From Chiloscyllium plagiosum (taxonomy: Eukaryota): a DNA stretch of 64,000 nt. Shown here piece after piece: positions 1-64,000 of this stretch (position 1 is the first letter of the stretch; each line of letters opens with the position of its first letter). The translations under genes and the position numbers were made by a program. The notes beneath the pieces are model-generated. The model was not told the DNA's origin. It saw only the letters and a program-made list of their open reading frames with translations, and made no database searches. The DNA is taken from positions 55,482,422-55,546,421 of the forward strand of contig NC_057718.1 of NCBI RefSeq assembly GCF_004010195.1, written 5' to 3'.

Positions 1-1139
1 GGGGAAGCTGCCCTTAACTGATTATGCTGGGACCCAATGGCTTAACTGTGCCTCCCTTAATTTGACTGAGGACTACTCACTGTAGACTTTGAGATATGGC
101 CTTTTGTTTACAGCACATGCAATGTATATGCCTCTACACTACAGACTATGGTGCGCGTGGGAGATTGATGTAGCACAGTGCCGTACAACAACATGTCCAG
201 CCACACAACTGACCACTGAATAAGCTGCCTGGCTTTGTGTCTGCACTGAAAAACAATTCGTCAGAAGTACGATGAGCCTGTTCTGATTGGCTCAGGGGTC
301 AAGATGCAAAAACGCAAGGCAGGGATTTTATGAGCATCCAAGCAGATGCAGAGTGAATGAGCACTATGAAAGCAAGGTGTATGAGGCAGCCTGGGAGAAT
401 CTATGAGTTGGGTGAAAAGTGTTGCAGCAGCACTCCAATGAAAGGTGCCAGTCTGGTCCATTGTACAGCATTGAATTGCAGAACCTTATTTGTTGTGGGT
501 AAAGCACCACAAACTACCTTTAATTTGGTTATGTATTAAGACAATCAAGTACTAAAACAATGATTTAGACTTCATTGCATGTAGCAACCAAAATACGATC
601 ACTCAAGTAAACAAATCAAGCCTCACAATTCAACTTGGCTACTCCCCAATTAATGGTAGAATTTAACTATGATTCTAACCAACAGTGTCTATCTCTGAAG
701 GTCTAGGATTTTGCCCATGTGTAGTGTTGATCTTCAAAGTTCTGCTACTGGGTTGTTCTGGTGTTGGATTCTTATACAGATTTTCAGTCTTTAGGTGTAT
801 GATGTGGTTCTTTAGATTCTTTCATCCACAATACTACAGCTTGCTTTTTTATCAGAAGTAGCTTCTTTGTTCCTTGTAACATTTAACCTGAACTGTCTAT
901 TTGAGCACACAGCTTTCCTGAGATTAACTTCTTAAATTCTTCTGCAGGATAACCAGTTGCCCTTATGACTTAATGCAGCCGGTTATTGAGCAGATGCCAA
1001 AACAGTTTTGTTCATGTATCAGTTTCATCTCCTTCTTTTCCTAGACATGGCTAATTGCTTTCAATTCCTATATAAGGTTGTCCTTATCTTTAATAGTTTA
1101 TTCCAGACAGAGTTATTACTGCTTCTTTCCATGTCTGAT

Positions 1140-1300
1140 AGACAAGCAAGAGTCCGGCAGCAAGCCCAAGCAGTGTCAGGAAGTGGAGAAGTCAACATTT
1201 CGGATGTAACCCTTCAGGACTGGGGGTGGATGTAAGGGGAGCTGCAGATAAAGGGAGGATGGGGGAGGGTTTTGGATGAGGAAAGGAGTGGAGTGGAATT
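1140..1300 (-). mobile_element. Penelope-like element terminal fragment with degenerate hammerhead-like motif
   Basis: Minus strand reads CCTGAAGGGTTACATCCGAAATGTTGAC, followed on + by a G-rich tract like the PLE 3' region at 34120-34330. Confidence 0.5.
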
Positions 1301-2189
1301 GTCAATATCTACTGTCTACCCGATGAGTGGAAGGTAGGAAATTGCATTTTAATGAGGTTAAATGAAGGAATAATAAGATATTAATACATGCTAATGTATG
1401 CAAATAGGCCTCTTGCTGCTCACTAGTGAGAATCTCATTCAACACATTTTTGGGAAATAGGACTTTTTTTGCTCTCAACTTCATCCAATGTATCCGGAAG
1501 AATCACTGCTGATGATCCTGGCAAACTGCATTTTAAAGCAACAGGAACACATACTTCAAAATGTCAGTTGATTGAATACAAGCATCAACAGAATCTCACA
1601 TACATATTTTTAGAGCTGGTACTAGCAAGATCCACTATTCCAGAACAGCAGCATTTAAATTTTGAATTGTGTTTGTTAAATATAAACTTTAAGCACATCA
1701 AACCCCTTGTTTATCTGACTTATTGACAAGATTGAGTTACTAAGACTGATAAATTTGAAAAAAATTACAAGTTTTGTAATCCTGTTTACATGAATATGGG
1801 ATTGACTTCAAAATAATTGAGACTATTTTTCTAACATTCAGTGGCATAATCCCTGCCCCACCTCAGGAAAGTGGAGCAAGTTACATTCTGTTTTAGCAGC
1901 AATTCCTTGTTTCAAAATTTTTGAGGTAACTCTTGCTGAACAATGTAAAATTGAGATGCTTGGTACAATTGTCAAACATGCTGTGTTAATATCTATTTCC
2001 TATTTTGTAAACTATTGTAATATTAAATGACTCACTAATAAAATAATTTTGAACATTTCAGAATGACTACAGGCAGTGTAAAAACAACAGATTTAAATAG
2101 AACATGAACAGTAAATATAAATGTATACAAACGTGACAATGAAACATTACCTTTAAACACCAAGAAATCTAGCCTGCAATCTGATTTCA

Positions 2190-2510
2190 TGCCAAGATAA
2201 GGAAACCAAAACTGTAAATGGTATTCTAGGTGTAGCCTCACCAATGTCCTGTATAGTTGTAACAAATATCTCTACATTTATATTCCATTCCCCTTGCAAT
2301 AAATGACAACAGTCCATTTTGCCTTCTGAGTCACTTTCTGTGTCTGCATCCTAACCTTTTGTGATGCATATAACAGGATCCTTCTGCACTGGATTTCTCC
2401 AATCTATTACTATTAGATAACATGCTGCTTTTCAATTCTTGCTGCAAATTGGTCAAGTTGACATTTTTCTACATTATACTACTTCTACCAGATTCTTACA
2501 CTCACTCACG
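2190..2510 (-). mobile_element. CR1 LINE ORF2 C-terminal fragment
   Basis: ORF 2035-2265 begins LQLYRTLVRLHLEYHLQFWFPY, the CR1 LYxxLVRPxLEYxxQFWSP motif. Confidence 0.8.
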
Positions 2511-2639
2511 TAAAGAATGGCCTGGATAAGGCACATGGGAAAAGCATACAAAAAAAAGAGGTCAATTAAAGGCGTTAAGCTTTTTCTAAAAATATGGAAA
2601 ATATTAGTAACACAAGCTATAAATCAGTAGCATTCTTGA

Positions 2640-2835
2640 AAACAGTATTTCTGCGATTGGCTCTGCCTCACAGGAGAGGAGGAATATTCGGGAACGCTAT
2701 GATGACAGGGGATTCAGTGGTAAGGAGAAAGACCGACATTTCTGTAGGACATCTAATGAAGTCCTAAAAACAAAATATAAAAAGTTAGGAAGCAGGTTAA
2801 AATGTGGGACCTCAAAAGTGTTGATCTCTGGATCA
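2640..2835 (+). mobile_element. CR1 ORF1 (SGNH esterase-like) fragment
   Basis: GGGGATTCAGTGGTAAGG (GDSVVR) and downstream KLGSRLKCGTSKVLISG, homologous to 10665-11153. Confidence 0.6.
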
Positions 2836-3420
2836 TGTGCTATTCAAAATAGGAATACCAGGATATAACAGATGAAAATGTACCTGGAGAGATTCATCCT
2901 TGTTCTTGGCAATATAATTGGTACCAAAGTTTACCACAATCACTGGATGTTTACCGTCACACTTCTGAATGTCCTGTAGCTGCTGCAAGACATTATTGCC
3001 CGTAGCACCTGTGAGGTATCTTACTATCCTGGAATCTTGTTTGCAACTACAGAAATGTCCATCTGTTCCTCTTACCATTGAATCTCCTATCACTAAAGCA
3101 TTCCCACATATTCCTCCTCTTCTGTACAACCACAGAATAATGAATAAAAGCAAATTACTGCGGATGCTGGAATCTGAAACCAAAAGAGAAAATGCTGGAA
3201 AATCTCAGCAGGTCTGGCAGCATCTGTAAGGAGAGAAAAGAGCTGATTTTTCGAGTCTAACTGACCCTTTATCAAAGCTGTATGTTCCCCAAAGCTTAAT
3301 GAAGAATAACAGAATAATGAATTTGGCTATTGTGACTTCCCTCTGAGAGGCCACCCCCCCTTACAACAAATCTCCAAAGCAATAAATCTGTTTTGCAGGG
3401 GAATGGCCACAGGGGACTTA
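2833..3420 (-). mobile_element. CR1 ORF1 (SGNH esterase-like) fragment, interrupted by a PLE-terminus insertion
   Basis: ORF 2833-3183: ALVIGDSMVRGTD...VIVVNFGTNYI (GDS and GTND blocks of CR1 ORF1 esterase). Confidence 0.75.
3146..3308 (-). mobile_element. Short PLE-terminus insertion with hammerhead-like motif and 14-bp TSD
   Basis: Flanked by ACAGAATAATGAAT at 3132-3145 and 3309-3322; minus strand AGCT-TTGATAA-A-GGGTC-AGTTA-GACTC-GAAA-AA-TC-AGCT. Confidence 0.7.
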
Positions 3421-3424
3421 TATA

Positions 3425-4780
3425 CATGCAAATCTAAAGGAAAGGTAGCTCCCACCATGGCTAACCATGGAAATTAGGGACAATGCTAGATCTAACAAAA
3501 ATGCATACCAAATGGCCAAAAAAGTTACAGATCTAAAAATTGGGATCAATTTAGATTTCAGTAAAAGAGGACAAAGAGGTTGATTAAGAGGGGGAGATAG
3601 ATTATGAAAGTAAGCTTTGGGGAACTTACAAACTGATTACAAAAGCTTCTATAGCTATGTGAAGAGAAAATGAACAGGGGACATTAAAATGGGGAACAAA
3701 GATGGCAGACCAATTAAATACTATTTTGTTCTGCTTCACAAAGAAGGACAAAAACATGTTGCCAAAAATGTTAGGGAACAGAGGGTCTAGTGAGAGAGAG
3801 GAATTGAATAAAATCAGTATTAGTTGGGAAATGGTGTTGAGAAAATTGATGAGATTAAAAACTAATAAATCCCCAGAGTCCAATAATCTACACCCCTAAG
3901 AATTTAAGAAAATGGGCCTCGCATGCAATACTTCTTTGGTCATCATCTTTCCAAGATTGTACAGACTCTGGAACAGTTCCTGTGGATTGGAAGATGGGAA
4001 AAATGATTGAGTCCATTATTAAAGATTTAATAGCAGGGCAAATCAGACAGAGTCAGTGTGGACTTATGAACGGGAAATCATGCTTGACAAATCCTCTGAA
4101 TCTTTTGAGGATGTAAGTAGTACAGTTGATAACGGGGAGCCAGTGGATGTGGTTTACTTTGGCTTTTGGAATTAGAGACAAACTAGAAAGGTAGAACTGT
4201 AACCATGGGTTACTTTAATCTGCATTTGGATTGGGCAAATCAAATCTGTAACAATACCGTAGATGAAGAATTCCTGAAGTACATAGGTTTTTTGGAACCA
4301 TGTGCTGAGGAGCCAACTAGGTACAGGCCAACCTAGACAGCATATTAGGTAATGAGAAAGGAATAATTGACAATCCAGCTGGCAATTTTCAGTAACGTCC
4401 CACCAATTTGATTAGCATGTGAAATTAAAGTGCAAAGGATTAGGGGTAGTGTACTGAGAACTGTTTGGCAAACAGGTACCAAAGAGTAGGAATAAAAAAG
4501 TCTGTTTTCAAGTGGCAGGCAGTGATTAGTGTGATACCAATAGCTTGCACCCTAGCTATTCACAACATATATCAATTATTTAGATGTCGGAACTAAACGT
4601 AATATCTCCATGTTTGCATATGACCGGAAGTTGGGCTGCAAGAAGGATGATTTAGACAAGTTGAGTGAGTGGGAAAATGAATGACAGATGCAGTAACCTG
4701 TGGATAAATATGAGATTATCATGTCAGCAAACCAGGAAGCTGGATTATTATCTGAATCGTCACAGGGAAAGAGACCTGAT
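3425..4780 (+). mobile_element. Degenerate CR1 ORF2 (RT) fragment(s)
   Basis: ORF 3702-3899 (EMVLRKLMRLKTNKSPESNNLHP) plus GKSCLTN and VDVVY motifs; many stops and deletions. Confidence 0.8.
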
Positions 4781-5719
4781 CAAATCAAATTTACTATTAC
4801 TGGATTTGCAACATAGTGAAATTAAAACTTTTGATGACCTTCAAAATTGCCCAATTGTTCCTAATTAAACTTTGAGAACAACAGATATCAGACACCAAGT
4901 TTATAACTTAAATTGAAATTTACAATTTAATATTAACACTGTAACTTTAGCAGAACAAAGTTAAACAACACGCTAATAAAATTAATGTCTATGATTTAAA
5001 CTTCTTTGATCATTACTACCATTATTTACATAGACAGAGAGAGAGAGAGAGACAGAGTTAAGGATTAAATTATAAAGAAAATAAAAGAGTAGTAATTTGC
5101 CAATTCAATTTCCCTTTCAACAATGAGAATCAGGTCTTTATGGAATCCTTGAATGATGTGTTGTATCATAAACACATGGGATTATATACTACCTGAATTC
5201 TAAAGTCGCAAGTAAATGCAAACAGCTTCCAGCAGACTCCAAAGAAAATTTCTTATAAACTGGGATTCTTTTCTTAGAACATTCAACATTTTTTTAACTG
5301 AATATAAACTACAGAGAGAGTAAAATTCAAATATAGCTTCCCAGTCTAGCAGCTTCTAAGCACACAACTTTCTGCCCAAAAAGCTCACTCAAAAACCAAT
5401 TCAATCTATGGTTACTCTTCCTTTATCTGTTGTTAGCTGGTCAGCACCGGCCTCGCCTTGATTGACCAATACAACATCCAACAAGCTGCCAGTCCTCAAG
5501 CATAACATGTTCTGGTGCCAAAATGTCTCCAATGTTCTTAGAACAATATTTAACCTTTCTAGGCCAGTTCCCATTTGCCAATATCAATTTGCTTGTTCCC
5601 ATTTAAAAAAGACAACTGTTGTTCAAAGTTCAACATTCAGTTCTCAACTTCAACTCATAAAACAAACAAAATTATAAAAATAAAATTAAATTGTGATGGT
5701 CTCAATAGAATGGTGATAC

Positions 5720-6540
5720 ATTGGGAAAGGGAGAGATGTATCAAGACCTGGATGTCCTCATACACCAGTCATTGAAAGTAAGCATGTAGGTGCAGCAGGC
5801 AATGAAGAAGGCAAATAATATGTTAGTCTTCACATTGAGAGAGTTCAAGTACAGAAACAGGAATGTCTTGTTTTGCATTTATACAGGGCATTGATGAGAC
5901 AATGCTTGGAGCATTGTGTAAAGTTTTGGTATCTTTACCTGAGGAAGGATATCCTGGCTTTGGAGAGAGTACGAGGAGAAAGTGAGAACTGCAGACGCTG
6001 GAGATCAGAGTTGAAGAGTGTGATGTTGGAAAGTCGACATTTCAGGCATAAGCCCTTCATCAGGGTTCCTTGGATGCTGCCTGACCAACTGTGCTTTTCC
6101 AGCACCCCACTCTTCAACATTGGAGAGAGTACAACAAGTTTTACCGGTCTGATTCCTGGGTTGACAGAACTGACATGTGAAGAAAGATTAAATCGGATAA
6201 GATTATGTTCACTGGAATTTAAAGGAATGACTGGGGATCTCACAGAAACTTCTAAAATTCTAGCAGGATTAGCAGGTAAATGGAGGAATGGTGTTCCTGT
6301 TAAATGGGGAGTCCAGAACCAGGGCTCACTGTCTAAGAATATGGGATAGGCCAATTAGGACTGAGATGAAAAGAAATATATTCATACAGAGAGCAGTGAG
6401 CCTGTGGAATTCTCTGCCCGAGAAAGCATTTGAGCCCCCAGCATTGACTGTTTTCAAAAAGGAGGTGGTGTAGCTCTTAGGGTGAAAGGATCTAAGATTA
6501 TTGGGAGAAAGCGAGAAAAGAGTATTCAGTTGGGTAATCA
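5720..6540 (+). mobile_element. CR1 ORF2 3' fragment
   Basis: LYRALMRQCLEHCVKFW...KDILALERV; RTRAHCLRI; FIQRAVSLWNSLP. Confidence 0.85.
5973..6119. mobile_element. Fold-back PLE-terminus insertion in CR1, 13-bp TSD
   Basis: TTGGAGAGAGTAC at 5960-5972 and 6120-6132; internal inverted arms; minus-strand CTGATGAAGGGCTTATGCCTGAAATGTC. Confidence 0.8.
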
Positions 6541-6829
6541 CCTTGCAGTGCTGATATTTGCGTGTTACCTATACCAACATTGCCAGAATTTTCAACACAA
6601 TTCAAAAAGCACAGATTGTTAGCCTGATAGTGGTTACAAAGCTTCCTCCCCTCACTGATGCACTGCTTAGAAGGAGTTCTTTTAGTGCTTGCTCATATCT
6701 ATCTGAGAGAGATTATGATTCAAGATTGAACAAGTACGATTGAGTCCATGAGAAACCAGTTCATTTTCTCTAACACATATAAATCTCAAAATGGAATTAG
6801 AAAGGAGTTCTTGGGTGGGGAGAACAAAG

Positions 6830-7255
6830 ACATTGCTATTGTATCCACCTCCACCTCCTCCTTTGACAGCGCATTCCATGCACTTACCACCCTCTATGTA
6901 AGAAGCTTGTCTTTCATATCTCCTTTAAACTTATTGCCTTTTATCTTAAACCTATACTCTTTTGTAATTGCCATTTCTACCTGGAAGATAGACTCCAGCC
7001 ATGCCTCTCATAATTTTGTAAACATCTATCCAGTTGCCCCTCATTCTTTGACATTTACGTAAAATCAAACTGAGTTTGTCCAATCTTTCCTCGTAGTTAA
7101 TATACTCCAAACCGGCAACATCCTGGCAAACCATTTCTGTATCCTCTCCAAAGCCTCCACATCTTCTTGTTGTGTTGCAACCAGACATGAACACAATATT
7201 CCAAATGTGGCTGAACTAAAGTTCTACACAGCCGAAACACGACTTGCTAATTTTA
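6830..7255 (-). mobile_element. CR1 ORF2 3' fragment
   Basis: ORF 6952-7194: GLEYINYEERLDKLSL...RMRGNWIDVYKIMRG. Confidence 0.8.
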
Positions 7256-7269
7256 ATGCTAATCACCAA

Positions 7270-8330
7270 GCCCTCTATCTCCTTGATATATTCTGACTTG
7301 TCATTGTTTGATATCTGTCCAATCACAGTGGTGTCATCAGCAAACTTACAATGGCATTTGTTTGGAATTTGGCAACATAGTTGTGGGTGTCCATGGAGTA
7401 CAGTAGGGGGCTAAAGATGCATCCTTTGGGGGGGGGGGGGTCCAATGTGGGTGTTATCATGGAGGACGTGCAGTTGTCTATCTTCACTGAGTGCAGTCTA
7501 TAGGTCAGAAAGCTGAGGATCCAGTTTCAGAGGGCAGAGCTGAGACTAAGGTCTCAGAATTTGGAGGTCAGTCTGGAGGAGATAAGGTGTTGAAGGCGGC
7601 ACTGTAGTCGATGAGCAGGAGTCTGACATAGATGTCATTGTTGTCCAGATGTTCCAAGGATTAATGCAGGGCTAGGGAAATGGGGTCCACTGTAGACCTG
7701 TTATGTCTTTTAGGCAAATTGTAGGGATCATGTAAGGCTGGAAGACTAGAGTTGATGTGGGCCTAGACCAGCCTCTCAAAGCACTTCGTGATTATGGAGG
7801 TCATAACCACTGGGCGGTAGTCATTAAGAATGTTGCGTGTTCTTTTTTGGGTATGGGGATGATGGTGGTCTTCTTGAAGCAGATGGGACTTCAGATTGTA
7901 GAAGCGAGAGGTTGAAGATATCAGTGAATGCCTCTGCCAATTGGTCTGCACAGGATCTAAGTGGTCATCTGGGAACTCCGTCTGGGCCCGTTGCTTTCCT
8001 TAGGTTGGCTTCCAGGAAGTCCAATCTGAGATCAGAGCCATGACAGTGGGCACAGGTGTGTCCGTACCTGTCGGGGAAGGTGACACATATCTCTGGCATT
8101 CTGCTCAAACTGAGCAAAGAAAGCATTGAGCACATCAAGGAGGGATGTGTCTTTGTTGGCTATCTTGCTCTGCTTTGTTTTATATTCAGTAATGTTGTTT
8201 AGGCCATGCCATAAGCAACGGGAGTCTGTTTGGTTGGTTTTGGCCTCTAACTTGGTCCAGTACTTCCTCTGACATCCCTGATGACTTTGTGGAGGTCAAA
8301 TCTGGATATACTTGTAGGTTTTCTGCATCT
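7270..8330 (-). mobile_element. Rex1/Babar-like non-LTR retrotransposon RT fragment
   Basis: LNDYRPVVMTSIITKCFERLV (7763-7951), VDYSAAFNT and KFADDTTVIG motifs on the minus strand. Confidence 0.7.
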
Positions 8331-8524
8331 GGACAGTCCTGGGAGTTGGTGTGTGAGCCTGCTGCTCCTGCAGGTGAGTGAGCCAGGCCTGATAGGGCCG
8401 GGCCGCCTCGGGGTCTGGTAGTCGAGAGATCGGGGATCAGACCTAGGCTAGTTGGACCTTCTTGGTGACTGGGTTGGATGTCGAGTTGGTAAGGCCTCCA
8501 TGGATTCTTCGGTTTTTTGATGCA

Positions 8525-11500
8525 ACAAGAATTCTACTATCTACTGTCTACTTTCCTCCTGCATTAGATCTTCCAAAATGCATCACTTTACATTTGTCCA
8601 GATTAAAGTCCATCTGTTTTTTGGCCCAAGTCACCAGCCTATCTATACCCTGCTATATCCTTTGGCAATTCTCCTCACTATCCATAGCTCCTCAATCTTC
8701 GTGTCATCCGCACACTTACTAATCAGACCACCCACATTGTCCTCCAAATCATTGCTATATAATACATCATCAAGGGTCCCAGCACTCACCTCTGCGGAGG
8801 ACCACTACTCACAGATCTCCACTCAGAAAAACATCCTTCCACCACTACTCTCTGTCTTCTATGACTATGCTAGCTCTGCATCCCTCTCATCAGCTCACCG
8901 CAGATTCACCTTTTTATATCAGTTTGCCATGAGGGACTAAAGTTCTACCACCCTGTCCTCAAAAATCATCTTTGTTACTTCCTCAAAATAACTAAATTAA
9001 ATTTCTGAGACATGACCTTCCCTGCACAAAGCCATGATGCCTATAGAACCACATCTTTCCAAATGTGAGTAATTCCTATTCCTAAGAATCTTCTCCAATA
9101 ATTTCCCCATCATTGATGTCAAGCTCACTGGCCTTTAATTTCCCAAATTATCGCTGTTGACCTTCTTAAACAAAGGAAGAGCACTGGCTATTTTCTAGTC
9201 CTCTTGAACATCTCCTGTGGCTAAACGGGATACAAAGATTTCATACACGGCCCCAGCAATTTCCTCATCTGCCTCCCTCAGAATTCTGCGACAGATACCA
9301 TCAGGTCCCAGGGACTTATCTACCTTAATGCTTTTTAAAATACCCAACACCTCTTCCTTCATTACAGTGAGATGCCCCAGAAGACCCTCCTGAGACTCAC
9401 CATCCATCATGTCCTTCTCCATTGTGAATACCAGTGCAAAGTATACATTAAGGATCTCACATACTTTCTCTAATTCCACGCATACATTCCATCCTTTGTC
9501 CTTTCCCTAATCTACCCTCTTGCTTCTTAAATATGTATAAAATGCCTTGAGATTTTCCTTAATCTTGTTTGCCAAAGATCTTTTATGACCCTTTTAGCTA
9601 TCCTAATTGCTTGTTTGAGTCCTTTCCCACTATCTTTTAATTTTTCAAGTGCTCTGCCTACATTCAGTTTCCTAAATCTTATGTATACCTCCTTTTTCTT
9701 TTTGACTAAGCTCTGAATTCCTCTTGTCATCCAAGGTTCCTAAATCTTGCCATCTTTATTCTTAATTTTCACAACAACATGCTGATCCTGAACTCTAATC
9801 AACTAACCTTTGAAAAGTTCTCATATGCCAGATGTACATTTACCCTAAAACAACTGTACATCCCCAGTGTACATTCCCAATTTCCTGCCTAATATTGCAT
9901 TGGTTAGGCTTCACCCAAATTGTTACTTTCACACGAGGACTACGCTTATCAATATCTATAATTAACTTAAAACTTAGAAAATTATTGTCACTGTTCCCAA
10001 AATGCTCCTACACTGAAACTTCAATCACCTGGATGGGCTTATTCCCCAATACCAGGTCTAATATGGCCCCTTGCTTGGTTGGACTATTTACATTTTGTTT
10101 CAAAAAACAGTCCTGGACTCACCTAACAAATTCTTGCCCATCCAAGCCCCTGGCAAAAAGCAAGTTCCAGCGAAGTTAAAATCATCCACGGAACAACCCT
10201 GTTGTTTTCACATTTTTCCATAATCTGTATACATGTTTGTTCTTTTATCACCCAATGACTTTTGGGAAGCCTGAGTACAATCCCCAAAAGTGATTGCTTC
10301 CGACCTATTCATGAACTCTGCCCATAAGGCCTCACTGCATGAGTCACCTAAGGTGTCCTCCCTCAGTAGAGCTTTAATAGACTCCCTTATTAGGAATGCA
10401 ACTCCATCACCTCTTTTACATCCCTCTATATCATGCCTGAAACATTTAAATGCTGGTTCCTCTCTTAACCAAGTCTCTAAATTAACTTCAACATTATAGT
10501 TATGTGTATTTATCCAAGTTCATCAGCTCCACCTGTCATACTCCTTACATTAAAACAAATATACTTAATACTACATCCCACTGTATTCACCAACCTCTCC
10601 CTGTCTGTTCCTCCTCTTAGTCTCAGTGCCAAACTCCTCCTTGGTCATTTTATTTACTGACTTACTACTCTGGTTCCCCACCCTCTCCCCACCACACCAG
10701 TTTCAAACCTCCTGAGTGGCAGGAGCAAACCTTCTTGCCAGGGTATTGGTGTATCTTCAGTTTAAGTGCATCCCGTCTTTCTTGTACAGGTCTGCCCTGA
10801 ATGACATCCCAATGATCCACATACCTGAAGCCCTCCCTCCTAATACAGCTCTTTTGCCATGTACTTAACTGCACTATCTTCCCAGTCCTAGTCTCACTGG
10901 CATGTGATATTACAACCCTAGAAGTTCTACTTTTCAGCTTTGTACCTAACTCCCTGAACTGCCTTTCCAGGAGCTCATCTCTCTTTCTGCCTATGTCATT
11001 AGTATCAATATGTACCACAACCTCTGGCTGCTCACCATTTCTCTTCTGAATATCCGGTCCCAGCTCAGAGACATCCTTGACTCTGGCACCAGGGAGGCAA
11101 CACACCATCCTGGAATCTTGCATGCAGTCACAGGAACCCCTATCTGTATACATGTTTTTTTTTAATCCTATTCCTGATCACTGAGTCCCCTATCACTATT
11201 GCTCACCAACACTTCGACCCTTCCTGCCATACAACAGAGCCAGTCATGGCAGTCATGGTGCCACTGGCCTATCTGCTGCTGCTGCTTTTCCTTTACACAC
11301 CATGCCTGCAACAGTATCCAAAATTTGTTTGAGAGGAGAATGGCCGCAGGGGACTCTGACATTGCCTACCCCCATGCTTAGTCATTTTCCTGGTTGTCAT
11401 CCAACTTTTCTCTGTCAGTATAGTCATTACAGGTAATGTGACCAGCTCCCTAAACATGCTATCCATGACATTCTAGCCTCATGGATACTCCATAGTAAGT

Positions 11501-11640
11501 CCATCTGCAGCTCCATACAGCAAATCAGAACCTGCAACTGAACACACTTCCTGAATATCTAGTCATGATAGACACTGGAATGTTCTTGAATTCCCACATA
11601 TTGCAGGAAGAACATTCCATGGTGCTGAGTTCTCCTGTTA
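8525..11640 (-). mobile_element. Long degenerate CR1 LINE (ORF1 esterase, endonuclease, RT remnants)
   Basis: ORF 10665-11153 CCLPGARVKDV...VVVHIDTND; ORF 9195-9479 KVDKSLGPDGICRRILRE; internal deletions and stops. Confidence 0.85.
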
Positions 11641-11830
11641 TTGTAAATCTTATTGACTAAATAAATCTTATTAACGACAAACAATAACCCAGGCACTGAT
11701 TAGACAACCATATCCACTCCTCATCAAACTCAGATCTCTCATTCCCGCTCTCTACTCCTTGCAGAACAAAAAGTAAGCATTTTAATCTCTCCCCAGACGT
11801 TATTCGCTCAGTCTGCAAACCTGGTTCTTC

Positions 11831-11996
11831 AGCAACTAAGCCAATGTCATTTTTTGAATCATGATGTCACCTTGTTTTAAAAAATTCTCAAGGTCAGGTT
11901 CGTAGGAGAGTAGTCTGACACAGAACAAACGACCAAGAGGCGAGTCTGCTAGAAAGCAACTAAGCCAATGTCATTTTTTGAATCATGATGTCACCT
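11831..11996. repeat. Perfect 42-bp direct repeat with an 82-bp spacer
   Basis: AGCAACTAAGCCAATGTCATTTTTTGAATCATGATGTCACCT at 11831-11872 and 11955-11996. Confidence 0.95.
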
Positions 11997-13189
11997 CCAG
12001 AGCTCCACACCTAGATTCAGCTCCAAGCCTCTTCTGTTTACCGCCAGGTTCACTCTTCTTTGATCAGTTGCTGCTGCTGTTCCTGCTCGGACTGACCAAG
12101 GGAGGAGAGGGTAATTGGGAGAACAGAGCTTGATGCGTAGTCAAGTATTTTTGCCTCGCCCTAGATTTACAGGGACAGGTTGCCAAGGAACTGAGGAATG
12201 CTTATGGGTGAAATACGCAAACAAGAAGGACAATGAAGAAGCCAATAAAGAGACATTTCACTCGTGCAACGGTTCTGTCCAAGTAACAAAAGTCACGCAA
12301 CATGTTGGCAATGTGGCAAGGTAAGGAAGACAAGTGTACAGCATGCAGCCATGAGGATTCAATCCACCAACACTGCATAAAAGGGGAAACTGACAATCAA
12401 TAGACCAGTCACAATGTTAGGCTAGAGCTGACAGGAATAACTCCTGGAAGCAAATACCTTGAATATTTTTGGTAAAGCAAACTTTATGTCATTTCATTTA
12501 GACCAACTGGAGAGTTCAATGGTAGCTTGATTTTTAAAGATATGTTTTACACAGGGACATGGATTCCAAAAACAGTGAGGCTGTCTTGGCTTTCTCTTGC
12601 CATTCTCTAGAAAGTGCACCTGCCTTCCTGCCGTCAAAGCTTCCTTCATAGTCTCAAGTGGTGTAACCATGAATTTTGGAACTATCATTAACCTTCTGGC
12701 ATCTGTCTTCTGCTACAGCCCACTAGGATTGCATACCGTAAGTCCTTAAATTGTACCAAATGTTAAAGCTTTTTTAAGATATGCACAGTACCTGAATTCA
12801 CTTGACATTCAGACCAAGATTGATAGAATGCACAGACCAGGTTTCTGCACTAAACAAGAATAACTACAAATAAACAGATATAAGTCATTGTCATTTAACA
12901 TTACTAATTGAACTCAAGTCCCCTTAAAAACTCCCTTTACATACACACAAACAGAGAAATAGATTATTGGTGGAAATTTAAAAAAAACTTTGGAAGTGGT
13001 CTTTGCTTCCTAATTCTGATTTTGAAATGATCCTGCTTCAGTTAGCCAGGTCCTTGAAGTTCTGTTGCCTTTCTCTGAAAGCTTCCACTGGTTTGTAAGA
13101 CGGACAGTGCAACTGATTCACTTGCAAAATGCCTCTGATTTATGGATTTATCTGCCTCTGTTGTTTCTTCAATCCTCCTCTCAAAAAGG

Positions 13190-13946
13190 TGTTATGCTGT
13201 TGAAGGCTTGTACTTACCTTTAATAGAGTGTGAAAGTCGTTTTGACAATGAGAGTTTGCGGGAGCCTGTCATTTGACTGACTAGCAGTCTCAGAGTGTAC
13301 TGGAAAATTAAAAATATGTAACATTCGGCTGCTATGTTCACAACAGTTCAAATTTAACCAATCAGTTTAAATTATGCCCCAGGATACTAAAACCCAATTG
13401 AATTTAGAATTTTGTTGTTTTGACAACATCGAACCAAAAAGATGATCTGATATTTGGAGTATAAATAGGTTGGAATTGTGGAGAGTTAGCCAGCGAGAGA
13501 GTGACAAACTGCCATCTAGTGAGAGACTGCTATTCAAAACAACCTCTATCAAAGGTACTTTTCTTATATGAAACACCTTTGCAGAAAGAGACCAAAGACG
13601 ACACAGGGAGATCTTCAGCTGAAAGAAGACAGACTCCAGAGATGACAGACACTGTCTGATTTTGAAAATTAAGTTGACCTAAGTTTAACAAGGGTTTTTA
13701 CTAGATCAATATATTGTTATACAGTGAGAGGTAGATAACAAGTATTTAAGAGAAAGCAGGTTTAGAATTGTAAACACTTGTGGTTTGATGTTCACTTTAG
13801 AGTTAAAGAATAAATTAATACTTTTTCCTTCAATAGTGGAATTTAGGAGTTCTGTGTCACTCAAACTTTAACAGATTATGAGGCGAGGTCAGCTTTTCTG
13901 GGAATTTGGTTTAATTAGCAGAAGGGTTCACTGCTGTGTCGTAACA
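13190..13946 (+). repeat. 5' LTR of Gypsy element 1
   Basis: TGTTATG...CGTAACA inverted termini; first ~320 bp homologous to 17554-17870. Confidence 0.9.
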
Positions 13947-13949
13947 ATT

Positions 13950-13969
13950 TAGGGGCTCAGGTCCGTGAT
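13950..13969 (+). promoter_or_regulatory. Primer binding site, tRNA-Pro-like (degenerate)
   Basis: TAGGGGCTCAGGTCCGTGAT directly after the LTR resembles TGGGGGCTCGTCCGGGAT, the complement of the tRNA-Pro 3' end. Confidence 0.7.
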
Positions 13970-14151
13970 TTGGATAGGTTTAGACAGGTCCAGTCTGAGA
14001 TCTGGACAGTTCTGAACAGATTTGGGGTACGAAAGATCCCGGCAGTTTTAAACACTTGTCGATTAGTGTCCTAGGTTTTTAAATAAAACGTAGAGAAGAC
14101 AATTTGTTTAATTTTGGTTACTCGTGGTTGGTTAAATTAAAAGTGAGAGAA

Positions 14152-17100
14152 ATGGCTCTTAAAACAGTTAAAGAGGTTCTGGGGTTTGAAGGTGATTCCT
14201 GAATTTGCCAAGAAAGTTTAGAAGGACAGAAAAAGACCATAATTTTAAAATTAGCAAAGAGGTTAGATTTAGGTTTAACTAAGGACAAAAGTAAAGCTGA
14301 AAGTGTAAGGGAGTTACTGAAACACTTAGGTGTGTCAGAGAAACAGACACAAACAGAGAAATAGGCAGTGGAGTTAGAAAAACTTAAATTACAATTGATG
14401 AAAATGGAGTTTGAAAATAAACAATGAGAGAGAAAGGAAAAAGAAAGCGAGAGAGAAAGAGACAGAGAAGAAAATGAGAGAGAGAGGAAAAAGAAAGTGA
14501 GCAAAGGTTCTTAGCAGAGCAAAGAGATAGAGAAGAAAGGGAGAGAGAAAGAGAGAAAAGAAAGAGAAAAGGAGAGAGAATTTGAATTTCAGAAGTTGTG
14601 ACTTAGTCAGGAAAGTCAAGTTAACAGGATGGAGAAGAAGAGAGAGGGTAGTGATATATATAAATATGTTAAAATACTGTCTCATTTTGATGAGAAAGAT
14701 GTCAAAGCCTTCTTTATTTCATTTGAAAAATTGGCTAGGCAGAGGGAGTGGTCAGAGGACTTGTGGGTAATGGTAGTTCAGACTAAACTGGTGGGCTGAG
14801 CTAGTGAGGTATTTGCAGAGCTGTCAGATGAGGAGTCAAGAGATTATGAAGATGTCAAACAGACTATTTTGAGTGCTTATGAATTGGTACCAGAAGTGTA
14901 TAGACAGTGGTTCAGAAACATAAAGAAGGATTCAGGTCAGACTTATGTTGAATTTGAATGAATTAAACATAATAATTTTGATAAATGGGTGTGGATAATA
15001 ATAGATAAGACCTATGAGTCTCTAAGACAGATTATTCTGCTGGAGTTTAAAAACTCACTTCCAGAAATGATAAGAATTCATGCGGTTGAACAGAAAGTTC
15101 GAGAAATCAGAAGAGCAGCAGAGGTGACAAATGAATATACATTGGTGCATAAGGCAAAGTTTAGCTTCTGGCAAGAATGTCTTCCTGTGAGAGATAGTAA
15201 TTGGGAGAAGGAGAGATTCCACACTACCAAACCAAGAGTAGAGAACACTGGTAATTGTTTACCACAGATTAAAAAAGAAGCCCAAGAGGGTGAAAGGATG
15301 TGAAAGGACTCAGGTGTTTCCACTGTAATAAGTGGGACACGTAAAGTCACATTGCTAGTCAATAAAAAAAGGCACTGTGGGAAAAGATGTGATAAAAGAA
15401 GCTAAGCCAGTGGCAATAGTGAAAGTAGTAAAGGAAACCCCAAGAAACGTCAAGGAGCTGCAGGAGAGTGCACAGCCTAGGTAGGGCTGGGAATAGAGCT
15501 AGTGCCTGATCTCTATAAAGAATTTATCTCTATGGGTAAAGTTTACGCAGAAAGAACAGGGAGAGAAGGGAAAGAAGTTACAACTTTGAGAGATACAGGA
15601 TCTAACTAGTCTCTAATACTAAGAGATGAACGTGTTTGCATTCTTTCTGACCTGTTACCCGAGAGAGTGGTAATTTGTGGGATAGATGGACAGAAATTTA
15701 GTGTTTTCCTACATAAGATCAGATTGGAGTGCCAACTTAAATCTGGGGAAGTAACAGTGGGAATGATTGACAGTGTGCCAGTTCCAGGAATACAGTTTGT
15801 TCTTGGGAACGATTTAGCAGGATCCAAGGTGGAAGTGACACCCCCTGATGTGGAAACGCTCAAGGAAGACCAGGGTGCAGAGAAGTTAAAAGAAAAGTAC
15901 CCTGGAAATTTCCCAGACTGTGTGTTAACAAGATCCTACTATCATAAATCACAGCACGAAGCAAAAACTAAAGAGAAAAATGAAGGAGTTGAAGTTCAGT
16001 TAGCGGATACCCTGTTTGACGTAATGATGTAGGAAAAACCTGAACAGTTGGAGGGTCAGGCAGAAGTGTTTATCCTGAAAGACTAATGGATTTACAACAG
16101 ACAGACAAGTCAATACAAGATATATATATTGATGCATACTCAGAAAAGGAGTCAGAGAATATTCCTGATGGTTATTATCTTAAAGATAGAATCCTAAGAA
16201 ACAAATGGATACCACGGCAGGTTAGTGCAGAAGAGAAATGGGCAGAAGTGCACCAGATTGTGTTGCCGGTAGCATACAGACAGGAAGTGTTACGGGTAGC
16301 ACATGAACAATTAGTAGGAGGGCACCTAGGTGTACAGAAGACTCAGGTTAAAGTACAAAAGCATTTGTATTGGTCTGGAATGCACAAGTATATGGTTAGC
16401 TACTGCTGTGCATGTCATACATGCCAAATGGTAAGTAAGCCACAGGCAGTAATAAAACCTGCAACTTTGTTGCCAATTCCCACATTTGAAGAATCTTTCA
16501 TGGGGGTTATAATTGATTATGTAGGTCCCCTCCCTAAAACTAAAAGAGGGAACCAGTACTTGCTAAGCATAATGGATGTGTCTACCAGATTTCCAAAGGC
16601 AATTCCATTATGGAGTATTAAGGTAAAAAGGGTGGTAGAGGAATTAGTAGCTTTCTTACATGGTTTAGGCTACCCAAGGGTCTAATTTTACTGCTAGGCT
16701 GTTTAAGGAAATCATGGATAGCTTAGGCAAACAGCATTGTAAATCAAGTGGGAATCATTCTGAATCCCAGGGAGCTTTGGAAGGTTGACCCCAAGGAGCG
16801 CAAAGATGAAGGCCATTGAGGATTTCCACGACTAACCTCAAAGAAAGAGCTGCTTCAATTTTTGAAACTAAGCAGAATCTACCAGAAGTTTGTTCCAAAC
16901 TTCAACAGCATAGTGGCACCACTAACAGATTTGCTGAAGAAGGACACAAAGGTTTAGTGGACAGAACAATGGCAATTCAAAAGCAGTATTAACCACCACA
17001 TTAGTTTTAGCTACACCAAACTTTTTGAAACCCTTCAAAGTTGCAACTAATGCTAACAACATAGGAGTTGGAGCTGTACTGCTACAGGACAATGATAATG

Positions 17101-17402
17101 GGATTGAACAGCCAGTTGGTTACTTTTCAAAGAAACTCAATACCCACAGGGAAAATACTCTCCGATCAAAAAGGAATTATTGAATTTTGCACTGCCCTTA
17201 CCACATTTTAATGTTTATGTGATGAACAATGTGTCAGATACAGTTGTGTACACAGATGACAATACTCTTATATTCTTGGAATGCTTTAAAAACAAGAATA
17301 TGAGACTATTTCATTGGAGTCTTTTGTTACAGACTTTTAATTTATAATTCGTACATGTGGGTCATAAGAATGTGATAGCAGATGTGTTATCATGGATTTA
17401 AC
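14152..17402 (+). pseudogene. Disrupted gag-pol of Gypsy element 1
   Basis: ORFs 14989-15303, 15667-16032 and 16086-16685 are fragments of one polyprotein broken by stops and frameshifts. Confidence 0.88.
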
Positions 17403-17542
17403 GGATAAAGTATAAATAAGATTGAACAGATACCAATTTTTTTATATATAAATATATGTGTGTGTGTATCCCATTGTAATGTGGTTCAGAATTAGAAAAG
17501 AACAAAAAACCATCTTTTCATTATGATGGTTCATTTTTTCAT

Positions 17543-17870
17543 AAGGGGGTAGGTGTCATGAAATTGAAGGTGTATACTGTACCTTTAAGAGAGAGTGAAA
17601 GTCGTTTTGGTAGTGAGAGTTTGCAGGCACCTGTCATTTGACTGACTAGCAGTCTCGGAGTGTACTGGAAAATTGAAAATATGTAACATATGGCTGCTAT
17701 GTTCACAACAGTTTGAATTTAACCAATCAGTTTAAATTATGCCCCAGGATACTAAAACCCAATTGAATTTGAATTTTACTGTTTTGAAAACATCGAACCA
17801 AAAAGATGATCTGATGTTTGGGGTATAAATAAGTTGGCATTTTGGAGAGCTAGCCAGAGAGAGAGAGAGC
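17543..17870 (+). repeat. Polypurine tract (17543-17553) and truncated 3' LTR (17554-~17870) of Gypsy element 1
   Basis: AAGGGGGTAGG then TGTCATG; homology to the 5' LTR stops at a (GA)n run adjoining a PLE terminus. Confidence 0.88.
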
Positions 17871-17902
17871 CGTTCAGGCAGCATCCGAGGAGCAGGAGAA
17901 AT

Positions 17903-17930
17903 GACGTTTCGGGCAAAAGCCCTTCATCAG
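17903..17930 (-). ncRNA. Minimal hammerhead ribozyme-like motif in a PLE terminus (intact core)
   Basis: Minus strand CTGATGA-A-GGGC-TTTT-GCCC-GAAA-CG-TC. Confidence 0.65.
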
Positions 17931-18179
17931 GAATACAACAAAACTAATTTGACCATCTGTTAACAGGTTGAATTCAGAAAACCTTTTAGTTTCCTCAGTT
18001 ATAACATTGAATATATACTATGACCTGTTGGCATTGTAATTGGATATTCTAAAACCAATTTTTTTTCAAACACAATTCTTAGATTCTCTCATTTACATTT
18101 CATTGCAAGGGAATCTTCTCAAGCATGAATATTGTCAAGCAATTTAATGACAAGTCATTTGAAGATCCTCTCTCAGTTT

Positions 18180-18500
18180 TGAAGGAGCTGCCCTTCAGGT
18201 TTTGTTCATCCTTCAGACTCACACTGTTAATTTTTGGTGACCCAGTGGACAGATCTGAGGACCTTCTTGTCAATTTGCTTCTGGGTCTGGCTAAAATGGC
18301 CTTAAACAGAACCAGACAACAGGGCAATTGAGGGGGTTGTTCAGCATTTCTGCCTGCTCCCTTTCCTCAGCTATATTTGTGGCTGAACAATCCTGGAGAG
18401 GGAGCCCATTGTTGTCACTGGAATGCTTGAGTCCTTCCATGATTGGTGGGCAAACATAGGCTATAATACATTATCTTCCCAAAATGACATTTTAACTTGA
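18180..18500 (+). mobile_element. Tx1/L1-like ORF2 C-terminal fragment
   Basis: SEDLLVNLLLGLAKMALNRTRQQ is homologous to the ORF at 39828-40229. Confidence 0.65.
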
Positions 18501-18639
18501 ACATCTGAGTTTTCTTACAATGCCTCTTAAGGAGCAATTAACCTTTAATTTGAATCAATTCTTGTTTAATATTGTTTAATATATTTCAAGAGTATTTAAT
18601 ACCATCCAATTTGAACCAGATCTCATGGAGTACTGAGTG

Positions 18640-21270
18640 AGAGTCCGTTGTGGTCCAATTGATATCTTTCATGGCCAACAAGCAACATATCAGGAGAGCT
18701 ACTTGAGCACTGTGTTTCAGGAGACGGTCAAACCCTTTATATTAACTACTTCGAATTCGGTCAGTGGCCAGGGATAGATGGGCGTGACTATGAGTGAGGC
18801 GGGTAAAGGGATCCAGGAGATTGTGCAGAAGTAACCTCAGCCCTTGAATATGTCTAACAGTTTTGAGATTCTTGCTCCCTGTGTGGATGAGAGCGGGGGC
18901 GGAAGGGAGGATAAACAAACTGACCACTGTGTCATGGTACAGGGAGGAAAGAGAAATTTAGTTCTGACTGGGGTTAGCATAATTGGAGGATAGACACTGT
19001 TTTCTGTGGCCAGAATCAAGAGTCCTAAAGGCTGAGTCCTAACCTGGTGTTTGGGTTCAGGATATCATATCTGGGCTGAAGAAGAACTTGGAATGGGGTA
19101 AAAATCTAATTGCTATGGAACATGTAGATAGCAGCCATAAAGAAAGAGAAAAGATGTCTGCTGAGGGAATATGAGGAGCTAGGGACTAAATTTAAAAGCA
19201 GAACCAAAGAGGTAATAATCTCTGATCGCAACCTAAGCCACAAGCTAACTGCCACATGTCAACAAGATTAAAGAGGTAAATGTGTGGCATAAAGATTGGT
19301 GTGGGAGAATAAATGTCCTGAACATAAAAAGCCAGGACATATCCAACTCGGCCAATTACTGCCCATCAATCTACCCTTGATCACCACTAAAGTGATGGAT
19401 AGTGTCCTCTACAGTTCTATCAAGTAGCACCTGCTGAGCAATAACCTGCTCAGTGTTGCCCAGTTTGGATTCCACCATGTTCACTCAGCTCCTGACCTCA
19501 TTACAGTCTTGGTTCAAACATGGACAAAAGAGCTGAATTCCAGAGGAGAAATGAAAGTGACAGCCCTTGACATCAAGGCCATATTTAATCACATGTTGTA
19601 TCAAAGAGCTGCAGCAAAACTAGAATCAATGGGTATCAGGGGCAAATTCTCCATACCTGGCACATAGGAAGATGGTTGTAGTTGTTGGAGGTCCATCATA
19701 CATTGCAAGGTGTCTCTGCAGGATTTCCTCAGGGTAGTGTCCTCGGCCCAACCATCTTCAGCTGCTTCAGAAATGACCTTCACGGTATCATAAGTTCAGA
19801 AGCAGGTGTATTTGCCAATAACTGCACAATTTTCAACACCATTCACAACTCCTCAGGTACTGAAGCAGTCCATGTTCAAATGCAATGAGATTTGGGTAAT
19901 ATTCAGGCTTGAATTGTCAAGTGCCAAGTAACATTTCCTGCCACACAAATGCCAATATCACTCATAGTGGGGGGGAGGAATGGTTAGAGGCATTCAGTGA
20001 TGGTAACACCATTGAATGTCAAAGGGCAGTGGTTAGATTGTCTCTTATTGGTGATGGTAATTGCTTGGCATTTGTGATGTGAATATTACTTACCACTTTC
20101 TGGATTAGTGGTGCTGGAAGAGCACAGCAGTTCAGGCAGCATCCAAGGAGCAGTATACATTACTTGCCACTTGTTAACCCAAGCCTGGATATCGTCCAAA
20201 TCTTGTTGCATTTGAACATTGAATACTTCAATACCTGGGGAGTTGCAAATCGGGTTGAACATTGTGCAGTCATAAGCAAATATTCCTACTTCCAACCTCA
20301 TGACTGATCAAAAGCTGAACTGGACTTGCCAACATAAACACAGTGACTACAACTGCAGGCCAGGCGACGAATGCTGTGGTGAGTAACTCACATTCTGGCT
20401 CCCCAAAGCCTGTCCACCATCTACAAGGCACAAGTCAGGACTGTGTTAGAATAATTGCCACTTGCCTGGATGGGTGCAACTCCAACAACACTCAAGAAGC
20501 TTGACACCATCCAGGACAAAGCAGCCCACTTGAGTGGCACTACATACACAAGCATCCACTTTCTCCACCATTGACACTCAATAGCAGCAATGTGTACTAT
20601 CTAGAAGAAGCATTGCAGAAATTCACCAAAGATCCTCAGACACACCTTCCAAACCCACAATTACTTCTATCTAGAAGGACAAGAGCAGCAAGTATATGAG
20701 AACACCATCACCTGCAAGTTCCCCCCAAGCCATTCACCATCCTGACTTGGAAATAAATCATTGTTGCTTCACTGTTGTTTGGTCAAAATCCTGGAATTTC
20801 CTTCCTAACGGCATTGTGCGACAACCCACAGCAGGTGGACTGCAGCCATTTAAGAAGACAGCTCACCACCACCTTCTCAAGGAGAAAGTGAGGACTGCAG
20901 ATGCTGGAGAGTCAGAGCCAAAAAGAGTGGTGCTGGAAAAGCACAGCAGTTCAGGCAGCATCTGAGGAGCAGGAGAGCTGACGTTTCCAACATAAGAATG
21001 CAGAGGGGGAAGAAGGCTGAGAGATAAATATGGAAGTGGGAATTAGGCTGGGGTGGGGGGGGTGGATACAGGTGGGAGGTAATTGAGATAGGTCGGGGGG
21101 GAAGGTGAAGTGAATAGGTGAGAAGGAAGATGGAAGGTAGGACAGGTCAAGAGGGCAGTGCTGTGTTGGAGGATTGGATCTGTGATGGGATGGGTGGAGT
21201 TGCCCTTCTCAAGGGCAATTAGAGATTGGCAATAAATGCTGGCCAGCCAGAGATGTCCACAGGTGAATTT
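18640..21270 (+). mobile_element. Composite CR1-clade fragments (ORF1 esterase then RT and 3' end), with an inverted copy at ~19960-20302
   Basis: Esterase remnants ~18950-19300; GFPQGSVLGPTIFSCFRNDL (19682-19888); opposite-strand GIFAYDCTMF...QQDLDDIQAW (20086-20301). Confidence 0.78.
20883..21203 (-). mobile_element. PLE 3' fragment inserted in a CR1 tail, 11-bp TSD
   Basis: CCTTCTCAAGG at 20872-20882 and 21204-21214; sequence matches 34030-34330. Confidence 0.75.
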
Positions 21271-21789
21271 TAAAAAGGCAGTAGCCATTAATCCCTGATT
21301 GTGCTGCCAAACAAATGCCTCAGATTGGCTGGAAGCAGTTGGTGGGTGGGACCTCTGGCCTCACAGTCCTTGATCCCATGGGAAGGCCTGTTAAGTGCCT
21401 GAAGGCTGGATCCAATAGGAAAGCCTGCTGCTGGCCTGCTAATGGTCTGAGGGGCATGATGTACAAAATCTTCCTGAAAGGAGTGACTCAGGCTTCTCAC
21501 TGGCTCTGCAACTGAAGGCCAAACCCTCTCCCCCATCATATCCACAAGATTTTACCTTTGGACATTGCCAGTGACCCGTTGAGCACCGTAATGGCACTGT
21601 CTTCCACCTTTTCCTAGCCTCACTTCCTGGGCCACTCTTAGAACAATTTACCAATTGGCTGACCCTTAACTGACTAGTCAGTGCATGATTGTAGTCAGTT
21701 GCCTGTGGTGGGTGCAACTGGTTGAGTGGTATACTCACTTTTGATAATAGGATCAGCATGCCAATTGCTACATAGTGTACCTTTTTTTT

Positions 21790-23590
21790 TAATCTGTTCA
21801 TTGGGTGTGGGCTTCACTGGGTAGGTCGACATTTTATTGTTCATACCTAACTGGCCTGAAGAAGGTGATGGTGAGCTTCCTTCTTGAAATACTGCAGTTC
21901 TTGGTGTGTACAAGCACTCAAAATGCTGGTCGGAAATGAGTTCCAGCATTTTGAACCAAAGACAGTTATGGAATGTGGTATAGTTCCAGGTAAGGCTGGC
22001 TTCTGGCTTGAGTTGAGGATTTCATAGGTGTTGTTGAACATTTGTTGGGTACCGGCAGCTTATCTCATCGGGTGGATGGTACACAATACTGCCACTGTGT
22101 GTTGGTAGTGAAGAGAGTGAATGTTGAAATAAATAGATATGGTGCCAATCAAGTGGGATACTTTGTCCTGAATGATGTTGAGATTCTTTAGGATGTTGTG
22201 GCTGTACAGGACATTAGTTAGGCCACTTTTAGAATATTACGTGTGATTCTGGTCTCCCTCCAATTGAAAGGATGTTGTGAAACTTGAAAGGATTCATAAA
22301 AGATTTACAAAGATGTTGCCAGAGTTGGAGGATTTGAGCTACAAGGAGTTGCTGAATAGACTGGGGCTGTTTTCCCCAGGAGCGTTGTAGGCTGAAGAGT
22401 GACCTTATAGAGGTTTATAAAATCATGCGGGGCATGGATAGGATAAATAGACAAGGTCTTTTCCCTCGGATGGGGGAGTCCAGAATCAGAGGGCATAAGT
22501 TTATGGTGAGACGGGAAAAGTTTAAATGGCACCTAAGGGGCAACATTTTCATGCAGAGGGTGGTGCGTGTATGAAATGAGCTGTCCAAGGAAGTGGTGGA
22601 GGTTGGTACAATTACAATATTTAAAAGTACCTGGATAGGTATATGAATAGGAATGGTTTCGAGGGATATGGGCCAAGTGCTGGCAAATGGGACTAGATTA
22701 GGTTAGGATATTTGGTCAGCATGGACGAGTTAGATTGAGGCTATATTTCCATGCTGTACATCTCTATGACTCTATGTTGGAGCTAAATCTAGACAAGAAG
22801 AGAGTATTCCATCACATTTGTGACTTGCACCTTATAGATGATAAAAAGCATTGTAGAGTATGGTAGATGAGTTGCTTTCCGCAGAATTTCTAGTCTCTGA
22901 CCTGCCCTTGCAGCCACTTTATTTAAATGGCTGAACAAATTCATTTTCTGATTAATGGTCACCCCAGGATGCTGGAATGTGGAGATTTCAGTGAGGTAGT
23001 GCCTTTGAATGCCATGGAGCAAATGTCAGATTTTCTCTTCTTGGAGATGGTCATTGCCTGGACTGAATGTTACTTGCCAGTTTTCAGTGCAAACTTAGAT
23101 CCACCCGAGCCTTGCTGCACTTGGGCTTGGACTTCACTGTATCTGAGGAGTTGTAAATAGTATTGAATATAGTATTGTCCTTATAATAGAAAGAGGATCA
23201 TCGCTGAAAATGGTTAGGTCCAAGATACTATCCTAAGGAACTCATGCAGTGAAGTTCTTGGACTGAGGGGATTAACTTTCAACAACCACAACCATAATCT
23301 TTCTTTCTAGGTATGACTTTAAAGGGGAGGGATTTCTCTTGATCTTCATTGACTCCAGTATTGCTGGGGCCCCATGGCATGCTCAGCCAAATGCTGCCTT
23401 TATGTTATTTTTGTCTATTTTTGGGCGAAGGCTGCAATAAAGTCAGGAGCTGAGTGGCCCTGTGGAACTCATGCTAAGTACTAGGGAACATATTTTCTTT
23501 TGTAAAGGTTGATTGATAGCACTATAACTTTTTCCATCATTTTGTTGACAATCAAGTGAAGACTCATAATGCAGTAATTTTGCCAAGCTG
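21790..23590 (-). mobile_element. Degenerate CR1-clade LINE hosting a younger CR1
   Basis: IYKVQVTNVMEYS (22789-23022) and KKEAHHHLL 3' end; same family as 19300-20880. Confidence 0.72.
22191..22775 (+). mobile_element. Young 5'-truncated CR1 LINE
   Basis: LYRTLVRPLLEYY..FWSP..KDVVKLER; ends CTCTATGACTCTATG; near-identical to 58781-59920. Confidence 0.92.
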
Positions 23591-23744
23591 GATGAATGAG
23601 TGAGTACTGTTTTGATTTTTGTTGACCTCCTGAGACCAGCTTAAGAATATATTGAGAGGTAGGTGTAGAGATGAAGACTTTTTAAATAAACTGAAAGCAT
23701 ACCGTTCATAGTTTCACCGGTGACAAGTTCATGAAACACACGAC

Positions 23745-24190
23745 GTAGGAATGTATTTCTTAAGGGCCGCAGTTAGTCATTTAGCCCTGTGAGTGTGCTC
23801 CACCATTCAGCAATAGCATGACTACTGGGGTTGTTATCTCAACTCCACTTTTCTGGTCTGCCCCATAGGTCTTGACTCTCTTATCTATCAAAAATCTACC
23901 TAACTCAGCCTTGAATAAATTCAAAGACCCAGCCTTTATTGTTTTCTGGGTAAGAACATTTCAGAGACTTCTGGCCCCCTGAACGAGAAAAAAAAATGTC
24001 CTCATCTTCATCTTAGAAATGAGATTTCTTTTTAAATTGTATCTACAGTTCTAGTATCTCTAACAAGGGGAAACATCCTAGAAGTCCTCTCGGGCTATTA
24101 TATATCTCAATAAGATCACTTCTCATTCTTGTAAATTCTAATAAGTAAAAGCTCAACCTTTTTCATGATAATCCACTTTATCCCAGTATC
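23745..24190 (-). mobile_element. Old CR1 3'-end fragment
   Basis: Similar to other CR1 3' ends (CCACCATTCA, TCAGCCTTGAAT, CAATAAGATCAC blocks). Confidence 0.55.
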
Positions 24191-24366
24191 ATGACTGCGT
24201 AAATACAATATTACACATATTTTCAAGAAGACTAAACTGACCTTTCAAGAGGGACATATCAGCTGACAAGATGGCTCCCAGAAGTCACATATGTGTCTTT
24301 GTTAATTCACTATCAGCTAAAAAAGCAGATAGTTAGGTATATTATCTCAACAGTAATTATAAAGGA

Positions 24367-24517
24367 GGAGAAAGTGAGAACTGCAGCTGCTGGATATCAG
24401 AGTCGAGAGTGTGTTGCTGGAAAACCCTTCATTCTTGATGAAGGGCTTATGCCCGAAACGTCGATTCTCCTGCTCCTCAGATGCTGCCTGATCTGCTGTG
24501 CTTTTCCAGCAACACAT
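24367..24517. mobile_element. Fold-back PLE-terminus insertion with 22-bp TSD and hammerhead-like motif
   Basis: TCTCAACAGTAATTATAAAGGA at 24345-24366 and 24518-24539; TTGATGAAGGGCTTATGCCCGAAACGTC at 24435-24462. Confidence 0.85.
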
Positions 24518-24853
24518 TCTCAACAGTAATTATAAAGGAAATCATATAGATATATATTAATCCTTGGACAACACAATGAATACTTAAAGATATGAAAATT
24601 CAAAGAGATAAATTGGGGATTGAAAAAATATACCCCCACAGACAAACTTACAAACATACAGAATTTCAATAAAACGGATTTACTTCCTGGAGAGTAATTA
24701 TTTCAAAATTACAATAGTAGTTACCCTAAATTTGGTATGAAAAAGTCTCAGTGAGATGACATTCTAAACATATCACTATGAAGAACTGAAACAGAACACT
24801 ATCAGAAAGACAATTCTTAACAAGGAAAAGAAAGGTGAGCCTGGTCAGAACAG

Positions 24854-25151
24854 TTAGATTAGATTAGATTACTTACAGTGTGGAAACAGGCCCTTCGGCC
24901 CAACAAGTCCACACCGACCCGCCGAAGCACACCCACCCATACCCATTCCCCTTCCCCTACATTTAACACTACGGGCAATTTAGCGTGGCCAATTCACCTA
25001 ACCTGCACATTTTTTTGGACTGTGGGAGGAAACCGGAGCACCCGGAGGAAACCCACGCAGACACGGGAAGAATGTGCAAACTCCACACATTGAACCCGGG
25101 TCTCTGGCGCTGTGAGGCAGCAGTGCTAACCACTATGCCACCGTGCCACCC
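24854..25151 (-). mobile_element. HE1/V-type tRNA-derived SINE
   Basis: Minus strand GGTGGCACGGTGGCATAGTGGTTAGCACTGCTGCCTCACAGCGCCAGAGACCCGGGTTCAA, V-domain core, (TCTAA)n tail. Confidence 0.92.
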
Positions 25152-27254
25152 ACATTGTATTGGACCATAAAAGTTATTTCTCAGAGCCTGTTCTGCTCAG
25201 TCCATCAGTGGGTGAAATCTCCAATTGATCAGACACAGAAAAAAAATCACAGCTACTGAATTCTGTCTTCAGATTTTCAACCCATTCACCTTGTAAAGAC
25301 AAATTTTCAACGTGACAACCTTGCAACAATAACAGGCCAATCATATTCTCATTTTTACAATAAACCATATCTATTTTTAATGTTTGCATTTGTAATAATG
25401 TAGCAGCTGCTTTAGTAACTTTCAGTGATATTTGAGCAATATTGGACTTGTTTTAAAACTAAAATTCTACAGTTGATAATTTTGTAAGTTAGAATGTTCG
25501 TAAACCAAAAGTTGGTGATATGTGCTCTATATGCATAGATTTCTGAACAGGGTCAGAAATGTTATTCCAGCTATTAATTGGATGCGTGTCTGGTGATTTG
25601 GAACAGCATTCCCAAATTAAGAGATGTCTAGCACAAGTATCTATCTAGAGGAAATCAATCCGGACAAAAAAAAACACATTTACCTTTGGTGAAGTGCTGG
25701 ACTTCTGAATCAGGAGCCTTCTGAGCTAAAGCTGTATACTACAAGTCATAGATACATGCAGCCTGTAGTGGTGTGGAACTGTGCCCTTTTCTGACAGTAA
25801 CTACTGTAATCCAAGATGCAAAAATCCTGAAGTTACTTTGATAGCTGCCAGGAAAGCTAAGTGTTTAGGGTAAATGGGAGAGAGGGTAGTGTGGTACATA
25901 GATAAGAAGGTGGGATTGGGTCGGGTGTCAGATGATTGAGGAAGTAAGTTGTCAGGTGGTGGGGGGCTAAAGATAGCAGCTGGGTGAAGTGTGATTACAA
26001 GCTGGGTGAAGGAGATTGAGTGGAAGGCAAGTGGACAGAAGGCTAGCAAGTAGTGAGGGTTAAGATGGCCAACTGGGTAAGGAAATCAGATGGATAAAGG
26101 GGTACAGGTGGTAGATGGAAGCAGAATAACGTGCTCAAGTATGTAAGTGAATGTTTAGAGTTGGTCAGGTTTGGAGGGGGCAGGGTATGGTCAGGATGTG
26201 ATCTTGGAATCTGAAAAGACAGGAGAGTCAGGTCAGGTCAGTACACGTCAGAAGATTGAGCCAATGGCTTGGGTCAGAGTGTTGGTCTTGGGCCTGGTGG
26301 AGATTGGAGATGGGGAAAGTTTGGTTACATCAGTACAGATCAGAATATCAGGTCCATGGGGTATTAGGGGACTGGTAATGTTGATTTGTGAGGAGGGGAG
26401 AAAAAGTTAAATCCAAAGAGGAGATGTTGGATGTCTACAAGGTTTGGGAGCAATACATTTTAGGGCAGATGGGGTGGGGGTGTTGGAACCCTAGACAGAT
26501 GTTGGGACTTGGTCAGGTTTGGTCCACATGGAGCTTATGGGAGACAATCAGGTAATTCATCCATTAGACACAAAAACAGAAATTGCTGAGGAATCCCTTG
26601 ACCTGGAACATTAACTCTGCTTTCTCTCCATAGATGCTGCCAGACCTGTTGACTTTTTCAAGCAATTTCTGCCTTTATTTCTGATTTCAAGTATCAGCGG
26701 TTCTTTCAATTATTTGGTTAGTGCGTAGATGGGAATTGTCAGTGTGAGGGATTGGAGGATCAGTTGTAAGACAGCCAAGAGTTAGATCTGGTTTAATCCT
26801 TTACCTTTTCCTGGCTAAATGTTCAATTAAGCCAGCTGGAATCCTCCAAACTCTAACTCAGAGTTGGGCTTTTCAGAAGTTCCCAGACATCAGTACCCAG
26901 GCAATTCTTGCAGTCAGTGCATCCAGACTTTGCCTGTTCCCAATGAGTCTTCATGGGTACCTCCGGTCTCAGACTTTTTGGAGTCTGGATGATCTAGGTC
27001 ACAAGATAAAAACTCATGAGTTATACTAGGCCCACACTTAGTATATTTGTGACCCTAAAGTGACTTGATACAACCTTCTCTGAACTATTTCTAAAATACA
27101 CATCTGATTTCAATTTAAGTGACCTTAATTGTACACTGTAATTCAGATATGGTCTCTCAATGCCCTGTACAATTGTAGCAAAATTACCTCCTCATTCATT
27201 ACAATTTCCTTGCAAAAAACATCAACATTCTGTTTGCCTTCCTAAACACATCCT

Positions 27255-27725
27255 AAACAAGGATGTTGCCAGGGTTGGAGGATTTGAGCTATAGGGAGAG
27301 GCTGAACAGGCTGTGGCTGTTTTCCCTGGAGCGTCGGAGGCTGAGGGGTGACCTTACAGAGGTTTACAAAATCATGAGGGGCATGGATAGGATAAATAGA
27401 TAAAGTCTTTTCCCTGGAGTGGAGGAGTCCAGAACTAGAGGGCATAGATTTAGGGTGAGAGGGGAAAGATATAAAAAAGACCTAAGGGGCAACTTTTTCA
27501 TGCAGAGGGCAGTACGTGTATGGAATGAGCTGCCAGAGGAAGTGGTGAAGGCTGGTACAATTGCAACATTTAAAAGACATCTGGATGGGTATATGAATAG
27601 GAAGGGTTTGGAGGGATATGGGCTGGGTGCTGGCACGTGGGACTAGATTGGGTTGGGATATCTGGTAGGCATGGACAAGTTGAACCAAAGGGTCTGTTTT
27701 CGTGCTGTACATCTCAATGACTCTA
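27255..27725 (+). mobile_element. Young 5'-truncated CR1 LINE inside an older minus-strand CR1 (~27120-28325)
   Basis: ORF 27419-27646 SRTRGHRFRVRG...FFMQRAVRVWNELP; tail CTCAATGACTCTA. Confidence 0.9.
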
Positions 27726-28020
27726 AGAGGCCATTCGGCCTATCAAGTCTCAATGACCCTTCAAAGAGTATCCCACTTTATCCCCATAATTTATCAATAT
27801 TTAACTCACCTATGTTACACATCCCAGGACACTATGAACAATTTAGCATAGCCAATCCACCTAATCTGCATGTCTTTGGACTGTGAGAGGAAGCCAGAGC
27901 ACTCAGCAAAAAACTATGCAGACATGGTGAAAACATGCAAACTCCATCCAGTTATCCAAGGCTGAGAATCAAATCTGGGGCCCTGGCACTAAGAGGCTGT
28001 AGTGGTAACCACTGAGCCAC
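27726..28020 (-). mobile_element. Degenerate HE1-like SINE
   Basis: CAATTTAGCATAGCCAATCCACCTAATCTGCA...AACCACTGAGCCAC matches other SINE copies. Confidence 0.75.
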
Positions 28021-29132
28021 TTGCTGTACTAGTAAGCCAACATTTTGTGATTCATGTACAAGGAGACTTTGTATCTCTGAGTTCTGCAATCACTCCAAAT
28101 AAGTATCACACTGCTTTTCTATTCTTTAGAATCTCTACCTCCTCTTAACAACCTGCTTTCATACTTGGTGTCATCAGCAAATTTAGCTATCATATATTTG
28201 AATGCCACATCAACCATGTGATGAAAGTCCCAGGACTGATTGCTATGGCACTCTGCAAGTTATATCTTGTCAACCCAAAAAAGGTCCATTTATCCCCTCT
28301 ACATACTTCCTGTTAGTCACTGGGCAATATAAAAATGGGATTTGAGAAATATTAAATAACTTACCTAAAATAACAAACAGATACTAGAAAGGTGTCAACC
28401 ACTAGTTAAGTTAATATATTTCAAAACCAAAGCATTCAGATACATGATCCGCTTACGCACAAGATATGTTTTATACAGGCTTGCTGAAATTTACTATGCT
28501 CTGATTTCTTTTCAGCCATTGTTTGTGCTGCCAGATGGTTCTTCAACTTTAATTTCATGCCTAATATTGTTCCAACTTTCACAATGAATTTCTAATCAGG
28601 AAATGCAATAGCATGAGAATTGCAACCTGTGTCAGTGAAAGCTAAAAATTTGCTAAATCTGATTTGGCTGATATGCTTCTCTATTAATCACTAGCAAATT
28701 AATCAGATATGCAAATGGTTTATAGTTTCCCTAACTGCACATCTCCACTTATTCAGAAACATTTGCAATTTCTTAGATAATTTTAGGTTATTTTAATTTT
28801 TATGAGTAACAATGAATTATGCACCTGACTCAACTCTAAAGTGAGCATGAAAAATTAATAATTAGGTTTGGTCTATTGGTCTATTGCCAAGTATTAAAGT
28901 GAGCTTTCATCAGCTGAAAACTAATATGATACATGAGAAATCTTCAGTTTCATATTTCCAATTATCTTTTTTCATTCTAAACCACTGTAACAATGCATCA
29001 TACAATATTTTTCAGTGGGGTGGCCAAAAGATGGAAAGTGAGCATCTTCCACAATGGGACGAAATAAACATCAGACTAGTTATACTTAACTTTTCCAATG
29101 AATGACACAGGGCCTGGTACACCATGATCATT

Positions 29133-29316
29133 GGGAGAAAGTGAGCACTGCAGATGCCAGAGATCAGAGTTGAAGAGCGTGACAAGATTCCTGATGAAGG
29201 GCTTATGCCCGAAACGTCGATTCTCCTGCTTCTCGGACGCTGCTTGACTGACTGTGCTTTGCCAGCAGTACACTCTCGACTCTGATCTTCAGCATCTGGA
29301 CTCCTCACGTTCTCCT
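29133..29316. mobile_element. Fold-back PLE terminus
   Basis: Inverted ends GGAGAAAGTGAG...CTCACGTTCTCC; contains a hammerhead-like core. Confidence 0.8.
29191..29218 (+). ncRNA. Minimal hammerhead ribozyme-like motif (intact core)
   Basis: ATTC-CTGATGA-A-GGGC-TTAT-GCCC-GAAA-CG-TC-GATT. Confidence 0.68.
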
Positions 29317-30556
29317 ACTTGGGGTGCCTGGAACACACATTTTTTGTTTCTAAGGTATACACCCACCTTGGAGAAACATTTAAGAAATATGTTCAAGTTC
29401 TCTAAGTGTTCTTTATTTGTCTTCCTTATTATTAGAATGTCATCCAGATAAATGGTGACCTAGGGTAGACCTTGTAAAATGTTTTCCATTATCCACTGAA
29501 AAATGGCACAGGCTGATAATACCCCAAATGGCTGTCGGGTATATTGGTAAAAATCCCTATGGGTATCAATTGTAGCATACTTCTGGGAATCCTCATCTGA
29601 CCACAATTACAAGTATGCATGGCTCATGTCCAACTTCGCGAAGGTCAGCTCCACCACCAACTTTGCGTATGAATCCCTTATGCAAGGGTTTTAGTATTTA
29701 TCCAGCTGCAAGACGCAGTTTACCATTTCATTAAAATCCTCACAAAGGCGAACCGACCTGTCAGGCTTCACAATTGGTATGACTGGTGCTGCCTATTCCA
29801 CAAATTGTACAGGTTTGATGATTCCTTTGCTTTCCAACCTTCTGATTTCTGCCTCTGCTTTTGTACATACGGCAAATGGCTCTGGGCGGGCCTTGAAGAA
29901 TCATGAAATTGCTTCCTGCTTAATATATAATGTGGCCTTGGCTCCTTCTATAGTCCCTCAATCTTCCTGGAAAGCATCTGGGTATTTAATTAGGACTTCA
30001 CTCAGGCAGCTATTTTCTAATTGAAAAATGTTGAGCCAATCAAAGTGAATCTAACTCCCCAATTTTGCATGAGCCTTGTACTGCAATCAGTGGTAACTGA
30101 ACCAGTTGCTTTTCATACGAGATAGAACCTGAAGTTGTAACCATAATCTGTAAAATTTCCTTGGTACAGGTTCTCAGTCTAACCAAGGTCTTACACTAGC
30201 TTAAGGATTGGAATCCAGAGCAAATTTTGTTAAAGATTTGTTCTGCAATCACTGTTATATATCAACCTCCATTCGAACGGGGTGACCATTTAAACAGATG
30301 TTTATTTTGATTGGTTCTGATTTGGATTCTGCTAAGCATTTTAACTGTTCCAAGCCAGATCTAGGTGGGCTTTCAGAGTTGGATTCTTCTGGATACTGGC
30401 CTGTGAGTTCTCTTACTCAAATCATGCCTAATGAGACTCTTTTGCTGTCTTGAGTCCACATACCAGCAGCAACTACAATGGCCTGCTGGTCCAGATCCTG
30501 AAGAAAACATTAACTGTTTGGCCAAAGCTTTGTTTTGGTGCTTTGCTGTGGACTGG
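29317..30556 (-). mobile_element. Gypsy element 3, protease-RT part (host of element 2)
   Basis: Minus strand: LNGHPVRMEVD protease, KPDRSVRLCEDF, QYTRQPFGVLSACAIFQ, VTIYLDDILI (YLDD ~29440-29450). Confidence 0.85.
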
Positions 30557-31015
30557 TGTGACAGTGCTGTCACTTTAACAGGGTTATTTTGTCCTTAGGG
30601 TTTTTACGAACTTGAGGTTATAAAGGCAGACATACCAAGGGGTCTAAGAAGAGCCTAATTTAACAATGGCAGGGGAGTGGCCAGTTCTCCCAGTTCAGGT
30701 TTTTTCTAATTTGGTTTAACAGTGGCAGTCACAAGATGCTGGAGTCCAGGAAGGTTACAAGCTTCAGTGAATGTTTCCTGACTGATTTTCTCTCTGAAAT
30801 CTCTTTGAATGTTGTTTCCTCCTGCCTGTAGGAATCTGTATTTCAATCTACCTTTTTGCCAAGTGGTGTGTTTATGTGATGTTACTGGATTGAAAGGGTT
30901 CCTTAGTTAAGTTGCTGTGTCAGGTCAGTTAAGTTATCCAATTCTACATTCTTTTGTTCATGTTACAACTTTAAGTTCTGTTTTGCTTAAAGCTGGCCTA
31001 GCCTGGTCCACAACA
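30557..31015 (+). repeat. 5' LTR of Gypsy element 2
   Basis: TGTGACAGTGCTGTCA...GGTCCACAACA, followed by a degenerate PBS-like GATTGGAGTTTCTTGTAGGGAT. Confidence 0.85.
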
Positions 31016-33587
31016 GATTGGAGTTTCTTGTAGGGATCGATTCTATAATTCTAATTTGGGTTTAGGGTTGTTGAACTCAAAGGCGGTGAATGGTAGGTGT
31101 TGCAAGTATTGAATTAAATTGGTTTAAACAGTGCTTGGTGGAGTAATGGATCTTTCAGTCACTAAGAGTTTTCTGGGGCTGGAAGAAGTGACTTTGCTGA
31201 TTTTACAAAAGGTGAGCAAGGCAAAGCTGCTGGAATTGGCAGACAAGCTGGAGTTGGGGTTGCCTTCATCTGTGAGAAAAGGAGATGTAATTACAGCTAT
31301 AGCTTGGCATTTACATTTGCTGGAAATGCCATCAGAATCTTTGGAAACGGCTCAAATTCAATTGCAAATGAGGCATCTTGAACATGAAAAGGAATTGAAA
31401 TAACTTGAATTACGGTTAAAGGCAGAGGAAAGAGAAAAGGAATGAATTGCCTGAGCAAAACAAAAGGAAAAGGAAAGAATTGCTGTGGCAGAAGAGAAAG
31501 AAAAGGAGAGGAAGTCTCTAGCAGAGCAAAGGGTGAAAGAGAGTTTGAACTTCAGACATTGGCACTTAGACAGAAAAGTCAGCTTAAAAGGATGGAATTG
31601 AAGACAGAAGATAAGCTCAGTGAGGAGGATGGTAAGGATGAACATAGCCAAAAGCCTGATGGAGATCTGTTTAAATATATCCAAACATTGCCTAAATTTG
31701 ATGAGAAAGATGTAGAAGCCTTTTTCGTCTCATTTGAAAAAGTAGCTAAACAAATGCAGTGGCTCTTGATTTTGTTGATCCAAACAAAGCTGATAGATAG
31801 AGCTAGTGAGGTATTTGTAACACTATCAGAGGAGGTATCTGGGGAATATGAGGAGGTTAAGAAAGCCATCTTAAATTCATATGAGCTTGTGCCAGAAACC
31901 TACAGTCAACATTTCAGGAATCTAAGGAGGGACCCTGGTCAAATATACATTGAGTTTGAAAGGATCAAAACAATTTTGATAGATGGATAAGGGCATTAAT
32001 AATAGATCAAACGTATGATGCTCTTAGAGAGATAATTGTTTTGGAGGAGTTCAAAAATTCACTTCCTGAAGTAGTGAGAACTCATGTCGAAAAGCAGAAT
32101 TAAAACAGCAAGATTAGCAGCTGAAATGACTGATGATTATGATTTGATTCATAAATCATAGTTTGGCTTCCAATATCAATTTCAATGTGTGAAGTTCAGG
32201 AGCAGCAGGTGAAGATGTTACGGTATTAAGAGATATGGGTTCATGTTAATCTTTGATGTTGAGAGATGAGGAGATATGTAACTCATAGGGACTATTGTCA
32301 GAAACACTGCTAGTATGTGGAATTCATGGTGAGACAAGAAGTGTTCCATTATGTAGAGTGAGGTTAGAGTGTCCAATGAAAATTGGAGAAGTAGTAGTGG
32401 GAGTACTAGAAAACTTCTTGGCTCCAGAAATACAATTTGTCCTTGGTAACAATATGGTTGAGGTAGGAGTGCTGTCCACTGTGGTTGCAAAGCCAGTGGA
32501 AAATCAGACAACTGAGGTATTACAGGAATTATATCCTTGGGATTTTTCCTGATTGTGTGGTAACAAATTCACAAAACCATCAGTTCAAACAGTTGGAGAA
32601 ATCAAAGAATACAGATAAGGAAGTTGAGGTAGACTTATCAGAAACCATGTTTGATCGAATGGTTGAAAGAAAACAAGAACAGGTGGAGGACAAAGTGGAC
32701 ATTGTTACCTCAGACTGAGTCACAAAAGAAAGATAAAAACCTGAAGCAATTGTACCAAAAGGCATTTATGGGAGAAGAATCTGAGTGTATTGTAATATGC
32801 TACCATCTTAAAAGAGAAATCTTGATAAAGAAATGGAGACCATCACATATTCAGGCAGGTGAGAAATAGGCAGAAGTTCATCAAATTGTATTATCAGTGA
32901 GTTGTGGAAAGGAGGTGTTGTGGGTAGGACATGAATTACCAGTACGAGGTCATCTAGAGGTAAGGAAAACTCGAACTAAAATACAAAAACATTTTTTAAC
33001 TGGCCTGGACTGCATAAGGATGTAATTGAATCTTGCCAGACATGTCATACATGTCAGGTAATTAGAAAAACGTAGGCAACAATAAAATAGTACCTTTAAT
33101 ACCCAATCCTACATTTGAAGAACTTTTTACAAGGGCCTTAATTAATTGCATAAGACCCCTACCTAAACAAAGTGGGAATCAGTATATGTTAACAATAATG
33201 GATGTGTCCACTAGATATCCAGAGGCCATTCCATTGTGTACAGCTATTAGGGTTATACAACAGTTACTCAAACTTTTCACTAAATATGGACTACCCACAA
33301 AAATATAATCAGATCAAGGATCAACATTTACATCAAAATTATTCAGGCAAGTTATAGAATCTTAGGAATAAAATAATTCAAATCCACTGTGTACCATCCA
33401 GAATTGCAGGGAGCACTGGAAAGGTGGCATCAGATGTTAAAGACCATGTTAAGGGCTGATAGTCAAGAGTATCCAAATGATTGGGATAAAGGAATTCCAT
33501 TTGTATGTTTTGCCATTAGAGATGTACCAAGTGAATTTATCACTTTCAGTCAATTTGAATTAGATTTTGGGCATGTTGAGAGAAGAC

Positions 33588-33891
33588 GGGGCGGCACGGT
33601 GGCACAGTGGTCAGCACTGCTGCCTCACAGCACCAGGGACCCGGGTTCAATTCCCACCTCGGGCAACTGTCTGTGTGGAGTTTGCACATTCTCTCCGTGT
33701 CTGCGTGGGTTTGCTCCGGTTTCCTCCCACAGTCCAAAGATGTGCAGGTTAGGTGGATTGGCCATGCTAGATTGCCCGTAGCGTTAGTTGAAGGGGTAAA
33801 CATAGGAGAATGGATCTAGGTGGGTTGCTCTTTGGAGGGTCGGTGTGGACTTGTTGGGCTGAAGGGCCTGTTTCCACACAGTAAGTAATCT
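33588..33891 (+). mobile_element. HE1/V-type SINE inserted in the integrase of element 2
   Basis: GGGGCGGCACGGTGGCACAGTGGTCAGC (A box), GGTTCAATTCC (B box); AAGAC duplicated at 33583-33587 and 33892-33896. Confidence 0.93.
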
Positions 33892-34022
33892 AAGACCACT
33901 GAAATTAATTCAGGAGAAATTGACGAGTCAGAATTCAGAGACCACATATTTGGACTAAGTGCCAAATTTTAGGCAATGGTTAAATAGAGTGGGGGAATTG
34001 ACTAGACAGCATTTAAAAATAG

Positions 34023-36423
34023 TCAAAAACTGTGGTGCTGGAAAAGCATAGCTGGTCAGGCAGCATCCGAGGAGCAGGAGAGTCGATGTTACAAGCCGAA
34101 ACTATTCATCAGGAATGTGGGGGAGGCCAAAGGGGGAGAGAGAGATAAATGGTAGGGGGGTGGTGCTGGGGGCAAAGGTAGCTAGGAATGCAATAGGTAG
34201 ATGAAGGTAGGGGGTGATGGTAATAGTCTGGAATGGAGGGTGGAATGGATATATGGAAAAGAAGATGGACAGGTAGGACAGTTCAAGAGGGCTGTGCCAG
34301 GTTGGAGGGTTGAATCTGGGATAAGGTGGGGGGAGGGGAGATGAGAAAATGAAATCAACATTGATCCTGTGTGATTGGAGGGTCCCAAGGCAAAAAATGA
34401 GGTGTTCTTCCTCCAAGCATCGGGTGGCTAGAATCTGGTGGTGGAAGAGGCCTATGACTTGCATGTCCTTGGTGGAGTAGGAGGGAGAGTTGAAGTGTTC
34501 AGCCACCAGGCAGTAGGGTTGATTAATGCATGTGTCCCAGAGATGTTCTCTGAAATGTTCCACAAGTAGACATCCCGTCTCCCCAATGTAGAGGATACCA
34601 CATCGGGAGCAACAGACACAGTAGATAACGTGTTTGGAGGGGAGGAAAATTTCTGTTGGATGTGGAAGGATCCTTTGGGGCCTTGGATGGAGGTGAGGGG
34701 GGAGGTGTGGGTGCAGATTTTACACCTCCTGCGGTGGCAATGAAAGGTGCCTGGAGTGGAGGCTGGGTTGGTGGGGGGCATGGACCTAACATGGGAGTTG
34801 CGGAGGGAATGGTTTCTGGGAAATGTTGATAGGCTGGGAGCAAAATATATCTCTGGTGGTGGGGTCTATTTGTAGGTGATGGAAATGGCGGAGGATGATG
34901 TGTTGGTTGGGTGGAAGGTGAGGACCCGGGAGGTTCTGTCCTTGTTGCGATTGGAGGGGTGATGTTCAAGGGCAGAGGTGTGGGAAGTGGAGGAGATATG
35001 CTGGAGGATATTGTTGACCACATGGGAGGGGAAGTTGTGGTCCTTGAAGAAGGAGGCCATCTGGGATTTTCTATGGTGGAATTGGTCTTCCTGAAAGCTG
35101 AAGCGGTGGACACAGAGGAATTAGAAGTAAGGGATAGCATTTTTACAGGAGGTAGGGTGGGAGGAGGTGTGGTCCTGGTAGCTATGGGAGTCGATAAGTT
35201 TGAAGTAGATGTCTGTGTTGAGACGTTCACAGGAAATGGGGATGGAGAGGTCCAGGAAGGGGAGGAGGGTGTCCAAGATGGTCCAAGTGAACTTGAAGTC
35301 AAGGTGAAAGGTGCTTGTGAAGTTGACTCAACTATTCAACCTCCTCGTGGGAGCACGAGGTGGCGCCGATACAGTTATTGATGTAGTGGAGGAAAAGATG
35401 GGGAATGGTGCCAGTGTAGCTGCAGAAGATGGACAATTCCATGTGCCCGACAAAGAGGCAGGCATAGCTGGGGCCCATGCGGGTGCCCATGGCTACCCCT
35501 TTGTTCTGGAGGTAGTGGTAGGATACTAAGGAGAAATTGTTGAGGATGAGGACCAGTTCAGCCAATCTAATGAGTATGTTGCTGGACGGTACTGGCTGGG
35601 TCAGCGGGAGAGGAAGAAATAGGGGACTTGGAGGTGGATAGATGTGTATAGGGACTGGGTATCTATGGTGAAGATGAGGCATTTTTGGCCAGGGAACCGA
35701 AAGTCATGGAGGAGATAGAGGGTGTTGGTGGTGTCTCAAATGTATATGGGGAGATCCTGGACCAAGGGGGACAGAATAGTGTCAAGGTATGCGGAGATAA
35801 GTTTGGTGGAGCAGGAGCAGGCTGAGACGATGGGTTGACTGGGGTGAGTTTTTGGGTAAGAGGTAGAACCAGGCGTTGTGGGGTTCTGGGACTATGAAAT
35901 TGGAGGCTCTTCCTGGGAGATCCCCTGACATGATGAGGTTTTTGATGATCTGGGAGATGATGGTTTGGTGATGGGTGGTGAGGTTGTGGTCGAGGGGGCA
36001 GTAGGAGGAGGTGTCTTTGAGCTGGCACCTGGCTTCAGTGGTGTAAAGTTTAGTGCGCCAAACTACTACTGGTCCCCTCTTGCTGGTTTGATGGTGAGGT
36101 TGGGATTGGAGCAGAGGGAGTGGAGGGCTGCACATTGTTAGGGTGAAAGGTTAGAGTACGTGAGAGGGGTGGACAGGTTGAGGCAATCGATGTCACAGCG
36201 GCAGTTGGAAATGAAGAAATTGAGGGTGGGTAACAGACCATCGCAGGGTGTCCAAGTGGATGGAGTGTGTTGGAGGCGGGAGAAGGGGCCCCTCAGTCAG
36301 TGGGTGGGAGTTCAGATGGAAAAAGTAAGCATGGAGGCGGAGGCAGCTGAAGAAAAGTTTAATTTCGCAACGTGCGTTGAATTCATTGATCCGGAAGCAT
36401 AGTGGAATGAAGGTGAGGCCTTC
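34023..36423 (-). mobile_element. Penelope-like element (RT + GIY-YIG endonuclease), disrupted
   Basis: KGLTFIP N-terminal block (~36420); YLQNKGVAMGTRMGPSYACLFVG...FLHYINN (decayed RYIDD); CHRRRCKIC, RFREH-like and VAEHFNSPS GIY-YIG region; terminal repeat at 34023-34115. Confidence 0.9.
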
Positions 36424-37963
36424 ATAGTATATGATAAACAGGAAGCAAACATGAAATCAAAAACTTGCAATTTTGCTAATGGAGGTAAAGTATTAATGTT
36501 ACTTGCAGTAATAGGTGAGTCTTTAAAAGTAAGGTTTGGTGGACCTTATCAAGTTGAAAGGAAATTGAGTGAGGTGAACAATTTGATAGGGCTCCAGACA
36601 GAAAGAAACCTCATAGAGTGTGTCATGTGAATATGCTCAAAAGGTATTTTGAGAGGGAAGTAAAAGGAAAATGTGTTACTGGTTACAATACAGAGTGGAA
36701 AACCAAGTTCAGAGGATTCTGAATTGGATATTCCTCAAATTAAATTGGACAATGAGGAAGCTGTCAAAAATTGGAATAAGTTATTGAGTTACCTTCCAGA
36801 GAAAATTGAAATAACCTGAAAGAGTTATTGCTATCACATGGGGAGATATGTGGAAATAAACTGGGAAGTACTAACTTAATTTTGCATGATGTAGATATAG
36901 GAAATGCTGTTCTAATTAAGCACCATCCTTATCGATTTAACCCTCTAAAGTTGACACAGGTTCAAAGTGAGATTGAACGTATGCTTCAAGACAACATAAT
37001 CTAAGTGAATTGCAGTGACTGGAGCTCACCCATCATAATGGTGCCAAATCCAGATGGTATCCAATGGTTATGTGTAGATTATTGCAAAGTCAATGCAGTT
37101 AGAAAGTCTGATTCATATCTGATTCCATGTTTGGAAGACTGGATTGGGAAGGTGACACAAGCAATGTGCATTTCTAAGTTGGATTTACTCAAAGGATAAC
37201 TGGCAGGAACCCTTATCCACAAGAAGATAATTTCAGCTTTCATAACACGGAATGGACTGTATCGATTTAAAGTCATGCTATTTAGTATGAAAAGTGCGCC
37301 AGCCACATTTCAAAGACTAACCAATAAAGTCATTTCTGGATTACCCAACTATGTGGCATACATTGACGACCTGGTGATTTTTAGTCACATATAGAAGGAA
37401 CATTTGCAGAGCTTATCAGAATTATCGGGAAGCAGGCTTGCTGATAAACCTGGCTAAGAGTGGATTTGCCAAAGCCCAAGTCATGTTCCTGGACCATGTT
37501 ATCGGACACGGACAGATGGCTCCACGGAATGTGAAAGCAAAGGTTATTGGGGAATTTCCTATACCATCGACAAAGACAGCAATACTATGATTCCTGGGAT
37601 TGAGTGTGTTTTATCAGGAATTTGTACCGAATTTTAGCAGTGTGGTTGCTCCATTCATTGAATTACTGAAGAAATGCAGGGAGTTTTAGTGAATGGCAGA
37701 TTTTGAGAAAGCATTTGACAGCCTGAAGGCTGTGTTAACCACTGCCCCAGTATTAGCCACACCTATTTACGCAAAGCCATTCAAGGTGGCTATCAATGTG
37801 AGTGATGAGGGTATCAGTGCTGTACTCTTACAAGAAGACGACCAAAAGATAGAAAGACTTAGTGGATAGTTTTGCAGGAAAATGAACATTCATCAACAGA
37901 AATATTTGACAATTGAGAAGGAGACCTTGAGCTTGTTTTTGGCTTTACAATATTTCAACATTT

Positions 37964-38223
37964 ATTCCAGCCTTGGGCGACTGTCTGTGTGGAGTTTGCA
38001 CATTCTCCCCGTGTCTGAGTGGGTTTCCTCCGGGTGCTCCGGTTTCCTCCTACAGTCCAAAGATGCACAGGGCAGCTGAATTGGCCAAGTTAAATTGCAC
38101 ATAGTGTTAGGTGCATTAGTCAGAGCGAAATGGGTCTGGGTGGTTTACTCTTCAGAGAATCGGTGTGGACTTGTTGGGCCGAAGGGCCTGCTTCCACACT
38201 GTAGGAAATCTAATCTAATCTAA
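37964..38223 (+). mobile_element. 5'-truncated HE1/V-type SINE inserted in the RNase H of element 2
   Basis: V-domain CTGTGTGGAGTTTGCACATTCTCCCCGTGTCT; tail AATCTAATCTAATCTAA. Confidence 0.9.
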
Positions 38224-38592
38224 TGTTGCCAGTAATCTGTCTGAGACAATCATATATACTGATCATAACTCGTTAAAGTTTTTGTACAACTTAAGGACAA
38301 AAATTACAGACTGTTTAGATGGAGCTTATTTTTGCAGCCATTCAATTTGAAAATTATGCATGTGGCAGGACGAGAAAACGTAATTGCTGACATATTGTTG
38401 AGACTTGGATGAAAAAACGAATGCATTCAGTGACAGGAGTAAATGGACGGAAATAGAATGTAGTAATGAATGTTTGCATGGTGATAGTCAATGCAATGTA
38501 TGTTTATTGTAGCATACTAACAATGTAAGACTAAGGGATCCAAAATAAAGCCATCTTTATATATTGGTGGTTCATTTTTTTAAGGGGGGAGG

Positions 38593-38969
38593 TGTGACAA
38601 TGCTGTCATGTTAACAAGGTTATTTTGTTTATCAAATCTCCTTGAAGTTGTTCCCCCCTGCCTGTGAGAATTTACCTTTTTGCCAAGCGGTGTGTTTATG
38701 GGATGTTACTGGATTGGAACACTTCCTTAGTTAAGTTGCTGTTTCGGGTCAGTTAAGTTTTCCAATAGTTAAGCAATTTAACATTCCACTTTCTTTTGTT
38801 TGTGTTTCAACTGTAGTGTTTAAATAAATTCTGTTTTGCTTAAAACCAAGTTTTCCAGCTGCATCACACCTGGAATATTCACTTCACATCTGTCTTTAAA
38901 ATAAGTAAAAGTTAGGGTCGAGGCAACCTTCTTGAAATATTATGAGGGGGTCTGGCCTCGTCCAGAACA
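38593..38969 (+). repeat. 3' LTR of Gypsy element 2
   Basis: Follows PPT AAGGGGGGAGG; homologous to 30557-31015 with reciprocal deletions. Confidence 0.87.
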
Positions 38970-39400
38970 CTGACCTAGAATCCCTCTGTTCAGGATATGT
39001 CCTGAGTGAGGCTATGCAATTGCCTTCATTCAAGAGATGAGAAAGTGAGGACTGTGGATACTGGAGATCAGAGTCAAAAAGTGTGGCACTGAAAATGTAC
39101 AGCGGATGAGGCAGCATCTGAGGAGCAGGGGAGTTGACGTTTTGGGCATAAGAGGAATTAATGATGTCCACTAAGCTCAGTCATCCTAGTGAGCATGTCC
39201 ACTTCCATCAGCATACCCTTTATGTCATGTTCTCCACTTGCTGCATTTTCCAATGATAAAGCCAGTTGTAGTGCCTGTTGAAGACCAGCTCGTAGTCTTC
39301 TTTGCATGTTTACATAATTAATTCCACTGTCATCACCACTGCAAAAGCTCCACAGAGGCAGGTATTCTGCCACCCCTACACTTACCAATCCATAGTACTT
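38970..39400 (-). mobile_element. Gypsy element 3, gag remnant (with a PLE fragment at ~39035-39155)
   Basis: ORF 39158-39388 GINYVNMQRRL...QQALQLALSLENAA resembles Gypsy gag; same strand and collinear with 29317-30556. Confidence 0.68.
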
Positions 39401-39659
39401 AACACTGGTCCAGCTTTCTCAGAGCTAGCTCTCAGACCGAGCAAAACCCCTGACACTCCGTTTATCCTTTTTTTTGTGCACCTGAATACAGCCCAGTAAC
39501 AGAAAAGAAAAACCAAAAACACAAAAACAAAGAACAAAATCAGAAGGCAAATGTCTCCCAGTCCAGAGAATGAACTTTTCCATGCTGTACATTGGCTGTG
39601 GCCAGCCAGCTCAGAGTCAGTCACCTGAACTGAGGAAATTCTAATCTCCTGGTTACATT

Positions 39660-40790
39660 ATTTTCCCCAGTAAACCCCCACACTACTGCCAAACAGCGGT
39701 AGTGCTTATTTAATCCCCAGCACCCACGTCATGAAAAGAAACCCCCCAAGAGGTCAGTGGCAAGCAGTGTCCTTCTCAATAAAGGGTGATGCCTAAGTGA
39801 TCAAAAAAGTGAAGGGGAGGGCAAGGACTAAATCAAAATAGAATCAGAGGGGGAAATAAAACACTCTGCACCCCGCAGTGCCCACCTCTCCCTGAAAATC
39901 TTGAGTGTGTTGGTAGACACCGGGTACTCCTTCTCAAGGGACACCCGGGCCTGAACACAACCGCAGAAGAGGAGAAGGCAGTTAGCCATAACAACTCCCT
40001 CCGCTGCCCGCTGCCTGGACCTGTTTATGGCCAGCTTGACCAGGCCCAGGAATAGACCGACAAGGAGGTCCTCAAGAGTGCCCTCCCCTCTCCACACCAG
40101 GTGCCTAAAGATCAGGATCATGGGGCTGATGTGCAACCAAAAACATGAAAAAAGATCTTTAAGGAAAACAAAAAGGGAGTGCAGATGCCACAACCCATAT
40201 GAACATGGTCCACGAACTCCACAGCACAACAGAACATACAGTTAGGCTGAGAGTTCGTGAACTAGGAGAAAGGGCTTATGCCCGAAACGTCGATTCTCCT
40301 GCTCCTCAGATGCTGCCTGGCCTGCTGCGTTTTTCCAGCACCACATTTTTCAACTCTGGTCTCCAGCATCTGCAGTCCTCACTTTCTCCTGACATTCCTG
40401 AAGAAGGGCTTATGCCCAAAACGTCGATTCTCCTCCTCGGATGCTGCCTGGCCTGCTGCACTTTTCCAGCACCACATTTTTCAACTCTGGGAGTTCGTGA
40501 ACCACTGCAATCTGCGGTTGCAGGGGACTGCTTCATGCAACACCCTCCACCCGAGATCCCCAAGTGAAAGGGGAGGACTCCTGTGTAGAGAGCCCTCCAC
40601 TGAGGATTCCCATTGCCTGGTGGTAAATGGGCATACCAAGATGCGTCAGGGCAGTGGATAAGGGAGAAGGAGTGGATGGTGTGCAGCAGCAGTTGATAAA
40701 TGGCCCGGCGTTTAACATCCCTGAAGGGGACAAAACTAAAACCCCTGGGGGTGGCTCAGGTTGTGGGGCACAGGCTCCTGCTGGAGTGAC
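39660..40790 (-). mobile_element. Tx1/L1-like LINE 3' fragment
   Basis: WRVLHEAVPCNRRL zf-RVT-like region and ORF 39828-40229 (EDLLVGLFLGLVKLAINRSR...FRERWA). Confidence 0.75.
40263..40490 (+). mobile_element. Tandem PLE-terminus dimer with two hammerhead-like motifs, 12-bp TSD
   Basis: GAGTTCGTGAAC at 40251-40262 and 40491-40502; AGGGCTTATGCCC at 40271 and 40405 (134-bp period). Confidence 0.82.
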
Positions 40791-40934
40791 ACTCTGATTG
40801 GACCAGGTTAACAGCCCAATCAGAAAACCTGGCTGACCTTGTTACAATCACTACAAGGACCATCTATTTTTATTTCTCTGTATTTTTAATTGTGGACTGA
40901 AATGGGGAAATAATTGTTTTAAAAGACAAGAATT

Positions 40935-41733
40935 AGAGTCATAGAGATGTACAGCATGGAAACAGACCCTTCGGTTCAACCTGTCCATGCTGACCAGATA
41001 TCCCAATCCAATCTAGTCCCACCTGCCAGCACCTGGCCCATATCCCTCCAAATCCCTCCTATTCATATACCCATCCAAATGCCACTTAAATGTTGCACTT
41101 CCTAACACTTCCTCTGGCAGCTCATTCCATACACATACCACCCTCTGTGTGAAAAAAATTGCCCCTTAGGTCTTTTTTATATCTTTCCCCTCCCACCCTA
41201 AACCTATGCCCTCTAGTTCTGGACTCCCCAACCCCAGGGAAAAGACTTTGCCTATTTACCCTATCCATGCCCCTCATAATTTTGTAAACTTCTATAAGGT
41301 CACCCCTCAGCCTCCGATGCTACAGGGAAAACAGCCCCAGCCTGTTCAGCCTCTCCCTATAGCTCAAATCCTCCAACCCTGGCAACATCCTTGTAAATCT
41401 TTTCTGAACCCTTTCAAGTTTCACAACATCTTTCCGATAGGAAGGAGACCAGAATTGCATGCAATATTCCAACAGTGGCCGAACCAATGTCCTGTACAGT
41501 CGCAACATGACCTCCTAACTCCTGTACTCAATACTCTGACCAATAAAGGAAAGCATACCAAACGCCTTCTTCACTATCCTATCTACCTGCAACTCCACTT
41601 TCAAGGAGCTATGAACCTGCACTCCAAGGTCTCTGTGTTCAGCAACGCTCCCTAGGACCTTACCATTAAGTGTATAAGTCCTGCTAAGATTTCCTTTCCC
41701 AAAATGCAGCACCTCGCATTTATCTGAATTAAA
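40935..41733 (-). mobile_element. Young 5'-truncated CR1 LINE
   Basis: ORFs 41515-41712 and 41320-41508 (LYRTLVRPLLEYCMQFWSPSYRKDVVKLERVQKRFTRMLPGL); CTCTATGACTCTA tail. Confidence 0.93.
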
Positions 41734-42364
41734 TGTTTTTTTAAAAGCAAGTTACCCTGACACCCGCTTTAAATGGCATTCACAGCTGTTAGTGCAAGAA
41801 ATGGGGAAAGCCTAGTTACAAACATGCTTGAACCAAGAGGCTATGTGTAATTGGTGATTTGACTGTCATTAAGTAATTGATTGGTCTGTAGAATTGTGAA
41901 CAGTCATCAATGATAACAGGCCTTCCGCCTGCCAATAACTGTGTGATTGTCTCCCAAGTAGCTGAACAGCTTGGGGTGTTAACGTTTGGGCAGAAATCAC
42001 TGAACTTTTGGAAGGAGCTGCTTTTGATCTGTAGTACAAAGCAACTCAAGACTGAAGGTGCCTGTTCATTTTCCCTCATTAATTGCAGTAAGCTGTGATT
42101 TTTTTAATTGACAAGGCACCTAGTCAAGAAGAGATGGCACCTAGAGAATGGTAACTCCTACTTTGGTGGGTCTTGCGCAGGCAATGACGAAGCAGTGGAG
42201 GACTCTTCCAGTTCTATCTTTTTGTTTTTAAACTATTCAAAATGGCGTCAGATTGTGGTGACAGTTGAAGCTTTTCATTGTGTTTTAGTCTATTATTCAA
42301 TGTAAAATGCAAGTGACAACAATAATAAATTATCAAATCAGAATTCCCAATTTTTCACCTGTTG

Positions 42365-43310
42365 TGTAGCCATAGTATATAAATGGCTGGTCCAGTTTAG
42401 TATCTGGTCATTGGCAAACCCCAACTGCTATCCCCGCCAGAATGTTGATAATGGAGAAATCAATGATGATAATTCCATTGAATGTCAAGGAGTGATGGTT
42501 TGATTCTCTCTTGTTTGATGTAGTCATTGTTGGCACTTGTATGGGACATATGTTCCTTGCCACTTTAGCTAGATGTGTCCAGATTTTGATGCATGTGGAC
42601 TTGGACTCTTCAGTACCTGAGGAGACATGAATGGTACTGAACATTGTGCCATCATTTGCAAATGGTCCCACTTCTGACCATAATGAAGGAAACGTCATTG
42701 ATGAAACAATTGAAGATGATTGGATTTGGATATTACCTGAGGAACTCTTACAGTGAGATGTTTGACCTACTCTTATGTTGAGATGATTGACCTGCAACAA
42801 TCACAAACCATCTTGTTTTAGTAGATTAGATCCCCTTCAGTGTGGAAACAGGCCCTTTGGCCCAACAAGTCCACACTGACCCTCTGAAGAGTAACTCACC
42901 AGAGACCCATTCCCCTCTGACTATTGCATCTAAAGCTATGGGCAATTTAGCTTGGCCAGCACATTTTTGGACTGTGGGAGGAAACCATGCAGACACAGAG
43001 GGACTCTGCAAACTTCACACAGACAGTCGCACAAGGCCAGAATCAAACCTGGATCCCTGGCGCTGTGAGGCAACAGTGCTAACCACTGAACCACCATTCC
43101 ACCCCAAACAGTGGAAAGCATTCCTCTGATTCCTATTGACTGCAGGTTTGCTAGGATGTTTTGATGCTATATTTGCTTTGGTGTCAAGAACAGTCAATCC
43201 CACCTCATCTCTGGAGTTCAACTTTTATTTCAGTGTTTTGACCAAGGCTGTAATGAGGTCAGGAGCTGCATGCCCCTAGCAAAATCCATACTGAGCATCA
43301 GTGAGCAGGC
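42365..43310 (-). mobile_element. Degenerate CR1-clade RT fragment interrupted by a SINE
   Basis: SEVGPFANDGTMF (42408-42800) and LTVLDTKA (43015-43221). Confidence 0.7.
42821..43105 (-). mobile_element. HE1/V-type SINE
   Basis: Same body as 24854-25151, with a TCTAATCTA tail. Confidence 0.88.
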
Positions 43311-43489
43311 TGAAGGTACAATCCAGAAAATGCACAATCAATTTGGTTCACAAATGTTGCATGTCCAGTTGCATTCTCCTATTATTTTTATTTCATTCAA
43401 ACCTCCCACATTTTGTTACAGTTTCTTTATCCTCATAATGTATCCTACCTGATCCAAATTCTGGACAATCTAGTTTATGATTGAAGACA

Positions 43490-43575
43490 AAAAATACTGG
43501 AAATCACAACGGTTCAGACAGCATCCAATGAGAGCAAGCTAACATTTCAAGTCTAAATGACTCTTCATCAAAGTC
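43490..43575 (-). mobile_element. PLE terminus (second subfamily) with hammerhead-like motif
   Basis: Minus strand TTGATGA-A-GAGTC-ATTTA-GACTT-GAAA-TG-TT-AGCT. Confidence 0.6.
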
Positions 43576-44129
43576 ATCAGTTTGTGATTGGGTTGATCAG
43601 AACTATTTCATATGCAAACCAGATTTCAAATGCCCTCTTTGGAAAAATCATTTTATCTGTTTCTGGAATGAGTGCATAGCTGGCAAGAAATCCTTTTGGT
43701 ACCATCGTAAGACATTGCTGAACTGCAAATTTGATGTGATACAACCACTGGTAATAGGGACATTCACTGTATTGTAAAAGGTGAGTTTCAGAATTTTGAT
43801 CCCATGTTGTTTCAAGGAAGCTTGGTGTGTGATTTCCAAAGGAATTTGCAGGTGATTTCAAGTTGCCTCCATGCATCTTCTGCTTTTGTCCTTCTGGGTG
43901 GTAGAGGTCACTGATTTGGAGTCTGGGTGAGTTGCTTTCTGTCGGTGGGCAAACAGTTTTATATCATGTTTTCAGACGCCCTCTCTTCATTTCCACCACC
44001 AGCAAATATCAGAACTCAAACCATTAACCCATTCTTGATGACGTGCCATATACTGATGCCAGCATTGAGTTTTGGAAACAAAATTTCCGCAACTCCCTCG
44101 GAGGAACAGAAATAGATTTCAGGGACTGT

Positions 44130-44310
44130 TTCTGCGGACCGTCTCCAAGCGCGCGGTTTGACGCTCGAGCACGTACTTTGCGCACATTTACGCCTCCCTC
44201 CCCATATCCCTCACAGACGTCAACGGCTGCCCTGCGCCGTTACTAAGCGTTACTGCCCACCTGGTAACGAGCGCGCGCAGCATTTCCAACGGAACTCAGC
44301 CCCGTCCTTC
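44130..44310. promoter_or_regulatory. CpG-rich putative promoter of EML6
   Basis: Dense CpG (GCGCGCGG, GAGCGCGCGC, many CG) in an otherwise CpG-poor window, 200-380 bp upstream of the ATG. Confidence 0.65.
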
Positions 44311-44497
44311 AGTGTTAGCTGTTTGCTGCTGCATTTAGCTGACATCATTGAAGTTGTTATTGCAATTGTGAAGAGGTACTTTGTGAACGGGAGATTGTGC
44401 TTCTGAAATTTTGCTAAAGATTTGTTGCCCTTGAAAGCGATTTTTTTTTTGCAGCACTCTTCCTAAGCCATTGAGAAGGACGGCAAATAAGTAATAG

Positions 44498-44707
<210 letters not shown>

Positions 44708-46384
44708 TAGTATTTACCATGCGGAATGAAATGTAATACTTAACAAAAGAATAGTCCCCAACAGTATACCAGTTGTTTTAAAAATATGATTTATGCTTTC
44801 AATATTAAATTACAGTATATTTGTATTACGTAGAATATCATTCTTGACGTCCTATGTTTGCTTTTTCAGATTATATCAGATGTATTTATTTTAAGCATCA
44901 AGTTTCACAGTATTTTATAGCCATCTTTATGGATAAACTGGAGTATTAAATATGCGATGCGTTATTTTTATAACAAATACATTTCAGTGTATATGTGTCA
45001 TTATTTTAAGCACATTTTTAGTTCAGATTTCATATTTGAGTAATATTTAAAATAATTATTTCAAGAAATTCAGATACATGTTTCCAAGTATGTTTCAGTT
45101 TTACATTGATTTGATAATTTTTGGTACTGTCCTAACTCGGCTGCTGGTTTACGTAACTTGAGTAAAACCATTGTCTGTTTTGATGTTTCCATTGGTATTG
45201 AAAAGAGAGATGAAAATAATCTCTAAGTAAACAATAAATACTGACGCGGAGGTGAACGAAATTGTTTTACTACGCATCGTCTATAGAGACATAAGCTAAG
45301 GCAAATTATTTCGGAGGGAGGTACCGTACATGACAGTAATAACTGGCCGAATCTATTTTACTATATTTTTACCAACGACAACTCCGCTGCTAAATTTGAA
45401 ACGTCTTCAGCTGCAACGATGAGGTACAGTTCAATACGTTAACACTCCTGCATCGTGATGAATACTGATCTTGGTTTTATTCCTTTTACGCTGTGAAGTA
45501 GAACAAAAAGCGATCTTCATATATATTACAATACATCTCACTTAAAATAATTTTCATGATTTTTGAGTGCTGCCATTCTGTTCCTTTTTTTGCATTTATG
45601 TATTTTAATAGCGCTGTGAAAGCCTAGCTTTTAAAAAAAAATTGCTGTAATTTCATTACAGTGCTCCTTTTCTTATGAAGTACCCTCTATTTGAAATTTT
45701 TCTGGGACTGTCAGTGTACAAAATTAACCTTTAACAATTATTTTAAATCGTTGAAAAACTCCACATTATTATATTGCACCACATAATTCTCTTTCCACCA
45801 TTGTGACTTGTTTTGAGTTTGAGTTTTAAAGAAAAAGTGGTTAAGTGGTTAGGAAAGTTGCAACAGTTTTATTATGATATCAGTTCACAACTTTAATGTA
45901 TTAATGTAATCTTAGCTGTACAAATATTTGTAAAACTATTTATTTTGACCTGAATGCCATTTATTTTGTATATTAGCTTACACTGTCTTTAGCACGAGGA
46001 GTTAAGCTTTATTGCGATGGTTGAAAAGCAGCACCAGCAGCGTTTTGTAGTTGTTAGGAAGATGCTCACTTTAGTTTAAAGCTGATCATCATATTTTTAA
46101 TGTTTAAAAACTGTAAGCTTTGTTCTTGACAAAACCAGTTGAATTAAAATCCATACATGAATTCCTTTTAAAAGATTTGAAAATAGGTCAGTAACAACAG
46201 CCCATGTACTAATTGTGATGTTTTATTAACCTTTACTAACAGTTAATTTATTTATGATGTGTGTTGGCTGAGACACTCCTGACAATGACTATAAAATTAT
46301 TAAATTTGTGATGAATTTGTGGTCTCAAAGTATCATGTTAATAGGGATATCTAAAAGTAAGCAGATAATCAATATACCTAGAAA

Positions 46385-46510
46385 ACATAAAGGTTTGGAG
46401 GGATGTGGGCCAAGAACAAGCAGGTGAGACGAGTTTAGTTTGGGATTATGTTTGGCATGGACTGATTGAACCACAGCATCTGTTTCCGTGCTGTATGACT
46501 CTGACTCTAC
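46385..46510 (+). mobile_element. Short CR1 3' tail
   Basis: GGTTTGGAGGGATGTGGGCC...CTGTATGACTCTGACTCTA. Confidence 0.7.
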
Positions 46511-47101
46511 AAAATTTCAGCTTCCTGTAAATGAAATAATGAAACCAATTAATTTCAGATAGCATTCAAAAAAAAATATTTGACTTGTTACAAATGGAAT
46601 CTGGTTAAAATTGTTTAAAATGAAAATATTTTATTTAATCTACTCAATATACAATCAATTGGACAACATTGCAAATTGCAGTGGAACTGAAAATTTAAGC
46701 CATAAGTATCAAAAGTCAAGGCTGATTTGATCCATAGCAAACTTTATTTGCTTGCTTTTTTTATATACATATAACATCTTAACATTAAGGGTGAATATAG
46801 TATAGAATCTTTATAATTAATTAAAAATACTTAGATTTTTATACTTCTTCAGCAAATTCTGATTTCTTTTTAGTGTAAATTAGAAGACATCAACATCTCC
46901 ATTTACTGCTCATAATATTAAAAATAAAAGCATTTAGTTTTTCCTGTGTTCTTGATGAACTAAATTGTACAAGTATAAAATTTCCACCTCTGGCATACAT
47001 GCATGTACATCACCTGAATCTTACAAAATTCCAATATTTAAATGACACCCTCTTACACAGGAGAATTATCAAATGAAATAGAGTCTGACTGTTAGGAGAT
47101 A

Positions 47102-47398
47102 TTAGATTAGATTCCATACAGTGTGGGAACAGGCTCTTCGGCCCAAGAAGTCCACACCGACCCTCTGAAGAGTAACCCACCCAGACCTATTTACCTCTGA
47201 CTAATGCACCGAGCACGATGGGCAACTTAGCATGACAAGTTCACCTGACCTGCACATCTTTGGAGTGTGGGAGGAAACCCATGCAGACACAGAGAGAATG
47301 TGCAAACTCCACACAGACAGTCACTCAAGGCTTGAATTGAACCTGGGTCCCTGGTGCTGTGAGGCAGCAGTGCTAATCACTCAGCTACCGTGCTGCAC
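47102..47398 (-). mobile_element. HE1/V-type SINE (intronic)
   Basis: (TTAGA)n tail and body as in other copies. Confidence 0.88.
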
Positions 47399-48814
47399 AT
47401 TAGGTCTGATGACCACAGGCCTCATCAAAGAGAGAGGTTTCAAAGATCGTCTTAAAGCAGGAAAAAGAAGTGAAGAGATTAAAGGCAAGAATCTCAACAG
47501 CTGCAGGCATAGATACCATTGGTGGAACTGTTAAAATCAGGGAAGCAAAACAAATCAGAATTGGAAAAGTGCTGATATAGTCCAAGGTTGGCCAATGGAG
47601 TAGTGACTATCAATGACAAAGGTCTTCTGCCTAACAGCAATTTTGTGAGGTAGCTGGACAGTCTGGGATGCAAATGCTTTGGCAAAAACTATAAAACCTC
47701 TGAAAGAAAAGACATTGTGTTTTTACTCTGTAGTGAAAAAGTATCCGAATCCTCAAGATAGCCAGTTTGATTCTACTTTCCAGTGACTGTATATTGTGAC
47801 TTATATATATTGGAACCAGTCCCTGCACCTCCTGCAAACAAGTATCTAGAGAAGGAATATTGAGAAGCAGCATTCTGATCAGCACAGGAATCATTTCAGT
47901 AAACTCAGTGGATAGCCTTCCCAGGCTTTTTCACTGCCCATAATAACCATTTTTGTTTTGTCTCTGTTTGTGTTGTCTGTATGTGTAAATGGAGGGGGTG
48001 GGGGGTTCTTAAGGGAATTAGTTTTAACAGATAAAGCTGTTTTTCGAAAGTAAATAATTGTTTATTTGTATTTAGAATCCATTTATTTATAACAAATAGT
48101 CATTTTTGTGAAGTACAGAGCCTGGTCAGAGGTTTCCATCGACCTGGGTTCTAAAAGGTAGGTAAATTGGGGAATAATGCATACTTGAAATCTCTAACTG
48201 TTGTGATGACTCTGGGAATAGTGGGGTTTTACTCCTCAGAGTGTGCACTTGCTTGCCCGCGCAACGAGAAGTCATGGTACCTGTTCTGTTTAGCCATTCA
48301 CTTTCATTTCTTTCACATCCACACATCATTTTCAACCAAGTGAAACCAGTTCTTAGGAATATTGATTACTGAACTCAATCACATTGAATGGTGAGAGCTT
48401 CCGATTTAAAGATCAAAAGTTTTGTTTAATTGTGATTCTTGTGAATCATATTTGCAAATATGGAAAGTGCAATAAATTCAACATCCCACAATTGGTAGGT
48501 GAAAAGTAGAACTTTAGAAATGTTTGTGTGAAAACAAGTATTATACAAGTTGCAAAGAAATGGGTATAACTAATTTTTGAAGGTCCTTAGTAATTTCTTA
48601 CATAATATAATCTGCTGCATCATATAATTGGATTTTGAAATCACACATAGCAAATCAATGATTTGATTAGTTTGTGCTGCATTGGGAAGAACAAATATAC
48701 ACTTGGGGTTAGGAAATCTAATACAATTGCCTTTAGGTGCATAGATTGGAGGTGGTCGGTGTGGGGGAATGTTGGGGGTGCATGTTTAAATGAATTTATT
48801 CTGAATGTTGAGGC

Positions 48815-48905
48815 CAGATGAAGGGCTTTTGCCCGAAATGTCGATTTCGCTGCACCTCGGATGCTTCCTGAACTGCTGTGCTCTTCCAGCACCACTAATC
48901 CAGAT
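48815..48905 (+). mobile_element. PLE terminus with a near-complete hammerhead-like core
   Basis: CAGATGAAGGGCTTTTGCCCGAAATGTCGATT...CTCTTCCAGCACCACTAATCCAG. Confidence 0.72.
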
Positions 48906-50412
48906 AAATTTTAAGTGTCTGTTGGTGTTTTTGCTAGTATTGCAGTACCTCTTGGTTCAGTGAGCTGTTGGTTGGGAAATTTGGAAGTTGGAGGATTAAT
49001 GGAAATTGGGAGTTGACTGAAGGAGGAGAAAAACATTGGTGGTGTCCTATGTTAATTTAATATGGGCACAGAAGTTGTGTTCCTGCTCCTCCTGACTTCA
49101 TGCACAGGTGAGCACAGAAACTTTTCTGAATGAAGGTGTAATTTTCTTGATTTCAACTGTTGCTGGAGTTCATTGCATCAATATGAATTCATCTTGTAAA
49201 TGGATCCTATTTTGAAGACCCAATATGGAATGAAAGATTAAAAATGTTTAAAAAGCACAGAATACTGGAGAAACTCAGCAGGTCTGGCAACATTGGTGTC
49301 GAGAAAAACAGTTAACTTTTTGAGTCCAAAATAACACTTCTGAGCAGAGAATAAAAATTGATCCTGTATTTTAGTGAATGTACAGATTACTTTTTTTTTG
49401 TTTGTTCCAAAAGTATTGACTGTAGGTGACCTTGATTCTTAAGATTCTTGGCAAGATTAGAGGTCAATATCCACATATACATTGCTGTGTACAAGATTTC
49501 TAAAGGTGTGATAACTTGAGAGAAGAAAACATTTGTCTTGACCAATGCCTGTCAACATTTTCACTCAAAGAAAGCAAATAGTGTAATCATATTTTATTCA
49601 ACATGTTCCTGTAGCTCAGTATTTTGTTTACTTTTTCTCTTTTCCCCTCTTCAATCTAATCTTGAATGTTGAACATTTCTGCCTTGACTGCTCATATTGT
49701 ACTGGAAATGGATTCCATAGCTGCATAGTTCTGTAAAAGAATATTCTCTTATAAACTTTGTATTTGTGGCACTCATTTTTTTTAATGAGTACATATATAT
49801 TGTGATACTGTGCATAGTTTAGCTAACCTACTTTATAAGAACTATTGGTTAAGTTAATATTGAATGTTCGTTGCAGGTGTATTGGGTTGAAAATAACAAT
49901 GGTTGCTGGCCGTGGTCCTGAATTCAGCAGAAAATAGCTGGTCCCAGCTATCTAATAGTTTTTCTGTCATTTAAATGACAAAAGAGCGATTGTAAAAAAG
50001 ATTTACTTGAGCGTCCCATTGACTCCACTCTCAAAACTAGTAGAAGGAAAATTAAAAATAAAAGACTTTAGGGCTGAATATCAGGAATCAATTTATACAT
50101 GAAAAGCTAAAAATTTGGTGCCAGAAGTGGGGGATCAACTCTTAAGATGTAGAAGCAGACGTAAGCCATTGAGTCTACTCTTCCTATTGAATATTGACCC
50201 ATTCAATAAGGTCAAGGCTAATTTGATGATCCTCAACTGCTTTCATGTTTTTTTCCCATACTGAGTGTTGTCTCAGCCTTGAATATACTTAGCAACCCAA
50301 CCTCTACACTGCTGTGTCATAAGAAGTACACAGATTACTCTGAGAGAAGAAATTCCTACTTATATAAGTCCTAACTGTGCAACCCCTCACTCAGACTTTT
50401 TTCTCTGGTCCA

Positions 50413-50622
50413 TGATGTGTATGGAATGAGCTGCCAGAGGATGTGGTGGAGGCTGGTACAATTGCAACATTTAAGAGGCATTTGGATGGGTATATGAATA
50501 GGAAGGGTTTGGAGGGATGTGGGCCGGGTGCTGGCAGGTGGGACTAGATTGGGTTGGGATATCTGGTCGGCATGAACGGGTTGGACTGAAGGGTCTGTTT
50601 CCATGCTGTACATCTCTATGAC
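50413..50622 (+). mobile_element. Young CR1 3' end
   Basis: VWNELPEDVVEAGTIATFKRHLDGYM; tail CTCTATGAC. Confidence 0.9.
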
Positions 50623-53600
50623 CTGAATTGACTTATTATCCGAAAGAGAGAGAGAGAGAGTGCAGGCTTTGGCCAGAAGTACAGGGAAGTGACACAAGGT
50701 AAGTTGCTCCTTTGGAGAGCCAGCATAGACAAACAGGCTGAATATAAATCATTCTGTCATACTGTGATAACAAAATTGTTAAAGAAAAGTTAGGACCAGT
50801 TAGAAACTAAAGCAGACATTCATTCATGGAAGATGAAGAAATGGTTTATAGGATTTGGAAGCCATGAAATAGATGTAGGGTGTGTGTTGTTTGGGGACAG
50901 GAGATGTGGACAAAGTACAGGGAGCTAAGAAGTGTGCAAGTTTGAGCTGGGGAAAGGAGATGGAGAGGGGAAAGGAGAAACTTAGAAATGGAAGTGGGTG
51001 ACTGGAATTTGTGGGGTAGTGGTAGTGTTGGCTGCAGGGGTAGAGAGTCGGGATATATAAGGGAGCAATTTTGTGATGGCTTCCCAAATCATTCTCAGCT
51101 CTGGGGGACTTCCTCTGAGGAAGACCGGGAATCAGATCAATTGCCCTTTTCATATAGGCAGCAGCCAATTAAGTCACTGTGCAATGCCACCAGTATTTTC
51201 AAAAGATACTTGATATGTTGCAGCACAGGAGGTTTGTTGATAAGATTAAAGGCGTTAATATATCATGAAAATGTGGTGGGGAGTGATCAATTGACAAATC
51301 AAAGAAAGACACATTGCACTGCTCTAATGATGCCTTTTAAACTCGCCAGTTCATTAGAATTCACTTACGGGTTTAAGGCCCAATGTGCAACAGGATCTGT
51401 GACTTTAATCCATGTAACTCAGTCTCAACTCCAGTATTTAAAGACCCAAACTGAGTTGCAAAAAGATGTAATAATGGATTGCAGAAGAAGGATCATGGTT
51501 TAGCAATGCTTTGTTTTGAGCTGGCATTGCCAGTGAGGAGCTGGAGAAAGGCACTCTCAGTTAGCAGTGGGAGCTAATTCATTGCTGACATGGGGAAGAA
51601 ATGACTGGAAGTGGCTGAGGAGGACAACACAGGAATAGGACCAGTTTTGTGTATTCAGTTTCTTTAGTGACCTAATTGAGTCAGAAAAAGTGAATAATTT
51701 AATATTGTCAACGTCTGACACACCACCCTTTTACATTATCTTGTCAAACTAGCTCCATTATAGCACTTCTCACACCCATTTGCATGTACATCAAATCTTC
51801 TTTACCATATACTTCCCCAAATCATCTTCCATTATTCTATTGCTTTCACTTATTGTGTAATTAATTTCTCATTCTGATAGGCATCCTTATGAAATTGATT
51901 GCATCAGCTGGATGCCATTACAGTCACTTATTAGGTCTATTGCTTCCCTCTCTGCATAAAAAAAAACAAAAAACAAAACGTCTGCCTCCTCAGTTTCCAG
52001 TTTTCAAATGCAGAGAAGGTGTTAGTGATTAGTGAATTTTCAGGATTCTTGATCCTGGAGGACCGGATGGTGGAAACCTCCACCTGCCTGGTGGAACAAC
52101 TTAAATAGTAGCAAGTTACTTGTCATTCTGCTGATGGTCCTGACATTTTGGTCAGTAGTGAAGTAATGTAATTCGCTGCTGACCTTGTAGAAAGCTGGTC
52201 TTGAAGGTCTCGTGATCTCTGGTATGAATTTTTCCTTTCCTGATAACTTTTAATGATTCTGATACCAAATGGGAATATCTCTGGGTTTCTGGAAACAGTG
52301 GGGATGTCAATACGGCAAGCAGAAATCCCTTTCACTTAAGATTTTCCACTTTAATTTTATAGAGAATAAAATAAATCATCTATACCTACAGATTGAGAGT
52401 AGAAGCTTAAACATTAACATCTAAGAACGATTTTAAAATTGCTAGTTTTTGCTTAGTCATGATGGAGGAATTTAAAAGTCTGTAACTATAAAATTAGGTT
52501 TGTAGAGCCAATGAAGCTGTTAATAAATAGATCTGGCTTAGCACACATTTTAAAGTCCAGTTACTTCTCACTTAACAAGGTGCAACATTTAAGCATTTTT
52601 ATTAGAATAATAGTGTAAAGGAAAGTTCTTGATTATTCAGTAATTTTTATTTGATTGTGTTTTTTAAAGGGGCCTTCAGTAGTGCACTCTATTGGGAATT
52701 GTAAAATCACTGACAGGAACTCCTGAGTTAAGCATACATGCATGGATTCCTCAAGTTTTTGTCAATTTCTAAGGAACAGTAATATGAAACGTACAGTTTT
52801 GCTACATTGCTGCTTCAAATACAAGGCGCTGATTTCAACAAGAAGTAAAATTTGATCAGTTTCATAATAAGTTGCAACATATCTTTGATCTCCTACAGCA
52901 CATTTGTAAGTGAATTATAGTGAATGACTACTACAACATCAGGCAAACTGAACAATGCACTAGCTTAGACACTTGCATTTTAATAAGACCAGGTTTTCAC
53001 TTAGTGTTTCTATTCACAAATAAGCCAGACTGGATGATATTGGCAAATCTATTAGTGGAGAGTCTGTATCAACTACACAGCCCTTTCCAAGCTCTGCTCA
53101 GCTGGACACATGCTGTACACAGTGCCATTAAAGTAAAGAGGAATTGTTTAGCAGCAGTAATGTGTGATGTACAGACAGGCCTTGCAAGCAATCAAACAGA
53201 GATTGCAGAGAGAGTTGAGATATCCACCTCAATCATAACTAGATTGATGCCACAGGGTATAGCAATATGCAGTTCAATGAGTAGAGTACCAAAATGATTT
53301 AAAGTGATAACTGTGGGTTGGTGGCAATTGTTCTATTTGATTCAGTGCATGCTAATATCTGTGACATTAGAATTGCTCTTTGGGCAACGGATTTCTCTCT
53401 GCCTAAATAATCTCTTGTCTAATTCAGTTACTGTGACATTTGTGAACACTATATGTAAAACCATTTTTTCAGTAATTCACCCGTATATTTTCTTTACACA
53501 GCAAATATCTGTGGGGACCGATGTATCCTAATCATTGCCAAGTTATCATTTAGAAGGGCCAATTACAATTAATTGAATCAGCTGTACTGCCCAAGCCATG

Positions 53601-53889
53601 CTAAACCAAGTAGCGAGAATGAGGGTTCTTGCGGCACAGTGGGTGTCTCTACCTCTGAACAAGGCGGCTTTGGTTCAACTCTCACCTATTCTAAAGTTGT
53701 CTAATATCTTTGAATGCATTGATTAGAAAAAAAATCTAACTCATTGGAATATGGTAACTGTGATATCTGATTGTTTTGCCTAGGATTCAAGTCACTACTT
53801 TTATTTCGGTCTTCTCTGAGAACTGTTGGTTTCTCAAATAGCAAGTTGAATATTCTCACTTTACAGGAGTTCTGCTGAAGTTTTATTTT

Positions 53890-54340
53890 TAACTAAATAG
53901 CTGAAGAAACTCAGCAAGTCTGGAAACATCTTGGAAGAGAAAGAAGAACACGGATAGATGAAGATGGAGTCCAGAAAGAGAAAAAGAAAGTTAGGCATAC
54001 AAAGGGATAGTTAATAGTATGCCAGGGACCAGGAAAAACTGACACTTGGGACAATGTTTGGATGAAAATGGGTTGGCTGTGCTGGAACACATATCATGAG
54101 TGGACCTGGAGTGCAGGGTGGGTAGAAGACATAGACGATGATGTACGGGCTGTAAAATTATTGAATTTGAAACTGGGTCCTGAAGGCTGTAGGATCTCCC
54201 AATTCTGCTTATTCCTCTCCTTCTCCTAAACTCCCTGTCAACAGCATAAGTACCACCTTTTCCTAGCCTCTATCAGTTCTGAAGAAGGGTTACAGGATCC
54301 GAACTTTAACTCTCTTTCCACAGATGTTGCCAGACCTAAT
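53890..54340. mobile_element. Degenerate fold-back PLE termini
   Basis: CAAGTCTGGAAACATCT (~53916) is inverted relative to AGATGTTGCCAGACCT (~54322); AGTT-CTGAAGA-A-GGGTT-ACAG-GATCC-GAAC-TTT-AACT at 54275-54311. Confidence 0.55.
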
Positions 54341-56092
54341 GAATGGGATGAGGACATGTCTGCCTAGTCCAGCTTTTATTTCCCATCCCATTTGCCCAGA
54401 AGACAGTCAAGTATCAACCACATTTGTGGTCTGGAATTATGTGTGAGGATAGCAGTTTCTTTCCCTGAAGGATATGAGCAAACCAGATGAGTTTTCCTCA
54501 CAAATCGATAATGGATTCATCTGTTGTGACGAAATTTGAACCTGGCTTCTCAGATCAATTCCTGGGTGTCTGGATTAACAGTCCATTGATAATACCACTA
54601 GATTATTGTAATTTTTTTCTGGTAATTTTCTGTTTTGGTTTCAAATCTTCAACATCTGCAATTCTTTGGTTTAGTTCAGCATTTTATTTTTAATTAATTT
54701 TCAATTTCATACCTTTCGGGACAATAAAACATTTAGTCAATAAAAACCCAAATTATGATTTCCCCACCAAATCACTTTGCAACTGCGTTAACATTAAAAT
54801 ATAGTTCACTACAGATGTGAACTTAACAATGTGTTCACTTGGCAATATTATTTAGTTTCCATTAATTAGGAGGAAAATTCTATGGGGATTTCCCAAGATT
54901 CACACAATCCACATCTTTTGAGGGAAAGGAGTACTCCATTATTTCCCAGGTTCATCTGGGGTAATATCTATTCAATTTTATTTTCCAAAGGAAAACAATG
55001 GATACTAATTATTACTACATATGCTCTAAATGGTTAATCAAACATTCTTAAAAGATTATCCAATTGTCTTATTGCCTGTATCCATCTTGTGGACAGTTCT
55101 TACTAAGTAGGGTTCTCCCTAGCTTTTATTGTTCTGGTCCAAAATTTTTTTTTATATCCCTTTTCATTAATTTTACTCACTTTGGTCACACGTGTGTTTA
55201 CTGCCAGCTCTCTGCGCAGGAGATGAGCAGCAATGGAATCAAAACAATCAATTACACATGTTTAAAGCTAGATCTTAGATATAGTAACTTTCAATCTTTT
55301 ATAATTGCACAAAAACAATTCATATTTCTTGGCACATAAGCTAGTTATCAACATCAGTTGGATTCAATTTAAAACGTACTTTGTCTCTTCCTAATCTTCT
55401 GCTCAGTAGCTCATCATGATCATCCGAACTGCACTGCACCAGATCTACTATCGCATTCTTGTATTTGAGAGTATAGTGCCACACTGCTTCAGATAACCCA
55501 ACAGTTCATAATTTCTTACCTGTGCGAAATATTCACAAAACTTCAGTTAACTATGCCTTCTCTCCAGCATTTTTCTTAATTCGGCTCATTTGGGTCTTGT
55601 AGTTTGGTGCTCCAATAAATGACTCATTTTACTTAATTTAAATCTTTCCAGTTTAGCTGTACATGAATGAAATTGAATGCTTTTCTTAGATTAACCTTCT
55701 TCCAGACTTGCAAGAAGCTAGACTAAATCACTGGTAAACAATTTTCTCAAAATTCTTATCTCTTGCAGGCAAATTCCAATCAGTCAAACTTAGCCCCTGA
55801 TTGATTCATAGCTTGTAGTTCTGTCTACTAGAAGTGATGAGCTGCATGGTTTAGGATCGTATGCAGTTTTTTAATATGTGCAGAAACAAGGCAGTTCACA
55901 TCAGCACAAATTACATTTGTGACTGAAATCTTGCTGCACATTTATAGAGAGGATAACCCTCACATTAGATGAATTCTCCTGGTTGATATGGCCTAGATTA
56001 CTCGCACACACTGGTGGGGAGGTAAACAATGAAATACAAACCTCTGTTTCTCATTGCAGAGAAATGCACATAAATTGTCAATGTAATAAACA

Positions 56093-56751
56093 AGCCATAA
56101 ATCTATTATACCTTGGATCACCCACATCCCTAATCCTGACAACATGAGACCCTGACCCCTAATGTTAATCATTACCTACAATATGCACCCTACAGATAGA
56201 GTGCAGGGGAATTCAGACCCAGATCCTAAACCTACATATTCCCCCCTTTTTTTTTGTAGTATGTGAGGGGCTGCTACCAACTGTAGTCAAATTACAACTG
56301 TAAAATTTGTTTTTAACAAATTACAACTGTAGTCAAACATTAACATAAGAGCTGACATTTGGAGAGGAAATAGGAGTGATTACCCTTAATATCATGGTAA
56401 CTTTTGATAGATTAGCCATAAATCTATTATACCTTGGATCACCCACATCCCTAATCCTGACAACATGAGACCCTGACCTATAACTCTAGCCTGATCCCTA
56501 ATGTTAATCATTACCTACAATATGCACCCTACAGATCGAGTGCAGGGGAATTCAGACCCAGATCCTAAACCTACATATTCCCCCCTTTTTTTTGTAGTAT
56601 GTGAGGGGCTGCTACCAACTGTAGTCAAATTACAACTGTAAAATTTGTTTTTAACAAATTACAACTGTAGTCAAACATTAACATAAGAGCTGACATTTGG
56701 AGAGGAAATAGGAGTGATTACCCTTAATATCATGGTAACTTTTGATAGATT
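56093..56751. repeat. Near-perfect tandem duplication (321 + 338 bp)
   Basis: Units 56093-56413 and 56414-56751 differ by an 18-bp indel, one T in a homopolymer and one substitution, as far as I can see. Confidence 0.95.
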
Positions 56752-56829
56752 ATGTGCCTTCAAACTTTTCTAGTGAAATTTAAATAAATGAGAATTGGAG
56801 AATACTGGAGTCACACAAAAAGCAAAGAC

Positions 56830-57560
56830 AAATGGAGGCAAAGCATCTCAGTCCAGGTCCTCAGTCCAAATCACTACATGAGTTCCTCAAAGTGAGTCCT
56901 AGGCCTAAACTTCTTCAATTACATCATTAATGACCTTCCCTTCAGGTCAGAGTTGGAAAGCACACTGATGATTGCCCAAAGTCAGTACCATTCACAAATT
57001 CTTTCTTATTGAAGCAATCCTTCTCCACATACAGAAAGATCTGAATAAAGTTCAGGCTTGGGCTGGTAAGTGGTAAATAACATTCACATCTCTGAAGTTT
57101 CAGGGAATAACCATCCACAACAAGAGTGGATCTAACTATGCCTTCTTGATATTCATAGGAACATGTGTAGGTCATTTAGCCCCTTGAGCCTGTTCCACCA
57201 TTCAATGAGATCAGTGGCCTAACTCTTTATACATATCTTTGGCTAACAAAAAAATATCTCACATTTAAAATTAACAACTGATAAAGCATCCACAGCTAAT
57301 TGTTGAAGAGCGTTCCATATGTCTAACACTGTTTGTGTAGAAGTGCTTGCTAACATTTAACCTGAACAGTCTGGCCCTAATTCTCACACTATAGCACATA
57401 CTTGTAGAATCCCCAGCCAAAATAGTTTATCTACCCTGTCTTTTCCTGCTAATATCTTGAAGACTTTGATCAGATTACCCTTAACTTTCAATGGTATTAC
57501 CATTCCTGAATCCCCCATCATGAACAACATTCTGGAAATTGCCATAGACCAGAACAGCCA
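56830..57560. mobile_element. Old nested CR1 fragments (plus-strand host, minus-strand 3' end at ~57155-57490)
   Basis: GTTCCTCAAAGTGAGTCCTAGGCCT (decayed PQGSVLGP) and a CR1 tail-like block. Confidence 0.55.
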
Positions 57561-58780
57561 ACAATCATGACCAGATTAAAAACCAACTTTATTATCTATT
57601 TATAATTTATAGGTGACTGTGTTTATGAAAGCACATTAAACAGCTGAACAAAGATGGCTGCTATAAATATCATTGGATTTAGTGCTGTAGTATTTTTCTG
57701 GAAGCTTTTCAAATGTTGAAGTCAGTCAGATAATCAGTTTCCCAATGATGCACAAATTAACTATTGTGTTTATAAACTGCCAAAGACAAATACACAATAG
57801 AATTGCAGGTAACACCTATCCTGGAAGATGATGTGATAATGAGTTTCCAATTAACCTTTGAGATGGACCAGAGATAGCTGGTTATCTGTAGATCAAGTCT
57901 TCATCTCAATGGTAATTGTCTCCTTCATCCCCAACCCAAATGAAGCTTGGTCACATGACTCTGAGTGCTGAACTCAACTGCTACTTTGGTCATACAATTA
58001 GTCACAATATTTAATGCCTTTAAGTGTCAAAAGGGAGATAATTAGATTCTCTCAATGGATATTTTCATTTCCCAACACCTTCGGCACACTAAGCCTAAAT
58101 GTTGCCCAAGAATTGCTGGATGCAAATATGAACTGCTTCATTACCTGAGAAAAATACTAGAATAATCAGCAAACATCTCCACTTCTGACCCTATGATGGA
58201 AGAAATGTAATTGCTGAAGCAGCTGAAAATAGGTGATCCTAGGACATTGCCCTGAGAAGTTCTTGCAGCAATGTCTTAGGATTGAAATGATTAAGGTATT
58301 CTAATCAATGACTGAATGGTGAGACAGTTGTTTGGGATATTGAGAAGGGATGGTTGGTGATGAACAGAGCTCTTCCATTTCCTGTGTGTACACAAAGAGA
58401 AAAGTAAAGATCAAAAAGACTCATGGGCAGAACTCTGTGTTTCAGAAAGCTAATTCTCCAGCCCAGAATCAGAAGCTGACTGGGAAATGTTAATTCAGTC
58501 CCTTGATGGAGATAATATGGATTACTTTGGCATATACATTTTTTTTCCATCCCTGAAGAATGTTCTATAGTTACTTGAATCAGTGATATTTAATTGCCGT
58601 AACAAATTGCAGATTCTGGAAACTTGAATTTAATTTTTAGAAAAAGATGAGGAAAGAGACAAAGGTTAAGATTCATGACTTGTCAAAATGAGTAAAATGT
58701 AGAGGATATATCATTTTTTTTTAGTAACTGCAGGGGCAGTGATAAAAGGGAGAACAAATGAGAGAGTGAACTGTTTAGCA

Positions 58781-59920
58781 GGGTTAGATCTCATGGAATA
58801 CAGGGAGAACTGGCCATTTGGATACAGAACTGGCTCAAAGGTAGAAGAAAGAGGGTGGTGGTTGCGGAGGGTTGTTTTTCAGACTGGAGGCCTGTGATCG
58901 GTGGAGTGCCACAAGGATCAGTGCTGGGTCCACTACGTTTTGTCATTTACATAAATGATTTGCGTACGAGCGTAAGAGGTGCAGTTAGTAAGTTTGCAGA
59001 TGACACCAAAATTGGATATGTCATGGACAGCGAAGAAGATTACCTCAGATTACAACAGGATCTTGACGAGATGGGCCAATGGACTGAGAAGTGGCAGATG
59101 GAGTTTAATTCAGATAAATGTGAGGTGTTGCATTTTGGGAAAGCAAATCTTAGCAGGACTTATACACTTAATGGTAAGGTCCTAGGGAATGTTGCTGAAC
59201 AAAGAGACCTTGGAGTGCAGGTTCACAGCTCCTTGAAAATGGAGCCGCAGGTAGATAGGATAGTGAAGAAGACGTTTGGTATGCTTTCTTTTATTGGTCA
59301 GAGTATTGAGTACAGGACTTGGGAGGTCATGTTGTGGCTGTACAGGACATTGGTAGGGCCACTGTTGGAATATTGCGTGCAATTCTGGTCTCCTTCCTAC
59401 CGGAAAGATGTTGTGAAACTTGAAAAGGTTCAGAAAAGATTTACAAGATGTTGCCAGGGTTAGAGGATTTGAGCTATAGGGAGAGGCTGAACAGGCTGGG
59501 GCTGTTTTCCTTGGAGCATCGGAGGTTGAGGGGTGACCTTATAGCGGTTTACAAAATTATGAGGGGCATAGATAGGACAAATAGACAAAGTCTTTTTCCT
59601 GGGTCAAGGAGTCCAGAACTAGAGGGCATAGGTTTAGGGGGTGAGAGGGGAAAGATATAAAAGAGACTTAAGGGGCAACTTTTTCACACAGAGGGTGCTG
59701 CGTGTATGGAATGAGCTGCCAGAGGAAGTGATGGAAGCTGGTACAATTACAACATTTAAAAGGCATTTGGATGGGTATATGAATAGGAAGGGTTTGTAGG
59801 GATATGGGCCGGGTACTGGCAGGTGGGACTAGATTGGGTTGGGTTATCTGGTCGGCATGGACAGGTTAGACCAAAGGGTCTGTTTCCATGTTGTACATCT
59901 CTATGACTATCTATGACTCT
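58781..59920 (+). mobile_element. Young 5'-truncated CR1 LINE (RT C-terminal half)
   Basis: ORF 58855-59463: GVPQGSVLGP..IYINDL..KFADDTK..LEYCVQFWSP; one frameshift near 59448; tail CTCTATGACTATCTATGACTCT. Confidence 0.95.
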
Positions 59921-62900
59921 GTGAAAGGGTTTTGTAAAAGACCAATTTAGTATGCTCCTCAGTGGCGAATTTAGTGATAGGAAGGACATTTAATCGGGCA
60001 GGAATGTGGCAGTGGGGACATGATGGAATGGCCATCCTGCTGAGTCCATTAAGGCACTTTTGTTTTTGTTCAAAGCAATTCCATGCCTGATGAAAGCACT
60101 TGGCATTTGGAAGCATGGGAGCTTGTGAAGACTCACTTTGCCCTTACTACCAACCTCACCTTTCTTGCATCACTCCTACCAACCACTGGGGTCCAATGAT
60201 GATTCAAGGTCTCTGGTGGGTGTTGTATTGATAGCAGCCATCATCCTACCATTGATCATATTGTTCAGTAGGTTGCTAGTCCATGGTTCTCTCAGCCTTG
60301 GGGGACTTCTACCCTCAGAGCCTTTGATCTTGTGAAGGACTGTCAGTGCGTAGAAATGGCACTTAATGTGGCAAGACTTCCTTAAAAGAAGTGTACTGCT
60401 CAATCGTGCAAAAAATTGGAAATGGTAATGGAGCAAGTGAAAAATCTAAAAGTTCATCTAAAGTAACTAATGAGAAACAGCCATCTGGAAAATAAACTAG
60501 AACAGTGGTTTTGAGTTGAAATTATTGGACTCCCTGTTGAGTCCATATAACTGTAAAGAGCCTATTTGTAAAATGGGTGTTATGTCTTGGTCTTCCATTG
60601 AATTGCAAATAAACAATGCAGGAAATTGAGTTCAGAATGGGATGAGCAATTGTAGGGTCAAGAAGCACCTGATCAAGGTCGGGCACACTGATTGAATAAA
60701 GCTTTCACCTAATTGGTGGTACCTTTCTCTCCCTATTGGAGAGAATACACCTTGATAAGCAGACAACAGAGTGCATTAAATGGAAAAATAGGCTTTTTTT
60801 TGTCTGAGGGGATGTTTGAGGTCCTGATGGTAGGAAGGGATAAGGTGAGGTGAAAGGGCTAGTGTGCTACAAAAGGAATGATCCTTGTGCTAGTTGAAAG
60901 GGAGGTGACCAGGTGGAAATGTTCAGTGTTGGCATTGTACTGGATGATTAATTGAATATGGAGATTGATGAAATGACAGGTGGAATCATGACTACAGCAT
61001 AGAAAGAGGACATTTGCCCCATTTGAGTCCATGCTGACTGTGCAGAAAGAGTCCAGTTAGTCTTCATTGTCTGATATTTTTTGTACTGCTGCAATTCCAT
61101 CCCCCACTGACCCCTATTAAACACTGTTCCTGTTGGTTGATAGTCCAAGCACTTGGGAAGACATTTTAGATTTACAGCAGGTTGTGAGGATGATTGTGTT
61201 TTATGCAGTAAGTGATATTAACTTGGAATGGCCTTCTGACAGAAAGCTAAAAAGAACTGTGAGCTAAAAAGCATAATTGTGACAAATGAATTTGCAGAGC
61301 TCTGGGGCTGGAGCAAGAGAAATAGTACTGACTAGATTGCTCTATTGAAAGCTGGCATAAACTTGTATTGAAAGATTTCCTATGCTGTAAGGTTAAGGAG
61401 TGGTTTCCTGCCCTGTCACCTGAATAGTTAGTGAGAAATGTATCCCCACCAATCACAGTTGTCCCATAGCCATTTGGTGCTACAAGAGATTAGTAATTGA
61501 CTGAAGATGGAGCTTTTGGCCTTCATTTTGCTTGAAGTACCGTCTGAAAGAGCTTCAGGTCAATCTGTCTTTCATAGAAGAAAATTCACTTTGTTTTACC
61601 TGTCATATGTTAGTAGAGTACGTGGAACATGTGTTTTCTGGGTGCTGTTATTTAATTAGATATTGGGCACAACTTGAACACTAAGTGCTGATAGCTTGCT
61701 TTTAAAAAGTGTATCAATCCCAGAATCTGGGTTTTTAATATTTTTTAATAGATATTTTTATTGAAAATTTAACATGTTTTTACAAACTTGGAGAATAATA
61801 CACACAAATACAAATATTAATATATAATTATTAAATAAATAACCAAAACCTAACAGACAAAAAGAAGAGATAAAGAGAAAATAAAGGAGAAAACAAAACT
61901 CAACTAACTACTAATCTAACCTACAACTAACCAGAGTGTATAATAAAATATCTTACATTACTCAAGAGAAAAAAAAGAATAACATAGTAATTAAATAGTG
62001 AAGTACATGCTCGGAACGAATTAACATCAAGTCATAATAAAACCCGTATTCATGGTGATGTTTAAAAGTGTCACATTATCAGTTTTTCACACTGCTGGAA
62101 CCCTCCCAGAATTCAATGTGTTATGACATGGAGACAAACATTTAGGAGCTAAATCAAATCAGTCCTCATAACAACAGTGTTTATAATAAAGTAAAATTAA
62201 AACCTTCAAAGACCCAAAAATTGACCCCAATGGTTCCTAACCAGACATTTTCAATAACCAGTCTGAGACTTTATGAATAATCAGTACTTGACACTTGATA
62301 GCTTAAACAAAATACTTCATAATTTACAAATAATACGGTAACATTAGCAAAGCAAAATTAAATAATAAAATAAAGTCACAAGAGACACAAACACAGTTAA
62401 GGGATAAATTTAAGAAAAGGAAACATAAAACTGGTCAGATCATTTAAGCAGTTTCCATGATGTGCTGCTTCACTGGTATGTGAAATGATCTCTTGATTTT
62501 GGAAGATGTTGATCAATGCTGTTTGAGTTCACTCTGAAGATGCAATTAAAGCTATAACGTACTAGAAACAAAAATGTTGGAGATCACAACAGGTCAGGCA
62601 GCAGCTATGGAGAGAAAGCAAGCTAGTTTCTATTCACTGAACTACCAATAGCTGATAATGGTAGATTAGGCAGAGGGCTTTCAAATCTCCATGCTGCAGC
62701 ATCAACTGCCAGACTCCTCTCCCTCAGAACCCTCCAGGTCAAAAATATTCCAACCTCTCCTTCCGTTTGGTCATCATTTTCTCCCAGACTTGCTGGCATC
62801 AGTTGTCAGATACTGACTTCATGAGGAGTCAAACATCTGCTCCCTAAGCATACTGCTGCTCTGGAGTTGAAAATTCTATGGAGTTCTTTGAACAAGAACT

Positions 62901-63149
62901 AAACTGCAGTTAAGTTTCAGGCTTGGCCTCAAAAACAAATAATAGCTTGTTTGTTCTATTTGATTTTAACGTGAATTACTTATCACTGTCCTAAGATCAC
63001 CTATCAATTCTTAGCTCACGTTCACAGCTGCAAACCAAAAATTGATTAGAGTGAAAATGAAGAAATCAGCGTGGGTTCTAAGAACTGATTTTGGAATACT
63101 TTGACCAGTACCTTTGTAATCTCTACAGCTACTTCAAGTCAGAGATATC

Positions 63150-63950
63150 AGCAGCAAAATAAAAGGCCCTTTGGCCTGTTGAGTCTGTGCCAGTCAAAAG
63201 CAAGCACAAGTATTCCAATCCCATTTTTGAGCACTTGGACTATAGTCTTGTATGTTTTAGCATGACAAGTACACATCTAAATACTTCTTAAATGTTAAGT
63301 GTTTGTGCCCCTACCATCCTTTATAGGCAGTAAGTTCCAGATTCCTATCATCCTCGGGTTGAAATCCTTTTCCCCTTACATCACCTCTAAACTTTTTGCT
63401 TCTTACCTTAAATCTGTGCCACCAAAGGGAAAGTTCCTTTCTGTCTATCCTATCTATGCCTTTCATAACTTTATACATCTCAATCATGTTTCTCTCCATC
63501 TTTTCTGCTCCAAGGAAGACCACTTCAGTCGTTCTTCATAGTAAAACTCTCCAGCTTAAGTAACATCCAGTACTGCACATACAACTCTAGCTGTGGTCTC
63601 CAACACTTTGTATAGATCCAGCATATCGCAGTTGCTATTAAACTCTATGCCTCGGCTAATATCCATATATCTTCTTAGCCACTTTATCTACCTGTCCTGC
63701 TACTTTAAGTGACAGAGAGGTGTGTACACCAAGGTCCCTCTGATCCTTGGTGCTTTCCAGGGTTCGACCATTCATGTATTTCCTTGCTGTGTTTGTCCTG
63801 TCCAAGTGCATCATCCCACACTTAACTAGATTGATCAGTGACAAATTGAATTCAATCATCTGACGAGCCCATCTATATCCTCCTGTAATCTAAGGCTCTC
63901 CTCCTCACTATTTACCACCCCCCATTTTTGTAATGTATCATAAAACACTT
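63150..63950 (-). mobile_element. Older CR1 ORF2 3' fragment
   Basis: QRDLGVH (63656-63859) and MIEMYKVMKGIDR (63311-63523). Confidence 0.8.
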
Positions 63951-64000
63951 AGAGTCATAGAGCTGTACAGCACGGAAACAGACTCTTCAGTCCAATTCGT
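63950..64000 (-). mobile_element. 3' tail of a young CR1 running off the window
   Basis: TAGAGTCATAGAGCTGTACAGCACGGAAACAGAC is the reverse complement of the CR1 tail. Confidence 0.8.

Follow-up and report, generated by a model that had tools for sequence, protein, structure and literature searches.

In this work we analysed a window of 64,000 nucleotides of the Chiloscyllium plagiosum genome (the whole stretch of DNA under study, NC_057718.1, positions 55,482,422 to 55,546,421) and find that the hammerhead-like motif at 29187-29222 is the minimal hammerhead (min-HHR) already described in Penelope-like elements (PLEs), one of very many and mostly decayed copies. The reading that we favour, to which we give a probability of about 0.88, is that these motifs are min-HHRs in the pLTR of endonuclease-bearing, Neptune-like PLEs, and that the dispersed copies are dead-on-arrival and probably inert. 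The motif itself, its site about 220 nt after a frame for reverse transcriptase (RT) and GIY-YIG endonuclease, the compensated stems and the more than 10^5 copies rest on the data presented here. In the mechanism that we propose, the hammerhead fold would be kept under selection in a few active master elements, where its job would be the processing of the element's RNA, and cleavage after C17 would occur only with help, either from a second copy giving helix III by ACGU:ACGU pairing or from the element's own protein. The dispersed copies, the one at 29187 included, would arise dead-on-arrival when reverse transcription begins in the tail (+80 to +95 or +125 from C3) and halts, most often, at the first base of the ribozyme or continues upstream; they would then decay neutrally, largely at CpG, and stay without effect in place.

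Results

The motif at 29187-29222 and its copies in the window

The motif lies on the forward strand and was found, letter for letter, as a sequence-only reading of the window had given it: ATTC (29187-29190), CTGATGA (29191-29197), an extra A (29198), GGGC/TTAT/GCCC (29199-29210), GAAA (29211-29214), CG (29215-29216), TC (29217-29218) and GATT (29219-29222), with the predicted cut between 29218 and 29219. It is a minimal type I hammerhead of the family that we call A, and has the features of the published min-HHR: a CUGANGA...GAAA...NUH core, complete here and in two of the ten sites of that reading in all; an unpaired base between 9 and 10.1 (A29198); a palindromic 15.2-16.2 (the CG at 29215-29216) replacing helix III; a stem II of 4 bp; and a short helix I closing the type I fold. 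ATTC/GATT had been taken for a full stem I, which is incorrect, as a U.U mismatch lies inside it (C-G, U-A, U.U, A-U, i.e. three pairs of four). The base between 9 and 10.1 is A or U in 20/20 fetched motifs, from search patterns that demanded one, and the G10.1-C11.1 pair is present in 14/14 aligned motifs, but it was demanded by the search patterns and is hence not independent. The extra A and the ACGT palindrome had been proposed to be a shark-specific version of the ribozyme. Both are already in the published PLE min-HHR consensus (PMC4209133), and we reject a shark-specific architecture, as the extra base, the ACGU palindrome, the missing helix III, the dimer action and the U3-A8 variant are all published min-HHR traits (PMC4209133).

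A chance origin of the motif is also rejected. Four places in the window (29191+, 17930-, 6063- and 3275-) match a min-HHR descriptor that requires a paired stem II of 4 bp, versus a mean of 0.035 in 200 dinucleotide shuffles of the same window (maximum 1, with one match in 7/200), and a search of the 3.56-Gb genome with CTGANGAHG-N8-22-CGAAACGTH gave 132,158 exact matches, about one per 27 kb, versus 52 for the reversed control. An Rfam covariance-model scan of the whole window gave no match at E<=5.

The 29187 motif heads a repeat of about 130 nt. The direct end piece spans 29187-29315, its part downstream of the ribozyme (pLTR and tail, 29223-29315(+)) ending at the commonest 3' end, +125 from C3, and an inverted copy of its last ~48 nt (29134-29181(-)), predicted to pair with the direct tail, abuts the 5' end of the ribozyme. 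A DNA search with 29150-29310 returned 2,718 candidates, and all of the 40 that were scored matched (top identity 87-91%). The nine further sites of the sequence-only reading are all present, and the window holds copies beyond them, for example at 34021-34120(-), 20881-20997(-), 39039-39152(-) and 20108-20153(-). The proposal that the core is nearly fixed stands across families and fails for the individual sites, since a full core is found only at 29187 and 17903 and, among the ten sites, only 29187 has kept both the core and most of stem I.

The other family A copies are damaged in various ways. The short copy at 17868-17934(-) has an intact core and has lost stem I (one pair of four at 17903), and the short copy at 48814-48895(+) has U4 changed and the palindrome broken (48815). 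The rearranged copy at 5975-6118, of mixed orientation, is made of a tail (5975-6032(-)), a hammerhead with a broken palindrome (6034-6063(-)) and an inverted tail piece (6073-6118(+)), while the copy at 24431-24520(+) (hammerhead site 24435) carries U3.G8 and has an inverted tail piece upstream, at 24367-24424(-). The 3' fragment at 20881-21182(-) retains about 200 nt of element upstream of a partly deleted hammerhead, and the end piece at 39039-39152(-) begins within stem II. Two end pieces form a direct tandem of period 134 at 40270-40489(+), in which neither register contains a full core, because the first unit lacks the 5' core (40271) and the second (40398) has G12, the proposed general base (PMC6155905), changed to A. 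Two hammerheads are of the family B type, one decayed, with U3.G8 and a broken palindrome (43537-43575(-)), the other damaged in GAAA-CG (54275-54311(+)). Finally, the copy at 3141-3279(-), whose ACGU palindrome is lost, had been listed (as 3241) among the CUGANGA motifs; it belongs to family C, a young family whose core has U3 and A8, and this core swap had been overlooked.

Families B and C, as well as some family A copies, carry a pyrimidine run ending in AG between the ribozyme and the tail ATG (about 3215-3240(-), 54312-54325(+), 24463-24482(+)); it is splice-acceptor-like, and the RNA reads on the repeat gave no evidence of splicing. Other repeats are also found in the window. Decayed remnants at 13187-17868 and 31409-33781, 67-70% alike, were assigned by eye as LTR-retrotransposon-like, the first of them with 319-nt direct repeats (13187-13504 and 17551-17868, 89% alike) and integrase-like frames between these. 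LINE-like 3' ends, 81-93% alike, lie at 58762-59915 (with an RT-like frame at 58762-59463), 40933-41733, 22193-22776, 27257-27727 and 50415-50622. A dispersed repeat of about 300 nt, SINE-like in size and 72-84% alike, occurs at 24849-25151, 33588-33893, 37961-38227, 42819-43105 and 47100-47396, and a segment of about 330 nt is duplicated in tandem at 56093-56752 (94% alike).

Families and compensatory changes

Several families had been proposed to be spread genome-wide, and pattern searches of the genome recovered at least five, labelled A to E in this analysis. Family A is the dominant GGGC/GCCC type; family B has a 5-bp stem II (among 546 pattern matches), family C has the U3-A8 core (1,792 matches in the genome, control 0), and families D and E, both with a long stem II, make up most of the 100 matches listed first out of 20,029. 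An abundant long-stem-II group with U as the extra base, which makes up most of these matches listed first (an example is locus L041), is absent from the sites of the sequence-only reading, and one long-stem-II family carries a fixed purine mismatch in stem II.

Twenty motifs were fetched, of which 13 were hand-picked and aligned with the window motif, giving 14 motifs of five families. Of the 164 cells of the named structure 93.9% are paired, versus 24-41% in slid controls, and eight of the 12 pairs show double changes, in agreement with the claim that the stems change between families yet keep pairing. In stem I 87.5% of cells are paired and all four pairs are doubly changed, the core-adjacent pair being C-G (family A), U-A (families B and C) or A-U (families D and E); within family A, most copies seen have a U.U or U.C mismatch in this stem. 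As the set was chosen by core-matching patterns, which biases it towards the structure, and comprises about five independent lineages, the covariation lends support to the fold but is no formal test of significance.

The core of family C is itself changed on both sides. By eye, the first 100 listed of its 1,792 matches comprise 94 U3-A8, five C3-A8, one U3-G8 and no C3-G8, and the switch is one compensated event in a master copy. Positions 15.2-16.2, left free in the pattern, are most commonly CG, most others being TG or CA. The window copy shares 94-99% identity with its 40 best matches, as befits a young family. Family C copies (about 1,800 exact matches) often occur in inverted pairs.

The carrier element

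The window contains a decayed, 5'-truncated PLE at 34021-36438(-), in which remnants of an RT, a Cys linker and a GIY-YIG endonuclease are followed by ~220 nt, a hammerhead and a tail. The coding remnants (34333-36438(-)) are broken by frameshifts and stops, and the hammerhead, at about 34081-34116, is decayed. The cleaner RT piece matches Pfam RVT_1 (E=2.9e-7) and has 183 longer homologous proteins, the best two labelled Chiloscyllium punctatum (83% and 78%); the six homologs tested tile 34342-36432(-), and PF01541 (GIY-YIG) is carried by 25 of the 120 listed (of 183). The endonuclease piece gave GIY-YIG at E=0.011, under the cut-off, and its atlas neighbours include GIY-YIG in 11-27% of members. 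No family was returned by Pfam for 12 X-read frames, and a PDB sequence search with the RT piece gave no match. The CX2-5CxxC linker was read directly in locus L063, and is present in the window copy with its last Cys changed; in 108 of the 120 homologs listed, the C-terminal half contains a pattern that fits it. From the combination of RT, Cys linker and GIY-YIG endonuclease we infer that the carrier is a Neptune-like EN+ PLE; this assignment is made by build and linker, and the linker marks Nematis as well as Neptune PLEs (PMC8557442).

The association recurs elsewhere in the genome. An 82-aa RT piece has 28,108 candidates in the genome, and all of the 150 scored match. In 22 of 30 RT loci an end piece lies on the same strand 846-1390 nt downstream, which, together with the window copy, bears out the idea that PLE termini carry the hammerhead-type motifs; seven of the 30 have an inverted end piece upstream, and eight lack the downstream one, two of these eight being at contig ends. 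Heavy 5' truncation, an inverted 5' copy and an optional tail, the PLE layout described in PMC8557442, are all encountered in these shark elements. The pLTR location is shown for family A, by tail similarity only for families B and C, and at one RT locus for family D. A GIY-YIG family search of the genome gave one weak match among 150 scored. Many apparent open frames at the RT loci are runs of N, and so were rejected as intact genes. A start of the ORF in the tail gained no support: an ATG-started tail frame, apparently common to families A and C, matches none of the 120 homologs listed.

Insertion ends and the possible start of the RNA

Insertion ends were taken from 118 blast hits in the window and in fetched loci, the latter biased by the queries that fetched them. 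Relative to C3, 64 hits have their 5' end more than 30 nt upstream, three at -30..-9, 20 at -8..+2, 11 at +3..+24, one at +25..+31, and 19 further down; the cut site is at +28. The 3' ends cluster at +80..+95 and +124..+126, which resembles the PLE tail signature (PMC11167929). Among the first 100 listed of 116,384 family A matches, read by eye, about 36 run into the element, about 32 are joined to an inverted piece and the remaining ~32 to other or unclear sequence, so that about 64 lack element sequence 5' of stem I; nearly all of the joins lie no more than a few bases from the first A of this stem. Among the first 100 listed of 162,204 tail matches, also by eye, about 90 reach through the cut site into stem II and about 3-5 begin within 2 nt of it. 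The short copies of the window likewise begin at or near the first base of stem I (29187, 17934, 24431, 40394, 48814, 6064). As short copies start at the first base of the ribozyme and not at the cut site, the template of the insertions was probably uncleaved RNA, in line with the anole study.

The simplest reading of a preferred reverse-transcription stop at the first base of the ribozyme is that the RNA begins there, and the bases around the first A of stem I resemble an initiator. Rival readings are that structure causes the stop, or that the endonuclease cuts at ATT, the site preferred by the anole PLE enzyme (PMC11167929). Drosophila Penelope has an internal promoter, yet its start lies upstream of an intron (PMC2377424). 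We tentatively raise the idea, which we think rather unlikely to be correct, that the ribozyme occupies transcript +1 (the first ~36 nt of the RNA) and acts as a decapping switch. If so, cutting would remove the cap and 32 nt, distinguishing a capped copying template from a decapped RNA; the ~130-nt copies would be complete reverse transcripts of uncleaved RNA, from the tail to the RNA 5' end; the mismatch in stem I of family A would be due to an additional role as start site; and the more than 10^5 fossil ends would map the start site and show that insertion does not involve cleavage.

Folding, dimers and expression

Without helix III a monomer should be inactive, and two copies can build helix III by ACGU:ACGU pairing (PMC4209133); in Schistosoma mansoni, cleavage was weak for min-HHR dimers and absent for monomers (PMC4209133). 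The anole PLE ribozyme cleaves only with the element's protein present, in which case C3/G8 changes rescue cleavage, and it is dispensable for insertion in vitro, no RNA-seq reads ending at its cut site (PMC11167929). The 29187 monomer is predicted to form an inactive hairpin of -11.4 kcal/mol, in which the core strand pairs with the cut-site strand, and by nearest-neighbour energies the active dimer would be less stable than the best alternative duplex in 6/6 motifs, by 16 kcal/mol for 29187. These energies, which ignore tertiary contacts, suggest that the ribozyme would need help to reach its active form. Exact close tandems, counted at a spacing of 85-115 nt, are rare and number 137 genome-wide. 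Obligate-dimer action had been proposed for these motifs and is the published model, but it gains no support from the energies, the rarity of close tandems or the protein-dependent cleavage of the anole ribozyme. Minisatellite-like arrays of ~27-41-nt hammerhead-only units were also seen (G000:C7:77281088, C7:77962992, C15:63676068 and C2:20694027); some have complete cores, and they could dimerise in cis if transcribed.

In RNA run X6, of which about 2% was read, 1,557 reads fall on the repeat, on both strands, nine of them at >=99% identity, with zero depth on the unique left flank (28800-29105) and no pile-up of read starts or ends. In a second run, X7, no read falls on the repeat, which carries no weight either way. 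Cleavage ends are hard to see in a poly(A) single-cell library, and the reads speak neither for nor against cleavage. They show at most transcription at the level of the family. In one contig labelled as a second organism, the sequence extends from the left flank by 36 letters into the inverted piece, which suggests an insertion common to both organisms.

Discussion

The main alternative to a working ribozyme in active elements is a fold that is conserved in the shark families and no longer cleaves, persisting instead as a pLTR element that acts as promoter, start site or protein-binding site, or simply hitch-hiking. We judge this unlikely. It would agree with the lack of a preference among copies for starting at the cut site (1/118 at +25..+31 versus 20/118 at -8..+2, and the ~3-5/100 listed tails near it), with the mismatch in stem I of most family A copies seen, and with the hairpin predicted for the 29187 monomer; in addition, the anole ribozyme is not needed for insertion in vitro and leaves no RNA-seq ends at its cut site (PMC11167929), and Naiads thrive without a hammerhead (PMC8557442). 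On the other hand, the catalytic core is kept in all five families while the stems change in pairs, and in family C the 3-8 pair has been switched on both sides, which is what selection for catalysis predicts, and the anole motif does cleave when the protein is present, with C3/G8 rescue (PMC11167929).

The short copies could form an independent, non-autonomous SINE- or retrozyme-like family with its own short or circular RNA and dimer cleavage, a reading that we consider improbable. The lack of upstream element sequence in about 64/100 listed family A copies, the 94-99% identity of the best 40 family C matches and the existence of pLTR-derived tandem retrozymes, reported also in one chondrichthyan (10.64898/2026.07.22.740005), point in this direction; yet the 137 exact close tandems face 116,384 and 162,204 single matches, the copies are not units running from cut site to cut site, and the ~32/100 with an inverted partner and ~36/100 running into the element look like ordinary PLE truncation. 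A tandem retrozyme was rejected, as 29187 is solo with an inverted piece, the 40270-40489 tandem is broken and exact close tandems at 85-115 nt number 137 genome-wide. It is more improbable by far that the host has taken over the 29187 copy as a ribozyme that acts in cis within one of its own transcripts. Its full core, kept in spite of ~10% divergence from its best relatives, and an insertion that looks shared with the second organism could be read in this way, but one intact core among ten is expected from the 132,158 exact cores in the genome, no intact same-strand partner lies nearby, the motif is within a predicted hairpin with the inverted piece, the flank has zero depth and just 9/1,557 reads are at least 99% alike (run X6). 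Host adoption was rejected. In conclusion, a min-HHR of Neptune-like PLEs, dispersed as dead-on-arrival copies, remains the reading that we prefer.

Comparison with known systems

PLE min-HHRs have been known since 2014 (PMC4209133), and the shark motifs share with the metazoan ones described there the CUGANGAH core, the extra base between 9 and 10.1, G10.1-C11.1, a short helix I, the palindromic 15.2-16.2 without helix III, the pLTR location, the predominance of single dispersed copies and the coexistence of several consensus families in one genome. The Nematostella and Acropora rows of Fig. S3 of that paper show the same build as the 29187 motif, a U3-A8 variant is published there for S. mansoni, and the 4-bp stem II of family A is at the short end; Table S1 of the paper and the Fig. 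S3 rows examined contain no cartilaginous fish. The 132,158 exact matches are far more than the ~4,000 in coelacanth and ~9,000 in Xenopus (PMC4209133), with descriptors that differ. Canonical type I hammerheads (Rfam Hammerhead_1 and relatives) have the same core boxes and topology, but possess a helix III and a 6-bp helix I, neither of which exists here, and the shark motifs have no Rfam match. Animal non-LTR retrozymes are, like the copies here, short pLTR-derived units with a type I hammerhead; they form tandem units with complete motifs, whereas the window copies are solo or inverted and their sole tandem is broken (10.64898/2026.07.22.740005).

As for the carrier, Neptune-type EN+ PLEs have, like the shark element, a single frame for RT and C-terminal GIY-YIG, a CX2-5CxxC linker, heavy 5' truncation, an inverted 5' copy and an optional tail of 30-40 bp (PMC8557442). 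The Anolis Poseidon element PAc shares the pLTR hammerhead, the two preferred 3' ends and the use of unprocessed RNA as insertion template; its ORF starts within its ribozyme, and the Poseidon clade, unlike the shark element, is without the Cys linker (PMC11167929). In a literature search, with most subscription journals outside its scope, no paper dealt specifically with PLE hammerheads of sharks or with short copies that begin at stem I. What this shark genome adds is the scale, a vertebrate U3-A8 family that constitutes a natural compensatory test, and fossil insertion ends; the function of PLE hammerheads has been called unclear (PMC8557442), and these ends bear on what hammerheads do for PLEs.
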